From a virus, in IMG/VR virus record IMGVR_UViG_3300021400_000071, positions 1 through 42,847 of that record: a stretch of 42,847 nt of DNA; one strand, given 5' to 3'. Positions 1 to 42,847 of this stretch are shown one piece after another. The position numbers were made by a program, and so were the translations under genes. The first letter of the stretch is position 1; every line of letters begins with the position of its first letter. A model generated the notes under the pieces. The model worked only from the letters and a program-made list of their open reading frames with translations. It was not told the origin of the DNA and made no database searches.

Positions 1-107
1 CCAGCCACAGCAGGGAACCGAGCAGCCTGCACAGCAGGAACCGCAGAAGACCCTGAAGGACGCACTCAAGGAAAACTCCGAGTGGAACCGGGAAATGCAG
101 AACATGG
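1..107. repeat. Terminal overlap, copy 1 (identical to 42741..42847)
   Basis: Read base by base: ccagccacagcagggaaccg...gaaatgcagaacatgg occurs at both ends. Confidence 0.95.
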
Positions 108-766
108 TACGGGACAGGGTGAAGAACACCAACACCCGGCTCGACAAGGCGATGCAGATCCTGGAGCTTGTCGGAAGGGATTACGGAATCGAGGCGGACA
201 ACCTTGCAGATCTGGATCTGGATTCCCTGCGTGCCAAGGTAGAGGGAGATAAGAGCCGCTATGAAAAGCAGGCCCTTGCTCACGGAACCGATGTGGACAC
301 GGAGATGAGGCTGGAGAAGCTGCAGAGGGAGAACCGCCAGCAGAAGAAGGAGCTGGACGACAGGCAGAGAGAAGCGGAGCTTCAGAACCATTACCGGAAC
401 CTGCAGGCACAGGCACGGGAACTACAGAAGTCTATACCTGGTTTTAATCTGGACAGAGAGCTGGAAAACCGGGAGTTCTATGAGAGAACGCTGCCGGGAG
501 GCAGGGACACTGTAGAATCCGCCTACTATGCCATTCACGGCAAGGAGATTGCCGCGATGCGGGCACAGCAGGCAGCCAACGCAGCAGCCAGAGGCACAAG
601 CCAGGCTATGGCCAACAGCATCAAGGCCGGGCGGCAGCTGCCGCAGGAGAACGGTACGGTACAGAGGGCTCCGGGGAACATCCAGAGTAAGCGGTACAGC
701 GAGATGACCCCGGCTGAACGCAAGGAATGGGAACGCCAGGCGAGAGCCGGTAAGCGTTTCGGCTGA
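2..766 (+). CDS. Scaffolding protein, C-terminal part (same gene as 42463..42847; whole gene 347 aa)
   Basis: Frame open from nt 2. Charged, Q/E/R-rich helical sequence directly upstream of the capsid gene. Confidence 0.7.
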   Translation, partial: QPQQGTEQPAQQEPQKTLKDALKENSEWNREMQNMVRDRVKNTNTRLDKAMQILELVGRDYGIEADNLADLDLDSLRAKVEGDKSRYEKQALAHGTDVDTEMRLEKLQRENRQQKKELDDRQREAELQNHYRNLQAQARELQKSIPGFNLDRELENREFYERTLPGGRDTVESAYYAIHGKEIAAMRAQQAANAAARGTSQAMANSIKAGRQLPQENGTVQRAPGNIQSKRYSEMTPAERKEWERQARAGKRFG

Positions 767-833
767 TACCGAAAACGGACAGGACGCGATGAAGATCCTG
801 CCCCTCACCCTTATCAGTTAAAGGAGATTTGAT

Positions 834-1967
834 ATGAAAGACCTCTATACCCGCATCATTGCCTTTCTGCAGTTCTTTGCAGATGCAGGCACCATGACCA
901 ACGTCGGCTATGCGACCGACGCCAACAACCATGCAGCTTACCAGGTGAACTCCTACACCGGCGCTGTAGAACTCTACAACACCGGATTTGAATTCGCCCC
1001 GGAGCTGAAGGACTATTACGACACACAGATGCTGGAGAATTACCGGATCAAGCAGCGCTACGTCCAGCTGGCAAAGAGAGTATACCTGCCCGCAGGCCAC
1101 GGCACGACCATGGAATTCCGCAAATGGAACACCTTCGCCCGTGCAGGCAAGCTGCAGGAAGGTGTAATCCCCACCGGCCAGAAGTGGGGCGCAACGGCCA
1201 AGACCGCGTCCATCGACCAGTACGGCACCTATGTGACGCTGTCCGACAAGCTCAAACGCCACACCTACGACGACGCGACCAAAGGCGCCTACGAAGAAAT
1301 GGGCGAAAGTGCAGCCCAGACGGAAGAGATCCTGTGCCGTGATGCACTGGCGATCAACACCAACGTCCTGTACTGCGACAACGTGGATGCCACCGGCGCT
1401 GTGAAGAGCACCCCGACAACCCCGGCCACCGTCGCCTGGAATGCCACCGACGGATACAGCAAGCTGACCCCGACCATGGTCAACAAGGCCAAGACCAAGA
1501 TGGTCAAAGACAAGGTGAAGCCCTATGCCGACGGCAAATTTGTTGCTGTCATCCATCCGTCCGTCGCATTCGACCTCCGCGAGGATCCGCACTGGATCGA
1601 CGCACACAAGTACATGGCTGCCACCGAGATCTTCAACGGTGAGATCGGCGAGCTCCATGGCGTGCGCTTCATCGAGGACGTGGAAGCCCCCATTATCAAG
1701 GGAGCAACCGCAGCTGAGCAAAACAAGGAAGGCGGCGCACTGTATTACACCTACTTCTTCGGCAAGGAGCCGTTTGTCTCCGTCGATGCCGAGGGCGGGG
1801 CTCTGCAGATGATCGTCCATGACCAGAACGAGATCGGCGGCCCGCTGAACCAGTTCAGCACCATCGGCTACAAACTGGACACCAACGGCGCAACCGTGCT
1901 CTACACCGAGCGTGTGCTGCGTGTTGTGAGCGCAAGCTCCTTCCAGGGCACTGACGTCGCCAACTGA
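834..1967 (+). CDS. Major capsid protein
   Basis: 377 aa, directly after the scaffold. RBS AAAGGAG. N-terminal propeptide-like MKDLYTRIIAFLQFFADAG. Followed by a hairpin. Confidence 0.8.
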   Translation: MKDLYTRIIAFLQFFADAGTMTNVGYATDANNHAAYQVNSYTGAVELYNTGFEFAPELKDYYDTQMLENYRIKQRYVQLAKRVYLPAGHGTTMEFRKWNTFARAGKLQEGVIPTGQKWGATAKTASIDQYGTYVTLSDKLKRHTYDDATKGAYEEMGESAAQTEEILCRDALAINTNVLYCDNVDATGAVKSTPTTPATVAWNATDGYSKLTPTMVNKAKTKMVKDKVKPYADGKFVAVIHPSVAFDLREDPHWIDAHKYMAATEIFNGEIGELHGVRFIEDVEAPIIKGATAAEQNKEGGALYYTYFFGKEPFVSVDAEGGALQMIVHDQNEIGGPLNQFSTIGYKLDTNGATVLYTERVLRVVSASSFQGTDVAN

Positions 1968-1984
1968 TTGACCTCCTGATTTTG

Positions 1985-2021
1985 CCGGGGAGGCTTTTCT
2001 CCACAATTTCTACCTCCCCGG
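1985..2021 (+). terminator. Stem-loop after the capsid gene (possible partial terminator or attenuator)
   Basis: CCGGGGAGG (1985-1993) pairs with CCTCCCCGG (2013-2021). The loop is long and the T-run is weak. Confidence 0.35.
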
Positions 2022-2045
2022 CCTTTTAAAGAAAGGCAGAAGATT

Positions 2046-2282
2046 ATGGCAAAGACTATGACCAAAACCGATAACATGGTGAAGATCCGGGCCCCGCTGG
2101 CGAGAACCAACGAGCAGGATCTGATCATCGGCGTGAACGGAGTGAACTACTCCATCCCCCAGGACGGCAAGGAGCATGAGGTGCCGGACTTCGTGGCATT
2201 TGAATTCAACCGTGCCGAAGAGGCGCGGATGAAATTCTATGAGAAGCAGGCCGAGCTCCATGAGACGTCCATGTTCGCATAA
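2046..2282 (+). CDS. Small head-module protein, unknown function
   Basis: 78 aa ORF with an RBS, lying between two hairpins downstream of the capsid gene. Confidence 0.55.
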   Translation: MAKTMTKTDNMVKIRAPLARTNEQDLIIGVNGVNYSIPQDGKEHEVPDFVAFEFNRAEEARMKFYEKQAELHETSMFA

Positions 2283-2294
2283 GAAAAGACCCTG

Positions 2295-2323
2295 AAAGGC
2301 GGCCATGAGCGGCCGCCTTTTTT
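2295..2323 (+). terminator. Rho-independent terminator
   Basis: AAAGGCGGCC / GGCCGCCTTT stem, 6-nt loop, T6 run. Confidence 0.7.
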
Positions 2324-2337
2324 GAAGGAGAAAAACC

Positions 2338-2871
2338 ATGACAGCAGGAGACATTATCTCAAAAGTGGATATGCTGGAACCGAACCAGTACGACACGACG
2401 CAGAAGCTGGAATGGCTGAGCACGCTGGACGGGAAGATCATCAATGAGGTGCTGCTGACCCACATGCCGCTGCCGGGAGAATTCCCGCAGCTGCACTGGC
2501 CGGATCCCTTTGACAGAGACTGGCGAAGATGGGCCGTAGATCCGCCTCCACCGCCTCCTCCGCTTTACCCTATCCCAATGCCTCAGCCGACGGAAGACGG
2601 CGAGGAGGGCGAGGCTGACGATGATACGGAGAAACCGGAGCCGAAGCCGCCGTACACCAGCCCGAATGACGAGCTGATCATTCAGGATCCTTACGGATCG
2701 GAGGTATATCAGCACTGGCTTCAGGCCAAGATCGCGTCCGAGAATTCGGAGATCGTGAAGTACAACCAGCAGAACACGCTGTTTACGGCAGCGTACAAGG
2801 AATGGACGGACTACTACAACCGCACCCACATGCCGATAGGGCCGATGGGCGGGAACCGATTCAGATATTGA
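2338..2871 (+). CDS. Virion protein, possibly a head-tail adaptor, with an internal Pro-rich/acidic insert
   Basis: 177 aa, RBS GGAGAAAAACC. Call rests on position after the capsid gene. Contains PPPPPPPLYPIPMPQPTEDGEEGEADDD. Confidence 0.4.
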   Translation: MTAGDIISKVDMLEPNQYDTTQKLEWLSTLDGKIINEVLLTHMPLPGEFPQLHWPDPFDRDWRRWAVDPPPPPPPLYPIPMPQPTEDGEEGEADDDTEKPEPKPPYTSPNDELIIQDPYGSEVYQHWLQAKIASENSEIVKYNQQNTLFTAAYKEWTDYYNRTHMPIGPMGGNRFRY

Positions 2872-2883
2872 CGAGGTGAGGAT

Positions 2884-4971
2884 ATGCCGAATCTCCCATA
2901 CCTACAAGAGAATACCACCTACCGGGAGCTGACGGATGTTTTTGCCGGTTACAACCACAATGCCAAAATCGCTGACGGGGAATTCTACGACTCACGGAAC
3001 CTGACCACCCTGTACTACCCGCTGATGGCCAACCGGAAGAAACGCGGCGTGGTGAAGAATCTCTATTCGCCGGGCGGCATCATGGACAAGGTGTATCTGG
3101 CCTACGTGGATGAGGGCACGCTGTACCTCAACGGACAGCCCACCACCCTGAAGGGCCTTGCACCGGGCGAGAAGCAGCTGGTGCCTTTTGGGGCTTACAT
3201 CTGCGTCTTCCCGGACGGGAAATACTACAACACTGCTGACAGCCTGGACTACGGCAGCATGGAGAGCACATTCAACGCTGCTGTGCTGGATAAGGATGCA
3301 CAGGGCTACAGCTTCCTGCTCTATAAGCCTGGCAGCGTGGCAGCCGGAGGCTTCCTGGACGGATGGCATTACTTTGAGACTCCGGAGGACACGGATGATA
3401 CATACTATGCCTATGTCTACTTCACACCGGAAGAGGGCGCAGGCATCGAGGCCGTGAAGACCGAGATGGCAAAGTTTAATGTGGGCGATCCAATCATGCT
3501 GCCTGCAGGACAAACGGACTTTGAGCATATCCATTACCCGAATGCGGATCCGGAAGCATTTCCTTATTCCTGGTTTCAAAAGAATGCCTGCACGATTCTG
3601 GAAAAGTACACCATGGACGAGAATAATCCGGAGGATTACATCGTCAACATGCAGAATACAGATCCGAAGACTGGGAAGGGAACGAAGACCGGAAAGTATA
3701 ACCCCATCAGCCGGATCTACACCGTGAACTATGATGCTGACGGGGAGACCAGCGAGTTTGTGCTGCCGGAGAAAGCGGATTTCATCAAGGCAGTTTACGG
3801 CACAGGGGATATCTCCGTGCCGACATGGAGCTACATCCAGGGCACCGGAAAGGTGATCTTCACATCCGCACCGACGGCAGGGAAGAACAACATCACCATC
3901 GCCTTCAGCTACACAGGGCTGGAGCTCAGCACAACGGCAGGTGCATTCCTGGTATCCGTACCGAAGAAGACGGTGGGCGAGGACAACACGAAGACCACCA
4001 TGGGCACTATGCGGCTGCCGGAGATGGACTTTGTGGTAGAGTGCAAGAACCGCCTCTGGGGCTGCAAATACGGCGTGGTGAACGGAGAGAACATCAACGA
4101 GATCTATGCCAGCGCCCTGGGTGACTTCAAAAACTGGAAGCGGTTTGAGGGCATCAGCACGGATCCGTATGCGGCATCCGTCGGATCTGACGGGCCGTGG
4201 ACGGGAGCGATCAACTATCTGGGATATCCCACCTTCTTCAAAGAGGACAGGATCCACCGCGTGGCTGTATCTGCCATCGGGGCCCATGAGATCACGGAGA
4301 TCGTGTGTGACGGTGTGCAGCCTGGATCCCACAAGAGTCTGGGCGTGGTCAATGGTATGCTCTACTACAAGAGCAATGCCAATGTGGTGATTTACCAGGG
4401 CGGCATCGCACCGACGGCCATATCCGCACCGCTGGGCGACGTGCACTACTATGACGCTGTGGCTGGCGTGATCGGAGACGATTACTACATCTCTATGCGG
4501 AATGCTGCAGGAGAGTGGAACCTCTTCTGCTATGACAGCAAGCGGAACCTCTGGATGCGTGAGGATGACCTGCACGTGATCCAGTTTGCGACCGTATCCG
4601 AGGAGCTGTACGCACTGACCTCTGACAATCTGATCATCGCGCTGAGAGGCACTGCCGGGCTGCTGGAGGATCACGTGGACTGGTACGGCGAGAGCGGGAT
4701 CATGTACTACCAGTATCCGGACAAGAAGTATGTGAGCCGCTTCAACTTCCGCCTGCAGATGGAAAAGGGAGCGAGGATCCGTGTCTGCATCGACTATGAC
4801 AGCAGTGGAAGATGGGAGAAGCAGGGAGAGATTATATCCGACAGCCTACGCACCGTGACGCTGCCGATCAGGCCGAGGCGCTGCGACCACCTGAGAATCC
4901 GGGTGGAGGGCCGAGGCGACTGCAAGATCTTTTCCATCGCAAGAATCCTGGAGATCGGGAGTGATTACTGA
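2884..4971 (+). CDS. Large virion protein, possibly a tail nozzle or tubular protein
   Basis: 695 aa. The C-terminal half shows beta-propeller-like repeated strands. Call rests on position and size only. Confidence 0.35.
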   Translation: MPNLPYLQENTTYRELTDVFAGYNHNAKIADGEFYDSRNLTTLYYPLMANRKKRGVVKNLYSPGGIMDKVYLAYVDEGTLYLNGQPTTLKGLAPGEKQLVPFGAYICVFPDGKYYNTADSLDYGSMESTFNAAVLDKDAQGYSFLLYKPGSVAAGGFLDGWHYFETPEDTDDTYYAYVYFTPEEGAGIEAVKTEMAKFNVGDPIMLPAGQTDFEHIHYPNADPEAFPYSWFQKNACTILEKYTMDENNPEDYIVNMQNTDPKTGKGTKTGKYNPISRIYTVNYDADGETSEFVLPEKADFIKAVYGTGDISVPTWSYIQGTGKVIFTSAPTAGKNNITIAFSYTGLELSTTAGAFLVSVPKKTVGEDNTKTTMGTMRLPEMDFVVECKNRLWGCKYGVVNGENINEIYASALGDFKNWKRFEGISTDPYAASVGSDGPWTGAINYLGYPTFFKEDRIHRVAVSAIGAHEITEIVCDGVQPGSHKSLGVVNGMLYYKSNANVVIYQGGIAPTAISAPLGDVHYYDAVAGVIGDDYYISMRNAAGEWNLFCYDSKRNLWMREDDLHVIQFATVSEELYALTSDNLIIALRGTAGLLEDHVDWYGESGIMYYQYPDKKYVSRFNFRLQMEKGARIRVCIDYDSSGRWEKQGEIISDSLRTVTLPIRPRRCDHLRIRVEGRGDCKIFSIARILEIGSDY

Positions 4972-6542
4972 TGCCGAGAGGAGCTATACCTGAATATCCG
5001 CCGATTCTGAGAGGAACCGTAGAGGAGCAGATGATTCAGCTGCGGGAGTACATCATCCGGAATATAGAGGCGATGCAGCGAGATCTGACGGCCTCCGGCG
5101 GATCCATATACGTGGATAACGGCGTGGCCTATGTCAATATAAACGGCAGCACGATGACGCTGCAGGAGTTTATCCAGAACTACGTTAATTCTGACGGGAA
5201 CACGATCAATATCACCGTTAATGCGAATATCGAGAACAATCCTGATCTTCAGGATAAGACAATCACCATCACGGCGAACGGCACACAGACCGTGACACCG
5301 GATGAAGGCAAGGACGGCCTTTCATCCGTGGAGATCACGGTGAATGTACCGCAGGGTATAACACCATCCGGTACCATAAACATCACAAACAATGGCACCC
5401 ATGACGTTACGGACTATGCCAATGCTTCTGTAAATGTCCAGCCGGATCTTCAGACAAAGAGTATAACAATAGCTGAAAATGGCACGCAGACCGTTATGCC
5501 GGACACAGGCAAGGACGGTTTGACATCCGTGGAAATAACAGTCAGCGTGCCAAGCTCCGCACCGAACCTGCAGAGCAAAAACGCAACACCTTCCGGGACT
5601 GCACAGACAATTGAACCGGATACAGGATATGACGGGCTATCATCTGTGATTATAGCGGCAGCGCCGCTGGAGACAAGGATCATTACTCCGTCGGCTTCAC
5701 AGCAGATCATAACACCGAGCTCCGGCCAGTACGGCATGAGCCAGGTGACGGTGGCAGGCGATGCAGATCTGATTGCGGGGAACATCAAGAAGGACATCGT
5801 GATCTTCGGCGTGACCGGCATCTACGAAGGAAGCGGCGGCTCGGTGAATGGTTCCCTTATAGAAATTACATGCTCCAGTAACATCGATGCGGTAACGGCG
5901 ACCGTCAACGGAAACACCTACAACGCCTATGTGGACACATCGTCACATAAAGCCTATGTGACAATCCCTCGCACGGACACGATCACAGCGCAGACGTGCG
6001 TGCTGAAAGGGTATAACAGCGGCAGTGAGGTTACTTCTGCAAACCTTACTATGTCAATAGGCATCGGGTATTATACCGCATCTCTCTCTACATCTGCCCT
6101 TGTATATAACAATGGCGTTTGGACGGGCGTTGATACGCATTCGTGGCAAGATTTGGGTGGGACTCCGGCAACCATGACGGAACAGCCTACCAATTTGCTG
6201 TTTACTGTAACGGAACACGGATCGCAAGCCTATGACCATGGTCAGGGCGGAATTGCATTAACTCCGGCAATAAGCATGCGCGGCTATACAGCCATCGAAA
6301 TAACAGTGTCTCTTCTTGGCGGAATTGATGGCCCTTGGTTTTGCGCAGATGACACAGCTCCATCATACATGAGGCCGGACAATATTCGAACCCATGGGAT
6401 TAAGCTTTCCGATTGGACAAGTGTATTCCAAATCCCGTCAGAGGATCAGGGAAAGATGCTGTATTTGTATTTCGGCGGATATGCCGAGTATGGAGCTGGC
6501 GCTGTAAATTGCGCCGCTATAACAAGAATTCGATTCGTATAA
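4971..6542 (+). CDS. Tail fibre protein with four tandem Ig-like repeats
   Basis: 523 aa. Repeats of the form (N/Q)PDLQxKxITIxxNGTQTVxPDxGKDGLxSVEITVxVP. Confidence 0.7.
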   Translation: MPRGAIPEYPPILRGTVEEQMIQLREYIIRNIEAMQRDLTASGGSIYVDNGVAYVNINGSTMTLQEFIQNYVNSDGNTINITVNANIENNPDLQDKTITITANGTQTVTPDEGKDGLSSVEITVNVPQGITPSGTINITNNGTHDVTDYANASVNVQPDLQTKSITIAENGTQTVMPDTGKDGLTSVEITVSVPSSAPNLQSKNATPSGTAQTIEPDTGYDGLSSVIIAAAPLETRIITPSASQQIITPSSGQYGMSQVTVAGDADLIAGNIKKDIVIFGVTGIYEGSGGSVNGSLIEITCSSNIDAVTATVNGNTYNAYVDTSSHKAYVTIPRTDTITAQTCVLKGYNSGSEVTSANLTMSIGIGYYTASLSTSALVYNNGVWTGVDTHSWQDLGGTPATMTEQPTNLLFTVTEHGSQAYDHGQGGIALTPAISMRGYTAIEITVSLLGGIDGPWFCADDTAPSYMRPDNIRTHGIKLSDWTSVFQIPSEDQGKMLYLYFGGYAEYGAGAVNCAAITRIRFV

Positions 6543-6554
6543 TAGGAGACCGAC

Positions 6555-8099
6555 ATGATCAAACTAATCGTAAACAACCAGGAGCTGTCCATCGTCACGC
6601 AGAAGGTCGTGTCCGGCACGCACGACTATCTGACGGTCGAGGCGGATTTCAAGGGCAGCACCTGGGACGGCCTGCGGAAGTGGGTGCACTTCTCGATGGG
6701 CGAATTCAACTACATAATGCCGATGCTGGACGATGCCATTGCGGAAGACCAGCATCTCGATCTCACGGAGGGCACGTGGGAAGTATATGTGCACGGCAAC
6801 CTCGTTGAGGACGATGAGGTGACGGAGCGGATCACGACGGACATTAAATATCTGTACGTGGATGCGCCCCATGACGGGCATCCCTTTCCCCCTCTGACAC
6901 CGGACTATGAGGAGATGCTTGCCAACCAGGTGGCTGAGGCGAAGGAGATCTCTGCGCAGCTGCGGAAGGACGCTGAGGCTGGCCTGTTTGCCGATGGTGC
7001 TACCTTCTACCCTGACGTGGACGAGGACGGCATCATCTCCTGGACAAACGACAAGGGCCGGGAGAATCCTGAACCGAAAAATATCCGGGGCCCGCAGGGG
7101 CTGACCGGCGAGAGCGGTGTGTACATCGGCACGGAAGAGCCGTCGGATCCTGACATCGTGGTATGGATCGATCCAAATGCTGACAGCGGGACTGTGGTAT
7201 CCGGCATCTACTTCGGAGAAGACGAGCCGGAGAGTGACACCGTGACGGTATGGATAAAGCCAAATGCTTCGGTCGGCAAGATGATTGCGAGCCAGAGCAA
7301 GAGCGGCACCGGAGCTCCGGGCACCAGAGACACCTATTCCATCACCTTCACGGACGGATCTTCCATGGATATCATCGTCTACAACGGTGCTGACGGCGAA
7401 GGAGCCGGAGACATGGTAAAGGCAACCTACGATCCGACGAACAAGAACCAGGACATCTTTTCCTATGCTGACGGCATTAAAGGAAAGACCGACGTGACCG
7501 GCATTCTGAAGGGGGACGGAACGGATGTGTCAGCTGCCGTACCGGGAACCGACTATGTGGCTCCGGATGATCTGGCAAAAGTGGCAAAATCCGGAAGCTA
7601 TAACGATCTGAAAGATAAGCCTGCCATTCCAACCAACTACACGGTGGACGCTGCTCTCAGCAACACCAGCGAGAACCCTGTGCAGAACAAGGCTGTCAAG
7701 CAGGCAATAGACGGGATCAAAACAAGGCCGAACCCAAAAGCTCTTACCATAAATGTAACAGGCAATCAGCCTGTTGTTTATGACGGAACTGAGGCTAAGA
7801 CACTAAACATCGATACATCCAGCAGCAGCGGCGGCGTAACAGAGCTGATTGTACGGCAGATTGGATTTGCTTTTACGCAGGGAATCATTGCAGGCGGCCA
7901 GAGCTACAAGGAGATTGACGTTTCCTATAGTGGGTATACTCCCATTGCGGTTGCCGGGTTTAGACTTCCTGGATTTCTTGTCGGAGCAAATGGCTGTTAT
8001 ATTAACGGCAACACTTGCTATCTTAACGTGTTCAATTCCGGCACAACAGACGTCGGTGGCAACGGCTGGGTGAACGTGCTTTACAAAAAGAATTCATAA
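6555..8099 (+). CDS. Tail fibre / receptor-binding protein
   Basis: 514 aa. Short collagen-like GPQGLTGESG segment and repeated VWIDPNADSG / VWIKPNASVG motifs. Lower-GC C-terminal tip. Confidence 0.6.
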   Translation: MIKLIVNNQELSIVTQKVVSGTHDYLTVEADFKGSTWDGLRKWVHFSMGEFNYIMPMLDDAIAEDQHLDLTEGTWEVYVHGNLVEDDEVTERITTDIKYLYVDAPHDGHPFPPLTPDYEEMLANQVAEAKEISAQLRKDAEAGLFADGATFYPDVDEDGIISWTNDKGRENPEPKNIRGPQGLTGESGVYIGTEEPSDPDIVVWIDPNADSGTVVSGIYFGEDEPESDTVTVWIKPNASVGKMIASQSKSGTGAPGTRDTYSITFTDGSSMDIIVYNGADGEGAGDMVKATYDPTNKNQDIFSYADGIKGKTDVTGILKGDGTDVSAAVPGTDYVAPDDLAKVAKSGSYNDLKDKPAIPTNYTVDAALSNTSENPVQNKAVKQAIDGIKTRPNPKALTINVTGNQPVVYDGTEAKTLNIDTSSSSGGVTELIVRQIGFAFTQGIIAGGQSYKEIDVSYSGYTPIAVAGFRLPGFLVGANGCYINGNTCYLNVFNSGTTDVGGNGWVNVLYKKNS

Positions 8100-8111
8100 G
8101 GAGGCAGAAAC

Positions 8112-10160
8112 ATGGCGGATTTACTTGGAATTTTAAGAATTAAAGATAGTAACGGAAACTGGGTGAGTGTGCCCGGCCTGAAGGGCGACACCGGCGAACC
8201 GTTTAAGATCCTTGGGATCTTTGCGACAGCTGCCGACTTGGAAGCTGCAGTGACGGATCCCGGCGTGGGAGACGTATATCTTGTAGGCACCACAGGAGCC
8301 TACGACATCTATCTCTATCTGGCAGACGGCTGGCATAACACCGGACGGTATATGCCGAAGGGCGATCAGGGCGATCCGGCACCGCAGAGTGCTATCACTT
8401 CTGCAGTAGAGACATGGCTTGCTGCGAATGTGGATCCGGAGACTGGGTATGTGCTGGATAGGACGCTGAGTCTGGAGACTGCAGCAGCTCCGGCAGATCT
8501 GGTTGGAGTAATGAATAGCAAATTAAGCGATTTTGTTACACAAGAGACAGTAAACGGTGACCTTTGTATACTTGTCCCATATAACGCTTTGTCGGTAGCG
8601 TCTATTGAGTCGGTCGGCGACTCTATAACCAGAATAAAGTCGATTGGCAAGAATCTCTATCCTTACGGAAGAATTCCCCGTTATGAATATAGTTTTTATA
8701 TTTCATCCCTTGCTACCGCAAAATCCAAAGGAATACGATTGCCAAAAGGTTCATACACTCTGACTTTCACATCTTCTGTCGAAGCAAATAGGATAATGTT
8801 TAGAGCGTGGTCAGATGATGGTACTTTGCTCTCAGATGGTTCTGCATCATTTTCAGTATTATATGTTAACGAAACAAATTACCTAACAAGGGATTTTTAT
8901 TGGCAGACATATAGATATACTACTGCACAACGTGCTACTACGAATGTTATTGTTATAACAGTTAAGGACAACCCTGTGTGGTTCTTGTTCTGTGAAGATA
9001 GCGCAGCAGACTATGGCGATATATCAAATGCACAGTTAGAGGTGGGATATAATAATCCTACATCCTATGAAGCGTATTCTGAAACATCCTATGATGCCAC
9101 TGCAAAAAGTGTTTCCGTTGTCCCAAATGGGATGATTGTATTTACTGCATCAGACACAACTGATACCGCTTCTTCCGTTACATTTGGCTTTAAAAAAGAA
9201 ACTGATTTCACAAAGCTCGTTGCCAAACCATTTGATACAACAGAGAGTGGTTATGAGAAAGGCGATTATTGCATTCAAGAAGGAAAACTGTTTGAATGCA
9301 ACACTACACAAGAACAGGGCAGCGTTTTCAATCCCAATAATTGGACTGAAATTTGCGTAATGGACGAGATTTCGGATTTAAATGAAACGCAATCTCAACT
9401 TAAACGCAATACAAAGAATCCGTTCCTAATGCCTTTTATGCAAAACGGAAGACCCAAACTCGTGGCACATACAGGCTATAGCGCAAATGGAGAACCTGAG
9501 AACACAATTCCAGCATATATTGCAGCAGGTGAAGCTGGCTTCTGGGCGATTGAATCCGATGTGCAGAAAACAAGTGATGGGTATTTTGTGATGATGCACG
9601 ACACAACACTTGACAGAACAACAAACGGAACTGGATTGATTTCCGACAAAACTTTGGCTGAAATCAGAGAGTTGCATATCAAAGATCACGATGATTTACA
9701 AGTGCCTACACTGGAAGAATATCTTGCAATTTGCAAAATGTACGGATGTACACCTGTAATAGAAATTAAATCTACAGTCGCGGTGGAAGATTTTCCAAAT
9801 TTAATTGAAGCGGTAAGAAAATTTGGGCTTGAAAATAACTGTATGTTTAGCGGTTCGCCTTATTTAAACGTTGGTAATTTTCAGAGTTTAACTAATGCAC
9901 CATTAGCGCTTATTTATCAGGCTGCTGGTTCTTTGGACATTCCGTCAACTATTAATAATTTAATCGATGTTTACCATGTAAAAAATATTGGGGTTCATGT
10001 AGAAGGCATCACTACCATTTCAAAGGATTTAATTGCTAAACTTCACGAAAATAACATTTTTGCTTTCTGTTTCGTACTTGATACTTATGAAGCTGTTCAG
10101 CAAGCGTTTGAGTATGGTTATGATGCGGTGACAACAAATACTGTGGTTCTGCCGCAGTGA
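8112..10160 (+). CDS. Tail fibre with a C-terminal glycerophosphodiester phosphodiesterase (GDPD) domain
   Basis: 682 aa. N-terminus has GLKGDTGEPF and PKGDQGDP fibre-type segments. C-terminus reads LVAHTGYSANGEPENTIPAYIAAGEAGFWAIESDVQKTSDGYFVMMHDTTLDRTTNGTG, which fits the GDPD His/Glu/Asp/HD pattern. Confidence 0.75.
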   Translation: MADLLGILRIKDSNGNWVSVPGLKGDTGEPFKILGIFATAADLEAAVTDPGVGDVYLVGTTGAYDIYLYLADGWHNTGRYMPKGDQGDPAPQSAITSAVETWLAANVDPETGYVLDRTLSLETAAAPADLVGVMNSKLSDFVTQETVNGDLCILVPYNALSVASIESVGDSITRIKSIGKNLYPYGRIPRYEYSFYISSLATAKSKGIRLPKGSYTLTFTSSVEANRIMFRAWSDDGTLLSDGSASFSVLYVNETNYLTRDFYWQTYRYTTAQRATTNVIVITVKDNPVWFLFCEDSAADYGDISNAQLEVGYNNPTSYEAYSETSYDATAKSVSVVPNGMIVFTASDTTDTASSVTFGFKKETDFTKLVAKPFDTTESGYEKGDYCIQEGKLFECNTTQEQGSVFNPNNWTEICVMDEISDLNETQSQLKRNTKNPFLMPFMQNGRPKLVAHTGYSANGEPENTIPAYIAAGEAGFWAIESDVQKTSDGYFVMMHDTTLDRTTNGTGLISDKTLAEIRELHIKDHDDLQVPTLEEYLAICKMYGCTPVIEIKSTVAVEDFPNLIEAVRKFGLENNCMFSGSPYLNVGNFQSLTNAPLALIYQAAGSLDIPSTINNLIDVYHVKNIGVHVEGITTISKDLIAKLHENNIFAFCFVLDTYEAVQQAFEYGYDAVTTNTVVLPQ

Positions 10161-10198
10161 TCTTTGCTATCTAACTCGGTTCAAAAAAGGAGAAAACC

Positions 10199-10969
10199 GT
10201 GAGCGAACGATCTATATACACTGCTCTGATCACGGGCGGCCTTACACCTGCAGGAGCCTGTGGGATGATGGGCAACATGTTTGCCGAATCCGGATTGAGA
10301 AGCGATAATGTGCAGGATAACTGCACCTTGAGCGACCATGACTACACCTACGCCGTGAACAACGGCATGATCACTAGGTGGCAGTTCATGGCAGATGAAT
10401 TTGGCTATGGCCTGTGCCAGTGGACGTATCCGGGCCGCAAGGATCATCTGTACATGTTCGCACGGGATGCAGGCGTGCCGATAGACAATGAAGAAATGCA
10501 GGTGCAGTTCTGCCTCTGGGAGCTGAAGAATGACGGCGAGTTTGCCGAGCTATACAAGTACCTTTGTGAGACGGACAATGTAAAAGAAGCTTCCGAGCGG
10601 ATCTGCAAAGATTATGAAAAGCCGAAAGCGAACAACTTCAAGCCGAGGAACGAAGCTGCTAAGAAATACTTTGCCGAGCTGGCAAGCAATGGCTGCAACG
10701 GCGATGCCTGCCCGATCACACCGGCGCCGATCCCGGAAGGGGAGACCTGTCAGATAAGTGTGAGGGTGCTCAGGAAGGGTGACAAGGGCCGGGATGTATT
10801 TTTGCTGCAGTGCGGACTGCTTGACATCGGAATTGATCTCGGTGAGCACGGAGCTGATGGAGATTTCGGTAAATGCACAGAAAGTGCCATAAGGGAATTC
10901 CAGGGAAACTGCGAGCTGGAGGTTACCGGCGTCGTCGATCAGGCAACCTGGCAGATTCTGTTCCAGTAA
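10199..10969 (+). CDS. Endolysin: lysozyme-like N-terminal domain plus C-terminal PG_binding_1 domain
   Basis: GTG start after GGAGAAAACC. CGMMGNMFAESGLRSDN motif. C-terminus GDKGRDVFLLQCGL...DGDFGKCTESAIREFQ...TGVVDQATWQIL. Confidence 0.8.
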   Translation: MSERSIYTALITGGLTPAGACGMMGNMFAESGLRSDNVQDNCTLSDHDYTYAVNNGMITRWQFMADEFGYGLCQWTYPGRKDHLYMFARDAGVPIDNEEMQVQFCLWELKNDGEFAELYKYLCETDNVKEASERICKDYEKPKANNFKPRNEAAKKYFAELASNGCNGDACPITPAPIPEGETCQISVRVLRKGDKGRDVFLLQCGLLDIGIDLGEHGADGDFGKCTESAIREFQGNCELEVTGVVDQATWQILFQ

Positions 10970-10989
10970 AAATTTCTGAAAAAATCATA

Positions 10990-11029
10990 GGAGGGGGGTT
11001 ACCGCACGGCAGCCTCCCTCCTGTATACT
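10990..11029 (+). promoter_or_regulatory. Candidate late-operon promoter motif, copy 2 (GGAGGGGGGTTACCGCA-N17-TATACT)
   Basis: TTACCG at 10999-11004, exactly 19 nt, then TATACT at 11024-11029. Lies 30 nt before the first lysis-membrane gene. Confidence 0.4.
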
Positions 11030-11058
11030 GGAAGCAGAAAAAACAAGGAGCGAGAATC

Positions 11059-11346
11059 ATGAGAGACGGAATCCTGATCACCCCGCAGGGATTGATTACT
11101 GCGGCAGCTGTTATTGCGGCGCTTGCCGCCATCATAGGCTATTTTATCCGAATTTATAAGTTCGTTTTGCAGCAAAAGAAGCAAGACGAGGATATAAAAT
11201 CAATTCAGGAGGAGCTTACGATTTTAACCTATGGCGTCCTTGCCTGCCTGAAAGGCTTAAAAGAACAGGGCTGTAATGGTGCGGTAACGGAAGCCATAGA
11301 TAAAACAGAAAAATTCCTGAATAAAAAAGCCCACGGGCAAATATGA
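11059..11346 (+). CDS. Single-TM membrane protein of the lysis cassette (holin-associated)
   Basis: RBS AAGGAG. 95 aa with TM segment LITAAAVIAALAAIIGYFI. The upstream extension of track ORF 10873 overlaps the endolysin and has no RBS. Confidence 0.55.
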   Translation: MRDGILITPQGLITAAAVIAALAAIIGYFIRIYKFVLQQKKQDEDIKSIQEELTILTYGVLACLKGLKEQGCNGAVTEAIDKTEKFLNKKAHGQI

Positions 11347-11360
11347 AAGGGGAAAGCATT

Positions 11361-11612
11361 ATGAACAAGCAGGATCTGATCCGGAAACTGACGAGCAGAA
11401 AATTCTGGCTGGCTGTCGTGGCCCTTGTGACCGGACTGCTGGCAGCATTCAAAGTGGATGCGACAACCATTGAAACCGTATCCGGTATTATCATGGCAGC
11501 GGCATCTGTTGTGGCCTATATCCTTGCCGAGGGCATGGTGGACGCAGGCAACAGCGGGGTGCCGACTATTGTTGTCCAGCCGGTGGAACAGGCTGAGGAT
11601 CCGGACACGTAA
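11361..11612 (+). CDS. Holin
   Basis: 83 aa. SRKFWLAVVALVTGLLAAF and a second TM segment. RBS AAAGGGGAAAG. An alternative start at 11343 is possible. Confidence 0.65.
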   Translation: MNKQDLIRKLTSRKFWLAVVALVTGLLAAFKVDATTIETVSGIIMAAASVVAYILAEGMVDAGNSGVPTIVVQPVEQAEDPDT

Positions 11613-11996
11613 ATGTATCGATATTATAACCCGAATCCGAAAGGGCTCCATGTGGGAGATTGCACAGTGAGAGCGATCTGTGCCGTAACCGGTCTGAGCT
11701 GGTACGAAGTGCACGATTTGCTGTGTGATCTGTCCAGAGATATGGCGAACATGCCGAGTGCAAATGCCGTATGGTGGGAGCTTCTATGGGAATTCGGGTT
11801 TAATCAATTCCGGCTGATTGACCAGTGCCCGGACTGTTACACGGTGGCGGATTTTGCATACGATCACGACAAAGGGATCTACGTTTTAGGCCCGCTGGAG
11901 CATGCCGTCGCCGTAATCGGTGGGGATTGGTTTGATATTTTCGACAGTGGCCGGACTATTCCAAAATACTATTTTAAGAGGAGTAAGATATGGTAG
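11613..11996 (+). CDS. Putative papain-like (Cys/His) peptidase-fold protein
   Basis: ATG abuts the holin stop. GDCTVRAI (Cys17) and EHAVAVIGGDWFDIFDSG (His97) suggest a Cys-His pair. Confidence 0.35.
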   Translation: MYRYYNPNPKGLHVGDCTVRAICAVTGLSWYEVHDLLCDLSRDMANMPSANAVWWELLWEFGFNQFRLIDQCPDCYTVADFAYDHDKGIYVLGPLEHAVAVIGGDWFDIFDSGRTIPKYYFKRSKIW

Positions 11997-12433
11997 ACCA
12001 GTACGGAAGATGGTATCCGGATTATCCTGGACAGCAACCCTATCAGGATCCGAGCTACATGAGGGCTGCTGGCCAGCACACAGCGCAGCCCATCCCAAAC
12101 GGGCAGGTGCCCGTAAACACACCGCAGGATATGACCCCGACGATCCGGGCAGAAATAAAGCAGGTGGAAAGCATTGAGGCGATTGACAATGTTCCGCTGG
12201 GAGCAGGCACATCGCAGATGTTTATGACGAAAGACGAAAAAAATATCGTGATCAGATCCGTGTTTGCCAACGGCCAGCACACCGACAAGATCTACGATGA
12301 AAGACCGCCAGCTCCTCCGGCACCAAAGTTTGACCCGGCTGTATATGTACGCAGAGATGAAATCGGCGACCTGGTGAATGAAGCAATCTCTGCAAGGATT
12401 GCAGCTTCAAGACAGCAAACGGAGGGAAAGTAA
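11990..12433 (+). CDS. Hypothetical protein (Pro/Gln-rich N-terminus)
   Basis: 147 aa. ATGGTAG start/stop overlap with the upstream gene. Confidence 0.55.
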   Translation: MVDQYGRWYPDYPGQQPYQDPSYMRAAGQHTAQPIPNGQVPVNTPQDMTPTIRAEIKQVESIEAIDNVPLGAGTSQMFMTKDEKNIVIRSVFANGQHTDKIYDERPPAPPAPKFDPAVYVRRDEIGDLVNEAISARIAASRQQTEGK

Positions 12434-12691
12434 ATGGGACTTTTCGATCAGCTTGGAGGCAAGCAGAATTCTCCTCAGCAAATGGATCCGCGTCAGATGC
12501 AGCAGCAGATGCAGCGGGACGTAGACCAGATCAAAGCGAATCCAGAATCCTTCCTGAAGGAAAGAGGATTCGATATCCCGGAAGGGATGACCGACGCACA
12601 ACAAATTACACGATATCTTTTGCAGACAGGCCAGATTGGAAATAGCCGTCTGCAATCTGTTATGAAGATGTTCGGCATGGCCGGACGCTAA
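12434..12691 (+). CDS. Hypothetical Q-rich small protein
   Basis: 85 aa. ATG follows the upstream TAA directly. Confidence 0.5.
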   Translation: MGLFDQLGGKQNSPQQMDPRQMQQQMQRDVDQIKANPESFLKERGFDIPEGMTDAQQITRYLLQTGQIGNSRLQSVMKMFGMAGR

Positions 12692-12772
12692 CATTTGTAT
12701 TCGTTCTGCTGACGCTCGGCGCGCAAGTGGCGGCAGTATGAATAAATACATTTGAAAGGAAACATATTCGCA

Positions 12773-13636
12773 ATGTCTATTTTTGGCAATGAAGGCCAGG
12801 GAGGCTTTTATATGCCTGTTGCTCCCGCTTATGGCGGAGGCTACGGTAACCAGGGCGGCTTCTTCGGCGGTGATTGGGCATGGATCATTTTGCTCCTCCT
12901 CATCGGCGGAAACGGCTGGGGCATGGGTGGCTTCGGAGGCGGCATGATGTGGCCTATGATGATGGGCGCAGGCATGAACGGCTTCGGTATGGATTACCTG
13001 TACCCGTGGCTCAACAACTCGCAGCACATCTCTGACGGGTTCAGAGATCAGCAGATCACTACCTATCTCACCGGTCTTCAGAACAGTGTCGCCGGAATTA
13101 ATCAGAACATTTGCCAGACCGGAAACGCTATCACCGGTGCCGTTCGTGACGGCTTCAGCGCTGCTGAGATCGCAGCCAACGGACGACAGATGGCCAACAT
13201 GCAGCAGGGCTTCGGCATCCAGGCTGCAATCCAGGGCGGCTTCGCAGCAAACGCTGCTGGCACTGCCGATCTGAAGTATACCATCGCAACGGAAGCATGC
13301 GCAGACCGCGCAGCAGGCAATGCAAACACCCAGCGCATCCTCGACAAGCTTTGCCAGCTTGAGCTCGATAATGAGCGTGCGCAGCATGCTGCAGACCAGC
13401 GTGAAATTGCTCGTCTCAACTCTGAGCTGATGTATGCCCGTGGCCAGGCAAGCCAGATCGACCAGACGGCTCAGATCCGCGCTTCCCAGGCGGCGGTAGC
13501 CAATCAGCTTGTGAATGAGCTCCGGTCTTGCCCGATCCCGTCTCAGCCGGTGTACGGCAATCAGCCGATCTTCACCTGCAACGGTAACGGCAACCCCTGT
13601 TTCTGTAACGGCAACGCCTTCGGCTTCGCCGCCTGA
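12773..13636 (+). CDS. Gly-rich membrane-anchored protein with a helical core and Cys-rich C-terminus
   Basis: ATG at 12773 after GAAAGGAA. GGGYGNQGGFFGGDWAWIILLLLIGGNGWGMGGFGGG, then a Q/A-rich helical region, then FTCNGNGNPCFCNGNAFGFAA. Confidence 0.6.
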   Translation: MSIFGNEGQGGFYMPVAPAYGGGYGNQGGFFGGDWAWIILLLLIGGNGWGMGGFGGGMMWPMMMGAGMNGFGMDYLYPWLNNSQHISDGFRDQQITTYLTGLQNSVAGINQNICQTGNAITGAVRDGFSAAEIAANGRQMANMQQGFGIQAAIQGGFAANAAGTADLKYTIATEACADRAAGNANTQRILDKLCQLELDNERAQHAADQREIARLNSELMYARGQASQIDQTAQIRASQAAVANQLVNELRSCPIPSQPVYGNQPIFTCNGNGNPCFCNGNAFGFAA

Positions 13637-13654
13637 GAGGGGGCGGTGAACTGA

Positions 13655-14140
13655 ATGGCTGCTGAATACAGCGCAAACGCTCTCCAGACTGTAGCAGCCA
13701 ACGCTGCTATCATCTTCCCGAATGCACCGATCCCGTGCATGAGAGGTATGGTCTATCACCGGGATGAAAGCGGCCTCTTCCGGCTCGCTTCTCCTCGCGT
13801 GATGGGAGCCTCCTGCCGACGTCGTTGTTGCTGTTCCGGATTCCCGGAGGCAGATTATAAGGTAGCCTTCCACGCAAACATTGCTGTTCCGGGCACTCCT
13901 GCCGGTACGGTAGAAGAGATCCAGCTCGCGATCTTTATTGACGGAGAAGAGGATCCTTCCAGCATCATGTCCTTTACCCCTGCTGCCGTGGACGACTTTG
14001 GCAACGTCGGGGCTGGCGTGATCGTGTCCGTGCCTTGTATCTGCGGATGCTCGACGGTATCCGTCAGAAACATTAGCACTCAGCCGGTGAACGTCAGAAA
14101 CGCAAACATCGTTTTTGACTTTGCCGGAATCCGGAACTGA
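13655..14140 (+). CDS. Beta-rich protein, possibly a TNF/C1q-like (BclA C-terminal-like) fold, with Cys clusters
   Basis: 161 aa. Alternating beta-strand pattern (ADYKVAFHANIAV, IQLAIFIDGEE, STVSVRNISTQPVNVRNANIVF). CRRRCCCSG and CICGC clusters. Confidence 0.4.
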   Translation: MAAEYSANALQTVAANAAIIFPNAPIPCMRGMVYHRDESGLFRLASPRVMGASCRRRCCCSGFPEADYKVAFHANIAVPGTPAGTVEEIQLAIFIDGEEDPSSIMSFTPAAVDDFGNVGAGVIVSVPCICGCSTVSVRNISTQPVNVRNANIVFDFAGIRN

Positions 14141-14157
14141 GAAAGGGGGAAAACACA

Positions 14158-14598
14158 GTGGATTATCTTAATGATCTTTACGAAGCTCAGGAGCTCGTTG
14201 CCTGCAGCCTGGAAGAGGCGATCAAGAAAACGAAGCAACAGAGCGGCGGTAAGCTCATGACGACCAGCGATTCCGAGCACTTTAGGAACCTTATGAGCGC
14301 ATTCAAAAACTCTCAGGTTGCGATTGCAATGATTGAGGAAAAAGAAGGCGGAGAATCCTACGCCATGGACGATATAATAGAGCGTGGCAGAGACAGCCGC
14401 AGATCCTACCGCGCCTACGACGACGGAATGAACTACGGCATGAGTGGCAGACGCGGCCGCAATCCTTCCACCGGCCGGTACATGAGCCGCACCGGCGGAT
14501 ACTCCGGGCACGGGGATTACATGGAAATGGTTGAAGAAGCCATGCAGCGTGATCCCGAAGGCACTCGCAGAAAGCTTGAAATGCTGATGCAGCAGTGA
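14158..14598 (+). CDS. Hypothetical protein with an Arg/Gly/Tyr-rich centre
   Basis: GTG start after GAAAGGGGGAAAA. 146 aa. Contains RSYRAYDDGMNYGMSGRRGRNPSTGRYMSRTGGYSGHGD. Confidence 0.5.
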   Translation: MDYLNDLYEAQELVACSLEEAIKKTKQQSGGKLMTTSDSEHFRNLMSAFKNSQVAIAMIEEKEGGESYAMDDIIERGRDSRRSYRAYDDGMNYGMSGRRGRNPSTGRYMSRTGGYSGHGDYMEMVEEAMQRDPEGTRRKLEMLMQQ

Positions 14599-14616
14599 TC
14601 TGAACAATAAAAAGGA

Positions 14617-14645
14617 CAGCAGCAGGGAAACCTGCTGCTGTTTTT
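14617..14645. terminator. Bidirectional rho-independent terminator between the converging cargo operon and int
   Basis: CAGCAGCAGG-gaaa-CCTGCTGCTG, with an A-run upstream and a T5 run downstream. Confidence 0.8.
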
Positions 14646-14687
14646 CTTAATGTTAGGTGCCATGGGGCAACTTGATTTAAGAATAAA

Positions 14688-15968
14688 TCAAAGGATTAAA
14701 AAAATCTGCCCGGATGCGTCGATCTCTATGCGTTTCACAGTGCGAGACCAGAATGCTTTCTTGTTTTCCATGGTGAGGGTGGAGTACATCTTCACGGCGT
14801 CGGAGATGGAGCTCAGATCTATCGGGATCTGCTGGGGCTCCCATGCGTACAGCTCAGACTCCAGGGCACGGTAATCCTTCTCATAGATCTCCTTACTGAT
14901 CAGATCATCGAGGTACAGATCCTTCAGCTTGTCCATCTTCTTCTGGATCCTGGCCTTGTCCTTCTTCGGCTTGGTTTCGGCAGCGATCTCAGCATTCCGA
15001 TCCTTAGCAGCTGACTCCAGATTCTCCAGCAGGAAGGATTCAATCTTATGCTCGGGAAGGTGCTTTCGGTTCCGGCAGCGGTATGACCCAAACTCATCAT
15101 GGAGATAGCAGGAGTAGTAAGCTGTGCCCTTCACCCGGCCTGCCTTTACCCGGCCACCGCATTCCTTGCAGTAAATGATTGATGTGAAGAGGAACACACT
15201 TCCGGTTCTCCCTGCATTACGCTGGGAGCGTGTCTGAAGGATCTCCTGGGCCCGCTGAAACTGGTCATGGCCGATCAGCTCTATGTATCGCTTGTTGTGC
15301 AGCAGCCATCGAATCGTGGTAAAGCTGCGATTGATCTTGTACTTATCATGGAGCAGATCACGGCAGACAGCACAGGATCTGTAGTCGATGAATGTCTGGA
15401 ACAGATCCTCGATGATCGGCAGCTGCTCCGGATCCGGCACGACCTTCTTATCTTCCAGCTTGTATCCGATCAGGACAGAATCATTCAGCCATTCGCCCTT
15501 TGCCCGCTTGGCCTCCTGGACAAAGCGGATCCTCTCAGCCGTCCGGTCAGCCTCATCCTCTGCCACACTTAGCATGATGTTCACCTTGAAACGCCCGGAT
15601 GCCGTCACCGTCTCATAGTCTTCTAATGTCGCCTGCCATGCGACATTATGCTTCTCCAGGATCGGCTGCACCTGATGGTAGGCAGCCACATTCCTGAACC
15701 ATCGGTCAAGCTTGATAAACAGGATCACGTCCACCCGGTCAGCCTCGACGGCCTCCAGCAGGCTCAGAAGGGCAGGGCGCTTCTTGTATGGCTTCCGGGC
15801 GGAGATCCCTTCATCCACATACTCCCCGACGATCTGATAGCCGTGCTCTTTGGCATAGGCCCGGATGGAATCCACCTGGGCCCCGATGCTGTAGCCGTGC
15901 CTGGCCTGTTCTTCGGTGCTTGCTAAACGCGAGCATAAAGAGCTGCTCTCTTCATCTCGCCTCATCAT
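14688..15968 (-). CDS. int: Large serine recombinase (integrase); N-terminus appears frameshifted
   Basis: Resolvase-type STEEQARHGYSIGAQ, then a recombinase domain, a Cys zinc-ribbon (YCKECGG...YYSCY...YRCRN) and a coiled coil. The canonical MKRAALYARV start lies in another frame (15955..15923). Confidence 0.85.
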   Translation of the reverse strand: MMRRDEESSSLCSRLASTEEQARHGYSIGAQVDSIRAYAKEHGYQIVGEYVDEGISARKPYKKRPALLSLLEAVEADRVDVILFIKLDRWFRNVAAYHQVQPILEKHNVAWQATLEDYETVTASGRFKVNIMLSVAEDEADRTAERIRFVQEAKRAKGEWLNDSVLIGYKLEDKKVVPDPEQLPIIEDLFQTFIDYRSCAVCRDLLHDKYKINRSFTTIRWLLHNKRYIELIGHDQFQRAQEILQTRSQRNAGRTGSVFLFTSIIYCKECGGRVKAGRVKGTAYYSCYLHDEFGSYRCRNRKHLPEHKIESFLLENLESAAKDRNAEIAAETKPKKDKARIQKKMDKLKDLYLDDLISKEIYEKDYRALESELYAWEPQQIPIDLSSISDAVKMYSTLTMENKKAFWSRTVKRIEIDASGQIFLIL

Positions 15969-15982
15969 CCCCTTTCTTTATC

Positions 15983-16053
15983 TTCGTCGATAATTATTGT
16001 ATTCACAGTTGGAATATTTTATTCCAATCGGAATAAAATGATTCTTCGACGAA
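15983..16053. promoter_or_regulatory. Nested dyad-symmetric element (candidate int regulatory site or attP)
   Basis: Inner TTGGAATA-ttt-TATTCCAA at 16009-16027. Outer TTCGTCGA (15983-15990) pairs with TCGACGAA (16046-16053). All arms share a centre at 16018. A third GGAATA lies at 16030-16035. Confidence 0.4.
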
Positions 16054-16070
16054 TATTTTACATCTATTCT

Positions 16071-16382
16071 TCATCTATCTCGCCCTGGATTTGAGATAAA
16101 CAGAAAAAAGCCAGCGGAAGCACCAATGATCCCGGATATGATAGCAGCAATGCGCTGCACACCAGCATAGTCAAAATCAGCAAGGCTTTTAAATGCCACC
16201 CCAAAACCTATTATTCCTGCGATAAAAAGAAGATTTAATGTGTTCTGGCTGAATGGTTTTGCTTTACGATAGTAATCCATCAGATAAGAACCACCTGCTA
16301 TATACACAACAGCAGCAAAAACCTTAAAGCCAAAAGCGGAACCAATTAGAATGTCAAATAGAATTCTGAATGAATCAACCAT
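16071..16382 (-). CDS. Small multi-TM membrane protein co-transcribed with the repressor
   Basis: Start MVDSFRILFD after GAGAGGG. ATGGTTGA overlap with the repressor stop. Three hydrophobic segments. Confidence 0.6.
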   Translation of the reverse strand: MVDSFRILFDILIGSAFGFKVFAAVVYIAGGSYLMDYYRKAKPFSQNTLNLLFIAGIIGFGVAFKSLADFDYAGVQRIAAIISGIIGASAGFFLFISNPGRDR

Positions 16383-16830
16383 TTCGCCCTCTCTTTTCAT
16401 CGGACAGTTTTGCCCGGATATCATCGGCCTGTTCTTTAAAGGCTGGCGGCTCACGACCCTGGAGTGCTGCTATGATGCGAATATACTGAGAAAGCTGCTC
16501 ATCGGTGGCATCCCTTATCATAAAAAGAATAGTGCGGATCAGCCTATTCTGAAGATATTCTACGCTGTCCATAAACAGCTCCATAATCTCAGGATTGTCC
16601 TCTGGAAGAAGAGCCTGTTCTACATCTTCAATGTCATCGTTCACAAAATAGTCAGGTGAGACATTGAACACTTCCGAAAGCTTAGCGATCTTATCCCTCC
16701 CCATATTGGAGATAAGGCCGGTCTCCCATTTTCTGACAGTGCTTTTCCCAACACCAACCTTTTTGCCTAATTCTTCTAATGTGTAACCTCGGTCGGTTCT
16801 TAGCGCCTTGATTTTCTCACCGGCATTCAT
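16375..16830 (-). CDS. CI-like XRE-family HTH repressor
   Basis: MNAGEKIKALRTDRGYTLEELGKKVGVGKSTVRKWETG is a classic HTH_3 motif. Divergent from the early operon. Confidence 0.85.
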   Translation of the reverse strand: MNAGEKIKALRTDRGYTLEELGKKVGVGKSTVRKWETGLISNMGRDKIAKLSEVFNVSPDYFVNDDIEDVEQALLPEDNPEIMELFMDSVEYLQNRLIRTILFMIRDATDEQLSQYIRIIAALQGREPPAFKEQADDIRAKLSDEKRGRNG

Positions 16831-16922
16831 TAAACCACCACCCTCTTCTTTACTTTAACATATATGTGTCTCAAATGCAACAAAAACAAATGGTTAATGT
16901 TTCCTAAAATACACAAAAGCAC

Positions 16923-16951
16923 TTGACATATAGGTGAAACAGTCGTATTAT
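16923..16951 (+). promoter_or_regulatory. Early rightward sigma-A-type promoter
   Basis: TTGACA (16923-16928), 17 nt, TATTAT (16946-16951). Confidence 0.75.
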
Positions 16952-16955
16952 GGTA

Positions 16956-16971
16956 GTGTCTTTTAAGACAC
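16956..16971. promoter_or_regulatory. Operator O1 (16-bp palindrome GTGTCTTTTAAGACAC)
   Basis: Perfect dyad starting 5 nt after the -10 element. Confidence 0.65.
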
Positions 16972-16991
16972 TTTTGAAGGGAGGTGAATCA

Positions 16992-17186
16992 ATGAATCAG
17001 CAAAAGCTCTATGAACGAATGAAGCAGAGGGGTGTGTCGAAGAAGGACGTCTATCAGAGACTGAAGATTTCCAGGTCTGCTTTCTACCGGAAGTGTACTG
17101 GAAAGTCTGAATTTAAGCTTGAAGAAATACAGACTCTGATGGATATGCTTGGGCTTAAAACGGCAAACGGTATTTTTTTTGAATGA
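16992..17186 (+). CDS. Cro-like small HTH regulator
   Basis: RBS GGGAGGTG. 64 aa. VSKKDVYQRLKISRSAFYRKCTG HTH. The track start at 16950 lies inside the -10 element. Confidence 0.65.
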   Translation: MNQQKLYERMKQRGVSKKDVYQRLKISRSAFYRKCTGKSEFKLEEIQTLMDMLGLKTANGIFFE

Positions 17187-17189
17187 AAA

Positions 17190-17205
17190 GTGTCCTAAAG
17201 GACAC
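17190..17205. promoter_or_regulatory. Operator O2 (16-bp palindrome GTGTCCTAAAGGACAC)
   Basis: Same GTGTC...GACAC half-sites as O1, 234 bp downstream. Confidence 0.6.
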
Positions 17206-17222
17206 GAAATCAGGAGGACATC

Positions 17223-17819
17223 ATGACAATCGGAGAAATCATTAAGGACTACCGGAAAAAGAACGGAATCTCGATCCGGGAATTCGCAAGGCGGGCAGGC
17301 ATCAGCCACACCTACATCTGCCAGCTGGAAGACAACCAGACCGGGCACGGCACTAAGCCGAACCTCACGGTGGACATGATCCAGAGGCTGGCGAACATCC
17401 TGAACATGGATCCGGAAAAGCTGGCATCCATGGTGAGAAATGAACTGAAGAGCCCTGAAGGGCAGAAGGAGAAAGACATGGAATACACACTTATTGAAAT
17501 GATGGCAATGGAATTTCTCCAGATGACGGAGATGCAGAAGAAAAAGCAGATCAGCGACGAGGACTATGCCGAGATCAAGGAGACCGTCAGTGAGATCAAG
17601 CAGAAGCTCGACTTCCTGCCTGCTGCTCTGAAATCCCATGAGGCGCTTTGCCTGGAGAAGATCCGGAAGATCAACACCGTGCGGCATGCACTGTATGAGA
17701 CGGGCGACCAGGACATAATAGATTCTCTGGATCCTGCAATCTCTGTTGAACGCAGTGGATGGATTCAGGAGCTGCGCGAGACCCGCAAGCGGCTGAGAGA
17801 GATCCAGACCAAAAATTGA
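17223..17819 (+). CDS. XRE-family HTH protein with a helical C-terminal domain
   Basis: RBS CAGGAGG. GISIREFARRAGISHTYICQLE HTH. Confidence 0.75.
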   Translation: MTIGEIIKDYRKKNGISIREFARRAGISHTYICQLEDNQTGHGTKPNLTVDMIQRLANILNMDPEKLASMVRNELKSPEGQKEKDMEYTLIEMMAMEFLQMTEMQKKKQISDEDYAEIKETVSEIKQKLDFLPAALKSHEALCLEKIRKINTVRHALYETGDQDIIDSLDPAISVERSGWIQELRETRKRLREIQTKN

Positions 17820-17903
17820 GAAAACCGCCCGGATGCATGAGCACCCAAGGCGGCAGACGTATGAAAGCACTTGAATTATACCAAAACCGAAAGGAGAAAG
17901 CAA

Positions 17904-18029
17904 ATGGATCCTGAAAAGATCTGGCGAAATCTGATTGACCTGTACAACAAGCAGGAGTCTGAGAAGAACGGCTATGTCCTTGTCCTAAAGGGGCTGACGC
18001 CGGCGAAGAAGGAGGAAGAGAGCGCATGA
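17904..18029 (+). CDS. Small hypothetical protein (41 aa)
   Basis: RBS AAAGGAGAAAG. Below the ORF-track cutoff. ATGA-coupled to the next ORF. Confidence 0.4.
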   Translation: MDPEKIWRNLIDLYNKQESEKNGYVLVLKGLTPAKKEEESA

Positions 18030-18205
18030 TACCTGACGCACCGTGGATCCGCGAGGCGGAGCTGAGAGGAACGGACTATATGGGCGAGTTCATTGGATTT
18101 GAAGAGGGAGACGATGACGGCGATTGCCCCTACTTCGATTGCGACCGTGAAGATCTGGAATACGGATTCGATCCGTACACCGGCAGCTACAGCTTCGACT
18201 GCTGA
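18026..18205 (+). CDS. Small acidic hypothetical protein (59 aa)
   Basis: ATGA overlap with the upstream ORF. Acidic, Cys-containing (DDDGDCPYFDCDRED). Ends 11 nt before the next gene. Confidence 0.45.
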   Translation: MIPDAPWIREAELRGTDYMGEFIGFEEGDDDGDCPYFDCDREDLEYGFDPYTGSYSFDC

Positions 18206-18216
18206 GGAGGGCTGCC

Positions 18217-18567
18217 ATGAACATCAACCAGAGACTGAAGCAACTGAGAAAGGATGCAAACATGTCCTCGGAAGAGGTGGCAAAGCGAATAGGCTGCAGC
18301 TCATCACTGATCCGAAAATGGGAAGTCGGATCGAGACGGATCTACACCGACGAGCTGATCAAGCTGGCTGACTTCTATGGTGTGACAACGGACTTCCTGC
18401 TGGGCAGAGACGATAACTCCAACACGGGGAACATATTTATGCGTGAGGCCTTGAAGCAGAAGATCAGTCAGGCAAGGCGGCTGACCAAGAGGATGGCAAT
18501 TTTACTGAATGATATTTGCGAACGATTTGATATGGAAGAGGAGGCAAGTGAACCGGATGAGCATTAA
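18217..18567 (+). CDS. XRE-family HTH protein
   Basis: INQRLKQLRKDANMSSEEVAKRIGCSSSLIRKWEVG. Confidence 0.75.
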   Translation: MNINQRLKQLRKDANMSSEEVAKRIGCSSSLIRKWEVGSRRIYTDELIKLADFYGVTTDFLLGRDDNSNTGNIFMREALKQKISQARRLTKRMAILLNDICERFDMEEEASEPDEH

Positions 18568-19492
18568 GAAAATCCCCTATGCCGATCACGATGAATGGCT
18601 GCAGATCCGGAAGCAGTACATCGGCGGAAGCGATGCAGGCGCGGTCATCGGTACGAATCCGTACAGCAGCCCGTTTGCAGTATGGGCCGAGAAAACCGGG
18701 ACCATGCCGGGATTTGACGGGAACATCACCACGAAGGTGGGTGCCTACCTGGAGGATCTGGTGGCGAAGATGTTTGAGGAGGAGACCGGAAAAAGAGTAC
18801 GGCGCTGTAAATTCACACTGGTGAACGATGAATACCCGTGGGCATGCGCGAATATCGACCGTTCCGTCGTCGGGGAGAATTCCATACTGGAGATCAAGAC
18901 CACCAACAGCTACGTGAACGTGAAGAAGTTCCGGAGCGGTGAGTATCCGGATCAGTGGTATGCACAGATGACGCATTATCTGGCAGTGACCGGAGCGGAT
19001 AGGGCCTACCTTGCCGTGCTGAGCGAGTGCAGAGACTTCCGGATCTTCACGCTGGACAGGGACGAGGAAGAGATCAAGGCCCTGATGGAGGCCGAGTGCA
19101 GCTTCTGGCTGAAGTATGTGGAGACCAGAAAAGCCCCGCCTGCCGACGGCAGCGGATCTACCAGTGAAGCGATTAAGCAGATCTTCAACGTGGAGAACGG
19201 AGACACCGTGGAGCTGCCCGGCATGGACAGCATCTTCCAGCAGAGGGCGCTGATCCAGAAGCAGATCAAGCAGCTGAAGGAGCAGCAGGACGAGCTCGAC
19301 AACCAGGTGAAGGTAGCCATGGGATCCGCCAGTAAGGCGATCTGCGGCATGTATTCCGTCAGCTGGAAGCTGCAGGACACCGGAGGCCTTGACCGTGACC
19401 GGATCCGGAAGGACTATCCGGGGATCGACTTCAGCAAATACGCCAAGAGCCAGACCAGAGTGTTCCGTGTAACAGAGAAGAGAAGCAAATGA
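18557..19492 (+). CDS. YqaJ-type viral recombinase exonuclease
   Basis: HDEWLQIRKQYIGGSDAGAVIGTNPYSSPFAVWAEKTG plus LEIKT, which fits the PD-(D/E)XK family. Paired with RecT. Confidence 0.8.
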   Translation: MSIKKIPYADHDEWLQIRKQYIGGSDAGAVIGTNPYSSPFAVWAEKTGTMPGFDGNITTKVGAYLEDLVAKMFEEETGKRVRRCKFTLVNDEYPWACANIDRSVVGENSILEIKTTNSYVNVKKFRSGEYPDQWYAQMTHYLAVTGADRAYLAVLSECRDFRIFTLDRDEEEIKALMEAECSFWLKYVETRKAPPADGSGSTSEAIKQIFNVENGDTVELPGMDSIFQQRALIQKQIKQLKEQQDELDNQVKVAMGSASKAICGMYSVSWKLQDTGGLDRDRIRKDYPGIDFSKYAKSQTRVFRVTEKRSK

Positions 19493-19692
19493 GATTCTAC
19501 GAAGGACAAAGCGTCTGGTTTCGGGAGAACGGAAACGAACCGGCCAGAGCGGGATATATTAAAGGCACATGCGGTACCAAGCCGCTGGGATACATTGTAG
19601 AGATCCCGGAAGAATTCGGCAGGCGCTCATACATTGAGGCCCGTGAAAATGAACTTACTTTAAGGAGGAAAAAAGATAATGGCACAGACTAA
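19489..19692 (+). CDS. Hypothetical protein
   Basis: 67 aa, ATGA-coupled. Confidence 0.45.
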   Translation: MRFYEGQSVWFRENGNEPARAGYIKGTCGTKPLGYIVEIPEEFGRRSYIEARENELTLRRKKDNGTD

Positions 19693-20626
19693 GATTCAGA
19701 CCGCCGTAAAGGCGCAGGCCCCGGAGGCCAAAGCACAGCAGAGCGTGATGCAGATGTTGAACGGCCTGCTGGACGGAGAGAAGATGCGGAAGCGCTTTGA
19801 CGAACTTCTCGGAAAGAGAGCGCCGCAGTTCATCAGTTCCCTAGTGAGCATGATCAACGACAACCCGGATCTTCAGCAGGCTTTCTATCAGTCCCCCATG
19901 AGCGTGATTAAGTCCGCGCTGCAGGCAGCCACCTACGACCTGCCGATAGACCCAACCCTTGGCTATGCCTACATCGTCCCCTTCAACAACAATGTCAAGG
20001 ACGAAAACGGCAACTGGCACAAGAAGAAGGAGGCCACGTTCGTACCGGGTTACAAGGGATTACAGCAACTGTGTCTCCGTACCGGCGCGTATAAGTTCAT
20101 CCCGGACGCCGTGGACGTGAGAGAGGGCGAGCTTGTGAGCTACAACAGGTTGACCGGCGAGGCCGTATTCAACTGGATCGAGGACGAGGACGAGCGCGAC
20201 GAGCTGCCGATTATCGGCTTTGCCGGGTATTTCAAGCTCTTGAACGGGGCAGAAAAGACCATCTACATGACAACTAAGCAGATTAATAAGCACGAAAAGA
20301 GGAACCGGAAGGGCCAGAACATGACAAAAGGCTGGCGTGAGAATTGGGAAGACATGGCCCGGAAGACTGTCATTCGCCGCCTGTGCGGGAAATACGCCCT
20401 CATGAGCATCGAGTACCGCGATACGGTAGACCGGGACACCATGAACCTTGCGATGGCGCTGGCGCAGCAGGATTTCCCCGATACGGCCATTCCTGACGAG
20501 GCAGTCGAATACACGGACTACACGGTAGACGAAAGCACGGGCGAAATTCTCCCGGAAAATTCGGAAGAATTCAATGCTGATGAAGATATGGACGGAGCAA
20601 AACTGCCTTGGGAGGAGAATGAGTAA
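19679..20626 (+). CDS. recT: RecT-family single-strand annealing protein
   Basis: RBS AGGAGG. LPIDPTLGYAYIVPFNN...VPGYKGLQQLCLRTGAYKFI. Confidence 0.8.
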   Translation: MAQTKIQTAVKAQAPEAKAQQSVMQMLNGLLDGEKMRKRFDELLGKRAPQFISSLVSMINDNPDLQQAFYQSPMSVIKSALQAATYDLPIDPTLGYAYIVPFNNNVKDENGNWHKKKEATFVPGYKGLQQLCLRTGAYKFIPDAVDVREGELVSYNRLTGEAVFNWIEDEDERDELPIIGFAGYFKLLNGAEKTIYMTTKQINKHEKRNRKGQNMTKGWRENWEDMARKTVIRRLCGKYALMSIEYRDTVDRDTMNLAMALAQQDFPDTAIPDEAVEYTDYTVDESTGEILPENSEEFNADEDMDGAKLPWEENE

Positions 20627-21048
20627 TGGATATGGCAATTGAGCGCACAGTAGACCAGCAGCGGCAGGCTGAGCTGTATGACTTCCTACAGGGAAGAGGG
20701 AACAAGTGGACGAGTATGGAGCAGGTGACAGATTCCATCAGCCTGTATCCAGCATTCTTCACATCAAATTACCATGACAGCACTGCAAGAAGACTCCTGT
20801 CTAAAGACATTTGGGAGATCAATCACTCTGATAGGTTCTTTAAGGTCATTGTTTCCGATGACAGCGGAAAGGGAATTAAGATCGGAACGGAAGAAGAGAC
20901 ATATCGCTTTGTCAGCAGAGAGCTAAAAGAGGTTTTCAAGAAGCTCAGTCATAATAGGAAGCTGATAAGAAAGTGCAAGAGGGATCAGCAGATCGATCTG
21001 GAGGGCAGGATTGCGGAGGCATTCCTGAGCAAGGAAGATGCCGAATAG
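20626..21048 (+). CDS. Hypothetical protein
   Basis: 140 aa, TAATG-coupled to recT. Confidence 0.5.
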   Translation: MDMAIERTVDQQRQAELYDFLQGRGNKWTSMEQVTDSISLYPAFFTSNYHDSTARRLLSKDIWEINHSDRFFKVIVSDDSGKGIKIGTEEETYRFVSRELKEVFKKLSHNRKLIRKCKRDQQIDLEGRIAEAFLSKEDAE

Positions 21049-21805
21049 ACTGATTAAAGAATCCATCTGCACGAGCGAGGATCTTGAATGCCTATCGCCA
21101 ATGGCTGAAATCCTTTTCTATCGTCTGATAGTAAATGCAGACGACTACGGATGCTTTCACGGAAACGAGAGTATAGTAAAAAGCAAATGCTTTCCATTGA
21201 AATCAGATGATATCAAATGTGATCAGATGAAATCATGGTTGGATGAGCTTGATAACGTGGGATTGATCACAAGATACATCGGAACAGACGGCAGAAGATA
21301 CATAAAGCTCACAAAATGGGAGAAACACCAGCAGGTAAGGGCAAAAAAGCGCAAATTCCCTGAGCCTGAGTCCGTGTGCGAACATCCGATATCAAATGAT
21401 ATCAATAGCGAGCAGATGAAATCAGATGATAGCAAATGTCCCCGTAATCCAATCCAATCCAATCCAGAATCCAATCCGAATACGAATCCAAATATTGAAA
21501 ACATTCGCAAGCAAACTCCAACACCAATGAAAGGTGCTTTTGATGAATTCTGGGACACATACCCGAAGAAGACCGGAGATATCCGTCTGACCTATCAGGA
21601 ATATCTTTTTGCCATTGAGGAGATTAAACCGGAAGTGCTGCTGGAAGCTCTGAGGAAGCAGGTGGCAGCTGCTGATGAGGACGAATTGAAATACTTCCAC
21701 AGTGCTGATAAGTGGTTGCGGAACCGGGAATGGAAAAAGCCTGTCACCGCCAGCAAGAAGAAGCCGGTGCGGAAGTTTGAACCAACGGTATTTGAGGATA
21801 TCTGA
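21038..21805 (+). CDS. Putative replication initiator / replisome organiser
   Basis: Sits in the replication slot. N-terminus has a winged-helix-like pattern (AEILFYRLIVNADDYGCFHG). The ORF carries iteron-like DNA repeats. Confidence 0.5.
   Translation: MPNRLIKESICTSEDLECLSPMAEILFYRLIVNADDYGCFHGNESIVKSKCFPLKSDDIKCDQMKSWLDELDNVGLITRYIGTDGRRYIKLTKWEKHQQVRAKKRKFPEPESVCEHPISNDINSEQMKSDDSKCPRNPIQSNPESNPNTNPNIENIRKQTPTPMKGAFDEFWDTYPKKTGDIRLTYQEYLFAIEEIKPEVLLEALRKQVAAADEDELKYFHSADKWLRNREWKKPVTASKKKPVRKFEPTVFEDI
21199..21490. repeat. Iteron-like repeat cluster (candidate origin)
   Basis: GAAATCAGATGATA[T/G]CAAATGT at 21199-21220 and 21418-21439. CAGATGAAATCA at 21224-21235 and 21413-21424. (AATCC)x4 at 21446-21465, with further AATCC copies to 21490. 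Confidence 0.5.
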
Positions 21806-21820
21806 GAGGGAGGGCATTTG

Positions 21821-22060
21821 ATGAGCAAAGGTAATAAGCAGATCAGCCACAGCGCCAAATGCCCTTTTTACAAAAAGCATTTCCCAACACAGATTATTTG
21901 CCAGGGATTCAGCGGTGTCTATTCAGTCAGCATGAATCTTCTGGCAAAGGAGGCTGTGAGCAGCCAGCTGACAGAATACTGCTGCAGCAAGAACTGGAGG
22001 AAGTGCCTGTATGCAAAGGCAAAGATGCTGGCGGAAGAGGAGGAAAGGGCAGAAACATGA
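21821..22060 (+). CDS. Small Cys-rich protein
   Basis: RBS GAGGGAGGG. 79 aa. Confidence 0.5.
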   Translation: MSKGNKQISHSAKCPFYKKHFPTQIICQGFSGVYSVSMNLLAKEAVSSQLTEYCCSKNWRKCLYAKAKMLAEEEERAET

Positions 22061-22224
22061 TGCGAGAGAAACCGTGTAAATTCGCAGAAGACAACGGCGG
22101 CGAAGTGTGGGAGTGCGGCGTATACCGAAAAATATACTGCACAGAACAGCGATTCGACATGAACCCGGACGGAAGCGTGAACATCGTTATGTGCGGGTAC
22201 GAACCGCCGAAGGAGGAAACATGA
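22057..22224 (+). CDS. Small Cys-rich protein (55 aa)
   Basis: ATGA coupling at both ends. MMREKPCKFAEDNGGEVWECG... Confidence 0.45.
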   Translation: MMREKPCKFAEDNGGEVWECGVYRKIYCTEQRFDMNPDGSVNIVMCGYEPPKEET

Positions 22225-22475
22225 TTGAATTGATATCCCGGCTGAGGCCGGTGGATCAGATCCTGATCTGGGGCTTTGCGGTGTATGCGATATTCATCGT
22301 CGCAGCGTGGATATACCTGGAGCGGGAGCGGATCCGGAACGGGCAGAGGCGGACGATCAACGGAATGATCCTACACCTGCAGATGCTCACCAGGGCGATC
22401 CGGGGAGATGCCGAGGACTATGATCCCAGATGGATGGACAGCAAGAAATACAGGGAGGCAAAACGAAATGATTGA
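22221..22475 (+). CDS. Small single-TM protein (84 aa)
   Basis: ATGA coupling. TM segment ILIWGFAVYAIFIVAAWIY. Confidence 0.5.
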   Translation: MIELISRLRPVDQILIWGFAVYAIFIVAAWIYLERERIRNGQRRTINGMILHLQMLTRAIRGDAEDYDPRWMDSKKYREAKRND

Positions 22476-22647
22476 AGTGCTCCGGAAGGAGGACGTTATG
22501 AATATCATTAAGGATCAGCTGGCGGAGATCACGAAGGGCCAGAAACACTGCGTGGAACCATGCAAGCTGGTTACCCAGGCGATTGGCTTCCGGATCGAGA
22601 AACTGCCAGTGATCCTGATCTCAGAGAAAGGAGAGCAAAGTGAGTAA
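22468..22647 (+). CDS. Small hypothetical protein
   Basis: RBS GGGAGG. An alternative, stronger start is at 22498 (AAGGAGG). Confidence 0.45.
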   Translation: MIEVLRKEDVMNIIKDQLAEITKGQKHCVEPCKLVTQAIGFRIEKLPVILISEKGEQSE

Positions 22648-22804
22648 GAGACGGCGGCAGCGAAAACGGGAGTATAACTGGTATATGAAATGCGGCGCTG
22701 ACTATCGGCATTACATGCAAAAAGAACCGCCAAGATGGAAGCTCGTCTCACACTGGTGGTGGAAGCGCAAAATGCCAAAGTGGATGAGAGAGCTGCAAGA
22801 TTAA
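22640..22804 (+). CDS. Small basic Trp-rich protein (54 aa)
   Basis: GTG after AAAGGAGAG. Below the ORF-track cutoff. Confidence 0.35.
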   Translation: MSKRRRQRKREYNWYMKCGADYRHYMQKEPPRWKLVSHWWWKRKMPKWMRELQD

Positions 22805-22941
22805 GTATGCTCAGCGGCAGGAAATTTAAACTATACTGAAAAAGAGGAGGATCTCCATAAAAGCTTGTTTACGTCGTGTGTGAATTTCTCCTTTGCACAT
22901 GAAAATGATTCAAAACATGCCCATCCTGCCGCTTTTGCAGA

Positions 22942-22975
22942 GGGCGCCGGCAAGGATCCACCGGTGCCCCTTTTA
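22942..22975 (+). terminator. Terminator-like hairpin
   Basis: GGGCGCCGG / CCGGTGCCC (one G-U pair), 10-nt loop, then CTTTTAT. Confidence 0.4.
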
Positions 22976-22990
22976 TGGAGAATGATAAAG

Positions 22991-23287
22991 ATGGACGAAA
23001 AGAAAGCATTTCATAACTTCCCTGAGCATGACGGAATAGAACTTCGAGCCATCTTGCCGATGATCAGATCGGCTGGATACTCCAATTATGACGAACTTAG
23101 TTTGCCGGTAATTATCTGCCCAGAGTGCGAAGAGTGGACATGGGTAGAATTCAACTCTGTGTCATGCTGCATCCTCGATTTGCTGGGAGATCTGATCGTA
23201 GAAAGCATAGATGTGGATGACAACAAGCTCAAACTCTGGATTATGACCGATGAATTCAACTGGTTTAAGCCGAAGGAGGAAACATGA
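22991..23287 (+). CDS. Hypothetical protein
   Basis: ATG 12 nt after GGAG. The track ORF starts at TTG 22865, which would read through the hairpin. The start is uncertain. Confidence 0.5.
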   Translation: MDEKKAFHNFPEHDGIELRAILPMIRSAGYSNYDELSLPVIICPECEEWTWVEFNSVSCCILDLLGDLIVESIDVDDNKLKLWIMTDEFNWFKPKEET

Positions 23288-23700
23288 TGCAGCCTTTTGA
23301 ATGGATTGATGTGAAGTGTGATCTTCCAAATTACGATGAGATAGATTATCTGAGGCTCTTTGAGAAAACATCTTGCGAACGTGAAAGAGAGCAAAGTGAT
23401 ATCGTTTTCGCAGCAGATGAAATAGGCAATTTCTATGTTGGATACTTCAGTAAACACACTGCTCAGCTTCACGATGACTTTCAAAAAGGAACAGCTTGGT
23501 GGACATTCCATCCGTTGAACGTGTCAGAAACATACGACGGAGTGCCGGATTTTGATAGGTATTTTGAAAAACATGGCGAGTTTCCAGACCCAAAGTTGAT
23601 ATTTGAGCCTACGACATTAGCGGGACTCCATATTAAATGCTGGGCATACATTCCGTCTATACCGGACAGATTGGCTTGGCAATCTCATTTCCGTGTGTGA
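23284..23700 (+). CDS. Hypothetical protein
   Basis: 138 aa, ATGA-coupled. Confidence 0.55.
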   Translation: MMQPFEWIDVKCDLPNYDEIDYLRLFEKTSCEREREQSDIVFAADEIGNFYVGYFSKHTAQLHDDFQKGTAWWTFHPLNVSETYDGVPDFDRYFEKHGEFPDPKLIFEPTTLAGLHIKCWAYIPSIPDRLAWQSHFRV

Positions 23701-23708
23701 GGTGAAAC

Positions 23709-23942
23709 ATGATTATTGCTTGGTATTATATTGGGATGCTGCTTGGCCTTGCCGTAGTTCTGTTTTGCAACTTCATAGCAAGAAGGGCAAGCGGAGTGAA
23801 AAGAGGCTCTATGTGCGATAGATGCAAACACATGCCCTTTAAAGACTGGAAAGGGCAATACTGGTGTGATGGACATGGATATCATTATTTTACACCCAAA
23901 CATTGCGCTCTGTACAAAGAAAGGGAGGACACCAATGACTGA
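23709..23942 (+). CDS. Small TM plus Cys-rich protein
   Basis: 77 aa. N-terminal TM segment, then CDRCKH...WCDGHG...HC. Confidence 0.5.
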   Translation: MIIAWYYIGMLLGLAVVLFCNFIARRASGVKRGSMCDRCKHMPFKDWKGQYWCDGHGYHYFTPKHCALYKEREDTND

Positions 23943-24138
23943 AGGAGTAGTGATACCTGGCTGGAAGATTCCGGACAACTGCCTGACATGCCCGTTTTTC
24001 CATGCCGTAGTCGCAAACGGCGGGCATGGCTCATATATCGAATGCACGATTCATCACCGGGAACTGCCGAAGAACAGGCTCCGGGAGCTGATGCTGGTGC
24101 GGGATGAAAACTGCGAGCTGAAAGAGGTGGGCGCGTGA
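23935..24138 (+). CDS. 4-Cys small protein, paralogue 1
   Basis: RBS AAAGGGAGG. GWKIPDNCLTCPFF...C...NCELKEV. Confidence 0.55.
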   Translation: MTEGVVIPGWKIPDNCLTCPFFHAVVANGGHGSYIECTIHHRELPKNRLRELMLVRDENCELKEVGA

Positions 24139-24401
24139 GCACACTTGTCAAGGGCATGGAGATGCCGAAAGGGTGCGATGACTGCCCATTATACGGAATA
24201 GACTTGAGATGCAAGATAACGTATACGCCGAATTACACAGACGGCAGATTTGTAGAACGGGCTCGCAACTGTCCTCTCGTTGAAGTTGTTCGCACTGGCG
24301 ACGGCCTGTACGATACGTACACACCGCCGGATAAGGAAACTGCAAAGCATGTGACGGAAGTGTTCAGAAAATCGACAGAGCGTATGGAAGCGGAGGAATG
24401 A
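24135..24401 (+). CDS. 4-Cys small protein, paralogue 2
   Basis: GTGA-coupled. KGMEMPKGCDDCPLY...C...NCPLVEV. Confidence 0.6.
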   Translation: MSTLVKGMEMPKGCDDCPLYGIDLRCKITYTPNYTDGRFVERARNCPLVEVVRTGDGLYDTYTPPDKETAKHVTEVFRKSTERMEAEE

Positions 24402-24402
24402 A

Positions 24403-24705
24403 ATGGGCATTTATATCAAAGGCATGGAGATGCCGAAAGACTGCATTGTCTGTCCGTTTGGGTGGAATGGATGCAACAAACAACATGATTTTGTTTATAT
24501 GGGAAGCCGTCCTGATTTTTGCCCGCTCATCGATGCCAATGAACCGCATGGGCGGCTTGGTGACCTTGACAGACTGGAACAGATGTTTGCTGACATTGAC
24601 AATGCCCCATACAGCGGATTTGATGGAACGGAGCCTTTTTATTCTGCCGAAGATGCAGCGCAGATAATCAGACTGGCTCCCACCATCATTGAAGCGGAGG
24701 GATGA
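24403..24705 (+). CDS. 4-Cys small protein, paralogue 3
   Basis: RBS GGAGGAA. KGMEMPKDCIVCPFG...C...FCPLIDA. Confidence 0.6.
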   Translation: MGIYIKGMEMPKDCIVCPFGWNGCNKQHDFVYMGSRPDFCPLIDANEPHGRLGDLDRLEQMFADIDNAPYSGFDGTEPFYSAEDAAQIIRLAPTIIEAEG

Positions 24706-25013
24706 TTATGGAACCACTTGAATTTTTGAAAGAGTACAGGCGAATGTGTAATTCTTACATTCATCGCTTTGGGTGTGAAGGTTGCCCACTAACGGGCAAG
24801 CAATGTTTAGGTACAGGAGTACGCAACAAAACCGATAGCGAATATCTGACGATTACAAGCACGGTTGAACAATGGAGCAAAGAGAATCCCATCATAACCA
24901 ATGCCGATAAGTTCAAAGAAGTGTTTGAACTTCCTACTCATTGCATGATTGACCAGGATGCACAGTGGTGGGATGAACCATACAAGGAGCCAAAACATGA
25001 AGCCATGCGATAA
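24702..25013 (+). CDS. Cys-containing hypothetical protein
   Basis: 103 aa, ATGA-coupled. FGCEGCPLTGKQC. Confidence 0.55.
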   Translation: MIMEPLEFLKEYRRMCNSYIHRFGCEGCPLTGKQCLGTGVRNKTDSEYLTITSTVEQWSKENPIITNADKFKEVFELPTHCMIDQDAQWWDEPYKEPKHEAMR

Positions 25014-25215
25014 CAGCGAATACGTTACCGTCCAAGAAATGATCGATTCTCTGAGCGATGTAAAAAAGCGAGACAGGGATCGAAGAGTGCTGTTTGACGG
25101 CCCAGTTAAATCTTTCGACTGGATGGATGTTGCTGAGGGAATACTGCTTTTTATCGAAACAGAAGATACCGAGATCGAATCCGAAAAGGAGCAAAGAGAT
25201 GAAACCATGCGATAA
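24997..25215 (+). CDS. Hypothetical acidic protein (72 aa) starting MKPCDN
   Basis: RBS AAGGAG. In frame with track ORF 24949, but the start was chosen by RBS. Confidence 0.45.
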   Translation: MKPCDNSEYVTVQEMIDSLSDVKKRDRDRRVLFDGPVKSFDWMDVAEGILLFIETEDTEIESEKEQRDETMR

Positions 25216-25354
25216 CTGGCGCTGCCCATTCTGGACGCATGAGAACAAGGGCGAGTGCGAATACAGAGACGAGTGCCCGAACTACAGCTGCGATGAGGAT
25301 CTGCAGATAGAGCACGTGGAATACGACGATGAGCAGATGGGGAGGGAGAAGTAA
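25199..25354 (+). CDS. Small Cys-rich protein (51 aa) starting MKPCDN
   Basis: RBS AAAGGAG. MKPCDNWRCPFWTHENKGECEYRDECPNYSCDED. Confidence 0.5.
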   Translation: MKPCDNWRCPFWTHENKGECEYRDECPNYSCDEDLQIEHVEYDDEQMGREK

Positions 25355-25455
25355 TGATTATGTTCTGGATATCAAAATTTATAGCGGAGGTACTGCTTTT
25401 TGTTTTCGCAGTGATTGTCTGTATCCTAATTGGGCTATGGGTGGGCAGACGATGA
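25354..25455 (+). CDS. 33-aa hydrophobic micro-protein
   Basis: GGGGAGGGAG RBS. TAATG and ATGA coupling on the two sides. MIMFWISKFIAEVLLFVFAVIVCILIGLWVGRR. Confidence 0.45.
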   Translation: MIMFWISKFIAEVLLFVFAVIVCILIGLWVGRR

Positions 25456-25796
25456 ACTGGTACAGAAACAAGACGAAGTACGGCAATAGGAAAACCAAGG
25501 GCTTCGACAGCAACAAGGAAGCGGAAAGATGGCAGCAGCTGTGCTTCCTACAGAAGACCGGGAAGATCACGGATCTGAAACGGCAGGTGAAGTTTGAGCT
25601 GATCCCGGCACAGTACCAGAACGGCAAGTGCGTGGAACGGGCATGCAATTACATTGCGGATTATACCTACATGGAGGGAAACCATCTGGTGGTGGAGGAT
25701 GTGAAGGGCTACAAGGATGGCCCAGCGTATAATCTGTACGTGATCAAACGCAAACTAATGCTCTGGGTGCACCACATCAAGATCCGAGAGACATAA
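25452..25796 (+). CDS. DUF1064-family protein (putative endonuclease)
   Basis: NKTKYGNRKTKGFDSNKEAERWQQL...QVKFELIP...YIADYTY...VVEDVKG...IKRKLM pattern. Confidence 0.7.
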   Translation: MNWYRNKTKYGNRKTKGFDSNKEAERWQQLCFLQKTGKITDLKRQVKFELIPAQYQNGKCVERACNYIADYTYMEGNHLVVEDVKGYKDGPAYNLYVIKRKLMLWVHHIKIRET

Positions 25797-25806
25797 CAAA
25801 ATCAGC

Positions 25807-25846
25807 AGGAGAGGGTTACCACTTGGTAGCCCTTTTTTGTTAGCAT
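25807..25846 (+). promoter_or_regulatory. Candidate late-operon promoter motif, copy 3 (overlaps a terminator-like hairpin)
   Basis: AGGAGAGGGTTACCACT-N17-TAGCAT. TTACCA at 25816-25821, 19 nt, TAGCAT at 25841-25846. GGGTTACC/GGTAGCCC plus T6 also forms a hairpin. Confidence 0.35.
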
Positions 25847-25882
25847 TTTAGGGAAGAACCAGACTATGGGAAAGGAGTTAGC

Positions 25883-26368
25883 ATGGCTGACTGGGCCAAG
25901 ATAAAAGCAGAGTATATCCGCGGCGGCATAAGCACCAGGAAACTCGCAGAGAAGCATGGGGTGAGCTATTCAACCCTGCGCAGACACTGTGAAAAAGAAA
26001 AGTGGGTGGTGCATGAGCGCAAGAGTAGCGCAAACAAGACGCAACGGATCGTGGACGCCTGCGCCACAAAAGAAGTCAAGAAGGCCATCAAAATATATGA
26101 GGCAGCTGACCTCGCAATACTGGCAATCACAGAAAAGCTGTCAAATTGGGACGAGCTGGACGCACAGGACATCCGAAGCCTCACCGGAGCATTGAAGGAC
26201 ATTGCTGCCGTCAAAGGCATTCAGACCGATGCTGAGCGCCGAGAACAGGAAGCCCGCATCGCCAAGCTGCGCCGGGAGGCCGAACGTGATCAGGAGCAGG
26301 AGGACAACGAGATTGTCTTCCGCATCACCGGCATGAGCGATAAGGAAGTACAGGGGGTTATCGGATGA
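25883..26368 (+). CDS. terS: Terminase small subunit
   Basis: WAKIKAEYIRGGISTRKLAEKHGVSYSTLRRHCEKEKW HTH. Directly upstream of TerL and ATGA-coupled to it. Confidence 0.7.
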   Translation: MADWAKIKAEYIRGGISTRKLAEKHGVSYSTLRRHCEKEKWVVHERKSSANKTQRIVDACATKEVKKAIKIYEAADLAILAITEKLSNWDELDAQDIRSLTGALKDIAAVKGIQTDAERREQEARIAKLRREAERDQEQEDNEIVFRITGMSDKEVQGVIG

Positions 26369-27804
26369 CAGAGATTGTGATGCCGGAACCAAATCCGAAA
26401 CAGAAGCAGTTCATGCTGGCAAAGCAGGATCATGTGGCCTACGGAGGAGCGAGAGGAGGCGGAAAGAGCTGGATCGCTCGATGGATGGCTGTGATCCTGG
26501 CACTGTCCTTTGCCGGAATAAAGATCCTCATTGTCCGTAAAACTCTGAAAGAGCTGAAGAACAACCATATCAATCCGCTGAAAAAGATCCTGCGAGTCGG
26601 CAGGAAGGATGCGCTAGCAAAGTATAACGCAGCAGATAAGGAATTCACATTCAAGAATGGATCTGTCATATCGTTTGGATACTGCAGAAACGAGGCGGAT
26701 CTTGACCAATATCAGGGAGCTGAGTATGACGTGATCTTCCTGGAAGAAGCATGCCAGCTGCAGGAGGAATGGATCAAGAAGATGGTGCTGATGATCCGTG
26801 AACCGAACGGGCTGCCAAAGCGAGTGTACTACACCTTGAACCCCGGCGGGCCCTCTCACGGATATTTCAAGCGGCTATTCATCGACCGGCATTTCGAAGA
26901 GGATGAGGATCCGAGCCGCTATGCATTTATCCAGGCGCTGCTGTCGGACAATGAGCCGCTGATGAAAGCAAAGCCGGAGTACAAGAGCGAGCTGATGAAC
27001 CTGCCGCCCAAGCTGAGAAAGGCATGGCTGTACGGAGACTGGGACGTCTTTGAGGGCCAGTTCTTTGAGGACTTCCGGATCGAGCCGGATGTGACGGCGG
27101 CCGTCGAGCACGGATGCGAGGATGACAGGGAGAAGCTGCGGGAGGATCACCGCTGGTGCCATGTGATCGATCCTTTTGATCTGAGCGTGGGCGAGGCCAG
27201 AGGCTGGAACATCTTCCGGAGTTATGACTTCGGTTACGGGAAACCCTTCTCCTGCGCATGGTGGGCCGTGGACTATGACGGGGTAATGTACAGGATCCTG
27301 GAGCTGTACGGATGCACGGACACACCTAATGAGGGTGTTAAGTGGACGCCTGACCAGCAGTTCGCCGAGATCGCCAGAATCGAGCGGACACACCCATGGC
27401 TGAAGGGAAAGAAGATTGACGGCGTCGCGGATCCGGCCATCTGGGATGGCAGCCGTGGCGAGAGCATAGCAGAGACAGCCAGTAAGTACGGGCTGTTCTT
27501 TAGGCCGGGAGACAATGACAGGATCCCAGGCTGGATGCAGGTGCACTACCGCCTGCAATTTGATGAGCGGGGACTGGCCCGCATGTATATCTTTACCAAC
27601 TGCAAGGCATTTATCCGAACCATACCGCTGATGATGTACGACGAGCACAAGGTGGAAGACCTCGACACCAAGCTAGAGGATCACGTGGCGGATGAGACGC
27701 GGTATGCCTGCATGGACAGGCCGATCTCACCGATGCGCCCGGTGAAAGAGAAGCAGATATTTTACGATCCGCTGGATCAATTCAAGGACAAGAAAAGGAG
27801 ATAA
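26365..27804 (+). CDS. terL: Terminase large subunit
   Basis: Walker A AYGGARGGGKSW, Walker B-like VIFLEEA, and a C-terminal nuclease-type region. Confidence 0.9.
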   Translation: MTEIVMPEPNPKQKQFMLAKQDHVAYGGARGGGKSWIARWMAVILALSFAGIKILIVRKTLKELKNNHINPLKKILRVGRKDALAKYNAADKEFTFKNGSVISFGYCRNEADLDQYQGAEYDVIFLEEACQLQEEWIKKMVLMIREPNGLPKRVYYTLNPGGPSHGYFKRLFIDRHFEEDEDPSRYAFIQALLSDNEPLMKAKPEYKSELMNLPPKLRKAWLYGDWDVFEGQFFEDFRIEPDVTAAVEHGCEDDREKLREDHRWCHVIDPFDLSVGEARGWNIFRSYDFGYGKPFSCAWWAVDYDGVMYRILELYGCTDTPNEGVKWTPDQQFAEIARIERTHPWLKGKKIDGVADPAIWDGSRGESIAETASKYGLFFRPGDNDRIPGWMQVHYRLQFDERGLARMYIFTNCKAFIRTIPLMMYDEHKVEDLDTKLEDHVADETRYACMDRPISPMRPVKEKQIFYDPLDQFKDKKRR

Positions 27805-27807
27805 CGC

Positions 27808-29823
27808 ATGGACGAATACACAAGGCTGCCCATGCAGCAGGGCGGCTTAGACCAGCCTGCTGACCGTGGAATGCCTATACAGCAGGAGCAGAGCGATCAG
27901 ACACCACTGCGAGCGATGCGGAATATGCAGCACGTGCAGCCGGTGGACAGTGAGCAGTGCAGGAAATGGAACGAGCTGCTGAGCCGGTACAAGAGCGGCA
28001 AGACAAAGCTGGAGAAGCGGCTCCAGGATGCGGAGAAATGGTGGCAGCAGCGCAATGAGTTTGCTGAGGACCCGAACACAGACTACGGAGATCTGAAGAA
28101 GGGCTTCCGCTCACGGAGCGCATGGCTGTTCAACGTGCTGGCAAGCAAGCATGCAGACTACCATGAGGCATATCCGACGCTGAACTTCCTTGCACGGGCG
28201 GAGGATGACAAGGCCGAGGCCAAGATGCTGAGCAAGATTGTGCCTGTCGTCTTGAAACAGAACAACTTTGAGGAGACCTATGACATGGCGGGCTGGCAGA
28301 AGATCAAGACCGGCACCGGCGTTTACAAGGTGGTATGGGATCAGAACAAGCTGCACGGGCTGGGGGATATCTCCATCCTGAGACGCAGCCTGCTGAATCT
28401 GTTCTGGGAGCCGGGCATCACGGACATACAGGATAGCAAATGCTTCTTTGACGTGGAGCTGGTTGACATCGAGCAGCTCCAGGATGACTATCCGGATCTG
28501 GACGTGCGGCAGCTTCGGAACGGAGGCATTGAGCCGACAAAGATCCCGACGGAGGACAACGTGCCGACGGATGACAAGGTAGCACTGATCGACGTGTACT
28601 ACAAGCGGAGAGGCAAGCTGCATTACTGCAAGTACGTGGGCGAGACCGTTCTGTACGCCACAGAGAACGACAATGAGGTATTCAAGACCGACAGAGATCC
28701 GATGACCGGCACAATTTCTGCAGTCCACACCAGAGCGGCTGACGGGCTTTATGACCATGGCCTGTATCCTTATGAGTTTGATGTTCTGTATCCGCTGGAG
28801 GAATCCCCGGTGGGCTTCGGCTATATCGACGTGGCTGCCAACGCCATGACACGCATTGACCTGATGAATCAGAGCTTCATGGCAAACGTGATGGCGAATG
28901 CGAAGCCGAGATACTTCAAACGCACGGACGGCGGGATCAATGAGGCGGAATTCCTCGACACGAACAAATCCATCGTGCACGTCAACGGCCAGATCGACGA
29001 GCAGGAGCTGCGGCCTATCGAAGGAAAACCGCTGACAGGTGATCAGCTTTCCGTGCTGAACAGCACCATCCAGGAGATGAGAGAGACCACCGGCAACACC
29101 GAAGCAGGCAACGGCATCAAGCAGTCCGGCGTGACCGCAGCGAGCGCCTATGCAGCCCTGCAGGAGGCTTCCGGAAAGACAAGCCGTGACAGCACACTCA
29201 CTTCCTACCGGGCTGTAGCAAAGATCGGCTACATGGTATGCGAGCTGATCCGGCAGCACTATGACCTGCCGAGGCAGTTCCGGATCACCGGCGACATGGG
29301 GCAGGATATGTACGTTGCCTTTGACAACACCGGCATGCAGCCGCAGTGGCAGGGCATGATCGGCGGAGTGAATATGGGCTACCGGGTTCCGGAGTATGAC
29401 ATTGACGTCGTACCGGAAAAGAACACCAGCTATACCAAGATGGCACAGAACGAGCTGGCGCTGCAGCTGTACAGCGCGGCATTCTTCCGGCCTGACAATG
29501 CAGACCAGAGCCTAGCCTGCCTCAGCATCATGGACTTCGACAGCAAGGAGCAGGTGGAGCAGAAGGTAGCACAGAACGGAACCCTGTTCACGCAGCTGCG
29601 GCAGTGGCAGCAGCTTGCACTGCAGCTGGCGGCACGCTATGAGCCGGGCATGGTGCAGGGCCTCAGCCAGGCGATCACCGGAGACACAGGAGCAGCCATG
29701 CCGACGGGCGGTAGCGTGGAGCCCGTGAAGGTGAACACAGGAGAGCCACAGGAGGCTACCATCGTACAGAATGCCCGTGAGAGAGCAGCCACATCGGCAC
29801 AGCCGGGAGGGAGCACAAAATGA
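27808..29823 (+). CDS. Portal protein
   Basis: 671 aa, directly after TerL. Call rests on size and position. Confidence 0.7.
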   Translation: MDEYTRLPMQQGGLDQPADRGMPIQQEQSDQTPLRAMRNMQHVQPVDSEQCRKWNELLSRYKSGKTKLEKRLQDAEKWWQQRNEFAEDPNTDYGDLKKGFRSRSAWLFNVLASKHADYHEAYPTLNFLARAEDDKAEAKMLSKIVPVVLKQNNFEETYDMAGWQKIKTGTGVYKVVWDQNKLHGLGDISILRRSLLNLFWEPGITDIQDSKCFFDVELVDIEQLQDDYPDLDVRQLRNGGIEPTKIPTEDNVPTDDKVALIDVYYKRRGKLHYCKYVGETVLYATENDNEVFKTDRDPMTGTISAVHTRAADGLYDHGLYPYEFDVLYPLEESPVGFGYIDVAANAMTRIDLMNQSFMANVMANAKPRYFKRTDGGINEAEFLDTNKSIVHVNGQIDEQELRPIEGKPLTGDQLSVLNSTIQEMRETTGNTEAGNGIKQSGVTAASAYAALQEASGKTSRDSTLTSYRAVAKIGYMVCELIRQHYDLPRQFRITGDMGQDMYVAFDNTGMQPQWQGMIGGVNMGYRVPEYDIDVVPEKNTSYTKMAQNELALQLYSAAFFRPDNADQSLACLSIMDFDSKEQVEQKVAQNGTLFTQLRQWQQLALQLAARYEPGMVQGLSQAITGDTGAAMPTGGSVEPVKVNTGEPQEATIVQNARERAATSAQPGGSTK

Positions 29824-30158
29824 CAAAGGTGCATTACTATCCGAAGACCCTTGACCTGATTGTGAAGGGCCATGCCGGACAGGCTGAGAAGGGCGAAGAC
29901 CTTGTATGTGCTGCCTGCAGCACACTGGCAAATACCTTGGAGGCTGTCTTCCAGATCCAGAAGGACATGCACGGTGTGGTGGTGCGGAACGAGAAGACCG
30001 CACAGTTTCACGCATTCATCCACAGGAACGAGTGCCAGCTGATGGCACAGGCTTTTGTAGTGATGGAGACCATAGCAACCGGATATGCAGCACTGGCGGA
30101 GCAGTTTCCGGATTACGTGGAATTTGATGTTATCACGGAGGAAGGAGAGGTAGAATGA
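29820..30158 (+). CDS. prp: Prp-like cysteine protease (ribosomal-processing protease family)
   Basis: 112 aa. GHAG...GEDLVCAACS places His and Cys in the pattern of the Prp catalytic dyad. ATGA-coupled to the portal gene. Confidence 0.7.
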   Translation: MTKVHYYPKTLDLIVKGHAGQAEKGEDLVCAACSTLANTLEAVFQIQKDMHGVVVRNEKTAQFHAFIHRNECQLMAQAFVVMETIATGYAALAEQFPDYVEFDVITEEGEVE

Positions 30159-31759
30159 TCTATTACGACATAAACGGATTACCCTTCAACGAGAAGGGCA
30201 ACCTGGTGATATCTGCCGGGACGGCAGGCAACCGGCAAATCGCAACACCGGCAGACTATGCCAACCTGTCCACCCCACCTGCATACATCCCGGACACAAA
30301 CACCATCGTCCGGAATACGCAGCGAAGCAGCGCCTTTGACGGTGTCGAGACCACACTGGGCGGCGTGCCGATCACGCAGGGAGCAACCCCAACGGGGGCA
30401 GGATCAGGAGCAGGCAGCGCATCGAGCAGCTACAGCAGAACAACCAGATCCACAGGCAGCTACACCGGCAGCGGGCAGAAGCCTGCACCCTATGAGAGCA
30501 ATGTGCAGATGCCTGGACCCTATGACGGATCCAAATACTATGAGAACGTGGGCACGCCGGAGAGCAATGCACCGGACTATTCCCTCAACTACATGATGGG
30601 GCCGGTGGGGCAGGCATACAGCGACGCCATGCAGCGCATCGCAGCAGATCTGGGCGAGAGACCAACCTACAACAACCAGTACGACCAGATGCTGAATGAT
30701 GCCTATCAGAACATCGTGAACCGTGATCCCTTCAGCTGGAGTGCGGAGGATGATCCCTTCTATCAGGACTATGCGACCCGCTACACGCAGCTGGGGCAGC
30801 AGGCCATGCGTGACACCATGGGACAGGCTGCAGCCCTCACAGGCGGCTACGGCAACACCTATGCTCAGTTTGCGGGACAGGGAGCCTACAACCAGTACAT
30901 GGCAGCACTGGCGGACAAGCAGATCGAGCTGGAGAACAGGGCCTACCAGAGATACCAGGATGCAGGCGATGAGCTCTACAGACAGTACAGCATGCTGGGA
31001 GATCTGAGAGACACCGAGTATGGGCGCTACCGTGATGCCGTGAGCGATTACAACTACAACCTCGCACTGATGCAGGCACAGGAGGCGGAGGACTATGAGA
31101 GAGCCGTCTACAACAATAACCTGCGGATCCAGGCGGAGCAAGAGGGCTACGGCAGATACCGTGACGCTCTGAACGATGCCCGCTACCAGGATGAGATCGG
31201 ATATGGCCGTTACCGTGACGAGGTGGCAGATGCCCGCTATGCAGACGAGCTGGGCTACAGCCGGTACAGAGATGCGCTGAGCGATTATCGGTATGACGAT
31301 GAGACCGCATACGGCAGATGGAGAGACGCCGTGAGCGATGAGCGGTATGAGGATGAGCTGGCATATCAGCGTTACCGTGATTCCGTGGGCGATAGCCAGT
31401 GGGAGCAGGAATTCGGCCTGAAGCAGTACAACACCTACAACTCCGGAAGTGGATCCAGTGGTAGATCTTCCGGCGGTGGAAGCAGATCTTCCGGTGGCGG
31501 TGGAGGCGGTGACGTCTTTATCGGCGGCCCGCTTGACGGACAGAGCGCCGGATCCGGAGATGCGCTGACACTGAGCGAGGTGGAGAGCACACTTGCAAAC
31601 GCAAAGCACAGCGGGCAGGTGGAAGACCTTGTAAGATCTGCACAGGCAGATCTCGATGCAGGCATGGCGAACTTTACGCAGGCGCAGCTCGATGCGCTAC
31701 TAAGCAAATACAGATATGACACAATGGCAAGAAGGAATGTATCTTCCTATCAGAAGTAA
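30155..31759 (+). CDS. Head-module protein with 18-aa tandem repeats and Gly/Ser linkers
   Basis: 534 aa. Five clean repeats [GA]Y[GSQ]R[YW]RD[AES][LV]xDxRYxDE[ILT] at 31145..31414, with degenerate copies upstream. Confidence 0.6.
   Translation: MIYYDINGLPFNEKGNLVISAGTAGNRQIATPADYANLSTPPAYIPDTNTIVRNTQRSSAFDGVETTLGGVPITQGATPTGAGSGAGSASSSYSRTTRSTGSYTGSGQKPAPYESNVQMPGPYDGSKYYENVGTPESNAPDYSLNYMMGPVGQAYSDAMQRIAADLGERPTYNNQYDQMLNDAYQNIVNRDPFSWSAEDDPFYQDYATRYTQLGQQAMRDTMGQAAALTGGYGNTYAQFAGQGAYNQYMAALADKQIELENRAYQRYQDAGDELYRQYSMLGDLRDTEYGRYRDAVSDYNYNLALMQAQEAEDYERAVYNNNLRIQAEQEGYGRYRDALNDARYQDEIGYGRYRDEVADARYADELGYSRYRDALSDYRYDDETAYGRWRDAVSDERYEDELAYQRYRDSVGDSQWEQEFGLKQYNTYNSGSGSSGRSSGGGSRSSGGGGGGDVFIGGPLDGQSAGSGDALTLSEVESTLANAKHSGQVEDLVRSAQADLDAGMANFTQAQLDALLSKYRYDTMARRNVSSYQK
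31145..31414 (+). repeat. 5 x 54-nt in-frame tandem repeat
   Basis: Units start at 31145, 31199, 31253, 31307 and 31361. They are conserved at protein level and differ at synonymous sites. Confidence 0.8.
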
Positions 31760-31768
31760 GGAGGAGCT

Positions 31769-34700
31769 ATGGCAAACAAGACAAGCGCATTCAGAGAATC
31801 TGCGAAGAAAATAGGCATTTACCAGCCGAGATCAGTGGATGAAGCGAATGAGATGCTGAATGAGCTGAATACACGCTCACAAGGCATAACAAATTATCTG
31901 AATAGCGATAAAGAATCGTCCGTACAGGATCGGATTAAGTACCAGGATCAGATAACAGGCGCGAGGAGACAGCTTGATACTATATCGAAGCAGTATGGAA
32001 CCGATCTATCTGAGAACCAGAAATGGTACGATGAAGCAAATTCTGTCATGCAGGACAGGAAAAACGCCTACGTCCAGAGAGTTATGCAGACACAGGCGGA
32101 GAATAACTGGGGGCAGCCGGACAACCGGACAACTCTGCAGAAGGTAACGGACAAGCTGCTGGGCGTAGACCGCACCAAGGTGACCGGCGGAAAGACTGAC
32201 TGGGGAAAGCTGGCCGAAGGCGCAGCCGTCAAAGGAGCCAATCAGGCGAATGCCGGATTCTGGAGCGGCGTCGGGATCTTCAACGATATCGGGAAGAAGA
32301 TCACCAACAGCAAGGTGGGCAACTGGCTTTTCGGAGATCTGGCCGACGGGGCGAATGCGATAGCAACCACAACCATCAACGGGGCCATCGACACGATCAA
32401 CTCCATTTTTGGAACGAACTATGCCGGGATTAAGAACGGGCAGAGCGCTCTGGACTTCCTTGTTTCCGATGCACAGGCAGGCAAAGCAAATGCTGAAGCC
32501 AAGTATGAAAAGAATGCAAACACCAGCAGGGCCGCACAGATCATTGACCAGTTTGGCACTTCCACCGTGGCCGCTATCCCGATGGCCATCGAGGCGGCTA
32601 TCCTGGCACCGACGCAGGCAATGCAGGCGGCACAGGTAACTACCTCCGGGCTGTCCTACTTCTCCGGGATGCAGAATGCAAGAGGAGTAGAAGCTATCGG
32701 CATGATGGGAAGAGAAGGGCTGAACAAGCTGTTCAGGAACCCGCAGTTCTGGACTTCCTACCTGCAGGCTGCCGGTGACGGATATGAGAGTGCGAAAGAA
32801 GACGGCATGAACCAGGACGATGCTGCCGTCTATGCTCTTACCAACGGCTTTTTCAATGCCATGGTCGAAGTCGGCGGTGCAGATGAGGCACTGGGCGGCA
32901 TTCAGAACCTTCCGATGCGGCTGAGACAGGCAGCGGAGAGCGGTAACAAATCTGCCGTCGTGAACTGGTTTAAGGACTCCGTGCTCGGTGAAGCATGGGA
33001 AGAAGTGCAGCAGGGTGCAATCGAACGCGGGACTAAGTCCTTTTTCGGGCAGGACGTGCCGATCTTTTCTCTGGATCCGACGGATAACCGGGCAATCATC
33101 AACCCGTACACAGCCGGACAGGAATTCCTCGGCGGCGCTGTCGTCGGCGGCGTACTCGGAGGCGGGCAGGTAGCAGCGAATAGCGCAGTGCAGAGCGTTT
33201 CTGACAGCAGAACCTTCAATGGCGATGCCAGTGCTCTGATAAAGGCAGCAAAGAACTCGGCACAGGAAGCCGATCAGGCCAGCATTGCGCAGATTGAAAG
33301 CGCTATGGCAGCACGTAAGGGCAGAACCATAACGATGGGCGAGGCACGCACGCTGCAGGAGATCGCCTCCCGCACGGGCAACATGCACGCCTACGTCCAG
33401 AACATTCTGCAGGCAGAGAATCAGCAGCGGGCCGATCAGCAGCGTGAGGCAACCCAGCAGAGCCGGGTACGCAGGTACCTGGAACGGGTGCGTGCCGGTG
33501 AGGTAGACCAGACTGGAACAGCAGACACCAAGGGCGCTACCATCCAGTACGAAGGGCGGCAGGCCAAGGTGGACTTTGTGCGTGACGGAGATCAGAACCG
33601 GGTGCGGCTGACCTTTGATGACGGAACGGAGCGCACGGTGAGCTACCAGGAGGCAGCTGATGCGGGCCTCGACGAGAACGTGAGGAACCTGATGGTGGCA
33701 CTCTCCGCTATCGGGCCCAATGCACCGGCAGCCTACAGCGTGTATGAGAGCGATCAGGAAGTGGGCAGATACGCAGCGGCGATGGATGAGGCCATCAATC
33801 TCTATGCGGCACAGGGACAGGATGTCCGAAAGGCCGCAGCCGCTGCAAGGGAAAGCAATTCCCCGGCCATGATCACCTATCTGACAGACGCACAGCTGGA
33901 GCTTGCCCAGAGCCTGGGCAGCAAGATCTATGAGCAGAAGCAGACGCAGGTGAAGGAGGCCGGTGCCAAGCTTGCCGAGATCCGGCAGGCGGCACAGCAG
34001 GCCATGAGCGCACAGGATGTGACGGCGACCGAAGGACTGGCAGCAGTGAATGCAACCCTCACGGATGCACGGCAGCACCTGAAGAACGTACAGCAGGCAT
34101 ACAACGACACCATGGAATATCTCGACGAGATGGCCGCCAACGGGCAGGAAGGAACCGAGGCATATCAGAATGCCCTTGAGCAGGCAAACGCGCTCAGAGA
34201 CGATCTGGACGGCACCCAGAAGGTAATTGAGGCACTGGAGGACGAACGGAAGAAACTGCAGGCCCGGCAGCCGATCAAGCGCAAGCAGGGCACGGTGAGC
34301 TTTGAGGGCGGCACCATCAACGGCGAGAAGGTGAACGGTGTTGACCGGAGCAAGCTTACCAGACAGCAGAAGAACGTGGTGGCCATGGTGGAAGCACTGG
34401 CCGACGCCGTGAATGTGGACTATGTCTTCTTTGACGGAGATGCCAAGGGCAACCAGGGCGCCTACGTGCAGGGCGGCACGGTGTACATCAACGTGAATGC
34501 CGGTATGGCAGCCAACAAGGCACTGGCAGCGGCCACACTGAGCCATGAGCTGACGCATTATATGCAGGAGTACGCACCGGAAGAGTATGAGCAGCTGAAG
34601 CAGTTCATCATCTCCAATGTGCTGCAGAAGGGCGAACTCGACCGGCTGGTGCAGCAGCAGCTCCGTCTGGAGCCGAACCTCAGCTATGACCAGGCACTGG

Positions 34701-37700
34701 ACGAAGTGGTAGCAAACGCCTGCCAAACCATGCTGCAGGACAGCAAGGCTATTGCCAAGCTGGCACGGCAGAACATGACGCTGGCGGAGAAGATTGCTGA
34801 CTACATCGAGGATATAACAGCGAGACTCAAGGCGGCCTTTGAGGACGTCAACTACAAGGATAACCTGCCGCTGTACAATGCCGTCAAGGCCATGGAAGAT
34901 CAGCTGGATGAGATGCAGAGGCTGTGGGATGCCGGTATTGAGGCGGCGACGGAGAACTATAATGCTCAAAATACGGTAAGAAATGCTCGCGAACAGGCAG
35001 AAAATGCTCAGGAAACGCAAAATGTGCCCGAAAATGCGGAAACAATGCCCGCTGCAGCTCAGAGAGCGGATACGCAGGAAGAAAGCAATACCCAAACACA
35101 GTTCCAGATGTGGGACACCGTTGAAGAAACCGACAGGCTGATTGCTGTGCACAACAAGAGCGTAAGCGGCCTGCGTAGAATGCTGCAGCGGCATGGCGTG
35201 CCTTTCCCGTCTATCGCAATTAAGAAGGCCGGAACACCTCATGAAGGATTCGGCGACGTATCAATCGTGTTTCCTCGCTCTACCATCGACCCGGAGGTAA
35301 ACCGGCAGAACAGGCTGTACAGCAACGACGCATGGACACCGACAGAACCTATTGAGGAGTACGACGTCGGAGATATGTACCGGTATCATAAGAAATTCCG
35401 GAAGATGATTGGGGAAGATGTGTTCAGCGGCCTCAAAGGATCTTCTTATCTGGAAGAGAGCGATGTGTCCAGAAAGCTTCAGTACAACAGAGGCGACATA
35501 TTTGCGGCAGTGAAAGATATCAGTGCCGTGAAATATGCCTATCTGAAGAGCATTGGACAGGAACCGCAAATATCTGGAAAGGCGGGAGATTTGTTCACAG
35601 GAGGCAACTTTTCAAACGAAGAAGTGCTTGCTGTGTTTGATGCTTTCGGTACTGGCGGCATGGAGGCGATGGAAGAAAACGACGATGCAACACGCCAGAA
35701 GATTCGGGATGCACTCAATGAATGGTTTGCCGAGAAGTATGACGGAACAAAGCTTGAAAAGAAAGCTCGTGAAAGTAAGCCATACGACAACAGAGGAGTA
35801 TGGCCGGATGATTTCAAGCGAGCATGGGAAAACTACAAGCAGAACAACTACTCTGTAAAGGTCGTTCCGGATTACGATGCACTTGACAGAAGTCTAAGAA
35901 ACAATTCAGAAGTTCTTAATGATCCTAGATACAAGGAATGGATAGAGGAACAGTTCTCCGATCTTATCAAAGACAAGGGAATTCCGAACGGAAAGGACTA
36001 TTACACACCTTCCGGCAATGTTAGAAGCTTTAAAGCCCGGCATGTGCCTGCCACACTGGAAAACATCGTTGCTCAGATGCAGAAAGAACAGGAACGCGGC
36101 GTCGGCGTTATGGGCGTCAACCTTAGAGGGGCTGCCACAAAAGCATACCGGAACGTGGAAGAGATGCGTGCCGATAGTGGGAGACTCTTAGGAACGCACG
36201 TTTCAGATGATGTTTATGACAGCTATATGAAAGGGTTTCAGGACAGGCTGTATGAACTGACACAGAGAGCTGCCAATGGTAGTGAACGGTGGGAGGTGAT
36301 GGATAGCGCTCAAGAAATTCTTCTGGAAACTCTCAGAGATTCTACCAGCAAGCAGAATATGGACACCAGGCTGAGGCGAGAGGCACAGTGGATTAATTAC
36401 AGCAAAGAGCTGGCAAATGATCTCTGGGCGCTCCGAAATGACGTACAGAACATGCCTGCCCCGTATTTTGAAGCAAAGCCGCGTAGAATCGTATACCCGG
36501 AGGAAGCGCTTGCATATATCCTTCCGGACAATGCGGACCAGGACGTGGTGGATCAGCTCAACCAGATAGGCTACAATGTACTGACCTACAAAGCCGGAGA
36601 TGAGGCAGACCGTCTGGAAAAGCTGAACAGTGTGGAAAAAGCCAAGTTCCAGGCATGGGACGAGCAGATGGCTCCGGAGATCCGGCAGCGGATCGAGGAT
36701 GCTGATGCACTGGAAGCCCGCGTGCGTGATTACTTCCAGAGCGTGCCGGAGGACAGCAATTATTATCTCAGTGATGACGAGATCAGCGAGATGATGGAGC
36801 TTGACCGGTATGCAGTGGATGGAGATATCAGAGGCGCTGAGCGGATCGTTGAGGATCTGTCTGAACTGTCCAAGAATCTATACGGCGACGAGAAGACACA
36901 AGCCTACGAGCTGATGGACGCACTGATTCAGCACCTGTCCGTGATGCAGCAGGATAACTGGACGGAGATGCGGATTGCTCAGAACAAGACCTTTGCAGAG
37001 TGGTACGGCAAGAAGCATCCGAGCCTGTACTATCCTGGCTATGAGATGGGCAAGCTGAATGTGGACAAGGAAGTAAACTATCTCCGGGAGCTGATCGACA
37101 GCGGAACACTGACGGCAGAGGACGAGGCAGAAGCGCAGCGGCTGTATGATGCGATGCGTAGCAGCCCATATTCCACCTGGTATCAGAAATGGGATAACAC
37201 CGGCGATGACACTTCAAGCGAGGATGCAGGCAGGAGAATGGCCTATGCCATGATTCAGGCCGAGAACAACGCACTGAAGGATGCAGTCAATGCCCTGAAT
37301 GAACTGACCAACAAGCAGAACACCACCATTGCCAGACTGGAAAAGGCCCTGAAGCTGACCAAGACACCGGAAGTCCGGCAGGGCGATGCAAACCGGCTGG
37401 CAAGGCAGCTGGTGAAGGACCACAGCAGCACGGCTGATGCGTCCCGCGTGGCGGCTGAGCTGAAAGCCATGGGCGATTACATCCTGCAGAACAAGAAGAT
37501 CGATGCGGACACCGTGAAGCAGAGAGCCAGAGCGATTGCGGCGGAGCTCGTCGAGAATGCGGAAGTGGTCGATGACCTTGGTGGAGAGCTTGCCACATAC
37601 CGTGGTATCGCGGATGATATCAGAGGCAAGAAGCTGACGATAGACGAGGACTTCATCGGAGAGTTGGGAACTGCAGACGGATACGACGCATTCCGGAAGG

Positions 37701-40700
37701 CAAACTTCGGCAACTTCACACTGGCGAAACGCGGCACCGGAGAATCTGCCGGACGTGATGGATATACCACCGTCGGCGGCTTCTACCAGACGCTGCAGCA
37801 GGCATGGGGTGAGGCATACTTCCCGAATGTGGCCAACGAGGGCGAACAGATCCAGGTGATCGCAGACATGTTCCAGCGGGCGAAGGGCATCACCGTGAAC
37901 CCAAACGAGGACTACATGGGCGAGGCCACCGAGGAGCTTGCCAACCGGATTGCTTTTGATGTGATGGATGGCATCATGAGGCCGACCCCTCCGACGCAGG
38001 CAGACCGGCAGAAAGCCAGACTCGACGAGGCAAGGCAGGAAACCATGACTGCAGAACGGGAAGCTGAGAGAGCCGGAGAACGTGCCGCAGCTACCATCTA
38101 CGATCTGACCACCGCACTGGATTCGGCACAGAGCCGCCAGAAGACACTGATGGAATCCATCCGTGAGCTGGAGAGACAGGGTGAGCTGAGCGAGAAGGAA
38201 GCACAGCGCATGGCCGAGACCATCTACGATCTGAGCATTGCACTGGACAATGCCGAGAGCCGCTACAAAACGCTGAGAGCATCCGCCAGAGAGCGCTACA
38301 GCCAGCTGAGGGAAGAAGGCCGGGCCCGTGCAACGGAAGCCGCAATGCGAGAGCGGGAGAAAGCAAATGAAAGGATCTCCGCTCTGAAAAACTACTACCA
38401 TGATCTGGCAGACCGGGCAAGGGAACGCCGGAACGAGGCAGCCGGATCCACCAAGTACCGGAAGAAGATCCAGCAGCAGGTGAAGAAGCTGTCTGACTGG
38501 TTGATGAAAAACAGCGATAAGGAACATGTGCCGGAAGCCATCAAAGCGCCTCTGCTTGAATTCCTGACGGCAATCGACTTCACATCCAAGCGTGCACTGC
38601 GCGGCGGCGAGCAGACCCAAAATGACGTCAAATTCGGGGCACGGCTGCAGAAGCTACAGCAGATGCTGCAGAATCAGCAGCGGTACATCGACGGCGACGG
38701 AAACGTGCAGCAGGATCTGGGCGGCTACATTGACATCGGGCCGGACATGCAGCAGGTGCTGCAGGACATGGCACAGCGTGTGACCGAAGCCATGGAGACC
38801 GGCGAGACCTACACCATCAACACCATGAGTGCAGCTGAGCTGAAGGATCTGAGCAATCTGATCGCCACACTCACAGCCGGCATCCGGAACATGAACAGCT
38901 TCATGGCGAATGCCCGGTATGAGAGCGTGAGAGAGGCGGCAGCACAGGACATTGAGACCATGCAGAAGCTGGGCAAGGCCAGAGACAGCGACAGCAGCAT
39001 GATCGCAAAGTTCCTGAAATGGAAGGACGCCACACCGTACTATGCGATGAAGCGATTCGGACAGGGCGGCAGAAGCATCTTTGACGGGCTGACACGCGGC
39101 TGGGAGAAACTGGCTCAGCATGCACAGCAGATCATCAGCTTCACGGAGAAAGCCTACACCGACAAGGAAGTGAACGCCTGGAAGAAGGAGATGCACAGCT
39201 TCACACTGGAGGACGGCAGTGAGATCCGCATGACCACAGCACAGATCATGGAGCTGGCCATGCTGCTGAAGAGACCGCAGGCCGTGCAGCACATCACGAA
39301 GGGCGGCATCCGGATCGGCAACATCGAGACCACCGCGAATGGCCAGAAGCGCACCATCACAGACACGACGCACTATCATCTGACAGCTGACGATATCGTG
39401 AATGTCCTGGACACGCTGACTGACCGGCAGCGGGAAGTGGCCAACACCCTGCAGAAGTACATGGCGGAACAGGGAGCCAAATGGGGCAATGAGATCACCA
39501 TGCGGCGCTTCGGCTATGAATTCTACACAGAGGGCGAGAACTACTACCCGATCCGGACGGACGATAACACCAGACCGATGGCTGACACGGACGCGCAGCA
39601 GAACAGTATGTTCCGCCTGCTGAACCTGAGCAGCAGCAAGAGCCTGAACCCGAAAGCCAGCAACGCACTGGTGGTCAATGACATATTCGACACATTTGCC
39701 GACCACATGGCCGATCAGGCAAAGCTGAACGCGCTGGGCCTGCCGATCCTCGACGCGATCAAATGGTTCAACTACAGAGAGCGGATTGACCTGGGTGACG
39801 GAGCCTACAACACCGTGACCATGCAGGCAGCCATGGAACAGGCCTACGGCGAGCAGGCGAAGCGGTACTTCCGGACGCTGATGAAGGACATCAACGGCGT
39901 GACCGAGAGCGGCGACCGAGGCACGGATCTGGCGAGCCGGATGATGAGCAATTACAAGATCGCATCCGTCGGTGCCAACCTGCGTGTGGCGATGCTGCAG
40001 CCGACAGCCTATGTGAGGGCACAGACCGTGATCTCTCCGAGAAACCTGATCCGGGCATTCGCCTACAAGAACGGGATCAAGGAGGCCATGGAGCACTCCG
40101 GAACGGCAATCTGGAAGAGCCTGGGCTATTACGACACCAACATTAGCCGGAGCATGCGGCAGCAGATTCAGCACAACGAGACCATCCGTGACAAGCTGGT
40201 GGAGAAATCCATGAAGATGGCAGAGCACGGAGACCAGGTAACGTGGGGCCGCCTCTGGATTGCCTGCAAGCTACAGGCACAGGACATGAATCCCGGCATC
40301 ACCGGCGACGATCTGATGCAGAAGACGGCAGATCTCTTCCGTGAAGTGGTTTACAGCAGCCAGGTGATGGACAGCACGCTGACCAGATCCGAGCTGATGC
40401 GCAGCCACAGCTTCTGGGATAAGAACCTCACGGCATTCATGGCAGAGCCGACGCTGAGCTACAACATTATGATGGACGCCTACATTACCTATGAGAACGA
40501 TGTGCGGGCAAACGGCAGGCAGGGTGCATGGCAGCGCAATTCGGAGACGCTGCGGAGAGCATTCACGGTGTACATGTCCAGCGCTGTGGTATCCGCCATC
40601 GCTGAGAGCATTGCGGACGCGATCCGGGACGATGACGATGACGAGACCGCAATCGATAAGTTCCTGCAGGCATTCCTTGGTGAGGACAGCATCCTCGACG

Positions 40701-42331
40701 GGAACATGTTCCAGGATGTGATTCTGACCGGGAAGATCCCCTATGCGAAGAACATCTGGAGCCTGCTGCAGGGCTATGAGAATTCTGACATGATCTTCGG
40801 CGGGATCAGCAACCTGATCAAGGTGTTTGAGATCTGGAGAGAGACCGTGCAGCTGGCGACCGGAGACCTTGAGAAGCCGACGAAGGTTACCTACTACGGC
40901 AACATGACCGAGTGGGGCAAGATCTACAAGACGCTGCAGAGCATTAGCCAGATCAGCGGCTTCCCGATCAGCGGCGGGATGCGAGATGTATTCGCCATCT
41001 GGAATGCAACCGTGGGCAACATCGTGCCGTACTGGAAGGTGAAGACCTATGACAAGAACCGCCTGAGCCAGAGCCAGAAGAATGCCTACAACGAGAATCT
41101 GAAGGGATCAGGCATCACGGAGGGACAGTACCAGCAGATGCGGACAGAGATGGACGCAGACGGAAACGGTAGCCTGAAGCAGGACGAAGTCGGCATGTAC
41201 CTCAATGAGCAGGTGAAAGCCAGAAAGATGACGGAAGAGCAGGCATCAGCTGTCTGGGCGACGGCAGGCCCAAGCTGGAAGAAGACCTACAGCGAGTGGA
41301 ACGGGAAGCCAGCAAGCACGGAAGAACCGGCAGCAGCTGCAACCACACAGACAGTCAGACCGGCACCGACGCCGGAGAGCGTGAAGATCACCACCTATGA
41401 CCAGTTCAAGAGCGCTGCACACATCTACAGCGACAAACGGGAGACGGCCTACAACCTCTGGGAATCCTCAGTACAGCCTCTGGGCATTGACCTTGACCGC
41501 TATACGCAGTACATCAACGTGAGCGATGTGAACGACAACGGCAGCGTGACGCAGGAAGAGATGGGTGCCACACTCACCGAAGCCATCAACCGTGGCGAGC
41601 TGAACGGAGATCAGGCCGAAGCAATCTGGCACACGCTTTGGAACGGAGGCCGGAGCAAGACCTACGCATCCTGGGCAGCGAAGAACGCGACCAGAGGAGG
41701 CATGCCGAGTCAGGAAGAGCTGCTGGAGCTGAACGATAACCCGGATCGCTATGATGTTGGCGACACGACAGTGACGGCAGCGGAGATCCTGGCGGAGACA
41801 CTGGACAGAGGACAGCAAATCACAAGGGTGGGCGAGACCTATCAGCTGATCCCCGGCGAGTATCCGAGCAGAAAGCTGTACGGCGAGTGGCTGCCGGTGC
41901 TGAATGAGCTTGGCATTGATCCCGGCGACGTGTGGGAGAACGGCCAGAATGTGACACTGTCGCAGATGAGCCAGTATTACACACCGGAGGAATACCGTGA
42001 GCGCATCGAATACATGCGGCAGAACCGGTGGTGGATTGACCTGGGCTTTGAGGAAGAACCGGCCTATGCAGCAAATGAGCTCTATCTTGGATGGCAGGAG
42101 AATCCGGACTATCCGGGCCAGACCTTTGAGGAATACCTCAACACACCGGAGAGCCAGAGCTGGCTGCAGCAGCTTGCCCAGATGCAGAGCGAGGCAGCAG
42201 GCGGTGAGTGGGACAGATTCACCGGCGGCACTGCGAGAACCTACCGAGGAACCGGCCAAAAGGCCCGGAGATCCGGCGAGGCACTGTACGTCAGCAGGGC
42301 GATGCGCGACAGCAAGCGAGGCCGGAGATAA
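31769..42331 (+). CDS. Giant 3,520-aa multidomain head-module protein (candidate packaged/ejected polyvalent-type protein)
   Basis: Uninterrupted ORF with RBS AAGGAGG. HELTH at 34544-34558. Coiled coil at about 37990-38480. Duplicated EF-hand module at 41111-41680. Basic C-terminus. Confidence 0.85.
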   Translation: MANKTSAFRESAKKIGIYQPRSVDEANEMLNELNTRSQGITNYLNSDKESSVQDRIKYQDQITGARRQLDTISKQYGTDLSENQKWYDEANSVMQDRKNAYVQRVMQTQAENNWGQPDNRTTLQKVTDKLLGVDRTKVTGGKTDWGKLAEGAAVKGANQANAGFWSGVGIFNDIGKKITNSKVGNWLFGDLADGANAIATTTINGAIDTINSIFGTNYAGIKNGQSALDFLVSDAQAGKANAEAKYEKNANTSRAAQIIDQFGTSTVAAIPMAIEAAILAPTQAMQAAQVTTSGLSYFSGMQNARGVEAIGMMGREGLNKLFRNPQFWTSYLQAAGDGYESAKEDGMNQDDAAVYALTNGFFNAMVEVGGADEALGGIQNLPMRLRQAAESGNKSAVVNWFKDSVLGEAWEEVQQGAIERGTKSFFGQDVPIFSLDPTDNRAIINPYTAGQEFLGGAVVGGVLGGGQVAANSAVQSVSDSRTFNGDASALIKAAKNSAQEADQASIAQIESAMAARKGRTITMGEARTLQEIASRTGNMHAYVQNILQAENQQRADQQREATQQSRVRRYLERVRAGEVDQTGTADTKGATIQYEGRQAKVDFVRDGDQNRVRLTFDDGTERTVSYQEAADAGLDENVRNLMVALSAIGPNAPAAYSVYESDQEVGRYAAAMDEAINLYAAQGQDVRKAAAAARESNSPAMITYLTDAQLELAQSLGSKIYEQKQTQVKEAGAKLAEIRQAAQQAMSAQDVTATEGLAAVNATLTDARQHLKNVQQAYNDTMEYLDEMAANGQEGTEAYQNALEQANALRDDLDGTQKVIEALEDERKKLQARQPIKRKQGTVSFEGGTINGEKVNGVDRSKLTRQQKNVVAMVEALADAVNVDYVFFDGDAKGNQGAYVQGGTVYINVNAGMAANKALAAATLSHELTHYMQEYAPEEYEQLKQFIISNVLQKGELDRLVQQQLRLEPNLSYDQALDEVVANACQTMLQDSKAIAKLARQNMTLAEKIADYIEDITARLKAAFEDVNYKDNLPLYNAVKAMEDQLDEMQRLWDAGIEAATENYNAQNTVRNAREQAENAQETQNVPENAETMPAAAQRADTQEESNTQTQFQMWDTVEETDRLIAVHNKSVSGLRRMLQRHGVPFPSIAIKKAGTPHEGFGDVSIVFPRSTIDPEVNRQNRLYSNDAWTPTEPIEEYDVGDMYRYHKKFRKMIGEDVFSGLKGSSYLEESDVSRKLQYNRGDIFAAVKDISAVKYAYLKSIGQEPQISGKAGDLFTGGNFSNEEVLAVFDAFGTGGMEAMEENDDATRQKIRDALNEWFAEKYDGTKLEKKARESKPYDNRGVWPDDFKRAWENYKQNNYSVKVVPDYDALDRSLRNNSEVLNDPRYKEWIEEQFSDLIKDKGIPNGKDYYTPSGNVRSFKARHVPATLENIVAQMQKEQERGVGVMGVNLRGAATKAYRNVEEMRADSGRLLGTHVSDDVYDSYMKGFQDRLYELTQRAANGSERWEVMDSAQEILLETLRDSTSKQNMDTRLRREAQWINYSKELANDLWALRNDVQNMPAPYFEAKPRRIVYPEEALAYILPDNADQDVVDQLNQIGYNVLTYKAGDEADRLEKLNSVEKAKFQAWDEQMAPEIRQRIEDADALEARVRDYFQSVPEDSNYYLSDDEISEMMELDRYAVDGDIRGAERIVEDLSELSKNLYGDEKTQAYELMDALIQHLSVMQQDNWTEMRIAQNKTFAEWYGKKHPSLYYPGYEMGKLNVDKEVNYLRELIDSGTLTAEDEAEAQRLYDAMRSSPYSTWYQKWDNTGDDTSSEDAGRRMAYAMIQAENNALKDAVNALNELTNKQNTTIARLEKALKLTKTPEVRQGDANRLARQLVKDHSSTADASRVAAELKAMGDYILQNKKIDADTVKQRARAIAAELVENAEVVDDLGGELATYRGIADDIRGKKLTIDEDFIGELGTADGYDAFRKANFGNFTLAKRGTGESAGRDGYTTVGGFYQTLQQAWGEAYFPNVANEGEQIQVIADMFQRAKGITVNPNEDYMGEATEELANRIAFDVMDGIMRPTPPTQADRQKARLDEARQETMTAEREAERAGERAAATIYDLTTALDSAQSRQKTLMESIRELERQGELSEKEAQRMAETIYDLSIALDNAESRYKTLRASARERYSQLREEGRARATEAAMREREKANERISALKNYYHDLADRARERRNEAAGSTKYRKKIQQQVKKLSDWLMKNSDKEHVPEAIKAPLLEFLTAIDFTSKRALRGGEQTQNDVKFGARLQKLQQMLQNQQRYIDGDGNVQQDLGGYIDIGPDMQQVLQDMAQRVTEAMETGETYTINTMSAAELKDLSNLIATLTAGIRNMNSFMANARYESVREAAAQDIETMQKLGKARDSDSSMIAKFLKWKDATPYYAMKRFGQGGRSIFDGLTRGWEKLAQHAQQIISFTEKAYTDKEVNAWKKEMHSFTLEDGSEIRMTTAQIMELAMLLKRPQAVQHITKGGIRIGNIETTANGQKRTITDTTHYHLTADDIVNVLDTLTDRQREVANTLQKYMAEQGAKWGNEITMRRFGYEFYTEGENYYPIRTDDNTRPMADTDAQQNSMFRLLNLSSSKSLNPKASNALVVNDIFDTFADHMADQAKLNALGLPILDAIKWFNYRERIDLGDGAYNTVTMQAAMEQAYGEQAKRYFRTLMKDINGVTESGDRGTDLASRMMSNYKIASVGANLRVAMLQPTAYVRAQTVISPRNLIRAFAYKNGIKEAMEHSGTAIWKSLGYYDTNISRSMRQQIQHNETIRDKLVEKSMKMAEHGDQVTWGRLWIACKLQAQDMNPGITGDDLMQKTADLFREVVYSSQVMDSTLTRSELMRSHSFWDKNLTAFMAEPTLSYNIMMDAYITYENDVRANGRQGAWQRNSETLRRAFTVYMSSAVVSAIAESIADAIRDDDDDETAIDKFLQAFLGEDSILDGNMFQDVILTGKIPYAKNIWSLLQGYENSDMIFGGISNLIKVFEIWRETVQLATGDLEKPTKVTYYGNMTEWGKIYKTLQSISQISGFPISGGMRDVFAIWNATVGNIVPYWKVKTYDKNRLSQSQKNAYNENLKGSGITEGQYQQMRTEMDADGNGSLKQDEVGMYLNEQVKARKMTEEQASAVWATAGPSWKKTYSEWNGKPASTEEPAAAATTQTVRPAPTPESVKITTYDQFKSAAHIYSDKRETAYNLWESSVQPLGIDLDRYTQYINVSDVNDNGSVTQEEMGATLTEAINRGELNGDQAEAIWHTLWNGGRSKTYASWAAKNATRGGMPSQEELLELNDNPDRYDVGDTTVTAAEILAETLDRGQQITRVGETYQLIPGEYPSRKLYGEWLPVLNELGIDPGDVWENGQNVTLSQMSQYYTPEEYRERIEYMRQNRWWIDLGFEEEPAYAANELYLGWQENPDYPGQTFEEYLNTPESQSWLQQLAQMQSEAAGGEWDRFTGGTARTYRGTGQKARRSGEALYVSRAMRDSKRGRR

Positions 42332-42340
42332 AAAACAGGA

Positions 42341-42367
42341 AGCAGGAGAGAAATCTCCTGCTTTTTG
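42341..42367 (+). terminator. Rho-independent terminator after the giant ORF
   Basis: AGCAGGAGA-gaaa-TCTCCTGCT followed by TTTTTG. Confidence 0.8.
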
Positions 42368-42370
42368 TGC

Positions 42371-42411
42371 GAGAGGGGGGTTACCACATTTGCCTGCGTG
42401 TCAATTATCAT
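42371..42411 (+). promoter_or_regulatory. Candidate late-operon promoter motif, copy 1
   Basis: GAGAGGGGGGTTACCACA-N17-TATCAT. TTACCA at 42381-42386, 19 nt, TATCAT at 42406-42411. Lies 52 nt before the scaffold ATG. Confidence 0.4.
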
Positions 42412-42462
42412 AAAGACAATGGAGTCGCGGCCCTTAGCCGGAGATTATTAAGGAGGCATCCT

Positions 42463-42847
42463 ATGCACAAATTATTCCAGGAGTTTGACCTGCAGTTCTT
42501 TGCCGGTGAAGGCGCATCATCCGGTGACGGGGCAGGGGCGGCTCCAGCGGGCGTAAGCACCGATATGGGTGCAGCTGCCGACGCCGGGCAGAGAGACACA
42601 CTGGAGACCATGGGCGTGCCCGTGGCGGAAGTCAGAAAATACCGGGCGATGAAGGAGCGGCAGGCATTGCGTGCGGGGATCCCGCAGCAGACGCAGCAGG
42701 CCGATGTACCTAATGTGCAGGACGCCGCTGCAGAAGACAACCAGCCACAGCAGGGAACCGAGCAGCCTGCACAGCAGGAACCGCAGAAGACCCTGAAGGA
42801 CGCACTCAAGGAAAACTCCGAGTGGAACCGGGAAATGCAGAACATGG
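42463..42847 (+). CDS. Scaffolding protein, N-terminal part (continues across the circular junction into 108..766)
   Basis: RBS AAGGAGG 6 nt before the ATG at 42463. Translates MHKLFQEFDLQFFAGEGASSG... The frame stays open to the window end and is in phase (pos mod 3 = 2) with ORF 95..766. Not in the ORF track because there is no stop inside the window. Confidence 0.75.
   Translation, partial: MHKLFQEFDLQFFAGEGASSGDGAGAAPAGVSTDMGAAADAGQRDTLETMGVPVAEVRKYRAMKERQALRAGIPQQTQQADVPNVQDAAAEDNQPQQGTEQPAQQEPQKTLKDALKENSEWNREMQNM
42741..42847. repeat. Terminal overlap, copy 2 (identical to 1..107)
   Basis: Same 107 nt as the window start. Confidence 0.95.

Follow-up and report, generated by a model that had tools for sequence, protein, structure and literature searches.

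The serine integrase gene of a complete rumen phage genome (the window; 42,847 nt, IMG/VR record IMGVR_UViG_3300021400_000071) is interrupted by a 5-nt coding gap between the Val codon and the catalytic Ser codon of its N-terminal motif. Comparison with related integrases showed that this gap is real, conserved and recurrent. The five extra bases are genuine, are conserved across many related phages and evolve under selection; the enzyme is therefore probably produced by ribosomes that hop across them. The reading that we favor, with a probability of roughly 55%, is a deliberately maintained gap that ribosomes cross by programmed translational bypass over a short distance (a "stop-hop") to give the enzyme.

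The integrase gene and its coding gap

The gene was read on the minus strand of the window. A Shine-Dalgarno-like GAGG (15963-15960), within a 7-nt AGGCGAG stretch, is followed by cgag and thus lies 4 nt 5' of a leader ATG (15955-15953), from which a leader ORF in frame A (15926..15955) continues through AAG AGA GCA GCT CTT TAT GCT CGC to GTT (15928-15926). The encoded MKRAALYARV contains the beta-1 strand and Y-x-R-V, and is the same N-terminus as that of intact relatives. TAG (15925-15923) directly follows the GTT, and after CA the codons AGC (15920-15918), ACC, GAA, GAA and CAG are read in a different frame. These bases match exactly the initial annotation, which had reported the sequence from GAGG to GTT TAG and had placed the frame break precisely between the Val and catalytic Ser codons, where it was also found here. 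With TAGCA between YARV and the serine, the DNA as written has no contiguous Y-x-R-x-S motif, which would arise only on skipping of the 5 nt. The Shine-Dalgarno, leader ORF, 5-nt gap and resume codons together make up a 5' module (GAAAGGGG … AGCAC) at 15916..15976 of the minus strand.

The lesion was defined by alignment to intact relatives, in which CGN GTN is followed by AGC/TCN ACN. This alignment supported a 5-nt insertion of TAGCA (15925-15921) and eliminated the 2-nt insertion that had been offered as an alternative to it. The AGCAAGCA repeat described earlier next to the insertion is not conserved, as relatives carry AGCG-AGCA, AGCC-AGCA or AGCC-TCCT.

The integrase body (14688..15920, minus strand) consists of 410 codons and a TGA with 0 internal stops, and encodes a Resolvase catalytic domain and a Zn_ribbon_recom domain (PF13408, 1.3e-09). 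The earlier call of a serine integrase was borne out by a Resolvase match (PF00239, E 7e-26) covering residues 17-160 of the annotated 426-aa ORF and profile positions 8-145, such that the profile begins only at position 8, at the AGC of the catalytic serine (15918..15920), and runs onward from there. PF07508 was not detected in the window protein by profile search and is on record for relatives such as P0012 and P0020. As had been noticed previously, the 426-aa ORF (14688..15968, minus strand) is open solely by way of an upstream ATGATG (15968-15963) in the second frame (frame B), a possible body-frame start that yields the annotated 426/425-aa product and reads MMRRDEESSSLCSRLASTEEQ.

A bidirectional terminator-like hairpin (14612..14645) separates the integrase from a convergent gene at 14158-14598. 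Upstream of the integrase on the same strand is a cI-like HTH repressor gene of the lysogeny module (16375..16830, minus strand; HTH_3, 2.8e-14), with another minus-strand ORF (16071-16454) between the two, and a Cro-like gene with a divergent promoter is located at 16923-17186. No second recombinase was found in the window genome, the integrase being the sole recombinase of a complete phage genome with a cI/Cro-type module. No tRNA or suppressor gene was detected in the window.

Recurrence of the gap and selection on its flanks

Six alleles from ruminant gut samples, each assembled independently, contain an insert of TAGCA or TAGCG (the latter in the L004 gap variant). At the level of sequencing runs the evidence consists of assembled contigs, and the gap was found in the window, in one ENA assembly and in Logan contigs of five further runs; one gene among these gap alleles is only 77% identical in protein. 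None of the listed runs with the sequence is recorded as an RNA dataset. In other ruminant gut runs, some contigs have the gap allele and others the intact one. GTY-TAG(C/T)C was additionally identified at the same codon boundary in four further integrase lineages, represented by L027 and L033 (MRVALYARV; GTC TAGCC AGC), L038 (MRVSLYTRV; GTT TAGCA AGC), L039 (GTC TAGTC TCC, in which the landing triplet GTC is the same as the take-off codon) and L040 (GTC TAGCC TCC). The codon before the gap is GTT or GTC in every gap allele available as DNA, and TAG lies directly 3' of it in every such allele, a universality that is partly ascertainment given that L027 and L038-L040 were retrieved by patterns that required TAG.

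Protein clusters extended this picture. The frame-B N-termini of 18 out of 247 clusters all read Leu-(Ala/Val)-Ser, which requires T at gap position 1, G at position 3 and C or T at position 4 and leaves position 5 to vary; gap lineages known from protein only are P0144, P0149, P0198, P0206, P0178/208/218/228, P0153/159/170, P0183 and P0240. Nearly all N-terminal breaks among the 247 clusters, whose N-termini were surveyed, are this single lesion.

A sequencing or assembly indel, one of the explanations first put forward, is refuted by the same or nearly the same inserts in independent assemblies, samples and diverged genes. The broader set of nucleic-acid-level explanations, in which replication slippage, RNA editing or polymerase realignment corrects the frame or the gap is an artefact, was considered extremely improbable: independent assemblers, samples and years agree on the sequence, with substitutions inside the insert, and no homopolymer or tandem repeat able to slip is present at the gap. 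Intact and gap alleles also differ at many neighboring silent sites, and intact alleles are therefore not simple revertants. No silent or spare copy of the leader and no inverted repeat suited to a DNA switch was found in the window genome. Of the ideas in the initial annotation, a slippage-based switch came closest in spirit; its DNA-level form fails for want of a repeat tract or a silent spare copy, and the evidence instead favors an event in translation, ribosome bypass.

In searches beyond these datasets, the cultured-phage database gave zero nucleotide matches to the gene and, by tblastn with P0228, only matches of ≤35% identity. Exact module patterns returned nothing from IMG/VR, JGI metagenomes or GTDB genomes, and a YARV-specific degenerate pattern returned nothing from IMG/VR. 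The degenerate pattern gave 7 matches in JGI metagenomes, 6 of which were chance matches lacking recombinase context. In IMG/VR, the L027, P0208 and P0206 integrases had either no relatives or relatives with an intact gene. No integrated prophage with a gap allele was recovered by a protein scan of GTDB contigs (≤25% identity only), and 401 sampled Clostridia genomes yielded no protein match at 1e-70 and no pattern match. No publication describing a 5-nt integrase gap was found.

Substitution rates were compared across the bodies of gap alleles. Close pairs of gap alleles gave dS values of 0.22-0.35 with dN of approximately 0.01 (dN/dS 0.02-0.05), the window and L004 bodies gave a dS of 1.36 and dN/dS of 0.13, and L027 and L033 gave a dS of 0.30 and dN/dS of 0.16. 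Judged by these ratios (0.02-0.16 overall) and by the absence of any other lesion, the bodies of gap alleles are functional and under strong purifying selection. The marks of a decaying pseudogene, relaxed selection and a build-up of lesions, were absent by the same ratios and by zero additional stops or frameshifts in 11 loci. The earlier suggestion of a dead or weakened integrase is unlikely as simple decay, considering the strong selection on the body, the lack of more lesions, the conservation of the gap and its presence in several lineages.

The 5' module is near-identical in the six alleles, the bodies of which differ at 61% of third codon positions. Only 1/10 of the leader third positions varies, and this sole variable base is a silent GCN position. 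Upstream genes vary from allele to allele among gap alleles, and the 7-nt AGGCGAG stretch is restricted to gap alleles. The tree shows a patchy gap state, with at least 10 changes, and interleaves gap alleles with intact ones, the two kinds coexisting at >95% protein identity. The window-type module looks to have been spread recently by recombination.

These observations would also fit a true null, a "lysogeny-off" patch that is gained and lost by short-patch recombination between related phages, with the bodies kept intact by repeated passage through intact alleles. A recombining off-allele would give both the patchy tree and the spread of the module, would allow gap and intact alleles to be so closely related, and would leave the module much less diverse than its flanks, as after a recent spread; the gap alleles seen were on circular, phage-sized contigs, with none seen integrated. 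However, random nulls would be expected to be scattered along the gene, and the 247-cluster survey (N-termini, and the bodies of a few loci) found one lesion. The conservation of gap bases 1, 3 and 4 with a variable base 5, the low dN/dS (0.02-0.16) of pairs made up only of gap alleles, and a staphylococcal counterpart in phiIPLA7, a phage that has been reported to be temperate (PMC3505474), count against a null allele as well. This explanation was judged unlikely.

Leader codons that change between lineages (CTT/TTG/TTA, TAT/TAC, CGC/CGT and GTT/GTC) do so silently in frame A, and the same changes produce C/R, S/P and R/C/G swaps in frame B. Differences between leaders are thus mostly silent in the MKRAALYARV frame and mostly residue-changing in the "rescuing" frame, and on this pattern of substitution the leader is shown to evolve under selection in its own frame (frame A).

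The leader pattern bears on whether translation instead begins in frame B at ATGATG, with the resulting MMRRDEESSSLCSRLASTEEQ… protein acting as the integrase, either working or weakened on purpose, and the MKRAALYARV ORF serving only as an overlapping decoy. An ATG or GTG occupies the ATGATG position in 6/6 window-type alleles, immediately 3' of an AAAGGGG element; frame-B starts are present in L039, L040 and the Staphylococcus epidermidis phage PH15 too, and gene callers pick this start. The Shine-Dalgarno, however, abuts the frame-B ATG with a spacing of 0-3 nt, and the frame-B peptide is variable (S/R/C within the window type, in addition to the swaps between lineages) while frame A stays YxRV. 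The frame-B product is without the normal beta-1 strand and Tyr and has its Arg displaced, which would leave the catalytic Arg misplaced. Furthermore, this start is absent from L027, L033 and L038, where no body-frame ATG, GTG or TTG is located between the upstream stop and the serine; in these three loci a catalytic enzyme could be made only via entry from the leader frame. Initiation in frame B was accordingly regarded as very unlikely.

The proposed stop-hop

In the favored reading, ribosomes would initiate at the ATG at 15955 and make MKRAALYARV. While UAG, which is decoded slowly, occupies the A site, the peptidyl-tRNA-Val in the P site would release from the GUU (15926..15928), the proposed take-off codon; the mRNA would slip by 5 nt, and the tRNA would re-pair at the triplet that begins with the G of the UAG. 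This landing triplet would be GCA in the window (15923-15921, within the gap at 15921..15925) and GUC in L039 and PH15, with a general form of G(U/C)N. Decoding would then restart at AGC, the proposed resume codon, and the product would be a canonical YARVSTEEQ… integrase at a reduced level. Most ribosomes presumably terminate after the 10-residue leader, in which case the gap may throttle the supply of integrase and, through it, lysogeny. The hop, how efficient it is and what it would regulate are inferences.

Bacterial ribosomes have been established to hop at stop codons to a codon that matches the P-site tRNA (PMC5009743; PMC6815119). TAG supplies the G that opens a G-Y-N landing triplet, which TAA or TGA could not. 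The match between take-off and landing is perfect in L039 (GUC UA GUC) and in PH15 and a second S. epidermidis phage, phiIPLA7 (GUC AG GUC AGU), and is only G-C-N in the window (GTT…GCA), L004, L027, L038 and L040. For the window GCA against the Val anticodon, base 1 pairs, base 3 pairs only if a U34 tRNA-Val reads GUU, and C opposes A in the middle, a mismatch. Neither a take-off stem-loop nor an internal Shine-Dalgarno of the T4 gene 60 kind was evident at the gap sites, and folds of four sites scored no better than shuffles (z −1.6 to +0.2), giving no sign of stimulatory mRNA structure. A hairpin across the leader occurs in the gap-less staphylococcal phage StB20 too and is not specific to gap alleles.

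A different programmed frameshift, +2 or −1 at or near the Val, would decode the gap and add residues to give YARV-A-STEEQ or YARV-LA-STEEQ. The gap always encodes Leu-(Ala/Val) in the body frame, as a frameshift with a decoded gap would predict, and in the window, L027 and L038 the sequence CGC-GU offers tRNA-Arg a CGU two bases further on with which to re-pair. This CGC-to-CGU option is missing in L039 and L040 (CGT GT) and in PH15, the Val tRNA is unable to re-pair at −1, +1 or +2, and no slippery heptamer (X XXY YYZ) is present at the gap site. R-x-S spacing was kept in 219/219 intact relatives surveyed, so an insertion of residues there would be unprecedented. Such a frameshift was considered improbable.

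Three further candidates were rejected. An attP within the 5' end of the gene was dismissed because intact L009 and L010 have the same upstream phage sequence. Reinitiation after the leader was dismissed because no start codon occurs near or after the TAG ahead of the serine. TAG reassignment was dismissed because readthrough would not lead into the body frame and table 11 gives normal ORFs elsewhere.

More tentatively, and at somewhat less than even odds, we propose that a class of temperate-phage serine integrases, in phages of ruminant-gut Firmicutes and independently in staphylococcal phages, is expressed via a natural short hop. The rule for this class would be a motif Val codon GUY, two bases completing a stop or rare codon, a G(U/C)N landing triplet and the catalytic Ser codon. 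If this is true, hop efficiency could be set by release-factor or tRNA status, through which host physiology would bear on integrase supply and on the decision to lysogenize, and the gap/gap-less polymorphism could be maintained by short-patch recombination. A recurrent 5-nt stop-hop would represent a rare way of reading a gene, not described for integrases, and would provide many natural take-off/landing pairs in a gene with an easy functional read-out. Annotations at present give gap genes a false N-terminus or record them as truncated or as pseudogenes, which can mislead both phage lifestyle prediction and the mining of serine integrases for genome engineering.

Comparison with known systems

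To our knowledge, natural cases in which translational bypassing is used are very few, namely T4 gene 60 and its relatives, yeast mitochondrial inserts and the Hau3 candidate. T4 gene 60 is likewise a phage gene interrupted by non-coding bases, with a UAG directly after the take-off codon (PMC5009743). There the peptidyl-tRNA is retained and pairs again further downstream, after which the codon that follows is decoded (PMC5009743), steps that are only proposed for the integrase. The gene 60 gap is 50 nt and that of the integrase is 5 nt, and the integrase differs in having an imperfect landing match in most alleles, in a nascent chain of only 10 residues, and in the lack of any identified internal Shine-Dalgarno, take-off stem-loop or long nascent-peptide signal.

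Stop-hops and hungry-codon hops in E. coli reporters resemble the proposed event in being short hops of a P-site tRNA with a stop or slow codon in the A site (PMC5009743; PMC6815119). Those hops are synthetic or incidental and low-level, whereas natural integrase genes have conserved this site. A review of the subject knew of no case in which stop-hopping is used in nature, and held that a regulatory use would be of special interest (PMC5009743). The prfB (RF2) site CUU UGA C is comparable as a "shifty stop" at which the A-site stop promotes re-pairing of the P-site tRNA, with a built-in regulatory throttle, but its shift is +1 onto an overlapping codon and is driven by an upstream Shine-Dalgarno, neither of which is a feature of the integrase.

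The case described in PMC10732093 also involves short frame-breaking inserts that open with a slow codon, contiguous relatives without the insert, and a proposed link to the lysis-lysogeny choice. It concerns another gene, has an insert of 10 nt that opens with a rare sense codon where the integrase has a stop, and occurs only a few times, whereas the integrase gap is found in several lineages.

The S. epidermidis phage integrases of PH15 and phiIPLA7 differ from the ruminant-gut alleles in that their insert is a perfect GTCAG duplication before the catalytic serine, such that take-off and landing are both GUC. In PH15 the A-site codon is Arg AGG, which is rare in staphylococci, in place of a stop, and host and phage family differ as well. 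They are likewise serine integrases with 5 nt at the same boundary after the motif Val. As in the window, PH15 has a start further upstream in the second frame, and a closely related intact gene exists, in this case that of StB20, which lacks the 5 nt.

The integrase locus in the window genome

The minus strand was re-read and the coordinates of the initial annotation were all correct: the sequence runs GAGG-cgag-ATG AAG AGA GCA GCT CTT TAT GCT CGC GTT TAG CA AGC ACC GAA GAA CAG. The leader frame (frame A) yields MKRAALYARV and then stops. The integrase body lies in a second frame (frame B), from the AGC catalytic serine codon (15920-15918) to a TGA at 14688; the Pfam match to the resolvase domain begins only at this serine, and a recombinase zinc ribbon was also matched. 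Intact relatives have the N-terminus MKRAALYARVSTEEQ and contiguous DNA (…CGN GTN AGC/TCN ACN…), so that the window carries an extra TAGCA (15925-15921). Of the two insertion lengths originally proposed, 5 nt was thus retained and 2 nt dropped.

The window is a complete viral record (circular assembly, 42,847 bp, 107-nt end overlap) encoding a P22-like portal, a large terminase and a cI/Cro-type switch. It holds a single recombinase gene (one resolvase-domain match) and no tyrosine integrase. The cI-like repressor is encoded upstream of this gene in the same orientation, and a simple scan of the window revealed no separate promoter for the integrase. Among 40 greedily chosen ORFs, stop codons were TGA (22), TAA (16) and TAG (2, one probably spurious); the leader TAG is the rarest stop in this genome, since TAG ends at most 2 of ~40 ORFs.

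Other features of the window were also recorded. GC content dips at 8001-10160 (0.42 versus ~0.55 elsewhere) under an ORF of 682 aa that carries a glycerophosphodiester phosphodiesterase domain at its C-terminus; this may be a tail or receptor-degrading module gained by horizontal transfer. One 3,520-aa ORF (31769-42331, plus strand) occupies a quarter of the genome; its sole Pfam match is a PBECR5 nuclease-like domain (residues 1110-1333), and the product resembles the "polyvalent proteins" of phages. Phased repeats of ~10 nt at 21179-21454, in two clusters (GATATCAAATG / GAAATCAGATG) with 189 nt between them, look iteron-like and may mark a replication origin.

Distribution of the gap and selection on the gene body

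An independent ENA assembly shows the identical sequence, as does a Logan contig that is probably from the source sample. Four related loci (L013, L021, L022 and L023) are distinct alleles with the same insertion, and a fifth (L004) carries TAGCG, one base off TAGCA. Given this recurrence in distinct alleles of other samples, the sequencing or assembly indel first suggested is contradicted, and any artefact or correction at the nucleic-acid level is extremely unlikely.

At the protein level L004 and the window share only 77% identity, and the L004 body looks like intact genes from a different sub-lineage. Genes immediately upstream also vary across gap contigs, the slot between repressor and integrase being filled differently in each relative (by an HNH endonuclease gene, a KTSC-domain gene or small ORFs; L021 2373-3017, L023 2458-2973, L004 5814-6017, window 16071-16454). 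In L021 and L004 the TGA of the upstream ORF shares bases with the ATG of the leader (ATGA), suggesting that translation is coupled into the leader frame. Intact alleles (P0121, P0122 and P0127) share the 90%-identity protein cluster of the gap allele, and two loci (L009, L010) have an intact allele in the same upstream phage context. Contigs from other ruminant gut runs carried the gap or the intact form, and one goat-gut run contained both forms together with another gap lineage. A palindromic, AT-rich stretch lies upstream of the integrase (16009-16036, minus strand; TTATTCC-GATT-GGAATAA, then AATATTCCAA) and is kept in L009, L010, L013 and L022. It marks a 5' boundary past which the gap alleles diverge from the intact ones, and might terminate the preceding gene or serve as an operator or att-related site.

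Selection between gap alleles was estimated from the serine codon onward using the Nei-Gojobori method. Close gap alleles gave dS of 0.22-0.35 and dN of ~0.01 (dN/dS 0.02-0.05), window versus L004 gave dS of 1.36 (dN/dS 0.13), and two loci of another lineage, L027 and L033, gave dS of 0.30 and dN of 0.047 (dN/dS 0.16). With these ratios, and no further stop or frameshift in any gap allele, simple decay of a dead integrase, as first suggested, is unlikely; by its substitution pattern the gene appears alive.

A degenerate scan of JGI metagenomes for YARV-TAGCN-AGCAC returned one real match, L027, a different serine recombinase (ATG CGA GTG GCT TTG TAC GCT CGC GTC TAGCC AGC ACG GAC GAG CAA); L033, on a 44-kb contig, is 92% identical to it and has the same gap. 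Two looser IMG/VR scans added three gap loci on contigs of ~40 kb: L038 (MRVSLYTRV; GTT TAGCA AGC), L039 (MRVCLYARV; GTC TAGTC TCC) and L040 (GTC TAGCC TCC). A protein search with L027, independent of any DNA pattern, surveyed 247 clusters, and 18 had frame-B-type N-termini (such as …GYIRSRLASTEEQ, MFIRPRLASTTEQ, …FIRSCLASSDEQ, …TLCPGLVSSEEQ) or were truncated calls of known gap genes. The frame-B-type peptides fit TAY GCN CGN GTN T.G YN read one base out of frame. On the tree of bodies the gap state requires at least 10 changes.

Other odd N-termini occur in this integrase family: P0153, P0159, P0170 (MPVFVST…), P0240 (MPVFST…) and P0183 (…CTLASRASTEDQ). Back-translation of MPVFVST gives YARV followed by a gap of 4 nt (Y+GTN), the final three of which form another Val codon; from protein sequence, P0240 and P0183 imply breaks of 1 nt and roughly 7 nt.

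A recombining "lysogeny-off" allele is unlikely but a serious rival. It fits the patchiness of the gap and the fact that intact alleles coexist with it, yet does not explain why the gap sequence is conserved, why the N-terminus lacks breaks of other kinds, why gap alleles show selection among themselves, or the staphylococcal case.

Leader frame and a putative stop-hop

Leader differences between lineages (CTT/TTG/TTA, TAT/TAC, CGC/CGT, GTT/GTC) are silent in frame A, always spelling L-Y-x-R-V, and in frame B are C/R, S/P and R/C/G replacements. The sole variable leader base of the window type (GCA/GCC/GCT) is likewise synonymous in frame A; read in frame B, it yields S, R or C. The leader is therefore translated in frame A. 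In the window, an upstream ATGATG at 15968 also opens frame B, but a frame-B start as the source of integrase is very unlikely: the leader differences mean that it cannot be a general solution, and no ATG, GTG or TTG is available in the body's frame between the upstream stop and the serine in L027, L033 or L038, which could therefore make catalytic enzyme only via entry from the leader frame.

Within the window-type module, one of the 10 third positions in frame A is variable, versus 61% in the body (P = 0.0013), and none of the 10 in frame B (P = 8e-5), a uniformity beyond what coding constraint alone explains. Because silent sites vary between lineages, this was read as recent spread by recombination, not a nucleotide-level signal.

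The gap sequence is constrained: bases 1, 3 and 4 are T, G and C or T, as deduced from the Leu-(Ala/Val) that is invariant in frame B, and base 5 is variable. Base 2 is A in every DNA case, giving TAG, a count partly biased as L027 and L038-L040 were found by a TAG-requiring pattern. A triplet that begins with this TAG's G is displaced by exactly 5 nt from the Val codon and abuts the serine codon. It is GUC in L039 and in phage PH15, and GCN in the others; a GTC take-off codon is paired with G-N-C at landing, and GTT with GCA or GCG, the match in the window being imperfect. Judged from sequence, this arrangement has the geometry of a stop-hop, a short translational bypass. Peptidyl-tRNA-Val would depart GUY with UAG waiting in the A site, re-pair 5 nt further on, either completely or at the first and third positions, and decoding would restart at serine, giving the canonical YARVS enzyme. 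Such geometry would explain TAG rather than TAA or TGA, the pyrimidine at gap position 4 (opposite anticodon A35) and the insert length of 5 nt. Frameshift decoding part of the gap is quite unlikely: some lineages offer a CGC-to-CGU +2 route, but L039, L040 and PH15 do not, and other shifts have no conserved re-pairing option and no slippery heptamer.

No stimulatory structure was found among predicted folds. A hairpin predicted in each lineage joins the region of the start codon to the Y-x-R codons immediately 5' of the take-off codon (window 15929-15959; L027 4321-4346; PH15 about 9815-9850; GCGAG…CUCGC in window and L027), with energies no better than shuffles, and the gap-less StB20 has the same hairpin. 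No lysogen of the window's phage family with the gap allele was found in GTDB contigs and 401 sampled Clostridia genomes. As to purpose, we infer that hopping at low yield would hold integrase levels down, and that supply could depend on termination efficiency at UAG.

Comparison with known recoding systems

The integrases of staphylococcal phages PH15 and phiIPLA7 read CGT GTC AG GTC AGT ACA, and their relative StB20 reads CGT GTC AGT. Here take-off and landing codons would both be GUC, and the A site would hold AGG, an arginine codon rare in staphylococci, not a stop. The PH15 5' end was matched by 21 phage records, each over a record stretch as long as the matched query. phiIPLA7 has been described as temperate (PMC3505474).

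Full-text searches for literature linking integrases with bypassing found nothing, and integrases and recombinases go unmentioned in the consulted portions of a 2016 recoding review, which state natural stop-hopping to be unknown (PMC5009743). The stop-codon form of integrase gap recoding would now be present in several ruminant-gut phage lineages, and the staphylococcal form would use AGG. Hopping at stop codons is a known behaviour of bacterial ribosomes (PMC5009743; PMC6815119), and T4 gene 60 has the same arrangement of take-off codon and UAG as the integrase gap (PMC5009743). The closest published analogue is the Hau3 terminase gene, with candidate bypass of 10-nt UUA-headed inserts (PMC10732093).

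Follow-up and report, generated by a model that had tools for sequence, protein, structure and literature searches.

The window, that is, the whole 42,847-nt stretch of DNA analysed, belongs to a phage of gut Clostridia, ends in an exact 107-nt terminal overlap and thus represents a circular genome with a unique length of 42,740 bp. Its head region has the gene order TerS, TerL, portal, Prp, p534, giant, scaffold and MCP, in which 'giant' denotes a single reading frame of 10,563 nt (31769..42331, plus strand) that opens with an ATG and encodes 3,520 aa plus the stop codon. At 24.7% of the circular genome, this ORF bears out an earlier note, made from the letters alone, which had described an uninterrupted 3,520-aa frame filling about a quarter of the genome between portal/Prp/repeat protein and scaffold/capsid. 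The product has a mass of 394.6 kDa, a pI of 5.0 and only two Cys; given the base composition of the window, 3,520 stop-free codons would arise by chance with a probability of ~1e-71. The features at and around the ORF are:

8112-10160: tail fibre with a GDPD domain, a gene separate from giant
14688-15968: serine integrase, which marks the phage as temperate
27808-29823: portal gene, upstream of giant
29820-30158: Prp gene, upstream of giant
30155..31759, plus strand: p534, a 534-aa repeat protein, conserved upstream partner of giant
31758..31766, plus strand: strong Shine-Dalgarno sequence AAGGAGGAG, read from the sequence, 2 nt 5' of the giant ATG
31769..34255, plus strand: N-terminal region (aa 1-829), helical, small-residue-rich, weakly conserved in the family
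33122..33178, plus strand: glycine-zipper hydrophobic segment EFLGGAVVGGVLGGGQVAA (aa 452-470)
34256..35038, plus strand: zincin-like module (aa 830-1090), with H926-E927-x-x-H930 at nt 34544-34558 and E979 as candidate third ligand
35096..36535, plus strand: cargo cassette, variable in the family (aa 1110-1589), in which a PBECR5 RNase domain travels with a partner region of ~250 aa
35096-35767, plus strand: PBECR5 domain proper (aa 1110-1333; Pfam PF18814, E=3e-34 to 3e-36)
36536..38260, plus strand: linker and coiled coil (aa 1590-2164), ~65% identical to the relative L001
38093-38179 and 38219-38305, plus strand: 42-aa internal repeat (aa 2109 and 2151)
38261..41098, plus strand: C-terminal core (aa 2165-3110), mostly α-helical, the signature module of the family
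41066..41692, plus strand: duplicated EF-hand-like module (aa 3100-3183 and 3221-3308; loops aa 3129-3140 and 3253-3264)
42260..42328, plus strand: KARRSGEALYVSRAMRDSKRGRR, the highly basic tail at the C-terminus; the last 30 aa carry a net charge of +8
42340..42363, no strand assigned: G+C-rich hairpin (10 bp) flanked on either side by T-runs, 9 nt 3' of the giant stop codon

The hairpin is at best weakly terminator-like, since one such site was observed against 0.6 expected in shuffled sequences. A 145-aa minus-strand ORF at 42408-42845 was rejected as a gene, the true N-terminus of the scaffold protein being encoded opposite it on the plus strand. From the capsid gene to the lysin, no gene for a tail tube, sheath or tape measure could be detected, in agreement with the earlier note, and the assignment to a podovirus-like, temperate phage is supported.

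The relatives of giant comprise 67 loci, drawn from viral contigs and from MAGs of gut Clostridia. Complete copies number 37, of which 34 come from the genome collection (2,420-4,446 aa) and three from viral contigs (~3,380-4,210 aa); further relatives exceed 4,500 aa, their ends cut solely by the fetched flank. Wherever the frame is complete, the ORF is giant and unbroken, so the breakage in independent assemblies that the earlier note had named as refuting its reading was not found. Judged by these comparisons, the ORF is not an assembly artefact, and its whole length appears to be under purifying selection. Several relatives are prophages inside long contigs, and the family is abundant in phages and prophages of the dominant gut Clostridia (Oscillospiraceae, Lachnospiraceae). 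Prophages phi1 and phi4 of Clostridium clostridioforme LM41 carry 8 kb ORFs amounting to ~20% of their genomes, with limited similarity to LPD3-containing Podoviridae proteins; these ORFs were noted but not analysed in that study (PMC11318856) and, likened by description, plausibly belong to the same family. Among GenBank phages, megablast and tblastn returned no close cultured relative, the sole match being one human faecal contig that is 26% identical. Relatives of the portal protein are found in faecal contigs only, plus a distant match in Bacillus phage PK1, which is without the giant ORF.

Two types of synteny are seen: giant lies either between portal/Prp/p534 and scaffold/capsid or, in about half of the relatives, after p177/p695 and near lysis genes. 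In both types, it invariably falls within the structural module and shares its strand. The earlier note had placed giant in a slot usually held by MuF-type proteins; the location among head genes holds, but a MuF slot is not the defining context, because of the relatives in which giant follows p177/p695, and the MuF domain is missing: a segment-wise Pfam scan gave no match to Phage_Mu_F (PF04233) even at E<=10. Nor did Pfam reveal any recognisable portal-binding or capsid-targeting domain. The constant neighbour is p534, a homologue of which lies immediately 5' of giant in 29 of the 30 loci whose upstream sequence extends to 900 nt or more, and this holds for both types of synteny (alignment A9). 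It is built from a low-complexity N-terminus, a conserved core (...DTMGQAAALTGGYGNxYAQ...), tandem YGRYRD repeats of ~18 aa and a Gly/Ser-rich linker. The protein belongs to PHROG 21397, of the function-unknown class, and has no match in Pfam, NCBIfam or the PDB, PDB profile search included.

Three parts of giant are conserved in the family: weakly, the glycine-zipper N-terminal region, and then the HExxH...E module and the C-terminal core of ~950 aa. In blastp maps, the zincin-like module and the core alone are universal, and the sequence between them is mosaic. The N-terminal region is 64.5% identical to L001, is conserved at motif level in 19 relatives (A8; consensus of A5 and A6) and found no match in the PDB profile search. 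Both Gly/Ala-rich hydrophobic segments that had been picked out by eye (aa 264-285 and 452-470) are present; they are short and moderate, with Kyte-Doolittle hydropathies of 1.2-1.4, and relatives have an equivalent (L/I)GGAxSGG segment ~470-500 aa before the HExxH motif.

The HExxH motif and the downstream Glu are invariant in seven relatives (A3), and HExxH is also invariant in 27 more (A5, A6), bringing the proteins to 34 in all; E979 is invariant in A3 and A6 and retained in at least 90% of A5. The AF2 model, with a pLDDT of only 63, has a topology of helix, three-stranded sheet, HExxH helix and Glu helix, both HExxH and E979 lying on predicted helices. Profile and fold comparisons gave less: Pfam returned only eCIS_core, below its cut-off (E=0.03-0.045), the PDB profile search contained no significant zincin, and Foldseek on the same model found helical bundles only and no zincin. 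An hhalign comparison with gp47 of phage phi24B aligned HELTH with HEWFH, weakly (E=1.2e-3, probability 19%), and the comparison with the N4 vRNAP module gave no match. The zincin HELTH at aa 926-930 seen in the earlier note is thus present as a single motif within an invariant HExxH...E arrangement, without a significant profile or fold match. The invariant motif together with the matching predicted topology makes the module a candidate zincin-like metallopeptidase. Prp was considered as a processing protease for giant and rejected, there being no QFF[AS] site in giant or in six viral-contig homologues; the site is present in both the capsid and the scaffold proteins.

The C-terminal core is 33-70% identical across all 67 related loci, matches phrog_22978 (E=5.5e-218) and contains many invariant polar residues (alignments A1, A2). 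Its AF2 model (pLDDT 75, pTM 0.66) shows very long helices of 60-80 residues. No significant PDB match was found by fold or by sequence. Against BFVD, 83 matches reached E<=1e-3, all of them C-terminal chunks of large viral proteins, with names such as MuF-C, nuclease, PolyVal ART or LPD, and they derive alike from podo-, sipho- and myovirus contigs (computational labels). A 'structural protein' of Tenacibaculum phage Gundel_1 is also among them; the literature gave nothing useful on it. A hidden polymerase in the core, considered for its DGDGN motif and helical fold, was dropped, since no polymerase is among the fold matches. Gp25 of phage PTXU04, an essential polyvalent protein (PMC11879866), was rejected as a core homologue for want of detectable similarity. 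The invariant polar residues would also fit an unrecognised enzyme, as opposed to a module for packaging or ejection.

The HExxH module and the core are separated by a bay that ranges from ~470 to 2,270 aa across the family. In giant, it holds PBECR5, the sole significant Pfam domain of the protein (E=3.2e-34, 119 bits against a cut-off of 25; 125.8 bits against the same cut-off in the segment-wise scan, profile positions 2-224 of 239). The conserved His, a candidate catalytic residue, is kept (LIAVHNKS in the motif L(I/M)AxHN), as are conserved Thr/Ser residues (STIDP, DAWTPT). The low-GC insert noticed earlier at about aa 1160-1570 extends over aa 1130-1589, with a GC of 0.487 and a GC3 of 0.52 against 0.69-0.79 in the flanks. 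The whole ~480-aa unit (aa 1110-1589) is the exact segment replaced in the closest relative L001, which is 65% identical, and it recurs in P0030 (54% identity, 95% coverage) and in P0033 and P0034 (26-30% identity over 97-98%). On these comparisons, the unit was acquired recently by the bay of giant. Elsewhere the cargo differs, among L002, L003-5, L006 and 27 MAG copies: ART-PolyVal occurs in 8 of 27, MuF_C in 5 and LPD1 in 2, and further relatives have LPD3, PBECR3, SNF2/ResIII/Helicase_C, AAA_34+Helicase_C_4 (Sno-like helicases) or an Eco57I-like methylase. Pairs are also found, such as MuF_C with ART-PolyVal in L023 and methylase with SNF2 in L003, L003-L005 all carrying a dyad of methylase and SF2 helicase.

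Downstream of the cassette, the linker and coiled-coil region has no significant Pfam family match; the 42-aa repeat reported earlier at nt 38093 and 38219 is present, its 87-nt copies being 71% identical. The two copies of the EF-hand-like module (~85 aa each, 32% identity, E=3e-13) contain one canonical 12-residue loop each, DADGNGSLKQDE at aa 3129 and DVNDNGSVTQEE at aa 3253, according to the pattern D-x-[DN]-x-[DNS]-G-x-[ILV]-x-x-x-E. The duplicated module with its two loops was therefore correctly read, but the Pfam cut-offs are not reached: EF-hand_6 (E=0.004) and EF-hand_1 (E=0.009) both score below gathering, and because of this Ca2+ binding is a prediction. EF-hand loops occur in just 5 of 64 relatives, and the highly basic tail, also as first described, is common to giant and L001 only; both are regarded as lineage-specific additions.

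Of the parts of giant (PBECR5 RNase, HExxH module, core and EF-hand pair), only one passes a curated threshold; NCBIfam returned nothing, and ~90% of the length is without a Pfam, NCBIfam or PDB match, much as the earlier note had put it. That note's comparison with polyvalent proteins gains from PBECR5 in giant itself and from hallmark polyvalent domains in relatives built on the same framework, and a phage polyvalent protein of the type described by Iyer et al. in 2017 is the supported assignment. Proteins of that type share with giant a very large multidomain build, a portal-terminase context, a PBECR RNase and an HExxH motif, and with its orthologues ART-PolyVal, MuF_C, LPD1/3 and dyads of SNF2 with adenine methylase (PMC5512222). 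The cargo types of the relatives (ART-PolyVal, MuF_C, LPD, helicase, methylase) are hallmark domains of the class, and the mosaic domain content between close relatives is likewise as described there (PMC5512222). Unlike the proteins of Iyer et al., ~90% of giant, core and N-terminus included, matches no LPD1-40 or MPTase-PolyVal Pfam model, and the fixed N-to-C order, single cargo bay and obligate upstream partner of the family are not described in PMC5512222. Phage P1 offers a further likeness in DarB, a head-packaged, injected anti-defence enzyme with the same methylase and SF2-helicase dyad as L003-L005; P1 is a myovirus, however, giant has an RNase in place of a DarB-type dyad, and DarB packaging needs DarA, Hdf and DdrA, of which no homologues were seen. 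Giant clearly joins a known class as a new example and does not represent a new kind of system.

Polyvalent proteins are regarded as first-strike weapons of phages and conjugative elements, delivered together with the DNA; to our knowledge, almost none has been studied experimentally. We read giant, with a rough probability of 0.62, as a carrier whose conserved parts frame an exchangeable cargo bay and which would be packaged and injected to disarm the host. Podovirus-like phages without a tape measure need ejected proteins, and since this phage is podovirus-like, with no tape measure or tube detected, the consideration counts in favour of a virion role. That giant is packaged in the virion and injected with the DNA is inferred; the nearest precedent is a polyvalent protein that has been detected in virions, gp47 of phi24B. 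This podovirus protein of 2,811 aa is abundant in purified virions by proteomics and invisible in cryo-EM maps, and its authors propose a capsid-packaged ejection protein (bioRxiv 10.64898/2026.04.10.717836). Like giant, gp47 is a polyvalent protein of very large size from a temperate podovirus, and there is the weak HEWFH/HELTH profile match; it differs in its LPD domains, in its Gram-negative host and in the placing of its gene, at the extreme end of the late region. It was rejected as a homologue of the core, to which it has no similarity. The second precedent, N4 vRNAP (gp50), is a packaged and injected protein of 3,500 aa with a tripartite organisation: an N-terminal helical injection region, a central enzyme and a C-terminal HExxH region for encapsidation (PMC5512222). 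It resembles giant in its podovirus origin, its almost identical size and its tripartite logic, and differs in that the polymerase domain is found in N4 only and the order of zincin and enzyme is reversed. Descent from a common protein was rejected, BLASTP and hhalign against gp50 giving no similarity and the fold matches including no polymerase.

On the carrier reading, giant would be produced late, along with the head proteins, and a few copies would enter the procapsid, probably via the conserved core and with the help of p534. Upon infection, the protein would be ejected unfolded through the portal and short tail, before or with the DNA, and its N-terminal hydrophobic segments may aid the crossing of the Gram-positive envelope. 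In the cytoplasm, the metallopeptidase-like module would cut the polyprotein, and the freed RNase would cleave host or defence RNAs ahead of any phage gene expression. The predicted Ca2+-binding modules might act as a Ca2+-dependent stability switch, and the basic tail might contact DNA.

An unlikely reading that nevertheless carries real weight holds that giant is mainly a structural ejection protein, an ejectosome or tail extension forming a conduit across the thick Gram-positive wall and membrane, the role that gp14/15/16 have in T7. With comparable hesitation, the enzyme cassette would then be a secondary passenger and the HExxH module would act on the cell wall, not on giant. The podovirus-like phage without a tape measure, the 60-80-residue helices of the core model and the conserved glycine-zipper segment all fit such a conduit, and the best PDB fold match of the core, although non-significant, is a podovirus ejectosome chain (8vb2_A of PhiM1; E=0.023, probability 0.16, TM 0.10). 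The same proposal was made by the phi24B authors for gp47 (bioRxiv 10.64898/2026.04.10.717836). T7 gp14, gp15 and gp16 share with giant a podovirus origin, an expected ejection before the DNA, helical structure and hydrophobic segments. However, giant is one polypeptide against three, carries cytoplasmic effectors and is without any lytic transglycosylase or peptidoglycan-hydrolase domain. A relationship to gp15 or gp16 was rejected at profile level (hhalign probability <1%, with a sensitivity limited by single-sequence templates), and no significant similarity to any solved ejectosome protein was found. The BFVD matches of the core from sipho- and myovirus as well as podovirus contigs, on computational labels, also speak against a dedicated podovirus conduit, as do the cytoplasmic targets of the RNase, ART and helicase-methylase cargo. 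The conduit overlaps with the best explanation and does not exclude a polyvalent carrier.

Two further readings are improbable. Giant might be a polymorphic toxin, MuF-like, that prophages release with or on particles against non-immune neighbours. This would suit a temperate phage with prophage relatives, and MuF toxins, with Mu gpF and SPP1 gp7, likewise combine a portal-adjacent gene, Firmicutes temperate phages and exchangeable toxin-type domains, here RNase and ART (PMC5576092); some relatives of giant even have the MuF_C (PBECR) domain of these toxins. Giant is 5-10 times larger, however, and lacks the MuF N-terminal domain PF04233, and its variable domain is internal instead of C-terminal. 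No immunity-like gene is evident beside it, the ORF being followed by the hairpin and then the scaffold gene, and the helicase-methylase dyads of the relatives are anti-restriction modules, not toxins. Equally doubtful is a late, unpackaged intracellular protein serving in host shut-off, superinfection exclusion, scaffolding or chaperoning. The packaging of giant is argued by inference, and some polyvalents are processed so that only a fragment is incorporated, as with P1 DdrB, which is cut before packaging (PMC5512222). Against this stand the constant presence of the gene in the structural operon in two different arrangements, the anti-restriction and anti-defence domains, useful only before phage gene expression, and the precedents of phi24B gp47 and N4 vRNAP, which are virion proteins. 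A tail fibre, adhesin or tape-measure-like protein, placed outside or along the tail, is very improbable: it would suit the size alone and the proximity to tail and lysis genes in some relatives, but the prediction for giant is helical and shows neither a beta-helix nor collagen or Ig repeats, the substrates of its enzymatic domains are intracellular, the GDPD tail fibre is a separate gene, and tail-tube and chaperone genes are missing, a 3,520-aa tape measure implying a tail of ~0.5 micrometres.

The copy of giant in this window adds no new principle; what it brings into view is the unusually clean architecture of a fixed carrier, one cargo bay and one partner gene that takes up a quarter of the genome. 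Tentatively, and with the odds against it, the constant parts (glycine-zipper N-terminus, HExxH module, core and p534) may constitute an uncharacterised protein-delivery chassis of Clostridia phages. If so, any effector placed in the bay would be packaged, injected and proteolytically released; an ejection or encapsidation protein would have been turned into a plug-in carrier, its core representing a new fold whose invariant polar residues may hide an enzymatic or translocation activity. Such a chassis would be a Gram-positive counterpart of the T7/N4 ejection machinery, for which we know of no equivalent in Clostridia-type hosts. With this family one can test directly how a polypeptide of ~400 kDa gets into the capsid and out through a short tail, what the substrate of the metallopeptidase-like module is, and against which host defences the exchangeable RNase, ART and helicase-methylase cassettes are directed. 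The bay also amounts to a ready list of candidate anti-defence enzymes and could serve as a natural scaffold by which engineered proteins are delivered into gut anaerobes.

The giant ORF is real and encodes a phage polyvalent protein, an already known class, whose family is large, uncharacterised and found in phages of gut Clostridia. A consensus-type Shine-Dalgarno sequence, AAGGAGGAG, ends 2 nt upstream of the ATG, a G+C-rich hairpin with T-runs on its flanks lies 3' of the stop codon, and the probability of 3,520 sense codons in a row, calculated from the base composition of the window, is ~1e-71. Nucleotides 1–107 of the window equal nucleotides 42741–42847, and this exact 107-nt terminal overlap indicates that the assembly is circular or terminally redundant, with 42,740 unique bp, of which the giant ORF makes up 24.7%. 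Its product is acidic (394.6 kDa, pI 5.0) and contains only two cysteines. All features that an earlier note had picked out by eye were located where the note had placed them: hydrophobic Gly/Ala segments at aa 264–285 and 452–470, a HELTH motif at aa 926–930 that occurs once in the giant, a 42-aa repeat (nt 38093 and 38219), two EF-hand-type loops and a basic tail; the EF-hand duplication is genuine (aa 3100–3183 versus 3221–3308, E=3e-13). The coding strand shows a strong A>T skew (AT skew 0.2–0.4). Long minus-strand ORFs within the giant, at 32006–35242 (1,078 aa), 37214–38620 (468 aa) and 38654–40228 (524 aa), probably arise from codon bias and are not genes.

The giant lies in a structural operon. 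Apart from the giant ORF itself, which comes from an ORF listing and translation, the following gene calls derive from PHROG and Pfam scans:

25883–26368: small terminase subunit (TerS)
26365–27804: large terminase subunit (TerL)
27808–29823: portal
29820–30158: phage-encoded Prp cysteine protease (PF04327, E=6.5e-13)
30155–31759: p534, a 534-aa repeat protein
31769–42331, plus strand: giant ORF, 3,520 aa, ATG start, the only such ORF there
834–1967, beyond the circular junction: major capsid protein
2338–10160: p177, p695 (an 'internal virion protein' PHROG), two unknown proteins and a GDPD-domain tail fibre
10199–10969: endolysin
14688–15968, minus strand: serine integrase

The same scans of the window revealed no likeness to a tail tube, sheath or tape measure, which points to a podovirus-like, temperate phage whose Gram-positive host bears teichoic acid. 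No close cultured relative was found among GenBank phages. Relatives reside in human and ruminant gut metagenome-assembled genomes of Oscillospiraceae, Lachnospiraceae, Ruminococcaceae and related Clostridia; three loci (L012, L037, L061) fall in bins named Desulfovibrio, Bacteroidaceae and Escherichia coli, while all other family members are in Clostridia, and these labels most likely reflect mis-binned phage contigs rather than host range. The tail-fibre gene (8112–10160) ends in a glycerophosphodiester phosphodiesterase domain (PF03009, E=5.6e-28) and has the lowest GC of the genome (0.39–0.45 within 8001–10000); the gene resembles a receptor-binding module that degrades teichoic acid and was acquired recently. 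Further low-GC islands lie in the lysogeny and replication half, at 16001–17000 (0.405) and 23001–24000 (0.437).

The phage brings its own Prp cysteine protease and does not depend on that of the host. At its N-terminus the major capsid protein reads MKDLYTRIIAFLQFF/ADAG, an L27-type Prp cleavage motif; a motif of the same type is present in the scaffold, whose true start, MHKLFQEFDLQFF/AGEG, lies near the window end behind an AAGGAGG Shine-Dalgarno sequence. The scaffold gene thus spans the junction (42463–42847 continuing into 1–766, 347 aa) and is not the 223-aa ORF at 95–766; a 145-aa minus-strand ORF (42408–42845) is spurious, as the scaffold start occupies the window end. The giant protein contains no Prp cleavage site.

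Used as query against viral contigs and GTDB genomes, aa 2165–3110 of the giant returned 6 and 61 loci, respectively. In all loci with a full reading frame, this segment forms the C-terminal portion of an uninterrupted giant ORF, so that no break was seen in independent assemblies. Complete copies comprise 34 from the genome collection (2,420–4,446 aa, median ~3,190) and those of loci L001, L002 and L006, making the 3,520 aa of the window typical; several further copies exceed 4,500 aa and are ended only by the fetched flank. Pairwise blastp defined two universal blocks, an HExxH module (window aa ~830–1090) and the ~950-aa C-terminal core, separated by sequence that is mosaic among relatives. 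This interval is the cargo bay of an otherwise conserved carrier; measured from HExxH to the core, the distance is ~470 to 2,270 aa across the family and 1,239 aa in the window. The N-terminal ~800 aa are conserved at motif level only, including a glycine-zipper segment, (L/I)GGAxSGG, ~470–500 aa N-terminal of HExxH.

The cargo of the window includes PBECR5 (aa 1110–1333, E=3e-34), the sole significant Pfam domain of the giant. PBECR5 is a family of BECR-fold RNases that Iyer et al. 2017 (PMC5512222) defined in their work on polyvalent proteins. Sub-threshold Pfam matches were to EF-hand and to eCIS_core, which is an HExxH domain; phrog_22978 (function unknown; aa 2165–3081, E=5e-218) is the only PHROGs family, and NCBIfam and PDB sequence searches gave no match. 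Comparison with L001, the nearest relative, displays cassette exchange: ~65% identity flanks one clean swap, in which window aa ~1130–1589 take the place of ~950 unrelated residues. The swapped piece coincides with the low-GC insert that the earlier note had described (GC3 0.52 at aa 1130–1589, against 0.69–0.79 in the flanks) and with a unit of ~480 aa in which PBECR5 is joined to a partner region of ~250 aa; other proteins contain this unit as a single block (P0030, 54% identity over 95%; P0033 and P0034, 26–30% over 97–98%). In the N-terminal helix motif (LIAVHNKS) the conserved His, a candidate catalytic residue, is retained, which fits an active enzyme as PBECR families are described (PMC5512222).

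Pfam scans of 4 + 27 relatives, counting domains in the HExxH–core interval or elsewhere in the protein, identified ART-PolyVal in 8 of the 27, MuF_C in five, LPD1 in two, and also LPD3, PBECR3, PBECR5, SNF2/ResIII/Helicase_C together with an Eco57I-like methylase, and Strawberry-notch-type helicases. This is the exact vocabulary of polyvalent proteins and, with PBECR5 itself, makes the polyvalent reading of the earlier note essentially right. EF-hand loops (5/64 relatives) and the basic tail (2/64 proteins, the window and L001) are lineage-specific. Many relatives (L003–L005, L030, L032, L033, L036, L037, L039, L040, L042–L046, L051, L054, L067 and others) end instead in ...QKDSLYYAFGWAESxIxEAPWH, so the extreme C-terminus exists in a few alternative conserved forms. 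At L008 (7846–13759, a prophage on a 207-kb contig), the core has a gene of its own (1,252 aa), which shares 53 nt with the end of a 735-aa LPD1+MuF_C gene and directly precedes the genes for amidase and holin; the giant is here either truly split or interrupted by a frameshift or a misassembly.

In multiple alignments HExxH is invariant in 34 proteins, and a Glu ~50 residues C-terminal of it shows no or almost no variation. Motif conservation is consistent with a gluzincin, as is the predicted topology (helix, small sheet, HExxH helix, Glu helix), and the module is likely a metallopeptidase, as predicted from sequence and a weak model (pLDDT 63). Foldseek, Pfam and PDB profile searches did not confirm a zincin match; the sole hint is a low-probability hhalign alignment placing HELTH opposite HEWFH of phi24B gp47.

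N4 vRNAP is packaged and injected, as are the P1 Dar proteins (reviewed in PMC5512222); phi24B gp47, which is polyvalent and 2,811 aa long, is plentiful in purified podovirus virions and unseen in maps (bioRxiv 10.64898/2026.04.10.717836), and the polyvalent protein of PTXU04 is essential (PMC11879866). From these precedents and knowledge of the class, we infer that the giant would be synthesised late, built in a few copies into the procapsid and ejected via portal and tail at infection, whereupon the HExxH module would free the RNase by proteolysis for an early attack on host or defence RNA. The glycine zipper may interact with membranes, the EF-hand pair may act as a Ca2+ switch, and the basic tail may contact DNA.

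The core may serve encapsidation and ejection. Its AlphaFold2 model (27 sequences; pLDDT 75, pTM 0.66) is mainly helical, with helices up to 60–80 residues and a few small beta inserts. Foldseek against the PDB gave no significant match, the best being a non-significant hit to an ejectosome chain of podovirus PhiM1 (E=0.023, probability 0.16, TM 0.10), and profile comparisons with N4 vRNAP, T7 gp15, T7 gp16, PTXU04 gp25 and phi24B gp47 were all negative. A primarily structural, ejectosome role for the giant is rather unlikely, and overlaps the packaged-effector reading to the point of being inseparable from it in silico. Against BFVD, 83 matches at E<=1e-3 are all second or third chunks of very large proteins of uncultured phages, with names including 'MuF C-terminal domain-containing', 'nuclease', 'PolyVal ADP-ribosyltransferase', 'LPD-containing', 'EF-hand', 'crystallin' and 'GNAT'. 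This pattern marks the core as an unnamed module that is widespread at the C-terminus of giant phage proteins bearing effectors; its many invariant polar residues make an unrecognised catalytic role possible.

A p534 homologue lies directly 5' of the giant in 29 of the 30 loci with enough upstream sequence. The window's p534 contains ~6 tandem ~18-aa repeats, (G)Y(G/S)RYRDAxxDxRYxDE, a Gly/Ser-rich linker and a conserved core, DTMGQAAALTGGYGNxYAQ, and has no match in Pfam, NCBIfam or PDB. The order portal–Prp–[p534–giant]–scaffold–MCP occurs in the window, L001, L011, L020, L025 and L041, and MCP–p177–p695–[p534–giant]–lysis in L002, L021–L023, L027, L028, L030, L031, L035, L056, L067 and L071. 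As the structural modules are otherwise related, the two positions indicate that the pair relocates as one cassette. The portal/scaffold position, which the earlier note had read as a MuF slot, therefore holds for the window but does not define the family. That the giant is a MuF-type polymorphic toxin is improbable: it has no MuF domain, its variable domain is internal rather than C-terminal, and it is without an immunity gene. Gene context and domain content likewise make a late protein left unpackaged, or a tail fibre or tape measure, unlikely. The family of packaged-effector candidates represented by the giant has an unchanging chassis, one cargo bay and a partner gene, which make it a good experimental model.
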